Assembly: GCA_018670085.1 (NCBI GenBank)
Contig: JABHRS010000037.1
Location: 28,500-92,499, forward strand
Origin: an archaeon
Lineage (GTDB): Archaea > Nanobdellota > Nanobdellia > Woesearchaeales > GW2011-AR9
DNA: 64,000 nucleotides
Direction of reading: 5' to 3'
A program made the translations under genes and the position numbers. The notes beneath the pieces are model-generated. The model did no database searches. It saw nothing but the letters and a program-made list of their open reading frames with translations, and was not told the origin of the DNA. Shown here one piece after another: positions 1-64,000 of this stretch. Position 1 is the first letter of the stretch. The number at the start of each line of letters is the position of its first letter.

Positions 1-161
1 TTGTGGCAAAGTCAGTCCAGACACAGTTTTATATCTCATGACAGCTGAGATTTTAAGACTAATTATAAAGGTTTATGTTGTAAATTAGCTATTAAGAATT
101 ATTGCCTCAACACAAACCAAATCGACAGATTAATATACGCATTTTCCTTCATTAATAATGG

Positions 162-2579
162 ATGGCAACTAAGTTCAAAAAAGCGCAAGCAATAGACTAC
201 ATTAAAAAATATGTCAGAGCTGCAGACTATTTAACAGCAACCCAAATATATCTTCAAGACAACTATCTTCTCAAAAAGAGACTACAACATACCGATATCA
301 AGCCAAGGCTCCTTGGCCATTGGGGAACAAGTCCAGGAATAAACTTTGTCTATGCTAACCTCCAACGATTGATCACAGAAACAAATCAAAGTATGTTATT
401 CGTTTTAGGTCCAGGTCATGGGTTTCCAGCACTGCAAGCTAATCTTTTTATGGAAGGAAGCCTGCAAAAATTTTACAAACAAGCTACGCATTCAAAAAAA
501 GGGATAGAACACATTTCAAAAAATTTTTCCTGGCCATACGGTTTTCCAAGTCACAGTAACCCAGGGGCTCCTGGAGTAATTCTAGAAGGTGGTGAACTTG
601 GATACGCCTTAGCAACCAGTTTTGGAGCAGTTCTAAATAATCCAGACTTAATTGTTACCTGTTTAGTAGGTGATGGAGAAGCAGAAACTGGTCCAACAGC
701 AACTGCTTGGCATTGCAATAAATTTATTGATCCGAAAACAAATGGTGCCGTTCTTCCAATTATCCATTTAAATGGATACAAAATTTCAGGTCCTACAATT
801 TATGGTCGAATGTCTAATCAAGAGTTAACAATGCTCTTCAAAGGTTACGGTTATCATCCAATTATAGTGGATGAAAAAACTGATGACAAAATGTTTAGCA
901 GTATGTACGAAGCTACAAATTTGGCTCATAAAATGATTAAAAAAATTCAAACAGTAGCCAGGAAAAAAAATGCTAAAGCAACAATAAAACCAAAGTTCCC
1001 AATGATTATTCTAAGATCCAAAAAGGGATGGACTGGGATTAAAGAATTACATCATAAAAAGATGGAAGGAAATTGTTTAGCACATCAAGTAGTTGGAAAA
1101 AAAGCTAAAAAGGATGATTATGAATTAGAAAAGATAGAAAACTGGTTTAAATCCTACGAATTCAACAAGTTATTCTCTGAAAAAAAAGGATTTTGTAAAG
1201 AGATTAGATCAATTATTCCAAAACAGAATTATTGTATGGGATTAAACAAACATGCTTTTGCTGGAAGAATAAAAAAGAAACTTAAACTTCCAAACATCAA
1301 AAAACTATCTGAAGACTCCAGAATACCTGGAACCATTGGATCAAGTAGTATGAGAAGGGCAGGTGTTTACTTAGAACAACTATCAAAATTAAACCCTACA
1401 AATTTCCGTCTTTTCTCTCCAGATGAAACTTATTCAAACAAACTTGATGCCATTTTTAATTCAACAACAAGAGCTTTTACTTGGCCAAAAAAGTCTTGGG
1501 ATACAGACTTTGCAAGTTCAGGACAAGTAATTGAAATGCTCAGCGAACATACACTTCAAGGTTTAACTCAAGGTTATGTGCTAACCGGACGCCATGCAAT
1601 TTTCGCATCATACGAGGCTTTCGTTGAGATTATTAGCAGTATGGCAGATCAATATGAAAAGTTCATTAGAGTTTCAAGAAAAATACCTTGGCGACGTGGG
1701 GCTCCATCAATTAATTACATCTTAACATCTTCTGGTTGGCGTCAAGAACATAATGGATTTTCTCATCAAAACCCGAAATTTATTAGTGGAATGCTCGAAA
1801 AACCAGGCTGCATTGCAAATGTCTATTTCCCACCAGATGGATCATCTACCTTAGCAGTCTTAGAAAAATGTATGAAAACTGAAGATAGTATCAATGTGAT
1901 TGTTGCTGGAAAAACTGTTGAAGCCAGATGGCTCACAATAGAAAAAGCAAAACAAGAATTAGAAGAAGGATTTATGATTTGGGATTTCATTAGTGATAAA
2001 AATCCAGACATCGTTTTCGCAGCTGTTGGTGATTACCTCACTAAAGAGGCAATTGCGGGAATTGAATGTTTAAAACAAACATTTCCAAAAATAAAAGTTA
2101 GGTTTGTAAATATCATGGAATTAACTTCAATTGGAATTGGCAATAGTGTTGGACATCACCACAAATTGAGTAAATCTGAGCAAGAAAAAGAAAACAACAA
2201 AAAAATTAATCATGTCCAAAAAGCTTTCACCAAAAACAAATCTGTAATTTTCAATTACCATGGTTACCCACATGATGTTAACTCACTTTTAATTCATTAT
2301 GATAATCCAAAAAGGTTCCATGTACATGGCTACACTGAAAATGGTTCTACTACAACCCCATTTGATATGCATGTGAGAAATCAAACTAGTAGATGGCACT
2401 TATGTATTGAAGCAATTGATATACTTGCAAAGGAAGGAAAAATTCCAAAAAAACAAGCTGCTACTGAAATCAAAAAATTCCAAAAGAGATTAGCTGATCA
2501 CCATAACTACATCATCAAATACGGTGATGATCCAAAAGAAATTAAGTACTGGAAATATACTAATAACTCCCAATCCTAA
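162..2579 (+). CDS. xfp: Xylulose-5-phosphate/fructose-6-phosphate phosphoketolase
   Basis: 805 aa, the typical phosphoketolase length. N-terminal GHWGTSPG motif and overall thiamine-PP phosphoketolase architecture. Confidence 0.85.
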   Translation: MATKFKKAQAIDYIKKYVRAADYLTATQIYLQDNYLLKKRLQHTDIKPRLLGHWGTSPGINFVYANLQRLITETNQSMLFVLGPGHGFPALQANLFMEGSLQKFYKQATHSKKGIEHISKNFSWPYGFPSHSNPGAPGVILEGGELGYALATSFGAVLNNPDLIVTCLVGDGEAETGPTATAWHCNKFIDPKTNGAVLPIIHLNGYKISGPTIYGRMSNQELTMLFKGYGYHPIIVDEKTDDKMFSSMYEATNLAHKMIKKIQTVARKKNAKATIKPKFPMIILRSKKGWTGIKELHHKKMEGNCLAHQVVGKKAKKDDYELEKIENWFKSYEFNKLFSEKKGFCKEIRSIIPKQNYCMGLNKHAFAGRIKKKLKLPNIKKLSEDSRIPGTIGSSSMRRAGVYLEQLSKLNPTNFRLFSPDETYSNKLDAIFNSTTRAFTWPKKSWDTDFASSGQVIEMLSEHTLQGLTQGYVLTGRHAIFASYEAFVEIISSMADQYEKFIRVSRKIPWRRGAPSINYILTSSGWRQEHNGFSHQNPKFISGMLEKPGCIANVYFPPDGSSTLAVLEKCMKTEDSINVIVAGKTVEARWLTIEKAKQELEEGFMIWDFISDKNPDIVFAAVGDYLTKEAIAGIECLKQTFPKIKVRFVNIMELTSIGIGNSVGHHHKLSKSEQEKENNKKINHVQKAFTKNKSVIFNYHGYPHDVNSLLIHYDNPKRFHVHGYTENGSTTTPFDMHVRNQTSRWHLCIEAIDILAKEGKIPKKQAATEIKKFQKRLADHHNYIIKYGDDPKEIKYWKYTNNSQS

Positions 2580-2645
2580 TAACTCTTAACCAAAAACAGA
2601 AAAATTAATTTTTAGTATATACCAAAAAATTAGTTCCAGACTAAT

Positions 2646-3797
2646 TTGTTTATGTATATGAAAGTGAATAAAATGCCAATTCCAAAAAACAAAAATTATA
2701 TCTTCATTGCTGTTAATATCGGCAGCACTAGCAAAAAATATTCTGTGTATTCAAATCAAGAAGAAATAACTTCAATTAATGTATCTGAGTTACAAAAAAC
2801 AAAAAATCACCAATCATTTTCTATCAATGAATTTCTAAAACAAACAATGTCGGTGAATGGATTCAATATTAATAAAAATATAAAATTGATTTTTGGAATT
2901 CGAATTGTAGCTCCTGGAACATTTTTCACTAAACATCAAATAATTAATCAACGCTTTCTTGATAAGTTAAAAAAAGCCGAACCATTAGATCCAATTCATA
3001 TTAGTTCAACAATTAAAGAAATAAATGAGATCAGAAAACATTTTCCAAATTCCAAGATAATTGCTGTTTCTGATTCCAAGATCCATACTAACAGACCAGA
3101 ATATGCAAAAAATTATCCATTAAATAAAAAATTAATCAAAAAATTTGACCTTTACAAATTTGGTTACCATGGCCTAGCTGCAGGTTCTGCAATATCTCAG
3201 TTAAAATCAAAAAAAATACTAAAAGCAAAAACAATCATCTGCCATTTAGGTGGTGGTACTAGTGTCACAGCTATCAAAAATGGAAAAAGTATTGAGACCA
3301 CAATGGGTTTTAGCCCTCTTGAGGGAATTATGGGTGTTACAAGATCAGGTAGTTTAGATCCCACAATTCTGGATATATTATACAAAAATAAAAAAATAGA
3401 TTTATCAAAACTTTACCAATACTCCGGATTCCTTGGTCTCACAGGTTCAAGTGATTTGCTTAAGATCACTGAAAAATCAAAAAATAGATCAAATGAAAAT
3501 GAAAAGTTAGCTATTGATCTTTATTGTTATCAAGTACAAAAAGCTGTAGGGTCCGCAATCTCACAGATTAAAGGAGTAGATTTAATTGTGTTTACAGGTG
3601 GAATTGGAACTGGATCAAGCCTAATTAGGAAAAAAATTTGTGCGCAATTTGACTATCTCAATTTAAAATTAGATCATAAAAAAAACAAATATCATCTACC
3701 TGGAATCATTAGTGATAGGTACAGTAAAGTCAAAGTTGCTTTGGTACATATTGATGAAATGCAAGAAATTCTAAAAGTCTGCCAAAATTTTATATAA
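2646..3797 (+). CDS. ackA: Acetate kinase. True start probably at the internal Met near 2673 (MPIPKNK...).
   Basis: N-terminal IAVNIGSTSKKYSVY (cf. LVLNCGSSSxKYQL). HLGGGTSVTAIKNGKSIETTMGFSPLEGIMGVTRSGSLDP matches the acetate/propionate kinase signature. Sits immediately downstream of the phosphoketolase. Confidence 0.8.
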   Translation: MFMYMKVNKMPIPKNKNYIFIAVNIGSTSKKYSVYSNQEEITSINVSELQKTKNHQSFSINEFLKQTMSVNGFNINKNIKLIFGIRIVAPGTFFTKHQIINQRFLDKLKKAEPLDPIHISSTIKEINEIRKHFPNSKIIAVSDSKIHTNRPEYAKNYPLNKKLIKKFDLYKFGYHGLAAGSAISQLKSKKILKAKTIICHLGGGTSVTAIKNGKSIETTMGFSPLEGIMGVTRSGSLDPTILDILYKNKKIDLSKLYQYSGFLGLTGSSDLLKITEKSKNRSNENEKLAIDLYCYQVQKAVGSAISQIKGVDLIVFTGGIGTGSSLIRKKICAQFDYLNLKLDHKKNKYHLPGIISDRYSKVKVALVHIDEMQEILKVCQNFI

Positions 3798-3818
3798 ATT
3801 CTACAAAATTAGCAGTTC

Positions 3819-5339
3819 ATGAATAAATCAAGACACTGGCCGCAAGAGTGGAACACAGATCCAAAGGTTCTACTAGTCAATGCTGGAAACGATGAAGGGA
3901 TGTCCAAAATTGCCAACGATGGATGTTTTCCGGCCCTTGGTGTATTAGCTCTTGGTACGTATATTCAAAAAAATATTCCAGAAATTGAAGTTCTCTGCCG
4001 AGATGGACAGGTTGTTTCAAATAAAAAAATAATGAATTTATATGATTCTGAAAATATCACTTTTTTAGGAATCAGCGTTCTTAGTACCTCATATCAAAAT
4101 GCCTTAGACCTTGCATACCAATCTGCTTGCTATGGTATTCCTGCAGTTTTTGGAAACGACCACGCAGCTCAAACTGCAGAAGCCCTTCTGAATGCTCACC
4201 CATATATTGGAGCTGTAGTAGGAAGTGAGTATGGTGAAGAGGCACTTGAAATGTTAGTTCGTGACAGTATCGGAGAAATCATAGATTTAGATTCAATTCC
4301 TCATCTTACGAGTACTTCCAATCAATTAATTAAGGGAAATCCTCGTATCTTTGATATCAAGAAAAAGCTTTCTGAACTATCGATCATCAATAGCAAACTC
4401 AACAATACTGGTAGCAGAACAACTGCACTGGATATCTTTCCAATTGTCGACCGAAGCCTTTACCCGGAAGACCACTGGGCAACTTACCTTAAACGTTACA
4501 AAGAAAAGTTTGGACATCTCCATAATGATGAAATTACTGGTGTAACTACCATGAATCGTGCTCGTGGATGTTCTCGTCAAGGACATTTAATCTGCAAACA
4601 CTGCGATATGGGTTTAGACATTGCATTTTCATCACCTGAAAAGTTTTGGGAAGAAGTAAAAACTGCACACAAACAAATTGCTGCTAATGTGTTTTATGAA
4701 GTTTGTGATAGCTTTTCAAGTTTTGGCAGATTCGTAAAATCAGTCGCCGACACTAAACCAAAAGATTTAGGTTTTGATCCTCACTTTTTTGTTTATGGGC
4801 AAGCAATTGATTTAGTTAGACGTCCAAAAATGGTTGAATATTTCAAAAAAATTGGAGTTTTTCGAGTAAACATTGGGCTTGAAGCAGGTTCCAACACCAC
4901 ATTACAACATATGAAAGGCAAATTCGATTCAGTTGCTATCAACTATACTGCATTAAAAAAATTAAAGGCAGCTGGTATTCATGCTTATGGTTCATTTGTT
5001 CTTGGAACTGAAGCCGAAACTCCTGAAACCCTCACTCAAACAGTTAATTTTGTTAAAAAAATAGTCACTGAAGGATTACTTCAAGATTTAGAAGTGCAAC
5101 CAATATTGCCTTTACCAAATAATTATTACGGAAGAGATCTTGTAATAAAAGGGATCATTTCAAGAAGAGAAGATTGGCCAAAAGATCTTGGAAGCATCTC
5201 TAGATTATACATTGACCAATGCTCCGGAATTTCTTATAATCAAGCAATCGAAGCTGCAGTAGAACTTCGTGAATTTGCAGCGATGTATGGGATTAATTTT
5301 GGCAGTGGAGTTTCAAATGAATCAACATACCAAAGTTAA
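3819..5339 (+). CDS. B12-binding-domain / radical SAM-like protein with an atypical Cys cluster
   Basis: N-terminal Rossmann-like B12-binding pattern (LLVNAGN...GISVLSTSYQ...FGNDHAA). RGC...CKHC (C-x8-C-x2-C) where CxxxCxxC is expected. VNIGLEAGSNTTLQHMKG resembles the radical-SAM GxE glycine-rich motif. Confidence 0.5.
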   Translation: MNKSRHWPQEWNTDPKVLLVNAGNDEGMSKIANDGCFPALGVLALGTYIQKNIPEIEVLCRDGQVVSNKKIMNLYDSENITFLGISVLSTSYQNALDLAYQSACYGIPAVFGNDHAAQTAEALLNAHPYIGAVVGSEYGEEALEMLVRDSIGEIIDLDSIPHLTSTSNQLIKGNPRIFDIKKKLSELSIINSKLNNTGSRTTALDIFPIVDRSLYPEDHWATYLKRYKEKFGHLHNDEITGVTTMNRARGCSRQGHLICKHCDMGLDIAFSSPEKFWEEVKTAHKQIAANVFYEVCDSFSSFGRFVKSVADTKPKDLGFDPHFFVYGQAIDLVRRPKMVEYFKKIGVFRVNIGLEAGSNTTLQHMKGKFDSVAINYTALKKLKAAGIHAYGSFVLGTEAETPETLTQTVNFVKKIVTEGLLQDLEVQPILPLPNNYYGRDLVIKGIISRREDWPKDLGSISRLYIDQCSGISYNQAIEAAVELREFAAMYGINFGSGVSNESTYQS

Positions 5340-5394
5340 TCAGACAAGATGCCAACACAATATCTTTTTATACAATAGATAATACTATCAATAA

Positions 5395-6000
5395 ATGTCT
5401 AACAAAAAAATAAATTATGATTTCAATTTGATCAACAAAGCTTTCAATATCGCATCCGAGAAACATCAAAATCAAACACGCAAAGGCAGCGATATTCCAT
5501 ACCTAATTCATTTAATGGATGTAGCATCAATTCTATTCCAGTTTAAAGCATCAACTGATCAAGTTTGTGCAGGATTTCTACATGACACAATTGAAGATAC
5601 CCCATACACACTTGAAGAGTTAAAAGAAGATTTTAACCAACAGGTTCATGATTTTGTTAAATTTAGTACAGAAAATATGGAAGAAAAAGGTCCAGATCAT
5701 TCAAATGAATCTTGGGAAAAAAGAAAAATTGAAGTTATTGAAAAATCCAAATTAGCATCCAATGACGAACTGTTAGTTATGTTTGCAGACAAGCTTGCTA
5801 ACATCAGAAGTTTTGTTCAAGATTACAAGGAACTAGGGGAAAAACTTTGGGAAAAATTTAACGGAAACAAAGAAAAACAAAAATGGTTTTATTCATCATT
5901 ATATCAAATATTTAAAGATAAATTTGGTCAAAATCAGGAAGTCAAATTATTCTTAGTAGAATTTGATGAACATGTAGCATCCTTGTGGCCAAAAAGCTAA
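5395..6000 (+). CDS. Small HD-domain phosphohydrolase of the RelA/SpoT (ppGpp-hydrolase/Mesh1-like) type
   Basis: PYLIHLMDVASIL ... GFLHDTIEDT (H...HD with the EDT motif characteristic of RelA/SpoT-family HD domains). About 200 aa. Confidence 0.55.
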   Translation: MSNKKINYDFNLINKAFNIASEKHQNQTRKGSDIPYLIHLMDVASILFQFKASTDQVCAGFLHDTIEDTPYTLEELKEDFNQQVHDFVKFSTENMEEKGPDHSNESWEKRKIEVIEKSKLASNDELLVMFADKLANIRSFVQDYKELGEKLWEKFNGNKEKQKWFYSSLYQIFKDKFGQNQEVKLFLVEFDEHVASLWPKS

Positions 6001-6001
6001 T

Positions 6002-7489
6002 TTATGAATGATACAAATGCTGTATTCCAAGTTTGGACGCATTCTTAACACCAAGTGCACTAAGTAATTCCTTAAACTCATAATTACTATTTTTCACATA
6101 GTTGTAAACCCTTTCTGACTTCGCTTCCACATCAAGTCCTCGTTGCAATACAGGGTCGTGAGTTGTAATACCAGCTGGACAAGTTCCTTTGTTACATTGC
6201 AAAGCTTGAATACACCCAAGAGACAACAAAAATCCACGAGCAGTATAAATTGCATCAGCGCCAGTTGCTAGGGCAGCTATTTGTTTTCCAGGATTGATTA
6301 ATTTCCCTGAAGCTACAACTTTTAATTTATTACGAACTTTTTCTTTTTCAAGCACATTACATACTTGTTTAAGTGATGCAAATAGTGGAACCCCTACATT
6401 ATCCATAAAACTCTTTGGTGCAGCTCCAGTAGCTCCTTCCGCTCCATCAACTGCGATATAATCTGGAAATACTTTTTGCTTTTTCATCTCTTTAATTAAA
6501 ACTGAGAATTCTTTAATATCACCTAAACAGAATTTAATTCCAACAGGTAACTCAGATAAATCCTGAATTTTTTTAATGAATTTCACGGTGTTTTTTGGAT
6601 TATCACATTCCATATGCCTTGATGGTGAAACAACGTCTTTATCCATCCCTACATGTCTGATTTTTGCAATCTCTTCAGTAATTTTCTCTTTAGGTAAAAG
6701 TCCACCTTTCCCAGGTTTTGCTCCTTGTGAAAATTTAATCTCAACCATTTTTACTTGATGAGTTTGGGCAATCTTTTGAAATTTTTCTTCATTTAATGTA
6801 CCATCATTATTTCGGCAACCAAATTTAGCGGTTCCCATTTGATAGATCACATCAGCTCCACCAGACAAATGATAAGTAGATAATCCACCTTCACCAGTAT
6901 TAATTGGAATTCCTGCTTTGTGCGCTCCAAGTGAAAGTGCCATAACAGCGTTTGCACCCAAGGATCCAAAACTCATTGCACTAATCATTATTGCTTTGTT
7001 AATTGTAAATTGGCTTTTTAATTTACGTTCATCTCCAAAAGTTAATGAAAATTCTTCAACATCCTTTTTTGAAAGTGGGAACATTGAATGGCGAAGCATG
7101 GTAGCTCCTTTATCGATATCAAGTTGAGTTCCAAAACTTTCAGTAGAATCGATATTTTTTGATTTACGGTAAACATCCGCACGTTCAGTTCTGTTAAATG
7201 GCCGCTCTTCTGTATCACTGAGGTAAAAATATTGCCTCATTTCAGGACCAATACTCTCCATAAAATACCTTACTGTTGCTAAAATTCCAAAGTTTCTGAG
7301 TAAAGCATGTTTTGTTTGAATATTTTTTAGATAAAAATTAAATCCAGACAAAATCCCAAAGATTACAAATAGTACTATGTATCCTGGATGCAGATAAATT
7401 CCTAGGAATAATGTGATGATTGTAATTAAGTAAAGAAATTTTGCTCCCCATTGTGCTGTTTCTTGTAAGTCAATTGCCAGGCGTACCAT
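6002..7489 (-). CDS. FMN-binding glutamate synthase (GltB domain-2-like) family protein with N-terminal TM helices
   Basis: GEGGLSTYHLSGGADVIYQMGTAKFGCR and the G-rich FMN/Fe-S segment GKLINPG...GADAIYTARG are typical of glutamate synthase central-domain homologues. Two N-terminal hydrophobic helices. Confidence 0.65.
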   Translation of the reverse strand: MVRLAIDLQETAQWGAKFLYLITIITLFLGIYLHPGYIVLFVIFGILSGFNFYLKNIQTKHALLRNFGILATVRYFMESIGPEMRQYFYLSDTEERPFNRTERADVYRKSKNIDSTESFGTQLDIDKGATMLRHSMFPLSKKDVEEFSLTFGDERKLKSQFTINKAIMISAMSFGSLGANAVMALSLGAHKAGIPINTGEGGLSTYHLSGGADVIYQMGTAKFGCRNNDGTLNEEKFQKIAQTHQVKMVEIKFSQGAKPGKGGLLPKEKITEEIAKIRHVGMDKDVVSPSRHMECDNPKNTVKFIKKIQDLSELPVGIKFCLGDIKEFSVLIKEMKKQKVFPDYIAVDGAEGATGAAPKSFMDNVGVPLFASLKQVCNVLEKEKVRNKLKVVASGKLINPGKQIAALATGADAIYTARGFLLSLGCIQALQCNKGTCPAGITTHDPVLQRGLDVEAKSERVYNYVKNSNYEFKELLSALGVKNASKLGIQHLYHS

Positions 7490-7586
7490 TTAATGTTTAG
7501 AATATGTTTGTAGTATAAAAAGTAGTCTGTTGTGAGGATAAGATAAAAGAGATTAAAAATAGTCAAAAAAAGAAAAAAAGAAAAAA

Positions 7587-8762
7587 TTACCTTCGAAACA
7601 TCCTAGTTCTGCCAATTTGTTTAGCACCTTTACGTGCAGACTGTTTCTTAAACCCAAGTTGCAATGCCCTAAACACTGATCGAATAGCAGCATCAAGTTT
7701 CCACTCATTGCTATCTGCCATCAATATTCCATGGCTACCTTCAACTTTTAATTTCACATCATATTGATGTGCAGCCCCAGTTCTTTTTCCAACTTTAAGA
7801 TGCATTGAAAAATTTAATTCCTCACCAACTTTTCTTTGTAATTTCAAAGCTTCACTTCGAATTAGTGCCAAAAATCTAGCTTCTTGCAGATCATGTAAAT
7901 CTAACTTTTTTAATCCACGGATATTAAGTTGCAATGGTGCTTGAATCTCTTGATGTATAAATGCACCTAGAATAGTTTTCAAAGTAACCAAACCATATAC
8001 TTTACCATTTTCTTGAACTATCAAATCCCGGATATTTCGTTTATGCATAACCGCCATTGCATCTAGCAGACTATTTCCTCTTGTGATTGTAAGCAATTGT
8101 CCATGGCTCATAAAAGAATCCACAGGTAAATTCAATGGAGAATTTCTATCAACAACCGCACTTGGACTACCAATTCCACCAGCAGCTTTTCCAGGGTTCG
8201 ATACTCTTTGGTTTTGCTGCATAGCAACTTTCATTACATCACGAATTGAGAGTAATCCATCTAATTCCCTATTTGTAAAAACTAATACATGGTCAACTTT
8301 TTCCTTAATCATTATTGAAAGTGCTTTTCCAACAGAGTCTACACTTTTCATTGGGCTTGGTTTTATTAAATCCAAAGATCCAACAATTTGTTTAGCAGCA
8401 TCAAGTTCTAATGAAAGTTCTTGTAAAACATCAATTAATTGAACAAGACCAACTAACTTACCTTTATTTTCAACAGGTAAAGTTTGGACTCCAGTTGAGT
8501 GCATCAATTTTGCACAGTGCATTAAATCTAAATCTTCAAGAATGATCGGAGTTTTAATTACCACATTATGTGCTTTACTTGTAGCATCGTATTTACGACC
8601 AAGTAATTTTCGTCGACTAACAATTCCAATGAAGCTGCCTTTTTCGTTTAGTACAACTGCACTGCGTTTTTTATGTTTAATTAATGAGCCTACCACCTTT
8701 GATAGTTCATCGTTATTGTTAAAGGAAAGAAAATTTGTATGCATAATATCTTTTGCTTTCAT
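7587..8762 (-). CDS. CBS-domain (x4) protein fused to a C-terminal ribosome hibernation factor (HPF/RaiA, S30AE)-like domain
   Basis: Repeated CBS-type segments (IGIVSRRKLL, VGLVQLIDVL, DGLLSIRDVM, YGLVTLKTIL). C-terminal approx. 110 aa LNIRGLK...HLKVGK...HQYDVKLKV...KLDAAIRSVFRALQ aligns by eye with E. coli HPF (LNITGNN...VLKVEK...ATLHVNGGEIHA...MYAAIDGLIDKLARQL). Confidence 0.55.
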   Translation of the reverse strand: MKAKDIMHTNFLSFNNNDELSKVVGSLIKHKKRSAVVLNEKGSFIGIVSRRKLLGRKYDATSKAHNVVIKTPIILEDLDLMHCAKLMHSTGVQTLPVENKGKLVGLVQLIDVLQELSLELDAAKQIVGSLDLIKPSPMKSVDSVGKALSIMIKEKVDHVLVFTNRELDGLLSIRDVMKVAMQQNQRVSNPGKAAGGIGSPSAVVDRNSPLNLPVDSFMSHGQLLTITRGNSLLDAMAVMHKRNIRDLIVQENGKVYGLVTLKTILGAFIHQEIQAPLQLNIRGLKKLDLHDLQEARFLALIRSEALKLQRKVGEELNFSMHLKVGKRTGAAHQYDVKLKVEGSHGILMADSNEWKLDAAIRSVFRALQLGFKKQSARKGAKQIGRTRMFRR

Positions 8763-9164
8763 AACCTGTGCCCCCGAGATATTTAGTGATTATAAAATCT
8801 CAAGTCTTAATATGAATTATTAATATTTAAATTTGATTGAACTGGAGCACAACTACTAAGCATCATCATTGCAACTAAAAGAACCATTCCTACAATCAAG
8901 ATCACATTTTTTCTTGTATTCATTTTTTCACCTTTAATCTTTTTAATTAAGTAAAGGATTTAAGTTTAAAAGAGTTATGAGAAAATTGCCACAAACCCAA
9001 CAGAAATCCAACAATAGCTTTATAAATCACGATCAAATATCCAACATATACAGAGATGTGGGTCATGGCGCACCTGAATCTGTAGAAAAATATCAAAAAA
9101 AACAACAAATATACAAGAATCATGAAACATCTTGTACTAACCGCAACGCGGAGGCCGAAATAAA

Positions 9165-9740
9165 ATGGGAATGTACCAATATGTACGAAAACTTTGGAAG
9201 CAACCAAAGAAAAATTTAGCAGAACTTTACCGAGAGAGATTAATCGCTTGGAGACAACAACCTTCTACTATTAGAATTGAAAGACCAACAAGAATCGATC
9301 GTGCTCGTGCCCTTGGATATAAAGCAAAACAAGGATACGTTGTAGTACGTGAGAGAGTTATTCGTGGTGGACACAAACGTCCAATGCTTAAAGGTGGACG
9401 ACGTCCAAAGCGTTACACACAAAGATTAAACTTAAGAAAAAGTTACCAAGTTGTAATTGAAGAACGTGTTCAGAAAGCTTTCAAAAACTTAGTTGTATTA
9501 AGCAGTTATTGGGTAGCAGAAGACGGAAGACATTATTGGTATGAAGTTATCTTAGTTGATCCAGATCATCCAGTAATTAAAGCTGATAAAAACATTAATT
9601 GGACTAGTAAAAAAGCAAACCAATCCAGAGTTCACCATGGAAAAACTTCCGCAGGAAGAAAATCTCGTGGTATGGCAGGAAAAGGTAAAGGATTCGAAAA
9701 AGCAAGACCATCACGTCGTGCTCATCAGCGAAGACAATAA
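9165..9740 (+). CDS. rpl15e: 50S ribosomal protein L15e
   Basis: MGMYQYVRKLWKQPKK...RPTRIDRARALGYKAKQGYVVVRERVIRGG..SAGRKSRGM: a canonical L15e sequence. Confidence 0.9.
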   Translation: MGMYQYVRKLWKQPKKNLAELYRERLIAWRQQPSTIRIERPTRIDRARALGYKAKQGYVVVRERVIRGGHKRPMLKGGRRPKRYTQRLNLRKSYQVVIEERVQKAFKNLVVLSSYWVAEDGRHYWYEVILVDPDHPVIKADKNINWTSKKANQSRVHHGKTSAGRKSRGMAGKGKGFEKARPSRRAHQRRQ

Positions 9741-9869
9741 ACTAGATCAGTTGAATCAATGGGACGTTTGTTCCTTGTTCATTTTTTTTATTTTTATTTT
9801 TTATTAATTCTCAAATACTTCAAAAATTCTCAATAATCATTATATAGAAACAAACATATTAAACAATCT

Positions 9870-10538
9870 ATGTTATACCAGGCATTAATTCCAATTCCAA
9901 CAGAAGATATGCAACAAGTAGAATTTGGATTTCTACACCCAGCATTAATTAATCCAATTGCATCTGTTTTAGGTTTGAACCAGAATGATCCAAACATTCC
10001 TGCCAGAGCATACCATATTACTGTACCAATGAATTGCAACATTCTCGCACCAATTGAAGGCACCATTATTGCAAAAAATTACTCAGAAACTATTCCTAAA
10101 AAAAATGCAGAAGCACATCAATGTAACTACATAGAAATTCAAAATGCAGATTTAATTCTTAGAATCAATCATATGTCAACTCACCTAACAACAGGAAGCA
10201 AAGTTAGGCAAGGCGAGACTATTGGTGAATTGTATGGATTTATTGGAAGACATCAAGATACTGATGCACATATCCATGTGCAGGTAAAAATGCCAATAAA
10301 TTCCAAACTTCAATTACTTGGCCTGCCAAATCATTGGAAAGATTATCGACGTGTTGTAGCAAATGATTCTATTGACGCTGTATTAGAAGCTAATCTTCCT
10401 TACCAAATTGCAAGAAACAGGATTTGGGCGCCACATGGCCCAAGGCAACAAATTAAAGATACAATTAGAGCTTGCATTAAAAATGAAAGGCAGCATCGTA
10501 AAGATGTAAAAGAAGTACGTTTCGATTTAGATTTCTAA
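9870..10538 (+). CDS. M23/LytM-like peptidase-fold protein (first metal motif degenerate)
   Basis: INHMSTHLTTGSKVRQGETIGELYGFIGRHQDTDAHIHVQV fits the M23 core pattern H.nG..t.Y.HL...V..G..IG..G.tG...HLHfE. The upstream HxxxD is not evident. Confidence 0.4.
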   Translation: MLYQALIPIPTEDMQQVEFGFLHPALINPIASVLGLNQNDPNIPARAYHITVPMNCNILAPIEGTIIAKNYSETIPKKNAEAHQCNYIEIQNADLILRINHMSTHLTTGSKVRQGETIGELYGFIGRHQDTDAHIHVQVKMPINSKLQLLGLPNHWKDYRRVVANDSIDAVLEANLPYQIARNRIWAPHGPRQQIKDTIRACIKNERQHRKDVKEVRFDLDF

Positions 10539-10604
10539 AAATCAGCTCAATAAATTATTCTTACACTAAACTTATAAAACAATAAGAAATTAAAAATAAC
10601 AATC

Positions 10605-11087
10605 ATGGCAAAAATCTTAGTCGCACTTGGAATGGGTGGACACACATCACAAATCCTAAGGTTAGTTGATAAAATCGATGACAAACATGAATTATGTTAT
10701 CTAATTTGTAGTGATGATCAAACTAGTAAAACTAAAATCAGAAAACCAGGCACAATTTACTATATGAAAAATCCAAGAGACATGAAAGATAAGTTTCTTG
10801 GCAAAGTTGTGTTAAAAATGATTCCAGCAACTTTGGATGCCAATAAAATATTAAGTCACGCAAAACCTGATGTTGTTCTTTGTAGTGGTCCTAGTATGGC
10901 AATTCCTCTTTTTTGGATGGCAAAACTTCGCGGTGTAAAAACAATTTTCCTAGAAAGTTGGGTACGTGTGCATCATAAAAGTCAAGCGGGTAGGTTTGTA
11001 TCACCTGTGACTAATTTGTTTATTGTTCAGTGGAAGAGTATGTTGCATCAATATAAGAAAGCCGAGTTTAGGGGAAGATTATCATGA
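10605..11087 (+). CDS. Alg14-like glycosyltransferase membrane-anchoring subunit
   Basis: GMGGHTSQIL (Alg14 GSGGHTxEM motif) and C-terminal FLESWVRVHH...FIVQW (Alg14 ESxAR...FxVQW). 4-bp overlap with the downstream Alg13-like gene. Confidence 0.65.
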   Translation: MAKILVALGMGGHTSQILRLVDKIDDKHELCYLICSDDQTSKTKIRKPGTIYYMKNPRDMKDKFLGKVVLKMIPATLDANKILSHAKPDVVLCSGPSMAIPLFWMAKLRGVKTIFLESWVRVHHKSQAGRFVSPVTNLFIVQWKSMLHQYKKAEFRGRLS

Positions 11088-11614
11088 ATCAAGAACCTAA
11101 AGCAGCAGATAGTGAAGGAATCTTCGAATCAGTTTTTGTAACTGTAGGTAATGGAAACTTCGACCCTCTAATCAAAGAGATCGACAAACTCAAAGCAGAA
11201 GGTAAACTTCCTGGCAAGGTTATAATTCAAATTGGTCATGGAAAATATGAACCAAAACACTGTGAATTCTTTAAGTTCGCCCCAACTTTACAGCCTTATT
11301 ACCTTAAGGCAACTTTAGTTATTAGTCATGGTGGCCCTGGAACTGTCTTTGAAATACTTAGAAAAAAACTTCCACTTATTGCTTTAGCAAATCGTGATCG
11401 AACTGACCCTATGCATCAAGTAGAATTTCTTGAAGCTATTAGTGCAGAGAGTAATGGATTAATTTATTGTCCTAGTATCCAAAAACTAGCAGAAAAAATC
11501 GAATCTGCAAAAGGACACGATTTTATTCCATATCAAAGACCAGACTGTACGATGCATGAGTTAGTGAATGACTTTTTAGATAAAATAGATGCGAAAGAGT
11601 TTCGGTATAAGTAG
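11084..11614 (+). CDS. Alg13-like glycosyltransferase catalytic subunit (GT28 C-terminal-domain-like)
   Basis: VFVTVGNGNFDPLI (Alg13 VFVTVGTTxFDxLI) and ISHGGPGTVFEIL (ISHAGAGSxLE). Confidence 0.65.
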   Translation: MNQEPKAADSEGIFESVFVTVGNGNFDPLIKEIDKLKAEGKLPGKVIIQIGHGKYEPKHCEFFKFAPTLQPYYLKATLVISHGGPGTVFEILRKKLPLIALANRDRTDPMHQVEFLEAISAESNGLIYCPSIQKLAEKIESAKGHDFIPYQRPDCTMHELVNDFLDKIDAKEFRYK

Positions 11615-11699
11615 TTTTCAACTAACTAACTTAAACTATAACATTCCATTCTACTGCAAAACACAAATCAATATAAAACAATCTTAGTGAATTAATCAT

Positions 11700-12122
11700 A
11701 TGAGTGATAACAATATGAGTGATGAAAATCTGTATATACCTATTCGCATGGAATTAAAACCATCTTCAGCTCAAGATACTTCAGATTTGAGACATAAATT
11801 ATCTCAGCCAGCTTTTAGAGAAAGTTTGAGAAAAGATTTAGGATATTTTGTCCGTGAAGAACTATTACTAGGAACTCTTGAAAATGTGTTTAGAGATGAT
11901 CAAGTCCCAAGTATGGAACGACTAAGGATTACTCAACTTGCACAAGATTCATATCAATCAGGTAAAAATGGTTCTGCGTTTGACAATTCAAATTTAGATA
12001 CACCATATAGTGGATTAATTGCTTTGTTCCATGATTTAGGAGAGGTATCTAAATTAGGTCCAGAACTAGAAGTTAAAAAAAGAGAAGAAGAATTTTATGC
12101 TAGAATGTTAAAAATGAGATAA
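11700..12122 (+). CDS. Hypothetical protein
   Basis: ORF with AT-rich upstream region. No recognisable motif. Confidence 0.4.
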   Translation: MSDNNMSDENLYIPIRMELKPSSAQDTSDLRHKLSQPAFRESLRKDLGYFVREELLLGTLENVFRDDQVPSMERLRITQLAQDSYQSGKNGSAFDNSNLDTPYSGLIALFHDLGEVSKLGPELEVKKREEEFYARMLKMR

Positions 12123-12179
12123 AAAATATCAAACATAGTATAGATCAATTTATTAAACTATTAATTTTCTATAAACATC

Positions 12180-13253
12180 ATGAAGAAATATCTTGGCACG
12201 ATTCTAATTGTAATCATTGCATTAACCACCTACACATATACAGATATATCCCTTGATGACTTCAGCAGTATAGCAAGTCTCACAGGTAAAGCAAGCGAAA
12301 CCCAAAACCAATTTATCCAAGAAACAATTGATACTGGCAGCGTTTCAATTACTTTCTGCCCAAACGGTCTTTGCGAAGAAACACTATTAGATTTCATCAA
12401 CAACGCAGAAGACAGTCTTCACTGTGCTTTTTATGATATTGGACTTGAGTCCGTGCAAGACGCTTTGCTTCAAAAATATGAAGAGATAGAAGTGCAAGTT
12501 GTAACAGATAATGATTACTTTCACAAGTTCCCATATAATGGATTTGTCAAACAAGACAGATCAGCTTACATGCACAACAAATTTTGTATCACAGGCAACA
12601 AAGTAATCACAGGTTCAATGAATCCAACTGATAATGGTGCCAATAAAAACGATAACAATTTACTAGTAATTGAATCACAAGAACTAGCAAATAATTTTGA
12701 AACAGAATTTCAAGAACTCTGGAGTGGAACTTTCAAAAAAGGGGACCCCAATGCATTGATTGTAAATCTTTCAACAACAGAACAGCAATTAGTCATTGAA
12801 AGTTATTTCTGCCCAGATGATGATTGTGCAACCGCAGTTGAAACCGAAATCCAAGCAGCAACTGAATCAGTTTATTTTATGACATTCAGTTTCACCCATG
12901 ATGGAATTGCAAATAATATTCTAGTTAAACACCAAGAAGCAATAGAGCAAGCTACAGAATTCGATGTTAGAGGAATTTTTGAATCAAGGCAGAATTCCAA
13001 ATATAGTAAATTCGATGTCTTTGATTATCAAGGGGTTGAAGTTTATACTGATGCCAACAAAAATACTATGCATCATAAAGTCTTCATAATCGATGCCGAA
13101 ACTGTGATCACAGGCAGCATGAATCCAAGTAATAACGGTGTTGATGGGAACGATGAAACTTTATTAATCATCCACTCTGATGAAGTTGCCAAAGCATTCA
13201 CAACTGAGTTTGAGAGAATTTTTAATGAAGCAAAAAGCAAAGCAGAATCTTAA
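12180..13253 (+). CDS. Secreted or membrane-anchored phospholipase-D-superfamily protein with two HKD motifs
   Basis: N-terminal hydrophobic anchor. HHKVFIIDAETVITGSMNPSNNG (HxKx4Dx6GSxN) and an upstream degenerate copy HNKFCITGNKVITGSMNPTDNG. Confidence 0.6.
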   Translation: MKKYLGTILIVIIALTTYTYTDISLDDFSSIASLTGKASETQNQFIQETIDTGSVSITFCPNGLCEETLLDFINNAEDSLHCAFYDIGLESVQDALLQKYEEIEVQVVTDNDYFHKFPYNGFVKQDRSAYMHNKFCITGNKVITGSMNPTDNGANKNDNNLLVIESQELANNFETEFQELWSGTFKKGDPNALIVNLSTTEQQLVIESYFCPDDDCATAVETEIQAATESVYFMTFSFTHDGIANNILVKHQEAIEQATEFDVRGIFESRQNSKYSKFDVFDYQGVEVYTDANKNTMHHKVFIIDAETVITGSMNPSNNGVDGNDETLLIIHSDEVAKAFTTEFERIFNEAKSKAES

Positions 13254-13262
13254 TTTCTAAGT

Positions 13263-13952
13263 TCAATATCGAATCAATAAATTTTCAATATCATCCATTG
13301 CAAAACTTGTAGCTTCATATCCAAATTCAACTAACCCATCATAGCCAGTTGCAGGATTTGAATCTGGTTGAGTTGAGATGGAAGATGAGAATAATAATTT
13401 ATCAGGATTCCCATTTGAGATAGTAGTACCAACAGAACTACCATCTGTTGCATAAAAAGTAGTATTTACATTCCAATAAGAATTTTGTCCAGTATTTTCA
13501 TAAGCCGAACAAATGAGTGTTACTTCTCCACTGTTAAATATTAATTTTGAAGAATTATATTGATCCCCAGAACTGTTAACAAATGCAGGTTGCAAATCAT
13601 CTGGTCTATCTTCAAAATAATCTAACATATCATCTGCCAAATCTTTAATTTGTTGATATTGTGAGTCACAATCAATGTAAGTTAAATTTCCTGGATTTTC
13701 TGGCAACATTTCTTCAAAGTTGTCGCATAATTCTTCATCAGGCATTGTTGCCAAAGCAGCACAGAGATAAAGGTCCTCCATCGGATCTGCTGCTCCAAAT
13801 AAATATCCATCATCTTTTATTCTGTGTGATCCAAGATTATCATCTTGTTGATCTAATGGATGTAATCCCTGTTCATTACATCCAAATGTTAAACTAGTAA
13901 CAACTGCGGTTAATGTTACAATGGATTGATTTCTTCTGTGATTATGCATCAA
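13263..13952 (-). CDS. Acidic secreted or lipoprotein-like hypothetical protein
   Basis: N-terminal hydrophobic segment ending LTFGC (lipobox-like). Asp/Glu-rich. Confidence 0.45.
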   Translation of the reverse strand: MMHNHRRNQSIVTLTAVVTSLTFGCNEQGLHPLDQQDDNLGSHRIKDDGYLFGAADPMEDLYLCAALATMPDEELCDNFEEMLPENPGNLTYIDCDSQYQQIKDLADDMLDYFEDRPDDLQPAFVNSSGDQYNSSKLIFNSGEVTLICSAYENTGQNSYWNVNTTFYATDGSSVGTTISNGNPDKLLFSSSISTQPDSNPATGYDGLVEFGYEATSFAMDDIENLLIRY

Positions 13953-14101
13953 TCTCTATAAGTGAGTCTACATTATAAAATCAATCTTAAAAAATTGAGT
14001 TCACTCAAAAAAAGTTAAAGATAGGATAAATTCTTATGAACAAAAATAAAAACAGAAGCTAGAAACAATAAATATATAACCAAAAAAACATTCTCTAAAT
14101 C

Positions 14102-14800
14102 ATGGCATTGTTTTCCAAACACACTCATTTAATCCATAATTTTCCTAAGAACTATCCTTGGTACAAAAAAACATTTGCAAACATTATCTATTTCATTAGT
14201 GGTTTAGTGATACATCATCGTAAAAATGAGTTAACACATTTAGACATTGTTCATGCAAGGCGCAAAATGCGTAAGGGTGATGTAGTTTTAGTTGCAAATT
14301 ACAGAGAACTATCAAGTCTTGCAATTAATGGAATCTCAACTCACGCAATGCTTTATTTAGGTAAAAGAAGATTCATTGGAGCTGAAGGTGATGGTGTTAG
14401 CATTTCAACTTGGCATCATTTGCATACAGAGTATGATATTTTGATAATTTTAGAAGTCCCGCAATACATTAACAATCGTAAAAAAATAATTAATAAAGCA
14501 TGTTTGTTTGCAGAAAAACAAATTGGCAAACCATATGACTTTTTTTTTGAAGGAGATTATGCCAAATACTTTTGCACTGAACTAGTAAATGTCGCATTTC
14601 ATCATGCTAAGTTTCACACTGGAGTTGCATCAGTTAAGCCAACCCATAATATTTTAGAAAAAATTGAGAAAAAGATGTTTAGCTCAACTTTCAAACCACT
14701 GCACCCGGACGAATTCCTTAAAGCAAATTTTCAAATCAAATTTTTATCCCATAATTTAGAATATAAGAAAGGTCATATCCATTATGTTAGTAAGAAATAA
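14102..14800 (+). CDS. Permuted papain-fold (YiiX/YaeF-like, C92) putative amidase
   Basis: GKPYDFFF...YFCTELV resembles the GxxYD...YxCSELV Cys motif of the YiiX family, followed by His residues. Confidence 0.4.
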   Translation: MALFSKHTHLIHNFPKNYPWYKKTFANIIYFISGLVIHHRKNELTHLDIVHARRKMRKGDVVLVANYRELSSLAINGISTHAMLYLGKRRFIGAEGDGVSISTWHHLHTEYDILIILEVPQYINNRKKIINKACLFAEKQIGKPYDFFFEGDYAKYFCTELVNVAFHHAKFHTGVASVKPTHNILEKIEKKMFSSTFKPLHPDEFLKANFQIKFLSHNLEYKKGHIHYVSKK

Positions 14801-14834
14801 AAGAAAGGAAAGAAAAAAAAAGTGAATTTTCTAG

Positions 14835-15464
14835 TCACTCCAACTGCACAGAATACAACTCTTCACGACAAGTACAACCATCACCAATTTGATAAATTGA
14901 AACTGTTGATGCCTTAAATTTTATGGGCAAAGAGATATTTTCCAATAACATTTCTTTTTCTTCAAAATCAAAACAACCAAGACTAATATGTGCATGATAG
15001 TTCTCAAACGCATAATCTTTCAAAAAATTATTCAAAAATCTAGAAGAGCTCTCACTGATACCAGTTTTCTCCCCTTCAACTAAAACACTTGCATCTTTAC
15101 AAGGCAGAAGGTAGGGTCTAACAATCTCTGCTACCTTAGTATGTAGCGCCAGAAGTTTATCATTAAGTTCAATTTGAAAATAAGCTTTTTTCTGCACATT
15201 TAATTTTTCATACAGACCAAATCCACTAAGTTCCAGATCTAATACAGAATAGTCCACAACTAATTGCTGCAATAATTTTTGAATCTTTGGGATTGACGTT
15301 TCTTCAACACAGCCAAGGATTAAAGTAATATGAGGCACATAGTCATTTTGACCAAATTCAAAGCGAGACTTAGCAACCTTTGCAGCAGCTTTGTTCACAG
15401 CAAAACATAAAACCTGAATTTCTTTTGGTGGTACAAGAACGATATCAATTGCTTTTATTGCCAT
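14835..15464 (-). CDS. 2H phosphoesterase (LigT/2'-5' RNA ligase-like) family protein
   Basis: Two H-x-T/S-x motifs (HITLIL and HAHISLG) spaced as in the LigT/2H family. Confidence 0.55.
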   Translation of the reverse strand: MAIKAIDIVLVPPKEIQVLCFAVNKAAAKVAKSRFEFGQNDYVPHITLILGCVEETSIPKIQKLLQQLVVDYSVLDLELSGFGLYEKLNVQKKAYFQIELNDKLLALHTKVAEIVRPYLLPCKDASVLVEGEKTGISESSSRFLNNFLKDYAFENYHAHISLGCFDFEEKEMLLENISLPIKFKASTVSIYQIGDGCTCREELYSVQLE

Positions 15465-15499
15465 ATTAGTTCAAAATCAAGTTCTAAATAAAAAGATTT

Positions 15500-16480
15500 C
15501 TACCCAACCCGATCCAATATCCCATGCGCATCACTAGTTGCCAAAAATTCTCTCAGTTCTGATAAATCCTTTCGAAGCAAAAACTGAGACCTAAGTCTAG
15601 ACTTTTCCCTATCAGAAACTCGAGCTAACCTATCAACTAAAATCAGAGGATATGGATAACCCAAAAAGATTGGATCAGTTGATAATTCAATTAACAATGC
15701 TGCATATTCCTTTGATCCACTAAAGCGAAAAATATGATTTGACTTTGGATGTAATTTTACAAAATGCAAATGACTATCGAATGAATGTATCCAAGCACTT
15801 TCTAAAAATGGAGACAATTTAGACAACGAAACAGTAGGACTTCCACCACTAGCAGTAAATAACTGTGAAGACTTTGCTAGAGCAACAACATTTTCTGGTA
15901 ACAAAGACACAATTTTTTCTTCACCAGGATACCTAGCATCTAAAGTTCCATCTAAAACCACAACAGATCCTTCTTTTGAAGAGATTTCTTTGGCTAAACC
16001 AAGTTCCAAAAACCGCCTAGTCATGCTAACAAGTTTTGTAATCGGAGCTCGCCCAATACCTGAACGGAATAATTGATCTTCAGAGTTTACTTTTAACAGT
16101 TCATTATCCACTAAAGAACTAGCCTTACCTTTAACATCAAAAAGTTTAGCAGAGTAGACAATTGACCCATTATTTCCAGAAGCACTCACAAGTACATACG
16201 CTTCAAAAGTTTCAATTGCAGTTTTCTTTAATCCTTTGAATCCAACGGCTGCAACACGCAGATATGCTAACACAAAATTGCTGGCAACTAATAACTCTGC
16301 TTGTCCGCCATCGATGAAAAATACTTCTTTCTCTAAATTCAAATTTTGTAAAGGAGAAAAATCATCAGAATTTATTGGCAGCTGTTTTCCTTGAAATAGT
16401 AATGAGTCGTTCTGATTCAAAGGTATTGTTGCAACCTGTTTTAATGCAGATACTATTGATTCAGCTACCATAAATTCCAT
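15500..16480 (-). CDS. NurA-like 5'-3' nuclease domain protein (tentative)
   Basis: FFIDGGQAE and VVVLDGTLDARY (NurA iDGS / lDGsL motifs) and C-terminal SDAHGILDR. No adjacent HerA ATPase. Confidence 0.4.
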   Translation of the reverse strand: MEFMVAESIVSALKQVATIPLNQNDSLLFQGKQLPINSDDFSPLQNLNLEKEVFFIDGGQAELLVASNFVLAYLRVAAVGFKGLKKTAIETFEAYVLVSASGNNGSIVYSAKLFDVKGKASSLVDNELLKVNSEDQLFRSGIGRAPITKLVSMTRRFLELGLAKEISSKEGSVVVLDGTLDARYPGEEKIVSLLPENVVALAKSSQLFTASGGSPTVSLSKLSPFLESAWIHSFDSHLHFVKLHPKSNHIFRFSGSKEYAALLIELSTDPIFLGYPYPLILVDRLARVSDREKSRLRSQFLLRKDLSELREFLATSDAHGILDRVG

Positions 16481-16664
16481 CAGTTATATCCAAAACAAAA
16501 CTCTTTAAATGTTTTTAGTTAATTCAGTTCCAACCAACACCACTTATCCAATACAGCTGATAATGATTTCACTTTGACAGTTGAAGACAAGTTTCCAGGA
16601 GTTTTAGAATTATTTAAAGTTTAATTTGCAACTGATAACAAAAAAAAGAAAATATTAATGTTCA

Positions 16665-17294
16665 TTATTTTAAAAGCGCATCAAGTGCCGCTTGGAAGAA
16701 ATCTTTCCCTAGGGCTGTATCTGTCGTCCTATCTGCCAAATCACTTCGTATAAGAGTTGGACGAAAAAACGCTTTAGCAAAATCTGGATTTCCCCTAAGT
16801 GCAGAATAATCCCTATTAGTCAACACAGACGGTAAGCTGGCGGTTCCAAAAACATGACCACGCGGTAAAGATTCAAGGTGAAGACCATAATGTAATCCAG
16901 TGATCCTATCAGCACCCCATTCACCATCTCTGAAAACCATAACCATATCTCCAGATTTTACATATCTTTTATCTTCTGGTCCATCTGTCAGACGAAGACC
17001 AGGGACAGTTGCAACAGATCGATCACCATTCATAATCGGATGAAATACTCGATCATAACCTTCTGGCCGTGATAATTCCTCAACACTATGAAATCTGTTC
17101 AACACATTAAGTGTTCTACCAAAACGCAAAAAATTATCTGCTCCAAGATCATATTTACCTTCCAATTCTAGTGGATTTCCAGCTTCAATGCCAAAATACC
17201 GTTTAACATAGCTTCCAAACCGTTCTTCAATTGATTTTCCCATACACTCAAAATACTCACAGCAGTTATAAATATTACTACTAAAAAAAGACAA
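16665..17294 (-). CDS. Hypothetical protein, compositionally atypical (about 43% GC)
   Basis: Clear ORF with GC well above the surrounding 30-35%. No confident motif. Confidence 0.5.
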   Translation of the reverse strand: MSFFSSNIYNCCEYFECMGKSIEERFGSYVKRYFGIEAGNPLELEGKYDLGADNFLRFGRTLNVLNRFHSVEELSRPEGYDRVFHPIMNGDRSVATVPGLRLTDGPEDKRYVKSGDMVMVFRDGEWGADRITGLHYGLHLESLPRGHVFGTASLPSVLTNRDYSALRGNPDFAKAFFRPTLIRSDLADRTTDTALGKDFFQAALDALLK

Positions 17295-17332
17295 ATCATT
17301 ATGTGTCCTATAATATTAAAAATTAAAAAAAC

Positions 17333-17569
17333 TTAATCTTCAGGCAGGCCATCAAACTCCTGCTTCCTTTCTTCAAACCACGCTTTCATTGCAACTGGGT
17401 CTTTCATTAAATCCATCATTTTCTGCATAGCTTCCATATGAGCAGCGTCTTTAACAGCAAACATTTCCATTCCATGTTTTTTACTCAATTCTGCCATTTC
17501 TTCAAAAGTTTCGGCTTTAAAATCTAAGTCGCAAGCACCGCCAAGTTGTTTACAGTTCATTGTTTTCAT
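17333..17569 (-). CDS. Small DUF1059-like metal-binding protein
   Basis: 78 aa, MK..C...GACD...ETFEE....H....HMEAM pattern as in DUF1059. Also GC-elevated. Confidence 0.4.
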   Translation of the reverse strand: MKTMNCKQLGGACDLDFKAETFEEMAELSKKHGMEMFAVKDAAHMEAMQKMMDLMKDPVAMKAWFEERKQEFDGLPED

Positions 17570-17590
17570 TTTATATCTCCTAATTTTTAA

Positions 17591-20500
17591 TCAAACTTTA
17601 TCAAAAGCCATCACAAAACTTTGCTTCTTAACATTAAATTCCAAAACATGTTTATGTGACCTCGCAGCTTTAGTTTGAGCCAGTAAAAGTTTATCAGCTC
17701 CAACTTTTCTTGCGATCATTGATTCAAATTCTTTCAGATCATTCTCCAGAACATCTGGAACCTGTACATGCAGAACAATTGAATCAGTTTTTTCTAAACC
17801 TGCTTCCTTTCTTTGGTTCTGAACAGCACGCATAATTTCTCTTGCATACCCCTCAGCTTCCAAAGCAGGACTTCGTTCTAAGTTCAGATATACAAATCCT
17901 CCTTTAAACCCTGATTCTGAAAATCCTTTTGGCACTTCTCGGTTAATAGTGAAATCATCTAAAACCAATTTAGCTTCACTACCATCAATTAGTTTGAAAG
18001 AATAATTTCCTTCACTATTAATTGTAGAGATAATATCAGCCATCTTTTGCGATTTAATATGCTTAATTACTTGAACTGAATTTTTACCATATTTTGGTCC
18101 AAGTGATCTCATATTAATCTCAGCTTCAATCGAAACACCTGGTAATTCAGAAAGCAAAGTCACATCTTTTACATTCAATTGCGCTTTTAATAGATCACGA
18201 ACAGCTTCAACTGATTTGAAAACAACATCATCACTGCTTACCACAACCAATTCTTTCATTGGCCAACGTAGACCCATCCTAACTTTCTCACGAGCATTTA
18301 ATCCAGCTTGTAACACTCCAGCTAAAATTGCCATCTGTGATTCCAACTCTGAATTATGCAAATTATTATCAACTTGTGGCCATGCAAAATGACTAATACT
18401 TTCTTCATTAAAAGTAAATTCTTCTTTTAAATTTAAAAATATAATCTCAGTTGAAAATGGACAAAGTACTTGTAACATTTTTAATCCGCCAAATAATACT
18501 TCAGCAATCGTAGCAAGTACTACGGCCTTTTCTTCTTTGCTTCCTGTTGCCAACTGATCTCTTGACATTTGAATATACTCACGAGATAAGTCAAAGAATA
18601 ATGATTCAATAACAGTTCCGATTTTATCAAGTTGATATTTATTCATCATTTCAGTCACAGTAGCAATTGTACTTTGAAGTCGGCTCAAAATATATTTCTC
18701 TTCTAAACCAGTTTCCATCTGCTCAAGTTTGTTGTTCATCTCAAACGGATTGACTCCAGCTTCTTTTGAATTGGAAATCAACAGTTTGTGCACATTCCAA
18801 ATAATCTTCAAAAACCGCTCCTTAACAATCAACTCTTCCCAAGAGAAGTTAGCATCTTCACCAGCATTATTTCCAATCATATACAAACGCAAAACATCTG
18901 CTCCATGTTTATCAATAACTTCGTAAGGACTGATAATATTACCAATACTTTTTGACATCTTAACTCCGTCAACATCGGTTACAAATCCATGCATATACAC
19001 ATTTTCAAATGATGGGACTCCCATGTCAATATGTGAGCAAGTCCAAAGCAGATTAAACCATGCTCGAATTTGATCTTTTCCTTCAACAATAAAGTTAGGT
19101 GGATAAAATCTATCCATATTTTCTTCATTATCGAGCATAATCCATGATTGACAACCAGGATCGATCCAAACATCAAGTACATCAGGCAATCGGTAATACT
19201 TTTTCCCATCTTTTTCTAAAACCACATCATCAATCCATGGTTTATGTAAGTTTTCAGGTACTGGTGTTTCTTTACTTGCTAGTTCCTTCAATTCTTCAAT
19301 TGACCCAATTACAATGATATCATCTTTGTCACCATCTGCTTGCCAGATAGGAACTGGTGTTCCCCAAAATCTTTGTTTAGTGATAGAGTTATCTCTAAGA
19401 CCACTTAACCAACTTCGAAATCCGTTTTTACCAGCTTCAGGATTCCAATATACTTTTTCATTGTTAGCCAGCATTTTTTCTTTCAAATCATTAACTTTCA
19501 AAAACCATTGTTCGGTTGTTCGAAAAATTACTGCAGCTTTGCTTCGTTCACCATGAGGGTATGAATGTCTAATTTTTTTCTTTGCAATTAAAGATCCATT
19601 TTCTTCCATCAACTCAATAAATTTAGCATCATCTTTTTTTGCAACCAATCCCGCAAATAATTTTGATTCATCTGGATATACCCCATATTCATTAATTGGA
19701 TTAAATGGTTGCACTCCATTTCTAAGGCATAGTTCATAATCAGTATCACCGCAACCTGGCGCCATATGTACAAGTCCAGTTCCTTCATCTAAATGAACGG
19801 CGTCTGGTGACATTAAAACTGAATAAATTTTGGAATTTGTTTTTCGTACTTCTTCAACTTCTGCAAATTCTCCTTCAAACGGAGCAGTATATTCTAGCCC
19901 TTCAAATGTGGACCCTTTTACTGTTTCTATAATCTCAAATTCTTTACCAGCAACTTCTTTGATTACTTTCTCTGCCAATTTTTCAGCAACAATCCAAACT
20001 TCTTCTCCGACTTTACATTTCACATAGTCATAGTCAGGATGTAAAACCACCATTAAGTTCAGTGGAATTGTCCAAGGAGTAGTTGTCCAAATCAGTAAAT
20101 GTTCATTTTCAGTTCCTTTAATTTTGAATTTTAAATAAATGGAATCATCAGTAATATCTTTGTATTCTAATTCATGTTTAGCAAGCGCACTTCCATCTTT
20201 TGGATCCCAATGCAAAGCCCTTTTCCCAAGATATAATCTTTCATTGTTATGTGCTTTTTTTATAAAACTCCAAACTTTTTCAATTCGTTTAGGTTTAATT
20301 GGTTGATCAGGATCAGAATAGTCAAGAGTTGTTCCAATTCTTTCAAAGTCTACGATCATTGCGTCCATCATTTCAATACAGAAATTATAACATTCGTTGG
20401 AAAATTTATCATAACCAAATTTTTTAATATCTTCTTTAGTTTTCAGATTAAACTTCGCCATTACTTTGTGTTCAGTTGGCAAACCGTGCATATCAAATCC

Positions 20501-20737
20501 TGCTCTATCCCAAACATCAAATCCTTGAAGACGTTTGTATCTCAAGACCATATCTTTGAGTGATTTGTTCCATGCGTGTCCTAAATGAATTTTTCCGCTG
20601 GTGTATGGTGGTCCATCTAAGAAGTAGAATGGGTCTCCTTGTTTGTTTCGTTTTCGCAGATGATCTACGATTTTTTTAGATTTCCAAAACTTCAAAATTT
20701 GTTCTTCATTTTCCAGAGAATATTCGTTAAATTTCAT
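17591..20737 (-). CDS. ileS: Isoleucyl-tRNA synthetase (archaeal/eukaryal type)
   Basis: HIGH-type motif PYTSGKIHLGHAW and KMSKSIGN. 1048 aa class-I synthetase with editing and anticodon-binding regions. Confidence 0.95.
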   Translation of the reverse strand: MKFNEYSLENEEQILKFWKSKKIVDHLRKRNKQGDPFYFLDGPPYTSGKIHLGHAWNKSLKDMVLRYKRLQGFDVWDRAGFDMHGLPTEHKVMAKFNLKTKEDIKKFGYDKFSNECYNFCIEMMDAMIVDFERIGTTLDYSDPDQPIKPKRIEKVWSFIKKAHNNERLYLGKRALHWDPKDGSALAKHELEYKDITDDSIYLKFKIKGTENEHLLIWTTTPWTIPLNLMVVLHPDYDYVKCKVGEEVWIVAEKLAEKVIKEVAGKEFEIIETVKGSTFEGLEYTAPFEGEFAEVEEVRKTNSKIYSVLMSPDAVHLDEGTGLVHMAPGCGDTDYELCLRNGVQPFNPINEYGVYPDESKLFAGLVAKKDDAKFIELMEENGSLIAKKKIRHSYPHGERSKAAVIFRTTEQWFLKVNDLKEKMLANNEKVYWNPEAGKNGFRSWLSGLRDNSITKQRFWGTPVPIWQADGDKDDIIVIGSIEELKELASKETPVPENLHKPWIDDVVLEKDGKKYYRLPDVLDVWIDPGCQSWIMLDNEENMDRFYPPNFIVEGKDQIRAWFNLLWTCSHIDMGVPSFENVYMHGFVTDVDGVKMSKSIGNIISPYEVIDKHGADVLRLYMIGNNAGEDANFSWEELIVKERFLKIIWNVHKLLISNSKEAGVNPFEMNNKLEQMETGLEEKYILSRLQSTIATVTEMMNKYQLDKIGTVIESLFFDLSREYIQMSRDQLATGSKEEKAVVLATIAEVLFGGLKMLQVLCPFSTEIIFLNLKEEFTFNEESISHFAWPQVDNNLHNSELESQMAILAGVLQAGLNAREKVRMGLRWPMKELVVVSSDDVVFKSVEAVRDLLKAQLNVKDVTLLSELPGVSIEAEINMRSLGPKYGKNSVQVIKHIKSQKMADIISTINSEGNYSFKLIDGSEAKLVLDDFTINREVPKGFSESGFKGGFVYLNLERSPALEAEGYAREIMRAVQNQRKEAGLEKTDSIVLHVQVPDVLENDLKEFESMIARKVGADKLLLAQTKAARSHKHVLEFNVKKQSFVMAFDKV

Positions 20738-20875
20738 ATAGTACAGGAGAGTTAGAGATTATATAAAAAGCTTGCTTGTGTATTATCAGATCCACTCCAA
20801 AAATAACCCATTAAATCAGCTTAAACAAGTAGCAACAAAGAAATCTTTAAATAAGAATCTTGTCCTATCCCTAAC

Positions 20876-21553
20876 ATGGCTGACGCAAAAAAAAAAGAAG
20901 TACCTGCACATATTAAAGAATTTTACGATCGAACTCAAAGTATTGAAAACATTATCAATAACACTAGAAATGTACATTCTGATGCATATGTAACTGCCAC
21001 CAGTGTCCTTAAAGGTGAGAATGACAAACATCCAGTTTATTCCAAATTAGATGACGAAGACATTAGAAATAAATTCATCGACAAGTTAATTGATTCTTAC
21101 CTTCAATTTGCAATAAAAGAATCAGGATCAAACCCTCAAACTAGTTTTGAGAAAGATGTCCTATTACAAAAATACGTAGGTATCACTAGACAACAATTAG
21201 CAGGAATTGTAGAAAAGGAAGGATCCAACTATACTATAGATACTCACGAGAAATTAAGAGAATCGCTAGTCAAAGAACAAGAAAAAAAATTAAGGCCACT
21301 TGCCAGCGGTCATCTTAAAGATGAACATATTGATGACATTCTTGAACACACTGGAACTAAACAATACTTCAACAAAAATGTACTAGAATTAGAAAAAGCT
21401 GCTTCTTTGTTAGGTTTGTACAAAAACAATGGTGAGATTGGAATTGGTGCCATGAGGCAACTTAAAGACCAATTTGGTGGAGATGCTTATTTTACCACAG
21501 ATACCATCAAACAAATGAAGAATTTAAAGGATAACTACAAAAAAGGAAATTAA
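20876..21553 (+). CDS. Hypothetical protein, paralogue A of a tandem pair
   Basis: Shares EFY.R...I...I......HS..Y.....LK...,...ID.L.DSY...., GIT...L.G and DDIL.HT.T...FN..L motifs with the adjacent ORF. Confidence 0.55.
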   Translation: MADAKKKEVPAHIKEFYDRTQSIENIINNTRNVHSDAYVTATSVLKGENDKHPVYSKLDDEDIRNKFIDKLIDSYLQFAIKESGSNPQTSFEKDVLLQKYVGITRQQLAGIVEKEGSNYTIDTHEKLRESLVKEQEKKLRPLASGHLKDEHIDDILEHTGTKQYFNKNVLELEKAASLLGLYKNNGEIGIGAMRQLKDQFGGDAYFTTDTIKQMKNLKDNYKKGN

Positions 21554-21769
21554 TTCTTTTTGTTCATTTTTTATTCTATTTTTTTTATTTTTATTCAATT
21601 TCTACACTTGTCACAGATTCTAAAGCCAAACTTGATCAAAATTGCTCACTTTTTCAATTAATTTTAAATAAATCAGAGATATCTATCTATAATTGATGGC
21701 AATTATGTCACAGAAACAATTTGCTTCATGTAACATTTTGATTCATGAACCTAAAAACAAAATAAAAAA

Positions 21770-22456
21770 ATGGTAAAATACGAAGAAGGAGTTCCAAAAT
21801 CTGTACAAGAGTTTTACTCTCGAGGTGATAAAATAAAAGAGATGATAGATTTGTCTGAACAAATGCATTCAGCTGTCTACCTTGACGCACGAAGAAAATT
21901 AAAAGCACACACAGGTGAAGCTGGACTACAAAATTTAGAATCAAAAGAAAATCAAGAATTTTTAATCGACGCTTTAGTTGACTCGTACATATCCCACATC
22001 GCAGACAATCAAGGAAGAGAAGCACCAACTGATGCATTTAAAAAAGAGGTTTTTTTGCAACAACAAACAGGTATCACTAAGTCTGCACTTGGCGGCTACA
22101 TTAGAAGTGCAAAAAGTGATTACACTTTATCACGTCATGAACAGGTAAGAAAAACATTTGTTGACAAACAAAGAAATGAGTTAGCAGCAACTAAGACCAG
22201 CCATATGACTGATAGTGATTTAGATGACATCTTAAGACATACCAAAACTGATAAGATGTTTAATAGAGATTTATTAAACACTCAACTTGGCGGAATTATT
22301 TTGGATGTCTACAGAAGTAATGGTGTCTTTGATTACGGAACTATTGACCAAATTGCTCAAAGTACAAAAGGAGAAACAGATTTCAATCAATACTTGACAG
22401 CAGACGCTAAAAAGCAAAAAAAAGATATGGTCAATAATTATGCTATGTCACGATAA
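21770..22456 (+). CDS. Hypothetical protein, paralogue B of a tandem pair
   Basis: See 20876..21553. Similar length (228 vs 225 aa) and collinear motifs. Confidence 0.55.
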   Translation: MVKYEEGVPKSVQEFYSRGDKIKEMIDLSEQMHSAVYLDARRKLKAHTGEAGLQNLESKENQEFLIDALVDSYISHIADNQGREAPTDAFKKEVFLQQQTGITKSALGGYIRSAKSDYTLSRHEQVRKTFVDKQRNELAATKTSHMTDSDLDDILRHTKTDKMFNRDLLNTQLGGIILDVYRSNGVFDYGTIDQIAQSTKGETDFNQYLTADAKKQKKDMVNNYAMSR

Positions 22457-22500
22457 AGAAACAAATCATAACAAAACAATCAAAACATAAACCTCAAAAA

Positions 22501-23241
22501 CTACTGCAACTTACACAATAATGGTCTTTTTCCGTTTATCTTAAGATCATATATGTCACCTGAATCGATCTTAAACAATTCCTCCCTAGTTATGTCAAAC
22601 CGATGATCATAAGAAAAAGTATCACCTTCTTTTAACATTCCAGAAAAACAGGTTCTAAAATAACAATCCCACTCTGAGACATCAAAAGTATAAACGCCAT
22701 CAGAATTCTCCACATAAAAGATATAATTAGCAACATGTGCTTTCCCTTCCGGTCTTCCTACGTGTCCTTCTTCTACAATTTTTGATTCAATGCCAACAAC
22801 AACACCTTCTACTTGATCTCTCATATGACCCTCATTCACTTCATGCAATGAATACCCAGCATGAGCAATTCCTCCCCATAAAGCTAATTGTAAAACACCA
22901 AGCAGTGCAGATCCCAACAGTTTCATCCCATAACCCACAGAAGTAGTCGCTTGAACATCACTATCGCCACTCACTTGACATCTAAAATCTTCATATAGGA
23001 AACTTAATTCATTTTCATCCAACCCATATCTATCCCTAGCTTCTGTGATTAAGGTATTTAGTCGATCTCTATCACTTGATGGAGCATTTTCACCCAAGGC
23101 AACCGCCCTTCTATCAATTAAATTTTCAAGTAATAATAACTCATCTTCTTTAACTGGACGTCCAAGTATTCCCTCTAACTCTTTGATATGGTCTGTCATA
23201 AAATGTTCAAAACAGCCATTTTTTAAAAAGTTATATCTCAA
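22501..23241 (-). CDS. Hypothetical protein with one central TM helix, GC-elevated (about 40%)
   Basis: ORF with a hydrophobic segment LLGSALLGVLQLALWGGIA. No recognisable motif. Confidence 0.45.
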   Translation of the reverse strand: MRYNFLKNGCFEHFMTDHIKELEGILGRPVKEDELLLLENLIDRRAVALGENAPSSDRDRLNTLITEARDRYGLDENELSFLYEDFRCQVSGDSDVQATTSVGYGMKLLGSALLGVLQLALWGGIAHAGYSLHEVNEGHMRDQVEGVVVGIESKIVEEGHVGRPEGKAHVANYIFYVENSDGVYTFDVSEWDCYFRTCFSGMLKEGDTFSYDHRFDITREELFKIDSGDIYDLKINGKRPLLCKLQ

Positions 23242-23423
23242 AATAGTAAATAAATCAACAAAACAACCTAACTTAACTCAAATGTCCCACTCGCTCCCAA
23301 AGCATTAAATAGCTTGTGAATATAGTATATATGTAGTAGACATTTTTGTCACACAAAATACTATTAATAATTGGGGAAAATTGGGGTTTTTGGTAAAATA
23401 ATACAAGAAAAGGAGATATATCT

Positions 23424-25349
23424 ATGGCAAAAAAAACATCAAAAAAAGGGACTAAATCATTAAAAGCAAAATCAGTTAAAACAGTTAATCCAAAAGATCA
23501 AGCTGTTGCAACAATTCCACCGGCACCAACTGGAGCAAACACACCTAACATCCCTCCAGAGATGCAACAAAAACTATCAAAATTACAAGAAAAATTAACC
23601 AAATTCAAAGATCAAGTTCTCGATAAATTTGGGGATTATATTGTTGGAATTACTGTTCTTCCACCACAAAAAAACCCAATTCCAGATCCATCTAACCCTA
23701 ATCAACAAGAAAATAAAAATGCAAAACCAAATCCTAATGAAGTACCAATTTTGGTTTTAGTAGATGATACAACCAGTAAAAAGATGACCAAAGATGAACT
23801 TCATAAAAAGTTCTCAACCATCATTAATGAAATTGCAGGTAAAGTTGATAAAAATTTCAAAGCACAAAGTATGTTATTAACTGACCTTTGGCAAAATTAT
23901 TACGACTCCAAGTATGAAATTTCTAAATTAATTGCAATGGGTGCACCAATCCATGATACTGGAATGTTAGCTGCGATTAAAATTTCCGAAATTCACAAAA
24001 CTATGGTTTTAAAGAAATTCGAAAAATACATTTTAACTTATGTTCTAGCAGGATCTTTAACACAAGGCCGTGCTACTGAAAAATCCGACATTGATGTTTG
24101 GATTGTAATTGATGACACCGATGTTAAGAAAATGTCAAGACTTGAACTTAAGGAAAAGTTAAGATCAATCATTATTGGAATGGGTGCTGAAGCTGGTCAA
24201 ATGACTGGAATCACAAACAAACTAAACATCCAAGTATACATTTTAACTGACTTTTGGGATTCACTAAAAGAAGCAAACCCAATAATTTTCACTCTATTAA
24301 GAGATGGAATTCCAATGTATGATCGTGGAATCTTTATGCCTTGGAAACAGTTATTACGACTTGGAAAAATTAAACCTAGCCGTGAAGCAATTGACATTTT
24401 CATGCAAAGTGGAGAACAGATGCAAAAGCGTATTCAGTTCAAACTTCGTGAAATTGGAATGGAAGATTTGTACTATGCAGCTTTAACTCCAAGTCAGGCA
24501 GCTATCATGCTTTATGGTTTGCCGCCACCAACTCCAAGAGAAACTCCTGAAGTACTTGAAGAAGTATTTGTTAAAAAGGAAAAAATGCTTGAAGCTAAGT
24601 GGGTAAAAATCTTAAAGAGAAATGTACAAGTTAGAAAAGATCTTGAGCACGGCGATAAAAAAGCAATATCAGGTATTGAAATTGATAAAATCATTAAAGA
24701 GACTGAAGAATTTTTAGCGAGGATTAAAAAACTTTTCACTCAAATTGAAGAAAGAAAAGAGCAAAAAAGTTTAATTCACCTTCATGACGAAGTTGTTACA
24801 ATTATTCGTGACATCTTAAGTTTAGAAGGAGTTAAGCGTGCTAAAGAATCTGAAATTGTTAAAATCTTTGAAAATGAGTTAATTACTTCAGGTAAAGTAC
24901 CTAACAAATTTTTAAGAGATCTAAACGAAGTTATTGTAGCTAAGAAGAAATCTGAAAGTGGAAAACTTACTAAAACTGACTTACATAAAGCAAAGAAAGG
25001 CAGTATGGGTTTAATTCGATTTTTAGTAGATTACTTACAGATGAAGCGTGGACGTGAATTACAACGTGCAAAGATCAGAGTAAAACATGGATCCAAATTT
25101 GCTGAGATTACTTTAATCGATGCTGAAGCTTTTATTATCCGTGATATTGATGCACGTGATGGTAAGATCGAAAAAGCTGCAATGAGTAAAGACGGCAGTT
25201 TTGGAGTTGCTAAAAAAAGTAATATGGAAGAGTTTGAAAAAGCTCTTGCATCAGCTAAGTTTCCGCAGCGTGTCTTCATTAAAGAACCAGTGTTTGAAGC
25301 AATTAAGAAACACTTTGGTCCTGAAGCTGAAGTCTTGCTTCATTACTAA
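23424..25349 (+). CDS. Large lysine-rich hypothetical protein with a nucleotidyltransferase (Pol-beta-like) motif
   Basis: AGSLTQGRATEKSDIDVWIVIDD matches the GS...SDiD nucleotidyltransferase signature. Strong SD-like aaaggaga upstream of the ATG. Confidence 0.5.
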   Translation: MAKKTSKKGTKSLKAKSVKTVNPKDQAVATIPPAPTGANTPNIPPEMQQKLSKLQEKLTKFKDQVLDKFGDYIVGITVLPPQKNPIPDPSNPNQQENKNAKPNPNEVPILVLVDDTTSKKMTKDELHKKFSTIINEIAGKVDKNFKAQSMLLTDLWQNYYDSKYEISKLIAMGAPIHDTGMLAAIKISEIHKTMVLKKFEKYILTYVLAGSLTQGRATEKSDIDVWIVIDDTDVKKMSRLELKEKLRSIIIGMGAEAGQMTGITNKLNIQVYILTDFWDSLKEANPIIFTLLRDGIPMYDRGIFMPWKQLLRLGKIKPSREAIDIFMQSGEQMQKRIQFKLREIGMEDLYYAALTPSQAAIMLYGLPPPTPRETPEVLEEVFVKKEKMLEAKWVKILKRNVQVRKDLEHGDKKAISGIEIDKIIKETEEFLARIKKLFTQIEERKEQKSLIHLHDEVVTIIRDILSLEGVKRAKESEIVKIFENELITSGKVPNKFLRDLNEVIVAKKKSESGKLTKTDLHKAKKGSMGLIRFLVDYLQMKRGRELQRAKIRVKHGSKFAEITLIDAEAFIIRDIDARDGKIEKAAMSKDGSFGVAKKSNMEEFEKALASAKFPQRVFIKEPVFEAIKKHFGPEAEVLLHY

Positions 25350-25372
25350 AAAAAAAATACATTGGCGCGTGG

Positions 25373-25496
25373 GTCCACATGCTGGAATATGAAAGAAAAC
25401 TTGCGAACTTTCACAAGCAATTTTGGTTTGTCATAAACCAAAATAGTAAGCGAAGTGAAATGAAGTAGCCCAGCCTGACCACCGCCAAAATTTTGT
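25373..25496 (+). ncRNA. Candidate structured small RNA (class unknown) in a GC-rich island within an AT-rich intergenic region
   Basis: 5' UGGCG..UGGG and 3' CCCA..CGCCA ends are complementary. Internal perfect hairpins CUUG-CGAACUUUCA-CAAG and UUUGGUUU-GUCAUA-AAACCAAA. No ORF. Poly-A/T flanks. Confidence 0.25.
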
Positions 25497-25605
25497 AGCT
25501 ATGATTTTTTTCTTCTTTTTTCTTTTATTTACATTTACTTCCAGATACTTTGGATTCTTTTGGAATTTGAACCTGTTATTCTGTTGAGACTTAGTTTCTA
25601 CTCAG

Positions 25606-26904
25606 TTGTGGTTAATCAGACAAAATATTTATAAAAAAGGCTTAGAAAATCATACTATGTCAAACATTACACTCCACTCAGGGCAAATAGCTGCTTTAGA
25701 ACAACTTACTAAGATTCTTTCAGAGCCCCAACCAATAGACAAAGCAAGAATTCTCGCATTAACTGGAATCAGTGGAGTTGGTAAAGATACAGCTTGGAAA
25801 ACAATTGCTGCAGATTATCCAGATAAAATATTTACACCTCATTATATGTTAAGGTCGCCAATCATAGGAAAAGGTTATACTAGAGTTACAACAACAACTC
25901 AATCTGAATTTTCAAAATATTCAAGAGACCCAGTTACTGCAATTATTGTAAAAGGAATGAATGAAGAAGAAACTGTTAGATATTTAGATTCTTCTGGCAA
26001 AGATTTTGGAAAAATTTCAATGGATCAATTGATTGAACATAGTCTTGGAATTCCACTACTTGCTGATCGGCTTTTGCAAAATCCAGATCTTGATGAATCA
26101 CAACTTGCAATGATTGCAGGGTCATACTTAAGAGTCAATTTCAGTTATCAACAAGCAGAGGAGATTAGATTAGATAAAACACAGCTTGAAAAATATTTTA
26201 ATCTGCCAGTGAGTGAAAGTATAAAAACAACCTTTGAGAATTTAAGTTATAGACAAGGAAAAATTGATTTTAGTTGGGATTTATCCAGAATATTGAAAAA
26301 GCAAGCACTTGTGAAAAAAAGATATGGTTATAAATTATTAAATCCATTTCTGAAGTGTCCAGCAAGTTCAGATTTATACAAATCTGTGGGACGAGATTAC
26401 GGCAATGATCCCAGATTAAATCTTTTTGCAGCTAATTTAAGTGAAGAACAGTGTAAATTAATTGAACATGAATTATTTCCAAGGGTATATTTGAATAGTC
26501 ATACTGGTACTCGATTTGATATGTTTTCAGCAGACTTTCGAAAAGTAACCATGCAAATGCAAGATCATCAAAAAGAACATGTGATTTGTGAAGAAGGTAT
26601 TGCTGAACATTTTAGGTCTTATCAAGATTATAGTATTCAAGGAAATTTACCAATTACTAGTCTTCAGGGAAAAAAAGGAACTTTCAAATTTCATGCACAT
26701 GAACATGATGGGATGGTTACTAACCAATTACATGGGGCAATGGCAGTTGAATCACTACTGCAACATATGGGTGTTCCCTACATTATTGATTTTGGAATGC
26801 TTAAAAAAGGATTTAAATATCATCCAAAAACTAATCAATTAGAAGAGATAGATCAGTTTGATCAAAGGTTGTCTCGGGTTAGAAATGAGCGCTCGAATTG
26901 GTGA
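25606..26904 (+). CDS. P-loop NTPase-like hypothetical protein. Likely start at the Met near 25657.
   Basis: Walker-A-like LTGISGVGKDT near the N-terminus. The remainder is unassigned. Confidence 0.5.
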   Translation: MWLIRQNIYKKGLENHTMSNITLHSGQIAALEQLTKILSEPQPIDKARILALTGISGVGKDTAWKTIAADYPDKIFTPHYMLRSPIIGKGYTRVTTTTQSEFSKYSRDPVTAIIVKGMNEEETVRYLDSSGKDFGKISMDQLIEHSLGIPLLADRLLQNPDLDESQLAMIAGSYLRVNFSYQQAEEIRLDKTQLEKYFNLPVSESIKTTFENLSYRQGKIDFSWDLSRILKKQALVKKRYGYKLLNPFLKCPASSDLYKSVGRDYGNDPRLNLFAANLSEEQCKLIEHELFPRVYLNSHTGTRFDMFSADFRKVTMQMQDHQKEHVICEEGIAEHFRSYQDYSIQGNLPITSLQGKKGTFKFHAHEHDGMVTNQLHGAMAVESLLQHMGVPYIIDFGMLKKGFKYHPKTNQLEEIDQFDQRLSRVRNERSNW

Positions 26905-26983
26905 GAAAGTTAAATAAATTCCAATTGGAAATATCTATTCAAAACGTAACATTAAAAAAGCCAAAAATCTTTCTAAGTAATGG

Positions 26984-27655
26984 ATGGTAGTTAAAAAAAA
27001 AGTTTCTAAAAAAAAGAAAACTAGTGTAGCTACTAAATCCAGAACCAAAACTTCAAAATCCAAATCTAAAAAAAGAGTTACCACCAGACAAATTGATTCT
27101 AAACTTAAGAAAGTTCTAAACGTAGAAAAACATATTGAATCTGAACTTAAAGGGTTAAAAAAATTAGAAAGAAAAGTTGAAAAAGAAGAGCGAGCAGCTT
27201 TGAAAGCTCAAAAAGAAATCAAAAAAGAAGAAAAAAGAATAGAAAAACAACTTTTCAAAATCGGAAAATTCACATTCAAACGTAAACATATGCTTGAAGC
27301 AATTCGTGGAACGGCTGGAGCATTCTTAGGTGTTGGTCTTGGAAAAAGTCTTTTGAGTTTTGAAACTTTAGCAACAGAATTACCTTGGTTCAATATCATC
27401 GGGATCTTAATATTTATCATTTTAGTATCAGCGCTTTTAATTTACAAAAACGAACATGATTTCATCAAAAAAGAAGGCATGCAAATTGTATACAAAAAGC
27501 TAATTTTTCTTTACGCAATCAGTATTACTATAGAATTCTTTGCACTTTGGTTATTTGGTGGTTTAACTGGTCTAGCTGGATTAGAAATGTTAAAAATAAT
27601 CATCCTTGGTAGTTATGCTGCGATGGCTGGTGCTGTTACTTTTACAATGGCATAA
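26984..27655 (+). CDS. Membrane protein with a Lys-rich coiled N-terminus and three C-terminal TM helices
   Basis: [10 protein letters not shown]... basic/coiled N-terminal region followed by hydrophobic helices. Confidence 0.45.
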
Positions 27656-27729
27656 TAGGCTGTAAATTACTACCATTGAATGACTAATTAGGGAAGATTT
27701 ATAAAAAATCAAGCATATTCACATAAACT

Positions 27730-28236
27730 ATGCAATTTGATGAAACATGTTTAATCTTTCACGGAACCACTGAAGAATATTTACAAAGTCAATTTCGAAA
27801 ATTTACTGGCCTATACAGAGGTGAACCTACAACCGGCAGCCCACTGTATTTTGGAGCCTTAGAAAGAGTACAACCAGATACAGATTGGGAAGAACCACTC
27901 TACCGAGGAGCATTTATTGACAAATCTGTTGAAATGCCAATGTATTGTGCTACAATGCATGCAATATCATTCAAAGCAAAACCAATTATGTTAATTACGA
28001 ATTTGGACTTAATTAGAGACAGAATATCTTATGACAATTCTTGTTATCCACTAATTAGAGGTGGCTGGCCAGAAAGAACTTTCATTCAAGTTGATTTAAG
28101 CTATATCGCAAATTTTCAAGAACCATCAGATTTCAATAGAGAACTCTTAGCAACAACCCTCAAAGAAGCAACAGCCAATCAAAAAAGATTCAAGGTGCCA
28201 GAAAATATTCACTGGGATAATATACTCCAACACTAA
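27730..28236 (+). CDS. Hypothetical protein
   Basis: ORF with N-terminal LIFHGTTEEY and later YRG. Reminiscent of HGT-motif ADP-ribosyltransferase-fold proteins but not assignable. Confidence 0.4.
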   Translation: MQFDETCLIFHGTTEEYLQSQFRKFTGLYRGEPTTGSPLYFGALERVQPDTDWEEPLYRGAFIDKSVEMPMYCATMHAISFKAKPIMLITNLDLIRDRISYDNSCYPLIRGGWPERTFIQVDLSYIANFQEPSDFNRELLATTLKEATANQKRFKVPENIHWDNILQH

Positions 28237-28397
28237 AAAACAAAAAACATCCAGAACTAAAAAGAGATTACTTCTACACTAGATAAAATAATTCATTACT
28301 TATTTCAAACTCTTCAAATGGATAATTCCAAAGAATACTCTATATGTTGGAGAAATCACTACTATTGGATGACTAATTACAAAAGATTTATAAATAA

Positions 28398-29870
28398 TTG
28401 GCCTATCAAGCTGTTATGACAGTTCAAGATTCCACAGACAAGAAATATTCTCTCCCTGAGCTCCCATCTAATTTTGAGTTTCAACCAAACCCACTAAATA
28501 GTATAATCCAAAAATATAATCAATTAAAAGAATTTTTACAACCTGATAATTATGGTGTCAACGGCTGTGGAGTTATAGAAAAAGAGGAATATTATGCAGA
28601 AATACCTATAATAAAGACAGAACTACCACTCATTAACTATTTATCACTCCACCACAAAGGCTATGAAGAAATTTCTCCACAAAACCCTAACTTTGGCCAA
28701 GACGCTGATTACGAGTTTATTAAATCACTACCCCCTCACCTTTCCGATAGCAAGATTCAACTTTCTAATCTAAGTGAATTACTCAAGCAACTAGCACCAC
28801 CAATTATCGCTCAAGAAGAATGTGAAGTCTATAAACAAGCACTAATAGAAGCCCCAACAATTATTCCTGTAGATGATTTAGATGAAATTGTTGAGATGAT
28901 GCTTGCAACTGATTATACAATGGCTTATCGAGAGTTAAGCCCTGTTGTAATGAGTACATCCAATCAATTACCAAGCTATCAACGACGAAGAGTAAAAAGA
29001 CTACTTGAGATTGGTAGAACCATTGGTGAAAATACTTTACTCTCACCATTGTTTAAACAAACTGTAAGTGATGGCTATCAGATTAGAGTTATTCAGCCAG
29101 GTGGATCACAAGATGACCTCAGAAGTGATCTTGCAAATGTAAAATTATGCTGGATTAATCAATCAAACGAACACGCAGCAAGATCAATGGATCAAAGCAG
29201 ATGGTTACAAAATGACACAGACCTTGGTGCTTGTGTTCAATTAATTGGTGAACAGGTTGATAGTTCTTCAAGAATACCCAAAGTTTACATGAGAAACTAT
29301 GTAGCAGAGACTAAAGATGGAGAAAGAATGTTATTTTTGGATACTATTGAAGGAGGAAATATTGCTTGGTCGGACCCTAAATCTTGGATAGATCAAGGAA
29401 GAGGAAAAGAATTATTATATCATTTAGCAGCAACAATTTGCATGGCAAAAACAATGCAATTAAAAAAAATTGGACTTGGAGAAAGAGAATTTCAAAATAT
29501 TGCTTCAACTTTTGGTTACAGAGAAGAGACATTATTTGATACTGCACAAGCATATAGAAAATTGGGAATTCAAACTGATATATTAAAACGTATTGGACCA
29601 TATAATTTTCAAATGTATGCAAGTACTAGCAGAAGAGTCATTAATATTGATGAAATATATGCCCCATCTTTAGACGAATTACAGGTTAGTGTTGACCAAA
29701 TAACTCAGTTTATGACAACTGCAAAAAAAACTATAAAAAAAAATGTTTCAAAAAGAGAAGAAGTTTCATTGTATGTTCAAGCAATGGAAGGTATTAATCA
29801 GACATTGTATCAAAACCAGGGAATTCAAGATTCTTTAGATTCTATTAAAAGTACAATTGCTCTATATTAA
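28398..29870 (+). CDS. Hypothetical protein (490 aa)
   Basis: Long ORF, no recognisable motif. Confidence 0.5.
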   Translation: MAYQAVMTVQDSTDKKYSLPELPSNFEFQPNPLNSIIQKYNQLKEFLQPDNYGVNGCGVIEKEEYYAEIPIIKTELPLINYLSLHHKGYEEISPQNPNFGQDADYEFIKSLPPHLSDSKIQLSNLSELLKQLAPPIIAQEECEVYKQALIEAPTIIPVDDLDEIVEMMLATDYTMAYRELSPVVMSTSNQLPSYQRRRVKRLLEIGRTIGENTLLSPLFKQTVSDGYQIRVIQPGGSQDDLRSDLANVKLCWINQSNEHAARSMDQSRWLQNDTDLGACVQLIGEQVDSSSRIPKVYMRNYVAETKDGERMLFLDTIEGGNIAWSDPKSWIDQGRGKELLYHLAATICMAKTMQLKKIGLGEREFQNIASTFGYREETLFDTAQAYRKLGIQTDILKRIGPYNFQMYASTSRRVINIDEIYAPSLDELQVSVDQITQFMTTAKKTIKKNVSKREEVSLYVQAMEGINQTLYQNQGIQDSLDSIKSTIALY

Positions 29871-29886
29871 ACTAATTAATACAAAA

Positions 29887-30780
29887 TCATTTTTGCACCA
29901 GATAAAACAACTCATTACTGGTTTCGAACTTCTCTACTGTATACTCTAATCTTTTACAAAGCAGTTCAACCCATTTTCTTTGTGGATAACGCATAGGCTT
30001 ACCACTACGTGTAACTGTTGGAAAAGAGATTAAAACAAAACTAGCAGCAACTGCATTCAAAACTTTCTCAGTTTGTTTATGTCCATTTCCTCGATCCAAA
30101 TGATCAGTTAATTTTAGCATTAAAGCCAGATCCACTGATTTTAAAGATCCAAGTAATTTAATATCTTTGGAATTTGTCAAATTCAAAATTTTAGAATTCC
30201 CTTCAAAACCATCATAAAATAAAGCCAATTTAGAAAATAACAATTCCAACAATTCCTTCTCTGAATTATTAATATCAACTGCAGTATAACTCATCCCTTG
30301 TAATTTACTTTTTGTCAAATAAACTAAAGAAAACGGATGTAAACCAGCACCTAAGTCAAGAACAGTTTGCAATTTTGGGATTTTAGATATAATCCATTTA
30401 TAGAAAACTTGATAATCTTCTACCCTTTCAGAGCTTGATGCATGTGCAATCAAAATTTTCTTTGAAACATTCTTCAAATGAGTCAATGAAGCAAGTTCTG
30501 AAAGTTCATCTGCAAAGCGCAGATAATCTAAACTACGATTTCCTACACCAAACATTGAATGTGCGCGTCTAAGTTTTGAGCGAACAGCACTAACTATTCG
30601 TTTAAACTCTTTGCTACGAGGGTTAATCTTTTTAGAGTTCAGATATTTTTTTGCAATCGAATCCCTCATTAAAAAAGCTTTAAACTCAGAAATAGCAAAC
30701 GATCTATCAACGGAGCTTAATTCTTTTTTTATTAAAATAGCATCAACCATCAATTTTTGATTACTAGAAACAGCCACCAT
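29887..30780 (-). CDS. Class I SAM-dependent methyltransferase (possibly RNA methyltransferase)
   Basis: VLDLGAGLHPFSL (motif I GxGxG) followed by AVDIN (motif II acidic residue). Confidence 0.55.
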   Translation of the reverse strand: MVAVSSNQKLMVDAILIKKELSSVDRSFAISEFKAFLMRDSIAKKYLNSKKINPRSKEFKRIVSAVRSKLRRAHSMFGVGNRSLDYLRFADELSELASLTHLKNVSKKILIAHASSSERVEDYQVFYKWIISKIPKLQTVLDLGAGLHPFSLVYLTKSKLQGMSYTAVDINNSEKELLELLFSKLALFYDGFEGNSKILNLTNSKDIKLLGSLKSVDLALMLKLTDHLDRGNGHKQTEKVLNAVAASFVLISFPTVTRSGKPMRYPQRKWVELLCKRLEYTVEKFETSNELFYLVQK

Positions 30781-30842
30781 CTATCAAAGAATAGTCTCTC
30801 AATATAAAAAGCTTTTTAAGGATTGAAAAAAACATTAAGACA

Positions 30843-31523
30843 GTGAAGACTTACGATAAACTTAAACTACTTGGACGAAAGACCTGGCACTTTCTCTGGC
30901 ATGACGAATCCATGTGGAGTTGGCTTGCAAATATTGTAATTGCATTCATCATTATTAAATTTATTTTCTACCCATTATTAGGATTAGTCCTAGGTACTGG
31001 GTTTCCAGTTGTTGCTGTTGTATCAGAAAGTATGGAACATAAATTATACAATGGAGAAATTTGTGGACAAGAATACGATTACTTCCCAAGTGGGTTTGAT
31101 AATTGGTGGGAAGTTTGTAGTTATTGGTATACAAATGAAGAGATTGATATTACAAAAGAGCAATTCGAAGAATTCCCCATACACAATGGATTCAATAAAG
31201 GTGACATCATAGTTCTTTGGCGTGCGAATGTTAACAACATTGATGTTGGTGACATCTTAGTATTTCAGTCTACAAAATCACAACCTATTATTCATCGAGT
31301 GGTTAAAATTTGGACAACTGAAAAAGAGAACGGAGAATTAGAATACCATTATCAAACCAAAGGAGACCATAATAGCGACTCATTTGCTGGATATCTTGGA
31401 GAAGATGACATCACAATTGATCGAGTTTATGGACAATCATTGTTTAGAATTCCTTTCCTTGGGTATATTAAAATCATCTTTGCAACTATTTTGCAATTGT
31501 TTGGAATTAATATTGTTGGGTAA
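30843..31523 (+). CDS. Signal peptidase I, archaeal/eukaryal SPC18-like (S26B)
   Basis: N-terminal TM, then PVVAVVSESMEH (SxSMxP box) and GDHN (archaeal/eukaryal GDNN/GDHN box). Confidence 0.75.
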   Translation: MKTYDKLKLLGRKTWHFLWHDESMWSWLANIVIAFIIIKFIFYPLLGLVLGTGFPVVAVVSESMEHKLYNGEICGQEYDYFPSGFDNWWEVCSYWYTNEEIDITKEQFEEFPIHNGFNKGDIIVLWRANVNNIDVGDILVFQSTKSQPIIHRVVKIWTTEKENGELEYHYQTKGDHNSDSFAGYLGEDDITIDRVYGQSLFRIPFLGYIKIIFATILQLFGINIVG

Positions 31524-31554
31524 GTTTATATCTATAATCACCATAAATTGAAAC

Positions 31555-32022
31555 ATGACAACAACAACTGCAAACCCAAGTGATATGATTCAAGTAGCAC
31601 AGCTTCTCAAAGAGTTCTATCCAACTCACAATTTATTCAATCAAACTGAAGACAAAATAGCAACTTACTTACAAACAGAATCAATTAATCATAAACTATT
31701 AATTTGCAAAAATGAAAATAAAGAAATTGTTGCAAGTAGTTTCGTTGTCAAAACCGGCGAATCTAGTGATCAATCACATAGCAGGTGGAAATTTCGCCAT
31801 TTCGCCTTTGTAAGTGAAGCAGCTGCAAAAGAATTATTGACTGCCTCTGAAGATTTAGTTAAAGGTCAATCCAAAACTGCAAAAATTGAACTCACAATTT
31901 CTGAAAGAGAAAAGAGTCTAAGTTTCTTTGAATCAAATGAATATAAGAAAGAAGGAACTTTAGCTAATCATTATCGTTGGAACGAATCCTGCTATATTCT
32001 TAGTAAAAGTTTTAGCAAATAA
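31555..32022 (+). CDS. GNAT-fold acetyltransferase-like protein (tentative)
   Basis: C-terminal ...FESNEYKKEGTLANHYRWNESCYILSK resembles the GNAT beta6-beta7 motif. Confidence 0.4.
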   Translation: MTTTTANPSDMIQVAQLLKEFYPTHNLFNQTEDKIATYLQTESINHKLLICKNENKEIVASSFVVKTGESSDQSHSRWKFRHFAFVSEAAAKELLTASEDLVKGQSKTAKIELTISEREKSLSFFESNEYKKEGTLANHYRWNESCYILSKSFSK

Positions 32023-32094
32023 GTATAATTAGCTTCAAAAGATATTTAAAGCATTAAATTTCTGTTAAACTATAACAAACATAAAGGTGAAAGA

Positions 32095-32613
32095 ATGAAT
32101 CTATTAACTGATATTGCCCCTGGAACTGAAGACAACATGAATGTAATCATTGAAATTCCAGAAGGCTCAAGAAACAAATACGAATACGATAAAAAAAACA
32201 ATATTTTCGCATTAGATAGGCCACTAAATAGTAAATTTGCATATCCTGCGGACTACGGTTTTATTCCGCAAACACACTGCGATGATGGTGATCCATTAAA
32301 TGCATTTGTATTAATGCGTGAACCTGTATTTCCAGGAATTTTAGTACCAGCAAGACCTGTTGCTGTTTTGATTATGGAAGACGGTGGCGAACAAGATGAC
32401 AAACTAGTTTGTGTTCCAATCAAAGATAAGTATGCAGATAAAATTCAAGACAAAGAAGATCTCCCAGAACAACTTCTAAAAGAGATCAAACACTTTTTAG
32501 AACATTATAAAGATGTTAAAGGTGGGAATGTGAAAATTACTGCAATCGAAGGTAAAGCAAAAGCAATTGAAGTGTTTAAAGCATCAATTGAACTTTACAA
32601 ACAACAAAAGTAG
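32095..32613 (+). CDS. ppa: Inorganic pyrophosphatase
   Basis: IIEIPEGSRNKYEYDK...DGDPLD: canonical family I PPase motifs. Confidence 0.9.
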   Translation: MNLLTDIAPGTEDNMNVIIEIPEGSRNKYEYDKKNNIFALDRPLNSKFAYPADYGFIPQTHCDDGDPLNAFVLMREPVFPGILVPARPVAVLIMEDGGEQDDKLVCVPIKDKYADKIQDKEDLPEQLLKEIKHFLEHYKDVKGGNVKITAIEGKAKAIEVFKASIELYKQQK

Positions 32614-32722
32614 ATTATTTTTTCTTTTTAATTTTTATTTCTCTTATTTTTTTCTCTTATCAAGATTAAATTTATAAATTCAAGCAGAACAGTTATTAAA
32701 AAACAACCAAAACTCAAAGATT

Positions 32723-33163
32723 ATGCACCGAGAACCACTTTACTACATAGCACCAGTTGATAGTTTAGACTCAATTCTAAAAAAAGGAATTCTCACTCCA
32801 AAAGAAGTGCAAAGATTAATTGCAGAAAAAGAACTCCCTGCAGAAGTCTTAGGAGTTTCTTACGGTGGATTAGATTCATCAAATTTTCCAGATTATGTGT
32901 CAATGATTAGCAGTTTCAGTTTTGCAAAAGCAGTTGCAGAACAGATTTGTTTTGCCAAAACAGGACGATACAATGATTTTAATTTTACGGCAATTGGCTA
33001 CCGGATAAGAGCTGAGATCAGAGATTTGCCAGGATTCAAAAACGAAGATCAAGTTAAAGAGATGAGTCAAGAACCTTACCCTTCAGAAGTATTATTTGAA
33101 GGAAATATCCCCCCAGAATATATTCTCAAAAGAAGATTCAATGTTAGAACATATTCTTACTAA
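32723..33163 (+). CDS. Hypothetical protein
   Basis: ORF only. Confidence 0.4.
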   Translation: MHREPLYYIAPVDSLDSILKKGILTPKEVQRLIAEKELPAEVLGVSYGGLDSSNFPDYVSMISSFSFAKAVAEQICFAKTGRYNDFNFTAIGYRIRAEIRDLPGFKNEDQVKEMSQEPYPSEVLFEGNIPPEYILKRRFNVRTYSY

Positions 33164-33225
33164 AAAACTACAGACAAAAAATATTAAACAAAAGATTTAA
33201 CTAAAACAAAAAAAATAAAACAATC

Positions 33226-33798
33226 TTGGTAACATTCAACACAATTCTTGGGATTTTTGCAATCATCATTTCACTAATTGCCTACATCCCATATTTTAGA
33301 GACATATTCAAAGGTAAAACAAAACCGCACGCTTATACTTGGCTTGTTTGGTCAATCTTAACTGCAATCGCTTTCGTCGCTCAAATTCTTGATGGTGCAG
33401 GAGCTGGTGCTTGGATTACAGCAGTCATATCAGTTGTTAGTATTACAATTTTTGTTTTAGCTTTAAACAGAGGAGAAAAAAACATCACCAAATCTGACAA
33501 GCTTAGTTTAGCTGCAGCATTTATCGCTTTACTACTTTGGTGGCTAACAAGCAGCCCATTAACTTCAATTATTTTGATAACTTTAGTTGACTTTTTTGCA
33601 TTCTATCCAACTATTCGAAAATCATACCACAAACCAATGGAAGAAACACTTTCAACTTACCTACTAGATGGAATTGCTTTTGTGTTTGCTGTCATCGCAC
33701 TTGAAAACTTCAGCATCATTTCAGCCTTGTACCCAGTTGCTTTAGTCTTTCTAAATCTAGGATTTGTATTGTTTTTAATGATTAGAAGAAAAAAATAA
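33226..33798 (+). CDS. Polytopic membrane protein (5-6 TM)
   Basis: Alternating hydrophobic helices throughout. Confidence 0.5.
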   Translation: MVTFNTILGIFAIIISLIAYIPYFRDIFKGKTKPHAYTWLVWSILTAIAFVAQILDGAGAGAWITAVISVVSITIFVLALNRGEKNITKSDKLSLAAAFIALLLWWLTSSPLTSIILITLVDFFAFYPTIRKSYHKPMEETLSTYLLDGIAFVFAVIALENFSIISALYPVALVFLNLGFVLFLMIRRKK

Positions 33799-33825
33799 AA
33801 TTCGTAATAAACTAAGAACAAAAAA

Positions 33826-34227
33826 TTAATCATACATCCTAGGATCTACGCCCTTAAACTCCTGTACACCTTCAAACAAAGCCTCAGCAATGTTTACATC
33901 TTCATCATACAAAGCAGAAATTATTGCCCGATTTCTAATTTCTGGCAGAACATATAATTCACAATTCCTCTCAACTTCTTTTGCCCGAACTGCATAACAA
34001 TAATCTTCTTCAATTTTACGAACCAGGTCTGCAATGTCTCCTGGTCTATAATCTAAAACTCTACCAACTTCAGCAGCTTCAAACAAATAACTTGTTGAAA
34101 CACCCAAACGATACAATTCAGACTCATATTTATCCATATTTTCAAAAGAATCAATATCAACACCATCCCCCACTAATTGATCATATAATCTCTGATTTCT
34201 AGCCCAAGTATCTAAATTTAAACCCAT
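33826..34227 (-). CDS. Acidic hypothetical protein
   Basis: ORF only. Confidence 0.4.
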   Translation of the reverse strand: MGLNLDTWARNQRLYDQLVGDGVDIDSFENMDKYESELYRLGVSTSYLFEAAEVGRVLDYRPGDIADLVRKIEEDYCYAVRAKEVERNCELYVLPEIRNRAIISALYDEDVNIAEALFEGVQEFKGVDPRMYD

Positions 34228-34372
34228 TTCAGATATAAAAACATATACAGTATTTATAAGAATTATAGTTTCACAGTATATAGCTTTGGAAGAAAAAGAA
34301 AAAACACCCCTTAATTTAAATAATATCCAAAATAATTTCTAAACCAAAGAGTCATAATATTCACTAAGCAAA

Positions 34373-34987
34373 ATGAATTACGAAAGCCAACTATTTGAAA
34401 TCGCACCTTCAATCAGAGAAGTAATGCTAAGTTCCAAGAGGTTGAACAATGGCAGTTTCTTAAGAGGCCGAACTGGGTGGATCAGAAGAGGAATAAAAAA
34501 TCCAGAATCAATTTATGAACATTCTTGTAAAGTTGCATTAGCTGCGTTCTACTTATTTGGAAATAATGAAGCACTTGAACTTGGAGCAATTCATGATTTT
34601 CCAGAGATATTCGAAGTAGACCATATCCCATGGGAAATTGATAATCTTGAAAAAATGTCCAGGGAGTATGCAGTTATGAGAAAATTAAAAGAGATTTTAC
34701 CAAATGGAAATCATTGGTATAATGTTTGGGACAAATATGAAACTAGAACAGGTATTGGAGAACTGGTTTATGAGTTAGATAAAATTTGTCCAGTGATTCA
34801 AGCAATAGAATATCTACCTGATTATCCTAACAACGATCTTGAAGAGTTCTATTCTTACACAAAAAAGAAAATAAGAAATCCTAAACTTCTCACATTACTA
34901 GACGAAATGTGGCTAAAGAGAGAAGAACATACAAAAAATGTTTATCAAGTATATTTTGACAAATTAAAAAAAATTCAGATAAATTAA
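34373..34987 (+). CDS. HD-domain phosphohydrolase (YfbR-like 5'-deoxynucleotidase type)
   Basis: IYEHSCKVALAA...GAIHDFPEIFEVDHIP (H...HD...D). Confidence 0.5.
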   Translation: MNYESQLFEIAPSIREVMLSSKRLNNGSFLRGRTGWIRRGIKNPESIYEHSCKVALAAFYLFGNNEALELGAIHDFPEIFEVDHIPWEIDNLEKMSREYAVMRKLKEILPNGNHWYNVWDKYETRTGIGELVYELDKICPVIQAIEYLPDYPNNDLEEFYSYTKKKIRNPKLLTLLDEMWLKREEHTKNVYQVYFDKLKKIQIN

Positions 34988-35032
34988 CAACAAATGATTA
35001 AAAAATAAAAATTACAAAAGATTATAGAAAAC

Positions 35033-35818
35033 TCAGACCTTCACAGTATACACAAAGACTTCATCCCAAGGATTTTCTAAATGCATCATTTCTTTAACAC
35101 TAAGTTTCTCAAAATAACGACGCAATGGGCGCATAGAGTTCCCATGCACAGAAAGCGCAACGTTCACATGATACTTCTTAGAAATATTCAACAAGTCAGA
35201 GATAAATGATTTAACCCGTTTCTCAACATCTTTAATCGATTCTCCACCAGGAGGAGTAACTGAATATCCTCGTCTAATATGCATCAAATCCTTTTTACCA
35301 AATTTATCAATTAGTTCTTTCGTTTTGTTATAATTCAAAAAATCAGTTTTATGCCAATGCAGATATTCAACTAGATCGTGTTTACCTTCACTTTTTACAA
35401 ACCAAGTATGAGTTTTCCCTTCTAACTCACCGTATGAACGTTCAATTAATCTGTCATCACATAGCTTCACCTTCAGTTCAGAATGACCAGATAACGCAAT
35501 TTCCATGGTATCAACACTTCGAGAAAGTGATGAGTGAAAAGCAACGTCCACATGTTTTGAGTGCATTTTTTTGGCAACTTTTCTAGCATCCACTTTACCA
35601 AGATCAGTAAGTTTTGAATCACGCCATCCACAAAATTTGTGTAATTGATTAAATGAAGTATGCCCATGACGAAATACAAATATCTTTACAGTTTTACGCG
35701 CAGCATGTTTTTTAGTCCATTCATGTTTGCGATTCAAAACTGCCATCCGTGATTCTAAATATGTCATAAAAGAAGGATAATTTTTAAGTAGAAAAAGCTT
35801 TCTGTTATCATATGTCAA
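35033..35818 (-). CDS. Histidine phosphatase (phosphoglycerate mutase family) protein
   Basis: IFVFRHGHTSFN (RHGxTxxN catalytic motif) plus downstream His and Glu residues. Confidence 0.65.
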   Translation of the reverse strand: MTYDNRKLFLLKNYPSFMTYLESRMAVLNRKHEWTKKHAARKTVKIFVFRHGHTSFNQLHKFCGWRDSKLTDLGKVDARKVAKKMHSKHVDVAFHSSLSRSVDTMEIALSGHSELKVKLCDDRLIERSYGELEGKTHTWFVKSEGKHDLVEYLHWHKTDFLNYNKTKELIDKFGKKDLMHIRRGYSVTPPGGESIKDVEKRVKSFISDLLNISKKYHVNVALSVHGNSMRPLRRYFEKLSVKEMMHLENPWDEVFVYTVKV

Positions 35819-36426
35819 TATTCACAAAGATCAGATCATTCTTTGCAAAAAAAGAACCAGAAGCAGCAATTGTTCCAGTTACAAAAAAAGCAAACAAACA
35901 ACCAAGTAAAGAAGAGATCAGAGCAAAACAAAATAGAGCAAATCAACTTCTAAAAGATCAATTAGCAAAAGAAAAAACAAAAAAAGAGAATAAAGCAAAG
36001 AAACAAGCTTCAAAGACAACTAAGATTCCAGGAGCAAAAATTACAAAAGAAAAAACAACAACAAAGAAAAAAATGTATTCCCCCTCTAAAGAAAAACAAG
36101 CAGCATCTTTAGCCACAAAAAATAATACAGTTCTTTACATCACAGCTACTACTAAACGGCTTAAAGTAATTGAGTGGAGAAAATTAAAACCAAAAACATT
36201 ACTCAACAAAGAGCGTGAAGTAAGACGTACTCATAAAGGTGGGTTTAGTCAGGAAAAGTTTCAAAGTTTTGTAGATTCTCAAAAAGCCAAGACAGCTGAT
36301 TGGGTAGAAAGTAACCTGACAAAACATGGCGTACTTAGGCCACCGTTTGATGAAATTATTATTGATATTGTAGATGAGAAAGTTAAGAGAAGAGTAGAAA
36401 AGGTAGTTGAAAGTTTGAAGTTCTAA
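35812..36426 (+). CDS. Lys-rich hypothetical protein
   Basis: ORF. Extremely basic N-terminal half. Confidence 0.4.
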   Translation: MSIFTKIRSFFAKKEPEAAIVPVTKKANKQPSKEEIRAKQNRANQLLKDQLAKEKTKKENKAKKQASKTTKIPGAKITKEKTTTKKKMYSPSKEKQAASLATKNNTVLYITATTKRLKVIEWRKLKPKTLLNKEREVRRTHKGGFSQEKFQSFVDSQKAKTADWVESNLTKHGVLRPPFDEIIIDIVDEKVKRRVEKVVESLKF

Positions 36427-36628
36427 AATCCCAGTAAGATTACTAGTAAACTACAAAAATCACCATTTTTGAGCTTCTAGGATTTTTACACAAATCCTAG
36501 TAAACTTTATAAACCAGATTCAAATAAACCACTTGTTACAATTAAGCGCCAAAGAAGTGATGCTCTAAGGTACTTAGCTTCAAAAAATCATAAAAAATTA
36601 ATCAAAATAACAATTTAGGAGAATAAAT

Positions 36629-37333
36629 ATGGCAAAACAAAGTGTAGATGCATTAATTGAAGGTGGAAAGGCAACAGCAGCACCACCATTAGGTCCAGCT
36701 CTTGGTCCAACCGGAGTAAATATTGGTCTAGTAGTAGCTGAAATTAACAAAAAAACTGGCGATTTTAAAGGAATGAAAGTTCCAGTAAAAGTAACCATCG
36801 ATACTGAAACAAAGGAATTCGAAATTTCAATTGGAACCCCACCAGCTGCTCAACTAATCAAAAAAGAAGCTGGAGTAAAATCAGGTGCAGCTAATCCATT
36901 AACAGAAAAAGTTGCAGATTTACTTATTGAACAGATCATTAAAGTTTCAAACATGAAGCAAGACTCATTGCTTGGTAACGATACCAAAGCAAGAGTACGT
37001 GAGATTGTCGGAACTTGTCAATCAATGGGTATTATGGTTGAAGGAATGTCAGCAGCTGACGCTCTTGTAGCTATTGCTGAGGGTAAATTTGATGCAAAAA
37101 TTGCAAGCGGTAAAACAGAATTAACTGCTGAAGAACTAAAACATCAAGAAGAAGAAAAAATCAGATTAGCAGGAGAACTTGCTGAGAAGAAAAAAGTCTT
37201 TGTTGCTGAAGGAAATACTATCTTGAAATTAATGGAAGGAAAAGATGTTAAGAAAATCAGACAGAAAATGACTGAATCCGGAATTCCAATGACTGTGGTT
37301 AATGAATTAGCTCCAGCAGAAGAAAAGAAGTAA
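36629..37333 (+). CDS. rpl11: 50S ribosomal protein L11 with an approx. 90-aa C-terminal extension
   Basis: AAPPLGPALGPTGVNIG...KEFEISIGTPPAAQLIKKEAG canonical L11. SD taggagaa 8 nt upstream. 234 aa vs about 160 aa typical. Confidence 0.85.
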   Translation: MAKQSVDALIEGGKATAAPPLGPALGPTGVNIGLVVAEINKKTGDFKGMKVPVKVTIDTETKEFEISIGTPPAAQLIKKEAGVKSGAANPLTEKVADLLIEQIIKVSNMKQDSLLGNDTKARVREIVGTCQSMGIMVEGMSAADALVAIAEGKFDAKIASGKTELTAEELKHQEEEKIRLAGELAEKKKVFVAEGNTILKLMEGKDVKKIRQKMTESGIPMTVVNELAPAEEKK

Positions 37334-37464
37334 ACTTCTAATTTCTAAATTTTTATTTTTTTTATTTTTTTTAGTATACCAATCAGACAGAAGAAAAGTT
37401 ATGAATCCTCTCACAACATGGATCCTAAATTTTAAAGAATTTTATAAGAACTTACTTTATTACT

Positions 37465-37836
37465 TTACTGCTTCTTTGTAGGGATAGGCCTTGATCTTAC
37501 ACCAGTTCTGGTCTTAGATCTAACGCTTGATCTGTTTACAGTTCCAGAACTTACTGGAGCTCTAACTGGCGAACTTAGCACAGGTCTTAATCTGCCACCA
37601 CCAACTTTCAAATGATCCAACTCCTCAATTTCAGCTTTTTTAATTGACAAAATAGAAGAAGATAGATTTTCAACCAGCTCCAATACTTTTTTCGCTTTAT
37701 TCATTTGTTTCATTAAAAGCATCACAACAACAATTGCTTCAAGTAGCAAGAGCCCAGCTATAATAGAGAGAACAAATACTATTTCAACTAAAGGAACATC
37801 AACACCAAATACTAACATTTCATCCAAACCTCTCAA
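37465..37836 (-). CDS. Small membrane protein with a Ser/Arg-rich tail
   Basis: One long hydrophobic helix, then a basic, low-complexity C-terminus. Confidence 0.4.
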   Translation of the reverse strand: MRGLDEMLVFGVDVPLVEIVFVLSIIAGLLLLEAIVVVMLLMKQMNKAKKVLELVENLSSSILSIKKAEIEELDHLKVGGGRLRPVLSSPVRAPVSSGTVNRSSVRSKTRTGVRSRPIPTKKQ

Positions 37837-37912
37837 TAAAACAATTTACTATGACCTTTACTATAACCATAATTATGATCATAACTACGATCACCAATTA
37901 TAACTATCATTT

Positions 37913-40900
37913 TCATGCATTTAAATCTTTCCTTAATTCCCCTAGATGATCTTTCATCCCACCTAAAGTATCAAACAATACTGGTCGAACTGGACCAAAA
38001 ACAAAAATAATCAAACATCCCCCAACAATCAATAATAAAAACAGAAATGCAATTTTTGCTTCTCGGTTTGGCAGAGTATCTTGATAAATAATGTAGGCTG
38101 CTTCTTCAGTCTGTTCATAAGCTACACTCACAATTTGAGAAAACGAAATTGCAGCAGTCATATCTGAAACTAATGCACCAGTCAACGAGTTCCCACCTTC
38201 CTCATAATTTTCCAGATCAGTTGATTCAGATTCCAATTCACTAGCTGCTATTTCGGATTCAATAGTATCTTGCAGATCATTTTCTGAGTCCAAATCAAGT
38301 AAAAAAGACTGAGAAGACAATTTACCCCTATCATCAGAGATCACCATATCAACAACATATTTACCACTTGAAAGCTGATCTGGATTATAACCAAACTTCT
38401 GTGCAAATACAAATCCTTCTTGATCAGAATCCACCCCTTCTAATTGAGTCGAAATATCATACGGTCCATAAACATCAGTAAATAAAATTCTTGAATCTGA
38501 TCCAGTCAGTAATGATCCTAAAAATGAAAATTTCCCACCTAAGTTTCCGAAACTACCTTCAGAAACATCTCTTAAACTAATTTCTAAATACTGACCATCG
38601 TAAACAGTGAACCCTGAATACGGATCAAATGAATCAATTAATTCACCTGGAATTCCAGCAATTGCTCCTGTTAAGCCATTAGCACTAACAGAATCAGTTA
38701 CAGACTGGATTAAAGAAGAATCAGTTTTTTCTCTTTCAATAATTACTGCAAAAACATCAATACTATTTCCATCTTCACTAGGTACAACTGAACTTGTAGT
38801 CACAACTTCACGCTTTATTTCTAATTCTTGAGTATAAACAGCTTCATCAGAAAGGTCCCCATCTTCTCCAGCAAAAAATGCCACTGTCACAAAAGTGTTA
38901 CTTGTAGTTGCATAACCACCTGTAACTTCTACTTGAACATTTTCAGTACTTCCAGGTGCAATTACAATTCTTTCAATTGCCCCAAGTGATGCACTAACCA
39001 TATCACTAGACACAGCAGATGAGGAAACTTTTAATGCACTGCCACCACTAGTGGCACCATCATATACTTTTCTTGTGATTACAGGTTTTACATCTTCAAC
39101 TTCTTGTGTTGCAATTGGTTTTAGAACCATTGATTTTTCTAAATCAGTATTTTGAATCGATAAAGTAATTTTTTCTCTTGGCAATTCTGCAACTCTTCTT
39201 GCATCATATGAACTATCTACTACAGCTGCAGTTTTTTGAGAGATATCAGAACTACCAAAATCAGCCTCAGATCCAGATTCAGATCCAGAACTATCACCAG
39301 TAGATGATCCACTTGAAGTACTGCCAGCATCGCCTGCTAAATTAGAACTTTCACTACCAGTATCATCAGTTTCACCTGACACTTCACTTATTTCTCCATC
39401 AGGACCAATAATTGTTCCGATGACAGGTGCATCCACAGGTTCAGAATCAATTAAATTTACTATTAAATTCTCTTTAACTAATTCAGGCGCCAATATTTCA
39501 TCAGCTGGAGGTAACTCAGCATTTATTGGTCCAACTACTTGACCTTCTTGTGTTGGTGCATATGCAACTGACCCATCAGAATCAGTGTTGCCTGAATCAG
39601 CTATATTACTATCAGCATCACTCCCCTCAGTTTCCGAATTTTCAGATTCTGAATTACTCTCTTCTGAAGATTCACTTTCACCACTATTCCCACTACTCCC
39701 ACTACTTCCGCTACCGCTACTTTCACAATCTTTTACTTCAATTGGTTTTCCATTATCTACACCACAAGCATTTGAATCCACACAACTTCTTGCTTGGGTA
39801 CTCCCAGTACATGCTTGCCATGCTCCACAAGACCAACTTGGAGAACAACTAAGTAATGGGAAATAATCCTCTACAGGTTCGGAATCAGTTATAGACACAG
39901 TATATGGAAGCAAAGTATCACCAACACCATCATAACTTACATTATTAGGATAAGATGAACCAGATCCATCATCTAAACCAGTATAGTTTTGCCAATAATT
40001 TCCACCAGTACAATTTCCACTGAGAATATTCAAATAATCATCTGAACAACCATAACTAATATTGTAAGTATTATTCCCTGCTGCCAAAATATTATTTCTA
40101 GTAGCGTTAAATTTATTATTATAAATTGAATTATCAAAACCCCAAGATAAATTTAATCCAGTGACTAAATTCTCAGCAACATTTCCTTCAATAGTACTAC
40201 TGTTCACATCTTCAAGTAAAAAACCATATTCTTCCGCACTAATAATTGACACATTAGTGATATTAACTGAACTTGCATGTCTAATTACAAAAGAATTTTC
40301 AAAGTCATCTACAAATCCATTTTTGATAACTAAACTACTTATATTCCCAATTGAAAAAGCATTTCCAGTATCATCACCGTTTATAGAATAACCTGCAAGG
40401 TCAATTACCAAACTGTTAGTTTCGATATCAAAACAATCTCCAGCAGCGTTAATATCTTCTGTTAAAGTCACACTACTAGTGAGAGTTCCACAACTAAGAT
40501 CAGCATCAGAGACGTTAATAATCACAGTTGCATTAGCATGACTAAGGCTAGTCAAGTTGATAGTTGAATTAACTGCGATGTCATATCCACTTTTTATTCC
40601 TTCAACAAAATGAGGTGTAGCATAATCCCATCCAGTAGAACTGATGGTTCCCTCAGACACAATTTGTCCAAGCACAAAACCATCACTTCCAGTTGTTGCA
40701 CTTAAAACAGACAGATTACTAATATTATAAATGTTAACTGTCGCTGCATTTACAGCTATTCCTGTTGAATTACTAACATTTACATCAACATACCACTGAA
40801 GCAAAATACTCGCATTTGACCCTGGATCAAAAGAGACATTATTTTTATCAAAAGTTACATTTCTAAAAATATGATCCCCTTGTAAACCAGCAACTTCATT

Positions 40901-43900
40901 CTCCCCAGGTGAATTCTTCACAAATGTATCATTCACAAAAGTTGAATTAGAACCATTTTCCAAATATACAATTGTGTTAGCTGTAGAAATTAAAGTGTTA
41001 TTAATGAATTCAGTATGATGTGGTTCATAATTTTCACTACCAAAATGAACTGCATAAAATCCAGAAACAATATCATTTGAATCAAAGATATTCTCATCAC
41101 CAATAATTAAAACCGCAGGATATAGCACAGATAATGAAGTGATATTATTAGTTGTAAAATTACCATCTGATCCTGAAACAACAGTATTTTGAGCAGAGCT
41201 GAGATTATTATCCAGGAATATATTACTCGCACCGACTGTACTTACGTTTACAGCTGTTCCTTCATAAGCAAAAACATCATTTCTATAAAATCTATGGCTA
41301 GAACTAGAACCAACTTGAATAGCATCATTATTTCCAGATGCGATGATAGTGTTAGACTCCAATGTGGCCCCACTGGACCCAGCAAGAAAGGCAACATTTG
41401 CATTTAAACCACCACTACAGTTACAATCAATAATGCTGTTATTAACTACGGTCCCATCACTTCCAATAAAAATCCCATACTCTCCTTGAGTTGTGTTAAT
41501 TGTCACATTGTTTACAAGATTATTAGCTCCAGCAGATCCAAGCTGAATCCCAGAACTAAAATTCAAAATATTTGCAAAATTAATAATTGTGACATTGGAG
41601 TTATTTCCAACACTAATTCCATGCCCACTACTATCACCTTGAATAGAATAACCCTTCCCATTCAGTTCTATATTACTTGCATTAATAGTAAAACAAGTTC
41701 CAGTTGCGTTATTGTTCTGAGTTACATCAAAATCAGCGTTGATGGTAGTACAGTCTGTAGAACTAGAGCTAGTACTATAATTACTAAACCCAGTAACATT
41801 TGCTGACAAAATACCTGAAGACACATCATAACTAATGTTACAAAGTGAAAGATCATTATCACAACGAGTACCATCTTTCAAAAGTTGAGGCGTTTCAGGA
41901 TAAGACAAATTTTCAATAGTAATCTGAATTACTCTAGTTGCATTCAAAGTACTAAGGCTAGTATTCATCTCAAATCCGATATTATTTTGTTCTAAATAAT
42001 GTGAATCACCAAACAGCAAGTTTGTATCTGTAGATAAATTAGTAGAATTAAAGAACAAAATACTTCCATAAAAATTCTCAAATTTCAATGAACTGGTCTC
42101 AGTTAAATCAGTTCTATCATCAATCTGAAAAAAATCATCATTTTCATTTACTGTGATATTTGTGAAGAGATTACTGTTTGAATTAACCTGAAACACAAAT
42201 GATCCATTTCTAATTGAAATCTCGCTAACATTACTATCGGTTATTGATTCTAAAATTAGCTCATCATTTGTGATAGTAAAATTCTTAATTGTGATTAAAG
42301 AAGAACCAGTCATAAAAAAACCATCATTAAAATTATCATAAAGAATTATATCTTCAAAAGTTGTATAATTAGCTCCACCTAAAACATTAATACCTTTCTG
42401 GGAATGATTTACAAAAGTAAGATTATAAAAAGTACTATTTGGAGTAGAAATTTGTATCCCATTTGAATTATTGATAAAGTCAGAGTGAAAAACACTGATA
42501 TTGTTATCACCAACAACATCTGCCATAATTCCTGCTCCTTGCATATCCTTAAACCTAGAAGCTTCAATAAGAGTATTTGTAGCAGAATCCTCCAATTCAA
42601 CTCCACCGTTCCCATTAGTCATGTTTACATAACTCACTGTTGTGTTCTCAGAAGACTCCAACCCAACTGCAACACTAAAACCATCAATCTCCAAATTTTG
42701 AATTACCACATTATCAAAATCGCTCACATTAATTCCAAACCCACTACCATTCCCCGACAAACTAAATTGATTGAACCCATCAATTGTAATACCGCTTGCA
42801 TTGATAGTAAAGCAAGTTCCAACAGTTGTAATTGATTCACTAAATTCATAATCTGCATTTAAAAAAGTACAATCAGCATGCACAACTTCTGCAGTAGTAA
42901 AATTACTAAAACCAGATACATTTGCAAATAATGCAGTTTGGTTATAACTTACATTACAAAAATTAGTATCATCACATCTAACTCCATCTTTGAATAAGCC
43001 AGGAGTGTTTGAGTAAGATAAGTTATCAATCACGATTTGTGATGACACATTCAGATTCAAGTTGCTACCATTAATAGTGATACCAATGTTATTATTCTCA
43101 AAAATAAAAATCAGTCCAGGTTCCAGTTTAGTTGAAACTGTCAAATTAGTTGAACTAGTATTTATTGAACCATATGTTACATTACGATTAACAATATTAT
43201 TTGAATGTTCCAAACCAGTGAGGTCATTAATAGAATGATTTACTTGATTGGTCACAGTTATATCCCGAAGTTCATTTGATTCAGAATCCCCACTCAAAAT
43301 AATCCCAGTATTGAGATATTCTCCTAAATTGATCAGACTATTATTGACAGTATCCAACCTTAGAGTATTATTTGTTACAATATTTTCAGCAAATAAAATA
43401 TTATCTGAATGAAAAATATCTACACCACTAAAATTATGATCAGTAAAAAAATTCGATGAGATATTAGTCGAGTTTGAATCATTCAAGTAAATCCCAAAGG
43501 CACCATTTTCATAAATATTATTGCTGTCAATCACAGAGTTTATAACTTTAATATCAAGACCACTCAAGCTTTGATTAAATACTTTGTTTTCAGAGAGGTT
43601 CATCCCAGTTGCCACATTCTCCACTAGATACATTCCTTTCACATTAGAATGGATCTCATTTCCACTGAATGTGATATTATTCACATCTCCTGTTGAAAAA
43701 ACACCATAGTTTGCATTAATAGAGATACTGTTCATTGAAAAAGTGACAGTATCTATGTCCCCCAGTTCCATCCCTTCATTAAAACTTTCAATTGCACAGT
43801 TTTGAACAGTCACATTCTCAACACTAACAACTGTCAAACCGACATTTGTTTTAGCAGTTGTTCCTGTGATAGGAAAACCATTACAATCCAAAACAAGGTG

Positions 43901-44413
43901 ATCTTCACCAATTGTCAAACCATTTACCCCACTACATTTAGTAATATTATCAGTTGCATTTAATGTACGAGAAACCGTTAAAGTGTCACCGCAGTTACAA
44001 GGACTAACTCCACAATCAACTTGAGCCAATACTCCACCACCATCACCATCACTGGTTCCAGATAAAATATCACTACCACCAACCGCAGCACCAGTTAAAG
44101 AATTTCCAGAATCAGAAGAGAATAAATTAAAAAATTTTAAAACTATAGAACTTGATTCATCAGTAATTTCAGAATCCAAAGAGCTAACAGGATTATTTGG
44201 GTTAATAAGCTCAGTTTCAGTGATCTCAGAGTCCAGAGAATCAACGCCACCATAAGTTCCAGCACTAGTTACAATCGCACCAGTAATTTCTTGATCTAAT
44301 GGTGCACCAACATCAGAAGAGACCAGGATCACAATTCCAAGAATAACTGCAAGTAAACAAAATAATACTGTCCCTAGAACTACTTCTCTTTTAAACCGTT
44401 TTTGAGCACCCAT
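37913..44413 (-). CDS. Giant (2166 aa) cell-surface protein with at least 4 tandem right-handed parallel beta-helix (NosD/pectate-lyase-like) modules, Ser/Gly-rich linkers, an N-terminal signal anchor and a C-terminal TM anchor
   Basis: Repeated module C..TINA..G.CF.I.A..I.LdG.g..I.G....GI.v....v.I.N. Very many N-x-S/T sequons. N-terminal VVLGTVLFCLLAVILGIVILV and C-terminal IAFLFLLLIVGGCLIIFVFGPV hydrophobic segments. Confidence 0.85.
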   Translation of the reverse strand: MGAQKRFKREVVLGTVLFCLLAVILGIVILVSSDVGAPLDQEITGAIVTSAGTYGGVDSLDSEITETELINPNNPVSSLDSEITDESSSIVLKFFNLFSSDSGNSLTGAAVGGSDILSGTSDGDGGGVLAQVDCGVSPCNCGDTLTVSRTLNATDNITKCSGVNGLTIGEDHLVLDCNGFPITGTTAKTNVGLTVVSVENVTVQNCAIESFNEGMELGDIDTVTFSMNSISINANYGVFSTGDVNNITFSGNEIHSNVKGMYLVENVATGMNLSENKVFNQSLSGLDIKVINSVIDSNNIYENGAFGIYLNDSNSTNISSNFFTDHNFSGVDIFHSDNILFAENIVTNNTLRLDTVNNSLINLGEYLNTGIILSGDSESNELRDITVTNQVNHSINDLTGLEHSNNIVNRNVTYGSINTSSTNLTVSTKLEPGLIFIFENNNIGITINGSNLNLNVSSQIVIDNLSYSNTPGLFKDGVRCDDTNFCNVSYNQTALFANVSGFSNFTTAEVVHADCTFLNADYEFSESITTVGTCFTINASGITIDGFNQFSLSGNGSGFGINVSDFDNVVIQNLEIDGFSVAVGLESSENTTVSYVNMTNGNGGVELEDSATNTLIEASRFKDMQGAGIMADVVGDNNISVFHSDFINNSNGIQISTPNSTFYNLTFVNHSQKGINVLGGANYTTFEDIILYDNFNDGFFMTGSSLITIKNFTITNDELILESITDSNVSEISIRNGSFVFQVNSNSNLFTNITVNENDDFFQIDDRTDLTETSSLKFENFYGSILFFNSTNLSTDTNLLFGDSHYLEQNNIGFEMNTSLSTLNATRVIQITIENLSYPETPQLLKDGTRCDNDLSLCNISYDVSSGILSANVTGFSNYSTSSSSTDCTTINADFDVTQNNNATGTCFTINASNIELNGKGYSIQGDSSGHGISVGNNSNVTIINFANILNFSSGIQLGSAGANNLVNNVTINTTQGEYGIFIGSDGTVVNNSIIDCNCSGGLNANVAFLAGSSGATLESNTIIASGNNDAIQVGSSSSHRFYRNDVFAYEGTAVNVSTVGASNIFLDNNLSSAQNTVVSGSDGNFTTNNITSLSVLYPAVLIIGDENIFDSNDIVSGFYAVHFGSENYEPHHTEFINNTLISTANTIVYLENGSNSTFVNDTFVKNSPGENEVAGLQGDHIFRNVTFDKNNVSFDPGSNASILLQWYVDVNVSNSTGIAVNAATVNIYNISNLSVLSATTGSDGFVLGQIVSEGTISSTGWDYATPHFVEGIKSGYDIAVNSTINLTSLSHANATVIINVSDADLSCGTLTSSVTLTEDINAAGDCFDIETNSLVIDLAGYSINGDDTGNAFSIGNISSLVIKNGFVDDFENSFVIRHASSVNITNVSIISAEEYGFLLEDVNSSTIEGNVAENLVTGLNLSWGFDNSIYNNKFNATRNNILAAGNNTYNISYGCSDDYLNILSGNCTGGNYWQNYTGLDDGSGSSYPNNVSYDGVGDTLLPYTVSITDSEPVEDYFPLLSCSPSWSCGAWQACTGSTQARSCVDSNACGVDNGKPIEVKDCESSGSGSSGSSGNSGESESSEESNSESENSETEGSDADSNIADSGNTDSDGSVAYAPTQEGQVVGPINAELPPADEILAPELVKENLIVNLIDSEPVDAPVIGTIIGPDGEISEVSGETDDTGSESSNLAGDAGSTSSGSSTGDSSGSESGSEADFGSSDISQKTAAVVDSSYDARRVAELPREKITLSIQNTDLEKSMVLKPIATQEVEDVKPVITRKVYDGATSGGSALKVSSSAVSSDMVSASLGAIERIVIAPGSTENVQVEVTGGYATTSNTFVTVAFFAGEDGDLSDEAVYTQELEIKREVVTTSSVVPSEDGNSIDVFAVIIEREKTDSSLIQSVTDSVSANGLTGAIAGIPGELIDSFDPYSGFTVYDGQYLEISLRDVSEGSFGNLGGKFSFLGSLLTGSDSRILFTDVYGPYDISTQLEGVDSDQEGFVFAQKFGYNPDQLSSGKYVVDMVISDDRGKLSSQSFLLDLDSENDLQDTIESEIAASELESESTDLENYEEGGNSLTGALVSDMTAAISFSQIVSVAYEQTEEAAYIIYQDTLPNREAKIAFLFLLLIVGGCLIIFVFGPVRPVLFDTLGGMKDHLGELRKDLNA

Positions 44414-44555
44414 CCCCAGTTAGATTTATACTCTATTCCTTTATAAATATTTGTAAGTCTAAAAATCTGCATTTTTTTAGATAGATAGTTATAAAAACAA
44501 GATATAAAAAATAAAAATAAAAAAGAGTTATTAATTAGTAGAATCCTTAATTTGT

Positions 44556-45341
44556 TCAAACATTTTTTTCTTTTAAACTAAGTTTCCATTTAGAAACAAT
44601 TTCATCAAAACTCATCCCAGAAACTAAGTCATCAACATATAGTTTATACATTTGTAATTCATAGACATGTTCCTTAATCAAAGCCATCATCCTTTCCTTA
44701 GTTGAATTCATAGCCTTCAAATTTGCTCCCTTACTTCGATAATAATTCTCTTCTAAGATAGTGCAATCTTCATCTTTTTGTCGACCAGCCTTTGGAACAA
44801 TTAGACGTAAAACTCCGTCTTTAGTAAAATCAAAACTAAAAGGAAACATTCGACACACAGCAGGCCGATGATTAAAAACTTGACATCCTTCCCCATCGAC
44901 TAAAAAATGACAATGATCATTTTTTCGGATTAATTGTAAAACTTTTCCATCCCGAACAGCCTCAAAAAAGAAAGGATCATTCTCTTCTAAATTTTCTACC
45001 CAAACAGGGTTATCAATTTTTTTAAAGACAGCAATCTCCTCAAGTGACATTTTGTTATGTGCTTGAATTCTGAGTAAGTCATGCAAAGTTACAAATATTC
45101 CACTTCCTGATCCAGTACAACATCCACCACCTGCAGCAACACAACGGTCACATGCAGACATATTAGAATAATCATCATCAACTACAGTTAAAGGAATAGA
45201 GCTTTTACTTGTTGCAGTGTTTATGGATTTTACAGAGTCCACAACGTTATTTTTTGAATCAAGATTTATTTCATCCATAGCGAAAAAATTTATGTTACAT
45301 GCTTTTAAGTGTTTGCTATTTCTGCAGAATTCACTTTTCAA
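44556..45341 (-). CDS. YkgJ-family (CxxCxGxCC) putative Zn/Fe-S-binding protein
   Basis: ACDRCVAAGGGCCTGSG...LLRIQ matches the PF03692-type Cys cluster. Confidence 0.55.
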   Translation of the reverse strand: MKSEFCRNSKHLKACNINFFAMDEINLDSKNNVVDSVKSINTATSKSSIPLTVVDDDYSNMSACDRCVAAGGGCCTGSGSGIFVTLHDLLRIQAHNKMSLEEIAVFKKIDNPVWVENLEENDPFFFEAVRDGKVLQLIRKNDHCHFLVDGEGCQVFNHRPAVCRMFPFSFDFTKDGVLRLIVPKAGRQKDEDCTILEENYYRSKGANLKAMNSTKERMMALIKEHVYELQMYKLYVDDLVSGMSFDEIVSKWKLSLKEKNV

Positions 45342-45343
45342 GA

Positions 45344-46534
45344 TTATTCAAATAATTCCAAAAACTCAGCATAACCTTCTGATTCCATATTATCAATTGG
45401 TACAAATCTAAGAGCTGCAGAATTCATACAATAACGCATTCCGCCTTTATCAGTTGGACCGTCTGCAAACACGTGACCCAAATGTGAATCAGCAAGATTA
45501 CTTCTAATCTCAATTCTAGAATAGAAAAAACTTTTATCTTCTACATACTGAATATTTTCTTCAACTAATGGTTTTGTAAAACTTGGCCATCCAGTTTTAG
45601 AATCATACTTATCAAATGAAGCGTATAACGCTTCACCAGACAAAATATCAACATAGATTCCAACTTCATAAAAAGCATCATACTCTCCAGAGAACGATCT
45701 CTCAGTGCCACTTTCTTGGGTCACATGATATTCCAACTCAGTTAAAATTTCTCGCAGCTCAGCATCACTTGGTTTTTCAAAAACTTTAGCTGCAACATTA
45801 TTTGAAACTAAAGTAATATCCTCAGAGTACAGAAAAGATTCAAACAAATCCAAATTCTCCTGAGTCCAAATTTCTTCAAGGAATTGATCACGCCCACTAT
45901 TACCCCGGTAATAAGAATAGCGGATAGGATTTTTTGTATGATAATCTTGATGATAATCTTCAGCGAAATAAAATGCTTCGAATGGTAAAACTTCTACTGA
46001 AAATTCATTCCCCTCATAAAGATTCAAAGTAGCAAGTTCAGATAAGACCTGCTCTGCAATTTGCATTTCACTTTCACTGCTGTAAAAAATAGCACTTCGA
46101 TATTGATCTCCTCGATCAACAAAAGAACCAGTTGCATCAGTTGGATCAATTTGTAACAACAGCAGATGCACTAATTCTTCAAAGCTGACAACAGTTTCAT
46201 CATAGTGAACTTCTACAGTCTCAGTATGACCAGTAGTGCCAGAAGAAGCTTCAGCATAGCTAGGATCAACTGTCACTCCTCCACTAAAACCAGAGTATAC
46301 TTCAATAACTCCATCAAGTTTTTCAAAAGCAGATTCTGTGCACCAAAAACAACCACCTGCAAAATGTGCAACTGAGTAACTTGCATTCTCAATGTGTTCT
46401 GAGTTATCAGAAGAGGGTGTTGGTTCAAGTTCAGATTCAGCTGATGGACCAATCATTTCCAGTTCAGAAACAGAGCTACAGCTTGACAATATCAAAAATG
46501 AGAAGATTACAAAAATAAAAATAAATTTTTTCAT
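45344..46534 (-). CDS. msrAB: Bifunctional peptide methionine sulfoxide reductase MsrA-MsrB, lipoprotein-type signal
   Basis: N-terminal LILSSCSS lipobox-like signal. GCFWCTE (MsrA active site). C-terminal GWPSF...RSNLADSHLGHVFADGP (MsrB). Confidence 0.9.
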   Translation of the reverse strand: MKKFIFIFVIFSFLILSSCSSVSELEMIGPSAESELEPTPSSDNSEHIENASYSVAHFAGGCFWCTESAFEKLDGVIEVYSGFSGGVTVDPSYAEASSGTTGHTETVEVHYDETVVSFEELVHLLLLQIDPTDATGSFVDRGDQYRSAIFYSSESEMQIAEQVLSELATLNLYEGNEFSVEVLPFEAFYFAEDYHQDYHTKNPIRYSYYRGNSGRDQFLEEIWTQENLDLFESFLYSEDITLVSNNVAAKVFEKPSDAELREILTELEYHVTQESGTERSFSGEYDAFYEVGIYVDILSGEALYASFDKYDSKTGWPSFTKPLVEENIQYVEDKSFFYSRIEIRSNLADSHLGHVFADGPTDKGGMRYCMNSAALRFVPIDNMESEGYAEFLELFE

Positions 46535-46627
46535 GTGATATCAGAATCATTAATCACTAATAAATGTTTAGAATTGATTATCAAATTTAATTAACATAAA
46601 AAGAAAAAAGAAAAAAATAAAAACTAA

Positions 46628-47362
46628 TTAATTAGCATACAATTCCAAAACATCAGCATTAACACTGCTCTCCATAAGAACATCAACTATTTTTTTCATA
46701 GCAGTACCCAACGCTTTATACGTTACTGGATCACCTCTATCAATCCCAACAATTTTTACGGCCTCTTCAGTCATAACAACTGCTGCAGCACCAAGTTCTA
46801 CAAAGGATTGAACATAAATATTCTCAGTTGGAAAAATTTCAGTTACAGCATATTTTATTGCACCATCAGCGATCGCTGCTTCGAGACCATCAGATTCAGC
46901 TTTTGTAATCAAAAGGTTAACCACATTATCTCTTTTCACAGCATAAGAAACAATATCATCAATTGCAGCATTCATATTACTAAGGTCAAAATTTTCGGGA
47001 ATAGCAATAACAGTAGTAAATCTATCAAAATGTGCTCTGAGATAACTTCCACTTTGAGTCCAGGTCCTTTCAACTTCCTTAATTCTCTTTGGAAGGTCAG
47101 ACAATTCAGACAAGCTCCGTTCGAATGCAGCATATGTAGTTGCAGATTCAGCTACCCCAATTCTTCCATGAATAACATTTTCCCTAAGTTCAGTTCGAAA
47201 TTCAGTATCCACCCGCAGAATTTCTTTCTCTAATGAAGACCCATCTTTGTAAAGCCCCCTAGTAATATTTCCAAAATAATCGGCAATAGCCATTCTAATC
47301 ATATGTTCAGTTTCCATTTTTGTATCTCCATCGGATTTATCGTTATAACATGCCAAAAACAC
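46628..47362 (-). CDS. Hypothetical protein, GC-elevated
   Basis: ORF only. Confidence 0.45.
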   Translation of the reverse strand: MFLACYNDKSDGDTKMETEHMIRMAIADYFGNITRGLYKDGSSLEKEILRVDTEFRTELRENVIHGRIGVAESATTYAAFERSLSELSDLPKRIKEVERTWTQSGSYLRAHFDRFTTVIAIPENFDLSNMNAAIDDIVSYAVKRDNVVNLLITKAESDGLEAAIADGAIKYAVTEIFPTENIYVQSFVELGAAAVVMTEEAVKIVGIDRGDPVTYKALGTAMKKIVDVLMESSVNADVLELYAN

Positions 47363-47587
47363 CCATATTTATAAAGTTGTCGTAAAATAACTACGGCAAA
47401 GTAGTGTATTCAGAGAAATGTGACAAATTGACAATATCTGAACTTTTATCAAAAATCGGTCCTAAAAAATATAATTAAAAATCTAAAACATATTAATCAG
47501 TTATTAGAACAAAAAAATCCAAACAGAAATAACAAAACAATTAGAATAATAAAAAAAAAATAAAAAAAATAAAAAAATCAAGAAGCT

Positions 47588-47914
47588 TTATTTCCCTTCA
47601 ATAATCTCATACTCTTTAACAATCACCCACAAGAACAGAAGTAATAACACTGCTCCAGCTAGCATATACCAAGCTCCAGCAACCAAGGAATCGTTGGATA
47701 AAGATTGATACATCCCAAAACCCATTACTGCAAATCCAAGCCATAGAAATTTATCAAGTACCAATTTCATAATTTCAAATTCTTGAGCTTCACTCATTTT
47801 CCGCTTACCTGAACGAGAAGATCTAGATTTTGAAGCTGCAACTGATTTTGCTGTCACCCTTCTAACTTTTGTTCGACTTCGACTCACTTTTCTTTTTCTT
47901 ACCATCACCATCAC
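47588..47914 (-). CDS. Small membrane protein with an Arg/Lys/Ser-rich N-terminus
   Basis: Basic N-terminal tail and two hydrophobic helices. First gene downstream of the pilin-like gene. Confidence 0.4.
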   Translation of the reverse strand: MMVMVRKRKVSRSRTKVRRVTAKSVAASKSRSSRSGKRKMSEAQEFEIMKLVLDKFLWLGFAVMGFGMYQSLSNDSLVAGAWYMLAGAVLLLLFLWVIVKEYEIIEGK

Positions 47915-47956
47915 CTGTATAATTTATTAAAAAAATAAAAAACCAATCAAAAAAAC

Positions 47957-48598
47957 CTATGAGGTTTTAATGAAAAAGGTTGTACTATCATATTCTTCCC
48001 AACTTGTACCATCATCTTCGCTTTCTTCAAGGACTGCCTTATACAAGTATGTACCTTGTTTACTCGGTGCTACAATTGAAAATGAGATCACCTGTGTTTC
48101 TCCAGCTGGAAGTGATTGTGCTGAGTTATCCCAAAGTATTTCAGCTTCAGCTTCGCCAAACTCCAACTTTTCACCTGGAGTAAAATCCACAAAACCATCA
48201 CCATCATTAACTTGGAACCCTAATCTAAAATGTTTAGACTGATCATCAACATTTTTTATTCCAACAGCCAGTACATCTTCTTCTTTAGTTTCATAAACTA
48301 AGTCATTACTTGGAAAACTAAGTCGATTATTACTTCGTCTTAAATCTTCTTGAATTTGTTCTGCGATTTGTGTTTGAACGGAACTTGATGTATCAGTAAT
48401 TTGCTCGAATTGACCCTTAACAAAACCTAAACCTAAACCTAAAACAACGAATGCAATTACAACTATTACAATTGCTTCAATAGAAAGATTCAATGAAGCC
48501 TTTTTCCCACTAGAAAAAATACTAAAAAAACCCTGATTTTCCCCTGCTTTTTTTCTAAACCATCCTTTAACCATTTGACCACCTCTTTGTATACACAC
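47957..48598 (-). CDS. Archaeal type IV pilin-like protein with a class III (prepilin) signal peptide
   Basis: KKASLNLSIEAIVIVVIAFVVLGLGLG resembles the archaeal pilin N-terminus ([KR][GA] then a hydrophobic helix with SLEAAIVLIAFVV). Adjacent to the prepilin peptidase gene. Confidence 0.55.
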   Translation of the reverse strand: MCIQRGGQMVKGWFRKKAGENQGFFSIFSSGKKASLNLSIEAIVIVVIAFVVLGLGLGFVKGQFEQITDTSSSVQTQIAEQIQEDLRRSNNRLSFPSNDLVYETKEEDVLAVGIKNVDDQSKHFRLGFQVNDGDGFVDFTPGEKLEFGEAEAEILWDNSAQSLPAGETQVISFSIVAPSKQGTYLYKAVLEESEDDGTSWEEYDSTTFFIKTS

Positions 48599-48662
48599 AT
48601 TATATCATGAGTGTTCTGATATTTACTATTAATTATTACTAATAAAATATAAACATTCTTGC

Positions 48663-49535
48663 CTATAAAAAGCTTTGCAATATTGGCATCCAATTTTCTT
48701 GAGTTAGAAGCAGAATATAACCAAACAAAAATGCTGGAACAAATGGTACACCTTCTTTAATCACTACGTTTTTAACAATTCCAGTTCCGTACCATTTTAA
48801 TAATTTTTGAAGGTCACTTCTCTCAATTGTTTTAGGATAAATTGTTGCCCCTTTTTCACCCCTAACTTTTTCAACCAACCAATCACCTTCAACCAAATCA
48901 AGAATATTTCTTTTTTGAACAAAACATGATCTTTCAACTGCTACAATCCCAACAAATAACAAATAACTTAGGATCACAATTAATCCAAGTGATGAAAAAA
49001 TCCAATGAACTCTCATTCCTAAAAAAATACTTACAACAAAAACTCCGATTGCAGCTTTAAAATATCCACTTGACTCATAAAATAATTGTCTAAATTCATG
49101 TATGAAAGCACCTCTGTGTTCAATTGCCAAACCGATACTCCAAAGAAGAGAATAAGCAGCTCCGGAAAAAAGAAGTAACAAGATAAAAGCTAACAAATCA
49201 AATCCGATTATACCAAGTTCAGTTGATAATGATTTAAACAAAAAATCAACGCCAATAACCGCACCCATTCCGATTAAAAGTTTACTATCAGCTCCCCCCC
49301 ATTGTCCAGTGTAATACAATAATAAAGCAATTATAAAACAAATTACAAGTCCAATTAATCCACTAATGATTAATTCTACACCTAAAGTGAAGGAGAATAA
49401 CACACGTAAAATTAAAGCTGCAATTACCAAACCCCAACTAAGCAGATCAGCAACTTCGCGATGTTTAATATCAGAAATTGAACTAGCTATTAAGATAAAA
49501 AAAACCACAACTGACATCACAGAACTAAAAACCAT
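48663..49535 (-). CDS. Archaeal prepilin/preflagellin peptidase (A24 family, FlaK/PibD-like)
   Basis: SISDIKHREVAD (DxKxREIPD first catalytic Asp box) and QWGGADSKLLIG (GGADxKL second Asp box). Polytopic membrane protein. Confidence 0.7.
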   Translation of the reverse strand: MVFSSVMSVVVFFILIASSISDIKHREVADLLSWGLVIAALILRVLFSFTLGVELIISGLIGLVICFIIALLLYYTGQWGGADSKLLIGMGAVIGVDFLFKSLSTELGIIGFDLLAFILLLLFSGAAYSLLWSIGLAIEHRGAFIHEFRQLFYESSGYFKAAIGVFVVSIFLGMRVHWIFSSLGLIVILSYLLFVGIVAVERSCFVQKRNILDLVEGDWLVEKVRGEKGATIYPKTIERSDLQKLLKWYGTGIVKNVVIKEGVPFVPAFLFGYILLLTQENWMPILQSFL

Positions 49536-49540
49536 TTATT

Positions 49541-50545
49541 TCACTTCTTACGAATTCTTGGCGGAGGTGGCAAAGGTAACTCTCCAATCACTTCATCTTG
49601 AATTTTTGATTCTTCAGCAGCAGATAAACCACCTTGTGATAATTTTGATTCCAAATTAGACATGTGTTCACCTGATTCAGCAGTACTTTCAACTGTTGAA
49701 ACATTAGCTGCACCCATCATCATAGTATGTTTAATTTCCATGTTATTATCTTGAACCTCAGTTCCAGAAAGTCCTACAACACCCTCTTGATCTAAAGAAA
49801 TTTTTTCATCAGGTGAGTCAGGCAAGTCAACAATGTTTTGAACATTCAATTCTTCATGTACATCAGGATACTTATGTTGAATATCTTGGATTTTCATTTC
49901 AAGTTCTGTAATTTGAGTTTGGATTTTCTTTAATTGAATTGGATTCAAATTAGAAGTTTCAGCTTTCAATTCTAATTCATGTTTGACACTTCTAATTCGG
50001 TGAAATAAGATTGAAGCCCGACGAACTTTTAATGAATTTTCAGAATCAACTGATTCAGATGTTGGTTTAGAAACTAATTTCCTAGAAGAGTTACGCTGTT
50101 TAACATCTGTGTTAGGCTTAACTTGATTTAATTCTTTCAATAAAGATTGCGAAAGTGCTACATCTTTTTTTAGTTCAGATTTTGCAAGTAACTCTGACAA
50201 GATGTGATAAAGTTTAGTGACTTTTTCTTGTAGCTCTTTATCTTCAGCTGCGTTTATCCTATTTTTTAATGAAGTGATTTGCCTTTTCAAAGAACTAACT
50301 TTTTGAGACTCTTTTGCCTCATTTTTCAACAGTTTATCCTCGAGGACAAAAATATGTTCTAATTTTTTTTCCAAATGAACAATCTCTTTTCTAAGACTAA
50401 GTCTTGGCACATTTTTTTGAGTAGAGAGATATTTAATTTCATCAATTTTTTGAGAAATTTCTTTTTTATTGATTTTTTGCCTCATACCATCTTGAGCTGA
50501 TGCTAATGAGTGTAACAATTTTTTTGCTCTAAATGCTGTAGCCAC
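49541..50545 (-). CDS. Coiled-coil protein with a proline-rich C-terminus
   Basis: Heptad-like charged repeats. C-terminal LPLPPPPRIRKK. Confidence 0.5.
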   Translation of the reverse strand: MATAFRAKKLLHSLASAQDGMRQKINKKEISQKIDEIKYLSTQKNVPRLSLRKEIVHLEKKLEHIFVLEDKLLKNEAKESQKVSSLKRQITSLKNRINAAEDKELQEKVTKLYHILSELLAKSELKKDVALSQSLLKELNQVKPNTDVKQRNSSRKLVSKPTSESVDSENSLKVRRASILFHRIRSVKHELELKAETSNLNPIQLKKIQTQITELEMKIQDIQHKYPDVHEELNVQNIVDLPDSPDEKISLDQEGVVGLSGTEVQDNNMEIKHTMMMGAANVSTVESTAESGEHMSNLESKLSQGGLSAAEESKIQDEVIGELPLPPPPRIRKK

Positions 50546-50639
50546 TTTTTTACCTTCTTATTGAGATTAATTTTTTTGATTCTGTATATTTTGATTCTAT
50601 ATATCAAATAAAAATTATAATTCTAAAATAATTAAAAAA

Positions 50640-51218
50640 TTAAAAAAATCCATGTCTTTTTTTACTTTTTTCCAATCCAGGCGGTGGAGGTGGAATTCCT
50701 CCAATACCAGCAACACTTGCTGAACCCATAGTAGGAAGTGGTGGAACCATTGAAGCACCAACACCTGCACTCATCATATTAGGAGGAGCAGAAAAAGAAC
50801 CACCCTGCATATTACTTGGCATACCTGTGTTTGCTGAAGGGATACTCTGCACTGCAGCAACAGGTTTACTTGAATTTGTAAATTGTTCAATCTTATCTGA
50901 AATAGCAATCATTCCTCTTGCAATAGTTTCGTTTTGAGTTACAACGGCATCAATTCTTTCATTCAAATGTTTAATTGATTTGAAGATATCTTCATCTGCT
51001 GTTGTGTCTAATGCTTTTTTGAATACATCATTCAATTCATGAATTGAATCTTTCAAACTTTCAATCTCCAAGATAAGTTCATTTGTTTTGGTATCTGGTT
51101 CTTGTAATTTCTTTTTTAATGCCTCAACATCATATTTGAGATCCTCAAGTAAACTGTGAGGAAGAATTTCATAATCTTGCTTTGTCATCCCTGCCACCTC
51201 TTTGTAATCGATAATCAC
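50640..51218 (-). CDS. Coiled-coil protein with a Gly/Pro/Met-rich C-terminus
   Basis: N-terminal coiled coil. C-terminal ...PPLPTMGSASVAGIGGIPPPPPGLEKSKKRHGFF. Same architecture as 49541..50545. Confidence 0.5.
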   Translation of the reverse strand: MIIDYKEVAGMTKQDYEILPHSLLEDLKYDVEALKKKLQEPDTKTNELILEIESLKDSIHELNDVFKKALDTTADEDIFKSIKHLNERIDAVVTQNETIARGMIAISDKIEQFTNSSKPVAAVQSIPSANTGMPSNMQGGSFSAPPNMMSAGVGASMVPPLPTMGSASVAGIGGIPPPPPGLEKSKKRHGFF

Positions 51219-51413
51219 TTAACTTATGATCACCAAAATTATTATAATTATAATGATTAAATATTTTCCTTATCAAAAATAGAGGAAGTGAGGTATATAA
51301 AGTTTTGCGTCAATTAAACAATTATCTTAATTGATTTTATTCGAAAATTGATTATACAACTGGTTAAACAATTGAAACTAACACATAGTTTTAAATACTA
51401 ATTTTCTTAAATA

Positions 51414-51599
51414 ATGTTTACCATGATAGTTGTAAGAACTCAAATAAAGGATCTATTGAAAGAAAGTGGCACTGACGTACAAAATATCTCAAGTGATTTT
51501 TGTGAAAAACTTGATGCAAAGGTACGTGAATTAGTTACAGAAGCTTGCAAACGCGCAGCAGCTAATAGCAGACGCACAGCAATGGCAAGAGACATTTAA
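51414..51599 (+). CDS. Small histone-fold-like protein (tentative)
   Basis: 61 aa. Pattern I.KD.....G...VS.D....L...V.E......K.A....RRT....DI parallels archaeal histone alpha1-L1-alpha2. Confidence 0.35.
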   Translation: MFTMIVVRTQIKDLLKESGTDVQNISSDFCEKLDAKVRELVTEACKRAAANSRRTAMARDI

Positions 51600-51632
51600 T
51601 TAATTAAAATAAAAAAATCAATAAAATTAAAA

Positions 51633-52025
51633 ATGGATTCATGTATTTTTTGCAAAATTGTTGTAGGTGAGATACCTAGTTACAAAGTTTTTGAAGATGA
51701 GAATTTTTTAGCCTTCTTAGATATTACACCAAAAAAAGAAGGTCATACATTGGTGATTCCCAAGAAACATTATAGATGGGTTTGGGATGTAAAAGAAAAT
51801 TATTCAGTAACTACAAATAAAGTTGCTAATGCTCTTAAGAAAGCATTTGACACCGATTGGGTTGTGTCTTTTGTGATGGGCGAAGAAGTTCATCATGCTC
51901 ATATCCATTTAGTCCCAAGGCAACGTGATGACGGGCACGGATCATTAATTAATGTAGATTCTAAAGTTGAAATAAATAAAGAAGAAATGCTTGAAATCGC
52001 TCAAAAAATTCGTGATTCTTTTTGA
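51633..52025 (+). CDS. HIT-family (histidine triad) nucleotide hydrolase
   Basis: CIFCKI..., HTLVIPKKH, HHAHIHLVP (HxHxHxx). Confidence 0.8.
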   Translation: MDSCIFCKIVVGEIPSYKVFEDENFLAFLDITPKKEGHTLVIPKKHYRWVWDVKENYSVTTNKVANALKKAFDTDWVVSFVMGEEVHHAHIHLVPRQRDDGHGSLINVDSKVEINKEEMLEIAQKIRDSF

Positions 52026-52106
52026 TTATCTAAATCAAGATACTACAGATTATAACCAGTAACTTTTTAAATAGGATTAATGGTCTATTGAATTACAGTG
52101 CATTTT

Positions 52107-52266
52107 GGCGAAGTGGCTTAACCTGGTTATAGCGCCACATGGAAAGAGAAATTCTCTTCTCAGGGCGAGGCTCATAAGAGATGAGCGATGAGACCCTCGG
52201 GTCAATGATTAACATCTCAGCTTCTGGGTTACGTGGAAGTCGGGAGTTCAAATCTCCCCTTCGCCA
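52107..52266 (+). tRNA. tRNA gene carrying an approx. 85-nt intron. Anticodon not confidently assigned (GAA/GGA readings both imperfect).
   Basis: Acceptor stem GGCGAAG/CTTCGCC with discriminator A. U8. D-arm GCUu...AGC with a ..CCUGGUUA.. loop. T-arm GGGAG-UUCAAAU-CUCCC. Anticodon-stem halves CCAC(A) at 52135-39 and (C)GUGG at 52232-36, separated by an intron-like insert with internal hairpins. Confidence 0.75.
52253..52266 (+). repeat. 14-bp direct repeat, copy 1 (3' end of the tRNA: ctccccttcgccac)
   Basis: Exact 14-mer recurs at 53096..53109. Confidence 0.8.
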
Positions 52267-52284
52267 CTATGCACTATTTTACTT

Positions 52285-52305
52285 GGGCCACTACCCACTG
52301 GTCAT
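52285..52305 (+). repeat. Left inverted repeat (gggccactacccactggtcat) of the LAGLIDADG mini-element
   Basis: Reverse complement of 53078..53098 with 2 mismatches over about 21 bp. Confidence 0.7.
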
Positions 52306-52346
52306 CTTCTACTAACCTTTATTAATTTTCATACCAAATTAACAAT

Positions 52347-52961
52347 ATGAAAATCACTAAAAATTTCGCAATTCTCTATGGAATCCTACTAGGAGATGGT
52401 TGTTTATCAAATACTTCCAAAGCAAGATATATTTGTATTACTTGTGACAGATATTCTGATAAAGAGTTGTTCAAAAAATTAACACCTATTATTGAAAAAA
52501 TAAGAGGTAAAAAAATTAAAATAAAAGATAGAGGAACACATGGAACAATTGAGATTAAATTCTCAGATAAAAAGATGTTTGAAACATTTAAAAAAATTGG
52601 TTTTCCAGTTGGGAAAAAAGGAGTAAATCTTTTCATCCCGAAAATTTTTAAAAATCATTTGAAGGAAGTTATTCAAGGTCATTTTGCAACGGATGGGTGT
52701 GTTGTAATCACAAACAATAATGGAATTAGATATCCAAGAATTGAATTTTCAAGTATCTCTAAAGGTCTTTTAGAACAAATAAACAAATATCTCATAAACA
52801 GTAATATTAGAAGTAAAATATATCTTTCAAAGAGATACACTAATGGATGGAATAATTTGTACAGAATTCAGATAAATGGAAAGAAACAACTATGTATTTT
52901 TGAAGAGAAAATAGGATTTTTCAACCCAAAACACAAAAAAATAGCAGATTCATTCAAATAA
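52347..52961 (+). CDS. LAGLIDADG homing endonuclease (double-motif, free-standing)
   Basis: ILYGILLGDGCL (first LAGLIDADG) and IQGHFATDGCV (second), separated by about 100 aa. Typical basic DNA-binding surface. Confidence 0.8.
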   Translation: MKITKNFAILYGILLGDGCLSNTSKARYICITCDRYSDKELFKKLTPIIEKIRGKKIKIKDRGTHGTIEIKFSDKKMFETFKKIGFPVGKKGVNLFIPKIFKNHLKEVIQGHFATDGCVVITNNNGIRYPRIEFSSISKGLLEQINKYLINSNIRSKIYLSKRYTNGWNNLYRIQINGKKQLCIFEEKIGFFNPKHKKIADSFK

Positions 52962-53077
52962 ATGCCTCCCCTTATGAACCAATTATTTCAAAAAATCTAG
53001 GTACCTGAGTTCTAACTTTAACAACTACATGCCAAGTATCATTTGGTTTACGTACTGTTCCTCCTTTATCCCTATGT

Positions 53078-53098
53078 ATGACCAGTGAGTAGTGGCTC
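53078..53098 (+). repeat. Right inverted repeat (atgaccagtgagtagtggctc) of the LAGLIDADG mini-element
   Basis: See 52285..52305. Confidence 0.7.
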
Positions 53099-53109
53099 CC
53101 CTTCGCCAC
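53096..53109 (+). repeat. 14-bp direct repeat, copy 2 (partial duplicate of the tRNA 3' end, no T-loop)
   Basis: ctccccttcgccac identical to 52253..52266. GC-rich 14-mer in an AT-rich genome. Confidence 0.8.
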
Positions 53110-53221
53110 CATTTTCTTTTAGTAGTAAGTTATAACTCTAAAGAAGTTGCTGATTTTATTTGGACAAGGAGAGAATGGCAGATGAGAAATATTCAAAAAT
53201 ATTAATAATAAAAATTAAAAA

Positions 53222-53659
53222 TCAAAGCATAAATGTAAGTCCACTGTATATTCTAGTCATTTTACTAGCACGTAAAAGATTACAATAATCATTATGTTCA
53301 GTAAAAACCTCTTCTATTGGTCTTGAAAGGAAACCATTTTTCATTTTAACTTCTTGTCCATCAGCAAAATTGAAACTTAATCTGTTTGGCTGATCTCCTT
53401 CAAACACTTGCGAACCTAAATAATAAACTCCAGAACCACCAATTCTAAGTTGATTACATTTCCTCCCTGTAGTCTCCATCCCACGTCGGATTGCTGAACT
53501 TTCATACATGAATACCATCTTATCATCAACCTTTACTTCGAGTAGATCTTCTCTTACTAATCCACTATAAAATGGAAGACTTTCTACAGTTCCGATCGCA
53601 CCGGAATCTTCCCATTTTTTCCAAAACCTAGGATTATTTTTTTTACTTTGATTTACCAT
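53222..53659 (-). CDS. Hypothetical protein
   Basis: ORF only. Lies between the two tRNA-fragment repeats. Confidence 0.45.
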   Translation of the reverse strand: MVNQSKKNNPRFWKKWEDSGAIGTVESLPFYSGLVREDLLEVKVDDKMVFMYESSAIRRGMETTGRKCNQLRIGGSGVYYLGSQVFEGDQPNRLSFNFADGQEVKMKNGFLSRPIEEVFTEHNDYCNLLRASKMTRIYSGLTFML

Positions 53660-53934
53660 TTTTATCTAGTCCATATCAGAAAACTCTAATTGGTTATCTG
53701 AAATTTTTTATTTTATCAAACTGATTTAAGAAAATTAATTTACTTCTTATTTATTAAAACAGTCAACTTCAACTGTCTAAAAAACAACACACTATATAAA
53801 GTTGCTCCTTAATTATAGTGACACTCAATGAATGCATGTGTCAAATAATCTTGAATTTTTTAAAACTCACCCAAAACCACCAAGCTCTCCACACAACAAC
53901 AATCATTAAATATTAAACACAAATTATCAATTCT

Positions 53935-54567
53935 ATGGTTATGTATCCCAATTATGTACTAGGAGAAACAACTCTCTCATTGCTTCAAATGCACATAGCA
54001 CTTTATGAGCAAGGCAAAGATCAATTTAAATCAGAACAACCCATGATCCTCGCAGCTGTTGAAGCAACTATGCCAAGAGTAGAATTAGAGTTAGGGTTAT
54101 TTTATGGAAAAGTGGATCCAATAAATTCTGCAATTAATCAAGAAAGAGAGATCCCCCCATATTCACCTGGAGAAGCAATCGTTTTAGTACTGAAAAAACC
54201 AAATCAGAGTTTACATGCAGTTCAGTTAAAATTTTGTGGATCAAATGAGAGAGTGAATTGGAAAGAGTGGAGAATTGAAGGAATAGCTGAAGGAGAATTC
54301 ACTGAATCTCATTTTGCACCATATGGCTCCGCTAAAATTGAAGATATAACAAACTCCAATGCTAAATTTTACAGTAATTCTCCAAAAGAGGTTGGCAGAC
54401 GCGAAACTTCCATAACAGATCATCCAATAGAGATGATTATTCAAGAGGTACAAGAATTAGAGAGATCAGCGAGGTACAGATATGTTCATCAGTTAGAATT
54501 TCCAAAAAACTTGAGCCCTTCGGAAAAATCAGTACTCGCAAGCTTAAATAAAGCACAATATTTATAA
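53935..54567 (+). CDS. Hypothetical protein
   Basis: ORF only. Confidence 0.45.
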   Translation: MVMYPNYVLGETTLSLLQMHIALYEQGKDQFKSEQPMILAAVEATMPRVELELGLFYGKVDPINSAINQEREIPPYSPGEAIVLVLKKPNQSLHAVQLKFCGSNERVNWKEWRIEGIAEGEFTESHFAPYGSAKIEDITNSNAKFYSNSPKEVGRRETSITDHPIEMIIQEVQELERSARYRYVHQLEFPKNLSPSEKSVLASLNKAQYL

Positions 54568-54590
54568 AACAATTCTAGAACTTCAATAAT

Positions 54591-54604
54591 ACGCCAACGT
54601 GGCA
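54591..54604 (+). repeat. 14-bp direct repeat (acgccaacgtggca) duplicating nt -2..+12 of tRNA-Ser, 67 bp upstream of the gene
   Basis: Exact match to 54658..54671. Followed by a perfect AT hairpin agaaaaat-cta-atttttct. Confidence 0.75.
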
Positions 54605-54659
54605 TACTTAGAAAAATCTAATTTTTCTGGTCGCCACTTAAGTGTTCATAAAAATTCAC

Positions 54660-54742
54660 GCCAACGTGGCACAATCTGGTACTGCGCAAGACTGGAAATC
54701 TTGTTTCCTCTGGATATCCCGGTTCAAATCCGGGCGTTGGCG
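54660..54742 (+). tRNA. tRNA-Ser (anticodon GGA), class II
   Basis: Acceptor GCCAACG/CGUUGGC, discriminator G. U8. 3-bp D-stem. Anticodon stem CAAGA/UCUUG with loop C-U-GGA-A-A. 14-nt variable arm. T-arm CCCGG-UUCAAAU-CCGGG. 83 nt. Confidence 0.85.
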
Positions 54743-55040
54743 CTTTTTCTTTTACCTAGCGCCGCACCTTAGAAATAGGGCATATTTGAGTATTGGACTT
54801 GTACTAACTTAAAAGATCCTATTCTAGGCTCTTTCAACAAGTGTAAGTCCTAATGGCCAAAGTAATCACTTATGGAATTCTATAAGCAGTTTCTTTGTTT
54901 TTGGAGTAAATAAGCCTCTGAACTATATAATATTTTCTTGGTAACATGGCCATTAGTGGTCCAGGAGGAATAAATACTCTTTTTCCCCATATTAGATCTG
55001 AACAATTCATCTGGTTCAAAATAATTTAGGGGGAAATACA

Positions 55041-55286
55041 ATGGAAGCATTGGATATGAAAGTATTACAAGAAGATAGAAGTGAACATATTGAGTACTGC
55101 CTTAGACAAATTGGATCTTTAGTTAATTCTGGATTTGTAATGTCGGCAGAACCGTATGTAGATCACTTGTGTGGTAAAGAACTTGGATTGTATGCTAGTG
55201 AATTTGAAACGTTGTGTTTCAATTTTGCCATTGAGCACAGTTTACGCACTGGTGAGATCAGCCCATATCTTTGGGGTGCACAATGA
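55041..55286 (+). CDS. Hypothetical soluble protein, first gene of an ATGA-coupled operon
   Basis: SD-like tagggggaa upstream. Stop overlaps the next start (ATGA). Confidence 0.5.
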   Translation: MEALDMKVLQEDRSEHIEYCLRQIGSLVNSGFVMSAEPYVDHLCGKELGLYASEFETLCFNFAIEHSLRTGEISPYLWGAQ

Positions 55287-55429
55287 AGTGTCTTGTCTGT
55301 AAAGGGGATGCCAATCAAGAACTTTGCGACACCTGTGCACAAATTCTGCTTGACAAATATCCTAACGAATCCATTTGGGATATCATCAAGCGTTACGAAG
55401 AATATTGCTATGGAGGTGAAGAAGAATGA
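55283..55429 (+). CDS. Small zinc-ribbon protein (48 aa, not in the supplied ORF track)
   Basis: MKCLVCKGDANQELCDTCAQ... (CxxC-x8-CxxC). Start and stop both in ATGA overlaps with neighbouring genes. Confidence 0.45.
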   Translation: MKCLVCKGDANQELCDTCAQILLDKYPNESIWDIIKRYEEYCYGGEEE

Positions 55430-55689
55430 TAGTAGGAGATTGGAAAGCAATACTTGCTACACTGTGGGTTGCATTGTGTCTTGTCTTTATTGTGTATATG
55501 ATAGAAGCGGCAAGTTATGATGTGGCTCTTGGTTTTATCGTAGGAGTAGCAGTTGTGTCAGTTTTCTTTTTGATACAACCAAACAAGTGCCGTGTTACTC
55601 AAGAAGAAGCTCCAGAAATTCTAGAAGAAGGAGATGACAGTTTACTAACACGGGTGTTTACACCTGGTTTTGTGGAGGTGAGACAATGA
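55426..55689 (+). CDS. Small two-TM membrane protein
   Basis: Two hydrophobic helices. ATGA-coupled on both sides. Confidence 0.5.
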   Translation: MIVGDWKAILATLWVALCLVFIVYMIEAASYDVALGFIVGVAVVSVFFLIQPNKCRVTQEEAPEILEEGDDSLLTRVFTPGFVEVRQ

Positions 55690-56012
55690 AACAAATATTT
55701 TCAGTCTTATTTTTGTTATTGCTGATTGCACCAATGGCATTTGCAGAAATAGACTTTGACGGAGAAGAACTCAGTACAGAAGAAGAAGCATTGCTTGATG
55801 AGATCATGGATCCAATATTCACAATTTACAATGCTCTGAAATATGTGGCAACTGTAATTGGTGTAATGGTTCTTGTCTTTGCAGGAGTTAGTTTAATGAC
55901 AGCTTCAGAACCTGCAAAAAAAGATCGAGCAAAGAATATGCTAATGGGAGTAGTTATTGGATTAACTATTATCTGGACAGCACCATTAATTGTGGAGTTA
56001 GTGTTCACATGA
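55686..56012 (+). CDS. VirB2/TrbC/CedA1-like pilin-type protein (signal peptide plus two TM helices)
   Basis: Cleavable signal MKQIFSVLFLLLLIAPMAFA, acidic segment, then two hydrophobic helices separated by a short K/R loop (SEPAKKDRAKNM). 108 aa. Confidence 0.5.
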   Translation: MKQIFSVLFLLLLIAPMAFAEIDFDGEELSTEEEALLDEIMDPIFTIYNALKYVATVIGVMVLVFAGVSLMTASEPAKKDRAKNMLMGVVIGLTIIWTAPLIVELVFT

Positions 56013-58045
56013 AACTAGCTCCATATTTTTTTCTTTTTGTATTATTAGTTAGCTCTGCGCTAGCTTTTGATTGCTCTTATGCTTCTGATAGCGAAGTTTG
56101 TGAAGAAGTGTTAGACTCTGATTTGGGTCGCTCTGAAATAGAAGAAGCTTTGTCTTCTCTTTTTTATGAAAAAACCAGTAATCCAGATCATGATTTTGTT
56201 TCAGAGTATAATAAGGCAATTGAAGTAAATTCTGCACCAAACGATGTTGAAATAATTGATTCTTCTTACATTTACGATGCATGGGTTTCTTTAGACACAC
56301 TGTCCCCTTCTGTTTATGAAACAGATGAGTTGTTAGTTCCGCCAGAAGTTGAAGCTATTTTTCACTCTGATTATTCTGTATCAATTCCTGGGTCTTACAC
56401 TGCAAGTAAATATCCTTACACCAATAGTGGCTACTGTAAACGCAGGTATTCATTGGCCTCTGAAGATGTAAAAGAATGGTTTTCAGTAAATGATGAATTA
56501 TTTGAAACCAATGAACTAACTGTAGGTAGCTCAAGTATAATATCTTATCATCAAAAAATTACTGTTAAGGTTAATGAAGCACAGTATAAATGGAAAGAAG
56601 TATGGAATAGTCATTATCACATGTATCAATGGAAGTGTGAATACTATAGAACTCTTACTCACACAGACGTTGTAGATTTAGAAGATAGTAAAGACGTAAG
56701 TAGGCGCACGCTAGATCCAAGTTATGCTATTCTTTGGTCATCACGTTATCGTGGCACTTCAACAGGCGAATTTTATGCGCACAACTACGCGCAAATAGAA
56801 TTGTCTTTTGGAAATTCCAGTTACACAGAGCAAGCGTTTGTGTACTATGTTGTGTTTGAAAAAGAACCGTACGATTTTGCAGTGTTAGTTGCCAAAGAAG
56901 TGGACAACACAGCAATTCAAGGAATGTATGTTGATGAAAACCTGTTTTATGTTGCTAACACTGCCTTGTGTCAAATAGTTGGTTACAACCATTTCTTCTC
57001 AATCACAGAAGATTGTGAAGTAGATGAAGATATTGAAGAATTAAGTGCTTCTTTTTCAACAGAGGAATCAAACTTTGATCTTACACTGTTGTATTATTTC
57101 ATTTTATTGGGTTTAGTATGCTATCTTCTTTTCAAGTTACTTGGTTCGCAGCTACGTAAAATTCTTCCATACTTTATTTTGCCGTTGTTATTGATTCCGA
57201 ATGTTTTGGCTGCGGATGAAGACTGTGGTCTTACCAATTTATCAAGTTGTATTCCTGAAGCGATGTATGATTTTATTTTAAGTATAATTAACTTGACATT
57301 ATCTCCAAGTTTAGAAATCATTCAAAATTTACTTACAAGTGATATTGACATTTCTCTCTTTTATCACGCATGGTCTGTAATACGCTATATGATTTCATTC
57401 TTCTATGTATTCTTTTTTGTCTACGCGGGCTGTGTGCTTTTGATGGGAAGTGCCAGTCCAATTCAGAGAGCGCACGCCAAAGATATGCTCAAGAACACGT
57501 TCATAATGATACTTCTGATTCACGGATCGTATTATCTTTATGATTTGTTTATTACACTTTCCAGTACAATGAGTGGGGCTATTTTAGAAATGATTGACCC
57601 TACATTCTTTATGCTGACAGCTGACAATATAATTAATATCGGGCTAGAGTTCATGTTTACTTGGTTCTATAGTTTGACATTAACATTCACAATATTATTT
57701 TTGACCTTTCGTTATATTGTTGTTGTTACAGGAGTGATTGTATTACCTATTGCACTTTTTTGTTTCTTTATTCCTCCTTTGAAAGCCTATGGTAAGTTTA
57801 TGCTTTCTGTAATTGGATTAATGCTCTTCATAACATTCATTGACTTGCTAATTATCTTAGCCTGTGCATCATTGGTAGAAATTACTCTGTTTGAAAGTAT
57901 GAAAATTTTAGTAATGATTGTTTGTTTTCTTTTCATCAATTACACACTATGGCTGTGCACTAAGTTTGCCTTTGCCATGAGTGTGAATGGTTCAATCAAA
58001 GATGATGTTAAGCAAGCTGCGAAGTATGTGGCATTGTTAGTGTAG
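56009..58045 (+). CDS. VirB6/TrbL/CedA-like polytopic membrane protein with a large N-terminal extracytoplasmic domain
   Basis: Signal peptide, an approx. 330-aa Cys-containing soluble domain, then at least 6 C-terminal TM helices. Operon partner of the VirB4-like ATPase. Confidence 0.5.
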   Translation: MKLAPYFFLFVLLVSSALAFDCSYASDSEVCEEVLDSDLGRSEIEEALSSLFYEKTSNPDHDFVSEYNKAIEVNSAPNDVEIIDSSYIYDAWVSLDTLSPSVYETDELLVPPEVEAIFHSDYSVSIPGSYTASKYPYTNSGYCKRRYSLASEDVKEWFSVNDELFETNELTVGSSSIISYHQKITVKVNEAQYKWKEVWNSHYHMYQWKCEYYRTLTHTDVVDLEDSKDVSRRTLDPSYAILWSSRYRGTSTGEFYAHNYAQIELSFGNSSYTEQAFVYYVVFEKEPYDFAVLVAKEVDNTAIQGMYVDENLFYVANTALCQIVGYNHFFSITEDCEVDEDIEELSASFSTEESNFDLTLLYYFILLGLVCYLLFKLLGSQLRKILPYFILPLLLIPNVLAADEDCGLTNLSSCIPEAMYDFILSIINLTLSPSLEIIQNLLTSDIDISLFYHAWSVIRYMISFFYVFFFVYAGCVLLMGSASPIQRAHAKDMLKNTFIMILLIHGSYYLYDLFITLSSTMSGAILEMIDPTFFMLTADNIINIGLEFMFTWFYSLTLTFTILFLTFRYIVVVTGVIVLPIALFCFFIPPLKAYGKFMLSVIGLMLFITFIDLLIILACASLVEITLFESMKILVMIVCFLFINYTLWLCTKFAFAMSVNGSIKDDVKQAAKYVALLV

Positions 58046-58103
58046 GTTAGCTAGGTGCATACTAGTTAGTCTTTAGAAGTGGTGAGGAAGGTAACGCTTC
58101 CTT

Positions 58104-58427
58104 TTATTTTCTTGGTTTACCTGAATTCACATGAAAATGTAAGTGTTTAGAATCTTGATAGTTTCCTAAATTCGTAAGAACTCTGCATTGTCCGTGTTCC
58201 TCTGTCACTTCTTTAGATACTCTTTGTAACACATCCATAATTTCTATGATTAATGATCTATCAGTCAATGTGAGTAAAGAATTAATATGCTTCTTTGGTA
58301 CAACAACAATATGTACTGGCCAAAATGGCTTCGTGTGATAATAAGCAAGCACATTTTCAGTTTCTAGTACCTTCTTAACAGGAGTCTTCCCACTGAAAAC
58401 TTCATCACAATAAAAGTCGTCTGTCAT
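58104..58427 (-). CDS. HIT-family protein
   Basis: HIVVVPKKHINSLL and HLHFHV (histidine triad). Confidence 0.75.
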   Translation of the reverse strand: MTDDFYCDEVFSGKTPVKKVLETENVLAYYHTKPFWPVHIVVVPKKHINSLLTLTDRSLIIEIMDVLQRVSKEVTEEHGQCRVLTNLGNYQDSKHLHFHVNSGKPRK

Positions 58428-58430
58428 CTT

Positions 58431-58826
58431 CTACCTTTTTGAAATAACTAGTTCTTTAAATTTAGTTGTTTCATCAACCTTCCTTTCAAACCTTAAATCC
58501 CCAATTTCTCCAATGATAATTTCTGCGGTTGTGTAAATTATACATCCTTCTTTGAGATGTCCACCAAAGGTGTTACCATCTTTATCAGAGATAGAAAGAT
58601 GAAGATGTACTCCATCTGGTGAAAGAGTTCCCACAAGACTTACAATCTCAAACTTCTCTACAAATTCCTTTTTAATGTTTTCATCAGCTAATCGAAGTGT
58701 TGCTTTTGATAAAGAACCAACACAAGTAAGTATAACTCCTGCTTGAATTTTATTCTCATTGCAAAATTTGATTACTCTTTTTTTAAGATCTTGACCAGGA
58801 TGCAGCCGTATAGCATATGTTCTCAT
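58431..58826 (-). CDS. DUF296/PPC-domain (COG1661-like) predicted DNA-binding protein
   Basis: ILTCVGSLSKATLRL...GVHLHLSISDKDGNTFGGHL pattern typical of DUF296. Confidence 0.5.
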   Translation of the reverse strand: MRTYAIRLHPGQDLKKRVIKFCNENKIQAGVILTCVGSLSKATLRLADENIKKEFVEKFEIVSLVGTLSPDGVHLHLSISDKDGNTFGGHLKEGCIIYTTAEIIIGEIGDLRFERKVDETTKFKELVISKR

Positions 58827-58863
58827 GGTACCTCAATGTTTACTTCAATTATAAATTCTTCTC

Positions 58864-61800
58864 ATGGCATACGACATACCACCACCACTAAGGCACAAGG
58901 AAGCCATTCTCTGGGGCCTGAACTGGAACCAGATCGGCTACGCAGCGCCAGCTCTGATCTTCAGCCTCTTTATCATCCTTAAAGCACCTTTTCCAATCGA
59001 AGTGTCTTTAGCAATTTCTGGTATTATTGTCACAATTGCTGTCTTCTTCATGTTCTTCAACGGCTTAAACAGAGCAAAGAACTTGATTCATCACCTTTTT
59101 AATCAAGAAGTAGAAGTTAATTCTGATACACTCAAAAGTATTGTAGACATTCAAAAAATTGAAAACGATATTGTATACAATTCATCACAAAAATTAGCAG
59201 TTTTAGAAATCATCCCCTTGAACTTCCTCATCAAAACAAAGGAAGAACAAGAAACAATCATTCTTGGATTTCAGAAGTTTCTCAATAGCTTAGATTTTCC
59301 AATCCAAATTCATGTGAGTAGCCATGAAATAGATTTGAAAGAGCATTTTGCAAAAGTATCAAAGAAATCAAAGAACTACAAAGAACTTTTCAAGTCATAC
59401 AAACAGTTTATTGAGGAGTCTACTAAAGATATCAAAAACAGAAAATTCTACATCATTATCAACGAGAAAGACAACTTAGAAATTCAAACAAAAGTCTGCG
59501 AAGAAAAATTACGTTGCTTAGGATTGAAAGTACAAAGACTGCAAAGTAATCAATTACTCAATTTATTCTTTGAATATATTGCAAACAATAAACAAAAAGA
59601 ACTGAAGGAAGGAGAAGAAATAGAAAATTATACTCATCATTTGCTTTCACCCAACAAAATCACCTTTTTTCATGATTTTTTGCAAGTAGATGATAATTTC
59701 TATAAAATTATTGCAGTCACAGGTTATCCTCATTCTGTTGAGATGGGTTTTCTGGATAAAATAATTTCATCTGGTGATAATTATGATGTCTCCTTGCATA
59801 TTGATCCCTTTCCAATTGAAGATATGATGATTCAACTCAATAGAGAATTACAAAAACAACAATCAGACTTGTATGCAGATAGTAACAAAGGAATCATTAA
59901 TCCTTCTTTAGAGATCAAATACAAATCAACTAGAGCTGTGTTAGAAGATTTGCAGAAAGGTAAGCAAAAACTCTTCGATGTGTCTTTGTATGTGATGTGC
60001 AAGGGATCCAGTAAGGAAGAAGCTGCCTTGTTATCTAAGAAGGTGAAAGCTGATTTTGATGGCCTGATGATTCAAAGTACGCAGCCAACTTTTCAGATGC
60101 AACATTGCTATGAATCAATGCTTCCGTTAGGGCGCGACACTGTAAAGATCAAGCGAAATATTCACACTACTGGATTATCAGCGTTCTTTCCCTTTAGTTC
60201 GCCTTTCTTAGATGTTGATAATGATGGGATATTATTAGGTCTTAACAAGAATGGAATTCCTTACATCAAAGACATTTTCCAATTAACTAATCAAAATGGT
60301 TTAGTCCTGGCTACTAGTGGTGCTGGGAAGAGTTATTATGTGAAGTTAATGATTTCTCGTCAGCACCTCAATGGCTGTGATGTGATCATAATTGACCCAC
60401 AAGGAGAGTATTTAGCAATTACAGAACATTACAAGGGAGAAACAATAACCATCTCTAAGGACTCAGAAACGATCATCAACCCTCTTGATTTAATGGGTCA
60501 TGAATATCTTGAGAAACGATTGTCTTTAATGGATTTATTTCAAATTATGTTTGGTGAATTAACAGAAATTCAAAAAGCTATTTTGGATAAATCAATTGAT
60601 TTAACCTATGCTAGAAAAGGAATCAATAGAGATAGTTATGATAAGAAGCCTCCAAAATTACAAGATTTGTACCAAGTTCTCAAAAGTTTAGAAGGTGAAT
60701 GTGCACAACAAGAGAAAGTTACCTATCGTGCATTATTGAATCGTTTAGGAATGTATACTGGCAATGGTGTGTTTTCTTTTTTGGATAAAGACACCAATAT
60801 TGATTTTGATAACAATTTTGTCTGTTTCAATATAGGAGATATGCCAAAACAAGTCAAACCAGTTGTGATGTATTTAGTTCTAGATTTTGTCTATATGCGA
60901 ATGAAGAAGTCTTTGCAAAGAAAGATTTTAGTGATCGATGAAGCATGGAGTTTATTGCAGACCGCAGAAGAATCATCATACATCTTTGAGATCGTTAAAA
61001 CCTGCCGTAAATACAATATGGGCCTATTAATGATAACTCAAGATGTAGGTGATTTAGTTGGTTCCAAAGCAGGAGCTGCGGTACTCGCGAATACTTCCTA
61101 CACATTTCTTTTACGTCAAAAATCAGCTATTATCAGCAATGTTGCTAGAACCTTTAATCTTAGTTCTAATGAGAAAGATTACTTGGTGACTGCTGAAGCA
61201 GGCAATGGAATTATGATCTTGGAGAATGAACATCAAGAATTGAAAGTGATTGCCTCAGAGAAAGAACATGAATTAGTCACAACCAACCCTGATGAAATGA
61301 TCAAGAAAAATGAGAAGAAGAAAGGCAAGAAGATACCTAAAGGTGAAGTTGAGATCATGTTAAGTATTGAGCAAGATGTGTATCCAGCAAATGACTTAAC
61401 TATTGAAGATCAAAATTTCTTGGTTAATCATGACTATGTTCTTGGCAGTTATCATGGTTTGAGCAAAGGCAGGCAAAAAGAATACTTTGTGAAGAAAAGA
61501 AAACCAGAGGGAGCCTTGCATACCTATTATGTGAATTTGATCTATGAAGAGATTAGAAAGCATACTAAGAATGCTTTGAAGAGTAGAACTAAAGAACCAG
61601 ATATTGTGTTTACTAACGCACAAGGAGAGAAGATAGCAATTGAAGTAGAGTCTGGGATTGATGTGAAATATCTGAATAAGAAAAGATATCACAATGAAAA
61701 ATTTGCAATAAGAAAAAAACAATACGGGATGAATTGCTACATATTTTTACACAAGGTAAGGTTAGAGAATAGTTACAAACGTCATGATCTTCCTATTCTC

Positions 61801-61971
61801 TTTAGAGATAATATAGAAAACTTTGTGACCTCCCAAATGAGAGGTTACAAAGAGAATATATCGTTGAAGAATCAGACATCACAAATGGCTAATTCTAAGG
61901 GTAGAAGGTCTAAAACGCCAAAATCAGAGGTCACAAGAGACATCACAAAAACAGGAGGTAAATTAACATGA
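58864..61971 (+). CDS. VirB4/TrbE/CagE-family (CedB-like) DNA-transfer ATPase with N-terminal TM helices and a C-terminal nuclease-like extension
   Basis: Walker A LATSGAGKSYYVK. Walker B ILVIDEAWSLL (DEAW). MITQDVGDL sensor. Two N-terminal TM helices (VirB3-like). The last approx. 250 aa contain EPDIVF...KIAIEVESG. Confidence 0.85.
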   Translation: MAYDIPPPLRHKEAILWGLNWNQIGYAAPALIFSLFIILKAPFPIEVSLAISGIIVTIAVFFMFFNGLNRAKNLIHHLFNQEVEVNSDTLKSIVDIQKIENDIVYNSSQKLAVLEIIPLNFLIKTKEEQETIILGFQKFLNSLDFPIQIHVSSHEIDLKEHFAKVSKKSKNYKELFKSYKQFIEESTKDIKNRKFYIIINEKDNLEIQTKVCEEKLRCLGLKVQRLQSNQLLNLFFEYIANNKQKELKEGEEIENYTHHLLSPNKITFFHDFLQVDDNFYKIIAVTGYPHSVEMGFLDKIISSGDNYDVSLHIDPFPIEDMMIQLNRELQKQQSDLYADSNKGIINPSLEIKYKSTRAVLEDLQKGKQKLFDVSLYVMCKGSSKEEAALLSKKVKADFDGLMIQSTQPTFQMQHCYESMLPLGRDTVKIKRNIHTTGLSAFFPFSSPFLDVDNDGILLGLNKNGIPYIKDIFQLTNQNGLVLATSGAGKSYYVKLMISRQHLNGCDVIIIDPQGEYLAITEHYKGETITISKDSETIINPLDLMGHEYLEKRLSLMDLFQIMFGELTEIQKAILDKSIDLTYARKGINRDSYDKKPPKLQDLYQVLKSLEGECAQQEKVTYRALLNRLGMYTGNGVFSFLDKDTNIDFDNNFVCFNIGDMPKQVKPVVMYLVLDFVYMRMKKSLQRKILVIDEAWSLLQTAEESSYIFEIVKTCRKYNMGLLMITQDVGDLVGSKAGAAVLANTSYTFLLRQKSAIISNVARTFNLSSNEKDYLVTAEAGNGIMILENEHQELKVIASEKEHELVTTNPDEMIKKNEKKKGKKIPKGEVEIMLSIEQDVYPANDLTIEDQNFLVNHDYVLGSYHGLSKGRQKEYFVKKRKPEGALHTYYVNLIYEEIRKHTKNALKSRTKEPDIVFTNAQGEKIAIEVESGIDVKYLNKKRYHNEKFAIRKKQYGMNCYIFLHKVRLENSYKRHDLPILFRDNIENFVTSQMRGYKENISLKNQTSQMANSKGRRSKTPKSEVTRDITKTGGKLT

Positions 61972-62171
61972 AAACAGAATTGTTATGGTATTCCCTTGGA
62001 GGGTTGGTGCTTAGTTTTGGGTTATACTTTATCCAAAAATGGGTTACATTCTTTCCAGAGATTGTAGTGCAAGTAGTCTTCTGGATCTGTCTTGGCGTAT
62101 TTGGATTAGCTATGTTGATGCAGGTGTTGGTAGCTGTGAAGAAGTGGTGGGGAGAGATGCGTGGTGATTGA
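61968..62171 (+). CDS. Small two-TM membrane protein, ATGA-coupled to the VirB4-like gene
   Basis: 67 aa, two hydrophobic helices. Start overlaps the VirB4 stop. Confidence 0.45.
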   Translation: MKTELLWYSLGGLVLSFGLYFIQKWVTFFPEIVVQVVFWICLGVFGLAMLMQVLVAVKKWWGEMRGD

Positions 62172-62225
62172 GGTATTCAACCAAATTTTACAGAGTTTAA
62201 CTCTAATTATTTGTTCCTTAAAGTA

Positions 62226-62843
62226 CTATATTCTAAGATTTAACTTTTCAACAACAACTGGGTGAAGACGAACTTTAGAAAAATCACACTCACCAATAGG
62301 TGCATACTGCCAACCATTTTTATAACTAGATGGTACAAATCCCTCTCGATATTCTGGAATTTCTGTAGGAATAACACCTGCATCTGAGATTGGTTTGCGA
62401 AATCCAACTAAACTACCTCTCTGACCAATGTTAACTATATCTGGAAGAACACAAAGTTCTAACCCAACTGTTTCAAATCCCCTACTCAGTAAAGAATTTT
62501 GAATGACTGTATTATGAGTTGTTCCCTGTGCTTCTAAATATCTAAAACTTTTTTGATTAATAACTTCATCTCTCAATTTATTTAATTCTTTAAACACTCC
62601 TCTGTTTTGATAACCTGGTTTTACAAAAGAACGGCAAAGAACACCATAATCTTCTTGACTTGCCAGAGCTATATGGCCTACTACTTCATCATTACCAATA
62701 CCAATAAATGAATCATTTTTTTCTACAAATTCCTGCCATGATTGAACAGACCCATAATGTGGAAATGGTAATGTCTCATAAACTTCTTCTACCAAAGACA
62801 CAATTCTTGAAGCATCTTCTTTTGTGGCTTTTCTATGCTCCAT
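62226..62843 (-). CDS. GNAT-family N-acetyltransferase. Start placed at the internal Met (MEHRKATKEDAS...) rather than the track's 62966.
   Basis: IRKATKEDAS (typical GNAT N-terminus). VVGHIALA...VKPGYQNRGV (motif A Q/RxxGxG/A). Confidence 0.55.
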   Translation of the reverse strand: MEHRKATKEDASRIVSLVEEVYETLPFPHYGSVQSWQEFVEKNDSFIGIGNDEVVGHIALASQEDYGVLCRSFVKPGYQNRGVFKELNKLRDEVINQKSFRYLEAQGTTHNTVIQNSLLSRGFETVGLELCVLPDIVNIGQRGSLVGFRKPISDAGVIPTEIPEYREGFVPSSYKNGWQYAPIGECDFSKVRLHPVVVEKLNLRI

Positions 62844-64000
62844 TTTCCCTAGTGATTCTCGAACGTGCATGAGTGACTTCTGCGATAGGTTCAACAGAAT
62901 CAGGGAGCCCATACTGAGAAACATATTCTCTTGCAAAATCCACTCCGAATTTATCGATAAAAACACAACGAGAATAAAATGGGAGAGCAGTCATTAAATG
63001 AAGAGCTTGATTCTGGTGAACAGTTGCTTGAAATTCTTTTGCCAATTCTTTATTTGCAGGCATGGGATCTTGTCCATCAACAGTATAAGCATAATGAACT
63101 GCAAGATCACCCATTAATTGAACATTTCCTAAACCTAACTCTTGATGTCTTTGAGGATTATCTCCATCTTGTGTATGTTTAGAAAGATGATACACCAAAG
63201 CAAGATGTCCTCCAGCTAAGTAGTCCATATCCTTAATGGTTTCTGCTGTGGTGAGTACATCTTTTTGTGATTCACCAGGTATCCCAATCATGGTAAAAGC
63301 GAATGGAGCAATCCCTAACTCGTGTGTTCTTTGTAGAATTTGTAAATCGTAACGTGATGTTTTTCTCTTTGCTTCTCTTTGTATTGTTTCAGCAGAAACA
63401 GTTTCTAGACCATACATCATTCGACGATGGGGACCTCCTCTAAGAATTTCTGCCCTATCATTTAGAATCCATTTCTCAACATTAGAAAATGTTTCTAACT
63501 TAAATGGAAGTTCTCTTTTAGTGACCTCTTCAGCTACATACTTGGCAATAACTGGGTGGTGCGCTTCAATAGTATCTTTGAAAAATGTAACGCCATATTG
63601 GTCGTAGTGTGATTCTAATTCTTCCAAAAATTGTTCTGGTGTTTTCATTTGAAATCTTCCAGACATTCGAGGGATTGGACAGAAATTGCAACTATCCGCA
63701 TAGCACCCCTCACCTGATCTTACTGGAAGAGCACGTTCTGGACTAAAATATAAATCAAGATCTAAATCGGAAAAATCAGGTGTTGGCTCACTACGAACTA
63801 CAAACTTGCTAGGATTTTTCAGAACTTCATCGATAGAATTGTCTGATCTAAACGCTTTTACAATAGAAACAAAAGCAGTTGCTTGTTCATTACTCAAACC
63901 AACATCGTATGTATCTCTAAGTTCAGTTGCTTCTAACTCTGGTTTTATTCTACTAAACAGATTTCCACCTACAACAACTTTCGCACCAGTATTCTCTTTG
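62833..64000 (-). CDS. B12-binding radical SAM protein, N-terminus truncated by the window edge. The supplied start is a TTG codon.
   Basis: Reading frame stays open upstream to nt 64000, encoding ...GAKVVVGGNLFSRIKPE (B12-binding-domain signature). Cys cluster GCYADSCNFC (C-x4-C-x2-C). GLETVSAETIQ (rSAM GxE motif). Confidence 0.7.
   Translation of the reverse strand, partial: KENTGAKVVVGGNLFSRIKPELEATELRDTYDVGLSNEQATAFVSIVKAFRSDNSIDEVLKNPSKFVVRSEPTPDFSDLDLDLYFSPERALPVRSGEGCYADSCNFCPIPRMSGRFQMKTPEQFLEELESHYDQYGVTFFKDTIEAHHPVIAKYVAEEVTKRELPFKLETFSNVEKWILNDRAEILRGGPHRRMMYGLETVSAETIQREAKRKTSRYDLQILQRTHELGIAPFAFTMIGIPGESQKDVLTTAETIKDMDYLAGGHLALVYHLSKHTQDGDNPQRHQELGLGNVQLMGDLAVHYAYTVDGQDPMPANKELAKEFQATVHQNQALHLMTALPFYSRCVFIDKFGVDFAREYVSQYGLPDSVEPIAEVTHARSRITRENGA

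What the first reader, a model, noticed from the sequence alone, without database searches (positions are those of the whole stretch)
61330..61971. VirB4-family ATPase fused to a C-terminal Hjc-like PD-(D/E)xK nuclease-like domain
The ATPase core ends near aa 800. The last approx. 250 aa contain ...ALHTYYVNLIYEEIRK...EPDIVFTNAQGEKIAIEVESGIDVKYLNKKRY. That matches the E...PD...(E/D)xK layout of restriction-endonuclease-fold enzymes and resembles archaeal Holliday-junction resolvase Hjc (PDIIA..NGKKxLCIEVK), although the final Lys is displaced (IEVES...K). VirB4 and HerA are sister ATPases, and HerA works with the NurA nuclease, so an ATPase-nuclease fusion in a DNA-transfer ATPase would be functionally suggestive. 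One possible role is processing of transferred DNA.
Basis: inference. Interest (0 to 1): 0.65.

Follow-up and report, generated by a model that had tools for sequence, protein, structure and literature searches.

The report
Nuclease domain fused to archaeal VirB4
A DPANN archaeon's type IV secretion ATPase (VirB4) ends in a conserved, previously uncatalogued restriction-endonuclease-fold domain, which makes it a candidate for the unknown enzyme that cuts nucleic acid in relaxase-less archaeal DNA-transfer machines.

Summary
ORF 58864..61971 (1035 aa) is a VirB4 ATPase. After a Lys-rich linker it ends in a 177-aa module (aa 828-1004, nt 61345-61875).

- **Fold:** AlphaFold models are confident (pLDDT 86-90) and show the alpha-beta-beta-beta-alpha-beta PD-(D/E)xK core. 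Foldseek's best hits are almost all nucleases of that fold (NucS/EndoMS, Hjc family, R.BspD6I, Card1/Can2, EcoO109I, MUS81).
- **Signature:** E882-x3-H886 ... P-D913 ... E927-x-E929 ... K946. It is 95-100% conserved in about 150 divergent relatives.
- **Fusion:** 118 of 119 closest VirB4 relatives carry the module.
- **Operon:** About 19 DPANN loci keep pilin, then VirB6-like, then VirB4::nuclease. No coupling protein or relaxase gene recurs in the flanks.
- **Standalone copies:** These exist too, often membrane-anchored, in integrase-bearing islands.
- **Family:** No Pfam or NCBIfam model covers the module. The only recurrent sequence hint is sub-threshold similarity to MOBC (TraX-type) relaxases, which have the same motif order.

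It is not a member of the Hjc family. The likeliest role is a channel-tethered endonuclease that processes the transferred nucleic acid. Activity, substrate and direction are untested.

The parts
55686..56012 (+). VirB2-like T4SS pilin gene (108 aa)
   Evidence: PF18895 T4SS_pilin 5.7e-11 and PF04956 TrbC 1.2e-07. Conserved upstream of the fusion in 19 loci.
56009..58045 (+). 678-aa membrane protein: signal/TM segment, DUF8186-like N-terminal half (presumed extracellular), and a polytopic VirB6/TrbL-like C-terminal half
   Evidence: No Pfam hit on its own. aa 431-647 match the TrbL_3-annotated protein of locus L031 (E=4.1e-25) and aa 26-243 match its DUF8186 protein (E=8e-15). About 8 hydrophobic segments in the C-terminal half. 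Conserved next to the pilin gene in 19 loci.
58864..61971 (+). VirB3/VirB4::nuclease fusion gene (1035 aa, identical to database protein P0241)
58864..59088 (+). N-terminal VirB3/PrgI-like region with two TM helices (aa ~23-60)
   Evidence: PF12666 PrgI is faint here (0.024) and found in 6 of 37 relatives. Hydropathy. Matches the PrgI+TraC-like N-domain gene of L031.
60283..61206 (+). VirB4 P-loop ATPase domain (aa 474-781), with Walker A GAGKSY at nt 60319-60336 and Walker B VIDEAW at nt 60931-60948
   Evidence: PF19044 1.6e-25, PF12846 6.4e-14, PF01935 5.6e-14. Motif positions.
61279..61344 (+). Lys-rich flexible linker (aa 806-827, IKKNEKKKGKKIPKGEVE...)
   Evidence: Sequence. Lies outside both the VirB4 profile matches and the module alignment.
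61345..61494 (+). Small N-terminal subdomain of the module (aa 828-877; beta-alpha-beta-beta); role unknown, possibly nucleic-acid binding
   Evidence: AlphaFold model m3f8e2949dcd4: E12-14, H20-27, E31-36, E45-50. L853 is invariant in the 37-sequence full-length alignment, and Y858/Y874/K877 are aromatic or basic in nearly all relatives.
61489..61848 (+). PD-(D/E)xK nuclease core (aa 876-995): helix1, strands 1-3, helix2, strand 4, helix3, strand 5, helix4
   Evidence: Core-only model pLDDT 89.8, pTM 0.83. Foldseek against PDB and BFVD returns almost only PD-(D/E)xK nucleases.
61507..61521 (+). E882 (nt 61507-61509) and H886 (nt 61519-61521) at the start of helix 1
   Evidence: E 97% and H 100% conserved in ~150 representatives. 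116 and 117 of 118 close relatives.
61597..61602 (+). P912-D913 at the start of strand 2 (the 'PD' of the motif)
   Evidence: D 100% and P 83% conserved. D in 117 of 118.
61642..61656 (+). E927-V-E929-S-G at the end of strand 3 (ExE in place of (D/E)xK)
   Evidence: E927 is 95% E and 5% D; E929 is 100%; T/S 97%; G 92%. Each E in 116 of 118.
61699..61701 (+). K946 on helix 2, the candidate relocated catalytic lysine
   Evidence: 97% K. 115 of 118. Lies in H110-130 of the model.
61804..61806 (+). R981, a conserved arginine at strand 5/helix 4
   Evidence: 90% R and 9% K. 111 of 118.
61876..61968 (+). Basic C-terminal tail (aa 1005-1035), not part of the conserved module
   Evidence: Only the last 8 modelled residues (aa 997-1004) were predicted, with pLDDT <50; aa 1005-1035 were not modelled. 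The tail lies outside the module alignments.
61968..62171 (+). 67-aa two-TM protein overlapping the VirB4 stop codon; a possible accessory subunit
   Evidence: ORF. A homologue in the same position in L008 (E=3.6e-08). No Pfam hit.

Best explanation
The last ~210 residues of this archaeal VirB4 form a metal-dependent endonuclease of the PD-(D/E)xK (restriction-endonuclease) fold. A ~20-residue basic linker ties it to the cytoplasmic end of the VirB4 ATPase ring. That ring belongs to a minimal type IV secretion-like machine made of a VirB2-like pilin, a VirB6-like channel protein and a VirB3/VirB4 ATPase.

I propose the following mechanism. The module sits at the cytoplasmic mouth of the channel. 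It binds the nucleic-acid substrate, perhaps through its small N-terminal subdomain. It cleaves that substrate with a His-plus-carboxylate metal site (E882, H886, D913, E927, E929, with K946 supplied from the following helix). This creates the free end that the machine threads. The module would thus stand in for the relaxase, and perhaps the coupling protein, that these systems lack. I favour donor-side nicking or cutting, as non-covalent MOBC relaxases do. Processing of imported nucleic acid is the main alternative.

Shown here: the fold, the residue conservation, the fusion and the operon. Inferred: catalytic activity, cytoplasmic location at the channel, the substrate (DNA or RNA), and the direction of transfer.
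For: - **VirB4 identity:**
- **Folded module:** confident models with the canonical alpha-beta-beta-beta-alpha-beta order. D913 precedes strand 2, E927/E929 lie on strand 3, and K946 lies on the next helix.
- **Structural neighbours:** almost exclusively PD-(D/E)xK nucleases, with probabilities 0.97-0.99 for the best.
- **Conservation:** the six signature residues are 95-100% conserved across ~150 representatives that are <50% identical to each other, and in 115-117 of 118 close VirB4 relatives.
- **Fusion:** present in 118 of 119 closest VirB4 relatives and in 52 of 157 family representatives.
- **Operon:** pilin, VirB6-like and VirB4::module are the only gene families shared by most of the DPANN loci fetched. 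No VirD4 or relaxase family recurs.
- **Membrane tethering:** standalone copies mostly carry 2 or 4 N-terminal TM helices followed by K/R-rich segments, so this module is kept at the cytoplasmic membrane face even without VirB4.
- **Mobile context:** several standalone copies lie directly downstream of, or near, tyrosine integrases. This resembles integrase-plus-relaxase mobilizable elements.
- **MOBC hint:** the only recurrent curated-family hit is the MOBC relaxase model NF041423 (5 of 27 members, best 6.5e-4, across the PD..ExE strands). The TraX family shows the same order P-E..H..D..ExE..K.
- **Literature:** archaeal T4SS-like systems have no recognisable relaxase, and their DNA-processing nuclease is unknown (PMC9905601; PMC11868833).
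Against: - No biochemical data exist.
- Foldseek E-values are modest (best 1e-3) and TM-scores are only 0.4-0.56.
- Model coordinates could not be inspected, so clustering of the six residues in space is inferred from their secondary-structure positions.
- Strand 3 has ExE, not ExK.
- The profile-profile comparison with TraX-type relaxases is not significant (E=0.022, probability 2%).
- VirB4 is not known to translocate DNA itself.
- The operon is chromosomal and multi-copy, in housekeeping surroundings, with no oriT or att site found. That fits a cellular or symbiosis function at least as well as conjugation.
- PD-(D/E)xK enzymes can also be RNases.
- The integrase linkage rests on only six sampled contexts.
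Confidence: 0.55

Rival explanations
1. The machine imports host or partner nucleic acid, as the Ced system imports DNA. The fused nuclease cuts the incoming polymer in the cytoplasm, either to feed nucleotide salvage in a biosynthetically reduced symbiont or to prepare DNA for recombination.
For: - The composition equals the Ced/Ted minimal set of VirB2-, VirB6- and VirB4-like proteins, and Ced imports DNA (PMC9905601; PMC11868833).
- No coupling protein gene recurs.
- The operon is chromosomal, sits among housekeeping genes and occurs in several copies per small genome.
- T4SS pili are already proposed as a route to host nucleic acids in ultra-small bacteria (bioRxiv 10.64898/2026.06.21.733656).
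- Structural neighbours include ssDNA/RNA-degrading Card1/Can2.
Against: - An endonuclease alone does not give nucleotides.
- Integrase-linked standalone copies and the faint MOBC similarity point to mobilisation rather than feeding.
- No evidence on direction exists for these systems.
Confidence: 0.3
2. The module is a true, highly diverged member of the MOBC (TraX/CloDF13 MobC, Replic_Relax) relaxase family. It nicks site-specifically at an origin of transfer, making these units bona fide conjugation systems with a relaxase fused to VirB4.
For: - NF041423 is the only recurrent curated hit.
- The motif order is identical, including the His and the unusual ExE.
- Both have a small DNA-binding-type region N-terminal to the nuclease core (for TraX; for the module).
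- MOBC relaxases are PD-(D/E)xK enzymes without a covalent intermediate (PMC12857230).
Against: - Scores are far below the family cut-off (16 bits against 200).
- hhalign of A3 against A4 gives E=0.022 and probability 2%.
- The lysine position differs: TraX has K four residues after ExE, whereas here it is 17 residues later on the helix.
- The module's N-terminal subdomain has one helix and is not a canonical winged helix-turn-helix.
- No oriT-like repeats were identified.
- The module has no match in plasmid, phage or viral-contig collections.
Confidence: 0.15
3. The module is an Hjc-type Holliday-junction resolvase, or another structure-specific repair nuclease, recruited to VirB4 to resolve recombination intermediates of transferred DNA.
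For: Hjc/Hje structures are among the top matches (2eo0, 4tkd, 2wcw, 1gef). NucS/EndoMS, a repair nuclease, is the best hit.
Against: - No Hjc or NucS sequence model matches, even at E<=1.
- The module has ExE instead of the Hjc ExK, and an extra invariant His.
- TM-scores of 0.4-0.5 are no better than for restriction enzymes.
- Membrane tethering of all forms is unexpected for a resolvase.
Confidence: 0.05
4. The module has the nuclease fold but is a non-catalytic nucleic-acid-binding or protein-docking domain, or a gatekeeper that restricts foreign DNA entering through the conduit.
For: The canonical strand-3 lysine is replaced by glutamate. Inactive PD-(D/E)xK domains are known (general knowledge of the superfamily). 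In L031 the unit is followed by a type I R-M system.
Against: Near-absolute conservation of three carboxylates, a histidine and a lysine over very divergent sequences is the pattern of an active site. ExE variants such as BamHI are active (my own knowledge).
Confidence: 0.1

Closest known systems
MOBC relaxases (pAD1 TraX, CloDF13 MobC; Pfam PF13814 Replic_Relax, NCBIfam NF041423)
   Same: - PD-(D/E)xK-related nucleases dedicated to T4SS-mediated DNA transfer.
- Same motif order P-E..H..(P/A)D..ExE..K.
- An N-terminal DNA-binding-type region precedes the nuclease core.
- The only recurrent curated sequence hit.
   Different: - Similarity is sub-threshold and the profile-profile comparison is not significant.
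- MOBC proteins are free-standing, soluble, bacterial and plasmid- or ICE-borne, and have a canonical winged helix-turn-helix.
- Here the module is fused to VirB4 or membrane-anchored, archaeal and chromosomal, and its lysine sits on the next helix.
Archaeal Holliday-junction resolvases Hjc/Hje
   Same: Minimal PD-(D/E)xK fold of similar size. Structural matches with TM about 0.46-0.49 and rmsd 3.3-5.9 A. Archaeal.
   Different: No sequence-profile match. Hjc has E..D..ExK without the His. Hjc proteins are soluble homodimers that act on four-way junctions and are never fused to T4SS ATPases.
NucS/EndoMS
   Same: Best structural match (2vld 1e-3, 5gkj; probability 0.99). A two-part layout with a small N-terminal domain before the nuclease core.
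   Different: No sequence match. NucS has a different N-terminal barrel, a D..ExK site and a PCNA-binding tail, and works in mismatch repair.
Ced and Ted DNA-exchange systems of Crenarchaeota
   Same: A minimal archaeal T4SS-like set of VirB2-like pilin, VirB6-like channel and VirB4-like ATPase, chromosomal and without a relaxase (PMC9905601, PMC11868833).
   Different: CedB/CedD/TedC are not reported to carry a nuclease domain. The VirB4 here scores best against NCBIfam VirB4 models from Mycoplasma ICEs and Firmicutes (NF045975 and NF045971). The taxa are DPANN.
HerA-NurA
   Same: An FtsK/HerA-superfamily ring ATPase working with a nuclease on DNA ends. Proposed by others as the ssDNA generator for archaeal transfer.
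   Different: NurA has an RNase-H-like fold and is a separate polypeptide. HerA-NurA is a soluble repair complex. Here the partner is a PD-(D/E)xK domain covalently fused to a membrane-bound VirB4.
Chromosomal relaxase-less T4SS of Patescibacteria
   Same: A conserved chromosomal VirB4/VirB6/pilin system in ultra-small episymbionts, mostly without a relaxase. The authors note that 'very different relaxases' may remain to be found (PMC12102498).
   Different: That paper contains no occurrence of the word 'nuclease'. All named sources of the module found here are archaeal.

Membership tests
VirB4 (T4SS ATPase) | Match to VirB4/TraC profiles, including the P-loop domain with Walker A and B | tested here: met
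   PF19044 90.1 bits (cut-off 25.8). NF045971 323.6 bits (cut-off 325, just under). NF045975 328 bits. GAGKSY and VIDEAW are present.
VirB4 (T4SS ATPase) | Genomic association with other T4SS parts (pilin, VirB6, VirB3-like TM) | tested here: met
   Pilin PF18895 5.7e-11. VirB6/TrbL-like by homology to the L031 TrbL_3 protein. N-terminal PrgI-like TM pair.
PD-(D/E)xK nuclease superfamily | alpha-beta-beta-beta-alpha-beta core fold | tested here: met
   AlphaFold pLDDT 86-90 with that order of elements. The top Foldseek hits in PDB and BFVD are nearly all PD-(D/E)xK nucleases.
PD-(D/E)xK nuclease superfamily | Conserved Asp at strand 2 and (D/E)xK on strand 3 | tested here: inconclusive
   P-D913 is invariant at strand 2. 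Strand 3 carries E927-x-E929 (ExE, not ExK). An invariant K946 lies on the next helix. Known variants of the superfamily show such swaps (my own knowledge), but the literal motif is not met.
PD-(D/E)xK nuclease superfamily | Metal-dependent phosphodiester cleavage | not testable with these tools
   Needs biochemistry.
Hjc Holliday-junction resolvase family | Sequence-profile membership (Pfam Hjc model) | tested here: not met
   No Hjc hit at E<=1 for the tail or for 27 divergent members. No PDB sequence hit by phmmer or by profile.
Hjc Holliday-junction resolvase family | E..D..ExK catalytic set | tested here: not met
   The module has E..H..D..ExE..K.
Hjc Holliday-junction resolvase family | Close structural similarity | tested here: inconclusive
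   TM 0.46-0.49 to 2eo0, 4tkd, 2wcw and 1gef. This is no better than to unrelated restriction enzymes.
Hjc Holliday-junction resolvase family | Homodimer that cuts four-way junctions | not testable with these tools
   Needs biochemistry.
MOBC relaxases (Replic_Relax / NF041423) | Profile match above the family threshold | tested here: not met
   16.4 bits against a cut-off of 200. 5 of 27 members hit at E<1, best 6.5e-4. No PF13814 hit. hhalign against the TraX family gives E=0.022, probability 2%.
MOBC relaxases (Replic_Relax / NF041423) | Order of catalytic motifs (E/H helix, D strand, ExE strand, K) | tested here: met
   TraX family invariants are E96, H101, D151, E169, E171, K175. The module has E882, H886, D913, E927, E929, K946. 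The spacing of K differs.
MOBC relaxases (Replic_Relax / NF041423) | N-terminal winged helix-turn-helix that binds oriT repeats | tested here: inconclusive
   The module has a small beta-alpha-beta-beta subdomain with one helix. It is not a canonical wHTH, and no oriT was identified.
MOBC relaxases (Replic_Relax / NF041423) | Site- and strand-specific nicking at oriT, required for transfer | not testable with these tools
   Needs biochemistry and genetics.
Ced/Ted-type minimal archaeal T4SS | Only VirB2-, VirB6- and VirB4-like components, chromosomal, no relaxase or coupling protein | tested here: met
   The only gene families shared by most loci are these three. The window is chromosomal.
Ced/Ted-type minimal archaeal T4SS | Orthology of the ATPase to CedB/TedC, and DNA import activity | not tested
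   No Ced/Ted sequences were compared. The best NCBIfam matches are the Mycoplasma-ICE and Firmicutes CD1110 VirB4 models.

The most novel reading that the evidence does not exclude
The module is the long-sought nucleic-acid-processing enzyme of relaxase-less archaeal T4SS-like machines. It would be a very distant MOBC-like endonuclease built into the VirB4 motor, so that cutting and translocation are coupled in one polypeptide. Mobile islands would carry membrane-anchored copies to use the same conduit. A variant of this reading is that it couples import of host DNA or RNA to cleavage, as the feeding mechanism of DPANN episymbionts.
Probability: 0.3. Interest if true: 0.85.

Novelty: new variant of a known kind. 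Interest (0 to 1): 0.62.

Why it matters
Archaeal conjugation and DNA exchange (Ced, Ted, archaeal plasmids) and the chromosomal T4SS of ultra-small symbionts lack any recognisable relaxase. How their substrate is cut and loaded is an open question (PMC9905601, PMC11868833, PMC12102498).

A nuclease domain with a conserved active-site signature, covalently fused to VirB4 in essentially all members of a large DPANN clade, gives that question a concrete target. The target can be cloned, and specific residues can be mutated.

The finding also defines an uncurated PD-(D/E)xK family (455 cluster representatives). It exists in three architectures: VirB4-fused, TM-anchored and soluble. It also hints at a link to MOBC relaxases.

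Tried and rejected
- **Sequence searches of the tail.** Pfam and NCBIfam gave no family above threshold. PDB sequences gave nothing by phmmer, and two profiles returned only chance hits to teneurin and ubiquitin-like proteins.
- **MOBC membership.** I fetched the pTEF1 TraX-like relaxase, built a family alignment and ran hhalign. The motifs align but the result is not significant. The CloDF13 record lacked a MobC annotation and was not pursued.
- **PF26593.** This precomputed domain appears on relatives. It is not the tail: C-terminal fragments that hold the tail lack it, and in L031 it sits in the separate N-terminal gene, named TraC-like.
- **Integrated-element hypothesis for the window's operon.** I found no att-like repeat of the adjacent tRNA-Ser and no integrase among the window ORFs that I scanned against Pfam. 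The surroundings are housekeeping genes.
- **Other collections.** The plasmid, phage and IMG/VR collections gave no relatives.
- **Antisense ORF 61396..61722 (-).** Dismissed, because the + frame is the conserved one in all homologues.
- **Genome scan with alignment A3.** A1 was used instead.


Full report
**1. What is in the sequence**

The window carries a single uninterrupted ORF at 58864..61971 on the + strand, 1035 aa long. Residues ~16-805 are a VirB4-type T4SS ATPase:
- NCBIfam NF045975 (Mycoplasma ICE VirB4) scores 7.5e-98.
- NF045971 (CD1110 family) scores 2.5e-96, at 323.6 bits against a cut-off of 325.
- Pfam P-loop_TraG covers aa 474-781 (1.6e-25), with DUF87 and AAA_10 also matching.
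- Walker A (GAGKSY) begins at aa 486 and Walker B (VIDEAW) at aa 690.
- The N-terminus has two hydrophobic helices and a faint PrgI (VirB3-like) match.

After 'VTTNPDEM' comes a Lys-rich linker (aa 806-827). A 177-aa module follows (aa 828-1004, nt 61345-61875), then a basic tail that lies outside the conserved module. The protein is identical to a database entry named only 'DUF87 domain-containing protein [archaeon]' or 'TraC' (P0241).

**2. The tail is a real, conserved domain**

A search with the tail alone found eight close relatives. Some were C-terminal fragments of VirB4 proteins. Others were free-standing proteins with N-terminal TM helices.

A profile of their shared module (A1) was scored against 1.84 billion cluster representatives. 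It found 455 proteins at E<=1e-3 and 218 at E<=1e-10.

Over the ~150 best representatives, each <50% identical to the others, six positions are nearly invariant:

| Residue | Conservation |
|---|---|
| E882 | 97% |
| H886 | 100% |
| D913 | 100% (preceded by P in 83%) |
| E927 | 95% E, 5% D |
| E929 | 100% |
| K946 | 97% |

T/S930, G931 and R981 are also highly conserved.

**3. Fold**

AlphaFold2 on the module gives pLDDT 85.9 and pTM 0.82. On the core alone (aa 876-995), with a 27-sequence divergent alignment, it gives pLDDT 89.8 and pTM 0.83, and all five models score >=87.

The order of elements is a small beta-alpha-beta-beta subdomain, then helix, three strands, long helix, strand, helix, strand, helix. 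This is the alpha-beta-beta-beta-alpha-beta core of PD-(D/E)xK nucleases. The conserved residues fall where that fold has its active site:
- E882 and H886 at the start of helix 1.
- P-D913 at the start of strand 2.
- E927-x-E929 on strand 3.
- K946 on the following helix.

Foldseek against the PDB returns almost only PD-(D/E)xK nucleases in the top ~40:
- NucS/EndoMS (2vld at 1e-3, 5gkj; probability 0.99).
- The Hjc-family protein ST1444 (2eo0; TM 0.49/0.48).
- The R.BspD6I small subunit (TM 0.53).
- YaeQ, VC1899, Card1, Cdn1 and Can2.
- S. solfataricus Hjc (4tkd; rmsd 3.3 A over 84 columns).
- EcoO109I, HindIII, MUS81, A. fulgidus and P. furiosus Hjc, LmuA, PspGI and VRR-NUC.

In the viral library, the named hits are restriction endonucleases, VRR-NUC, Endonuclease I and Mrr-type proteins.

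**4. The motif variant**

Strand 3 reads ExE rather than (D/E)xK, and the conserved lysine comes from the next helix. From my own knowledge of the superfamily (reviews of type II restriction enzymes and of PD-(D/E)xK diversity), two precedents exist:
- BamHI has a Glu in place of the Lys.
- In the influenza and bunyavirus cap-snatching endonucleases, a His on a helix joins the PD...E...K set and the Lys lies on a helix.

A His-plus-carboxylate metal site with a relocated Lys is therefore precedented. I did not test this here.

**5. Is the fusion conserved?**

Yes. Of the 119 closest relatives of the VirB4 core alone (51-100% identity, labelled Woesearchaeota, Nanoarchaeota or Nanoarchaeia where named), 118 contain the module. 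The six residues are intact in 115-117 of those 118. Of 157 family proteins retrieved, 52 are VirB4-fused.

A scan of one genome per GTDB species found 24 loci, all in DPANN-type archaeal MAGs, often with 2-4 per genome. In 19 of them the gene order is pilin, then VirB6-like, then (0-3 kb) VirB4::module. Clustering all ORFs of these loci shows that these three are the only widely shared families. No coupling protein or relaxase family recurs.

The same order holds in the window:
- Pilin at 55686..56012 (PF18895, 5.7e-11).
- A 678-aa protein at 56009..58045. Its C-terminal half matches a TrbL_3-annotated protein (E=4.1e-25) and its N-terminal half matches a DUF8186 protein.
- Two opposite-strand genes (HIT and PCC families).
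- The fusion gene.
- An overlapping 67-aa TM protein.

In a Diapherotrites genome the VirB4 is split into a PrgI+TraC-like N-domain gene and a 770-aa ATPase::module gene. The family also reaches Micrarchaeota. The window itself is ordinary chromosome, with phosphoketolase, acetate kinase, IleRS and a tRNA. There is no att-like repeat.

**6. Free-standing copies**

105 of 157 family proteins lack the ATPase. Many have 2 or 4 N-terminal TM helices followed by a K/R-rich stretch and a linker. By the positive-inside rule, this puts the module on the cytoplasmic face of the membrane (inference).

I sampled six genomic contexts:
- Two copies lie directly downstream of a tyrosine integrase on the same strand (P0018, P0366).
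- Two more have integrases within 5-7 kb (P0004, P0365).
- Transposase and Schlafen-AlbA_2/HATPase regulator genes lie nearby.

This looks like variable or mobile islands, but the sample is small. No relatives occur in the plasmid, phage or IMG/VR collections.

**7. Relationship to known families**

No Pfam or NCBIfam model reaches threshold on the tail. Scanning 27 divergent members one by one gives only weak hits:
- DUF6826 in 6 members (best 1.1e-4), mapping to the catalytic strands.
- CoiA nuclease-like domain in 2 members.
- RAI1 PD-(D/E)XK and the XcyI endonuclease in 1 member each.

In NCBIfam, the single recurrent hit is NF041423, 'MobC family replication-relaxation protein'. It appears in 5 of 27 members (best 6.5e-4) and is aligned over the PD..ExE strands.

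MOBC relaxases (pAD1 TraX, CloDF13 MobC) are the one relaxase class related to PD-(D/E)xK restriction enzymes. They have an N-terminal winged helix and form no covalent DNA intermediate (PMC12857230).

I fetched the TraX-like protein of pTEF1 and aligned 18 relatives. Their invariant residues run P95-E96..H101..D151..E169-x-E171..K175, the same order as in the module, including the His and the unusual ExE. However, profile-profile comparison aligns these motifs at only E=0.022 and probability 2%. The lysine spacing also differs. MOBC membership is therefore not shown. The resemblance is a lead.

**8. Mechanism**

- **Shown:** a VirB4 ATPase carries a conserved PD-(D/E)xK-fold module with an active-site-like signature. 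The fusion is fixed in a large DPANN clade. It belongs to a three-gene T4SS-like unit in which no relaxase or coupling-protein gene recurs. This module is otherwise usually membrane-anchored.
- **Inferred:** the module is an active metal-dependent endonuclease held at the cytoplasmic mouth of the channel by a flexible linker, six or twelve copies per ATPase ring. It cleaves the nucleic acid that the machine handles.

I favour donor-side cutting or nicking that creates the end to be threaded, that is, a relaxase substitute. Three observations support this: the integrase-linked standalone copies, the MOBC-like motif pattern, and the lack of any other candidate enzyme.

The main alternative is cleavage of imported host nucleic acid. 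That fits the Ced precedent for import (PMC9905601, PMC11868833). It also fits the chromosomal multi-copy state in reduced symbionts, and current ideas on T4SS-mediated feeding in ultra-small bacteria (bioRxiv 10.64898/2026.06.21.733656).

The Hjc-type resolvase and non-catalytic readings are less likely. The reasons are given under the rival explanations.

**9. Novelty**

I found no paper describing a nuclease domain on archaeal VirB4 proteins.
- The Patescibacteria T4SS study notes the general absence of relaxases and leaves open that 'very different relaxases' exist.
- The Ced/Ted papers state that relaxase homologues are absent and propose NurA-HerA or a ParB-like nuclease.
- An earlier claim of a restriction-endonuclease domain in nanohaloarchaeal SPEARE proteins, which also contain a VirB4-like domain, was refuted by others and concerns a different protein.

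The fold and the idea of a nuclease working with a ring ATPase are known. The family, the fusion to VirB4 and its fixation in DPANN T4SS-like units appear undescribed. I rate it a new variant of a known kind. Interest is moderately high, because it turns an open question into a testable one.

Noticed in passing
window 54601-54614 and 54660-54743: The first ~14 nt of tRNA-Ser(GGA) ('gccaacgtggca') are duplicated about 58 nt upstream of the gene. This may be a partial tRNA 5' duplication. No matching 3' repeat was found downstream.
   Followed up: partly
window 52347-52961 (+): A free-standing LAGLIDADG homing-endonuclease ORF (PF14528, 6.9e-17), although the window holds no rRNA gene or recognised intron.
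   Followed up: no
window 58104-58826 (-) and 51633-52025 (+): A HIT-family gene and a PCC/PPC-domain gene lie on the opposite strand between the VirB6-like and VirB4 genes. A second HIT paralogue lies 6 kb upstream. Other loci also have 0-3 kb of variable insert at this position.
   Followed up: partly
window 37913-44413 (-) and 48663-49535 (-): A 2166-aa beta-helix/NosD-repeat protein (presumably a surface protein) and a prepilin peptidase (A24) lie near the T4SS unit. This may be a cell-surface or host-interaction neighbourhood.
   Followed up: no
window 61968-62171 (+): A 67-aa two-TM ORF overlaps the VirB4 stop codon. A homologue sits in the same position in locus L008 (E=3.6e-08). It may be an unrecognised small subunit.
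   Followed up: partly
L031 10338-15533: In the Diapherotrites genome, a complete type I restriction-modification system (HsdR, HsdM, HsdS) directly follows the T4SS unit.
   Followed up: no
L003-L026 (record titles): Many genome records that hold this Woesearchaeota-type operon are titled 'uncultured Methanosarcinales archaeon', which is probably a mislabel. Several contigs of 0.8-1.0 Mb suggest small genomes.
   Followed up: no
L029 8001-9212; L035 7001-7888: Standalone module genes sit immediately downstream of tyrosine integrase genes on the same strand. In L035 a Pif1-like helicase lies 4 kb upstream. These may be small mobilizable islands.
   Followed up: partly
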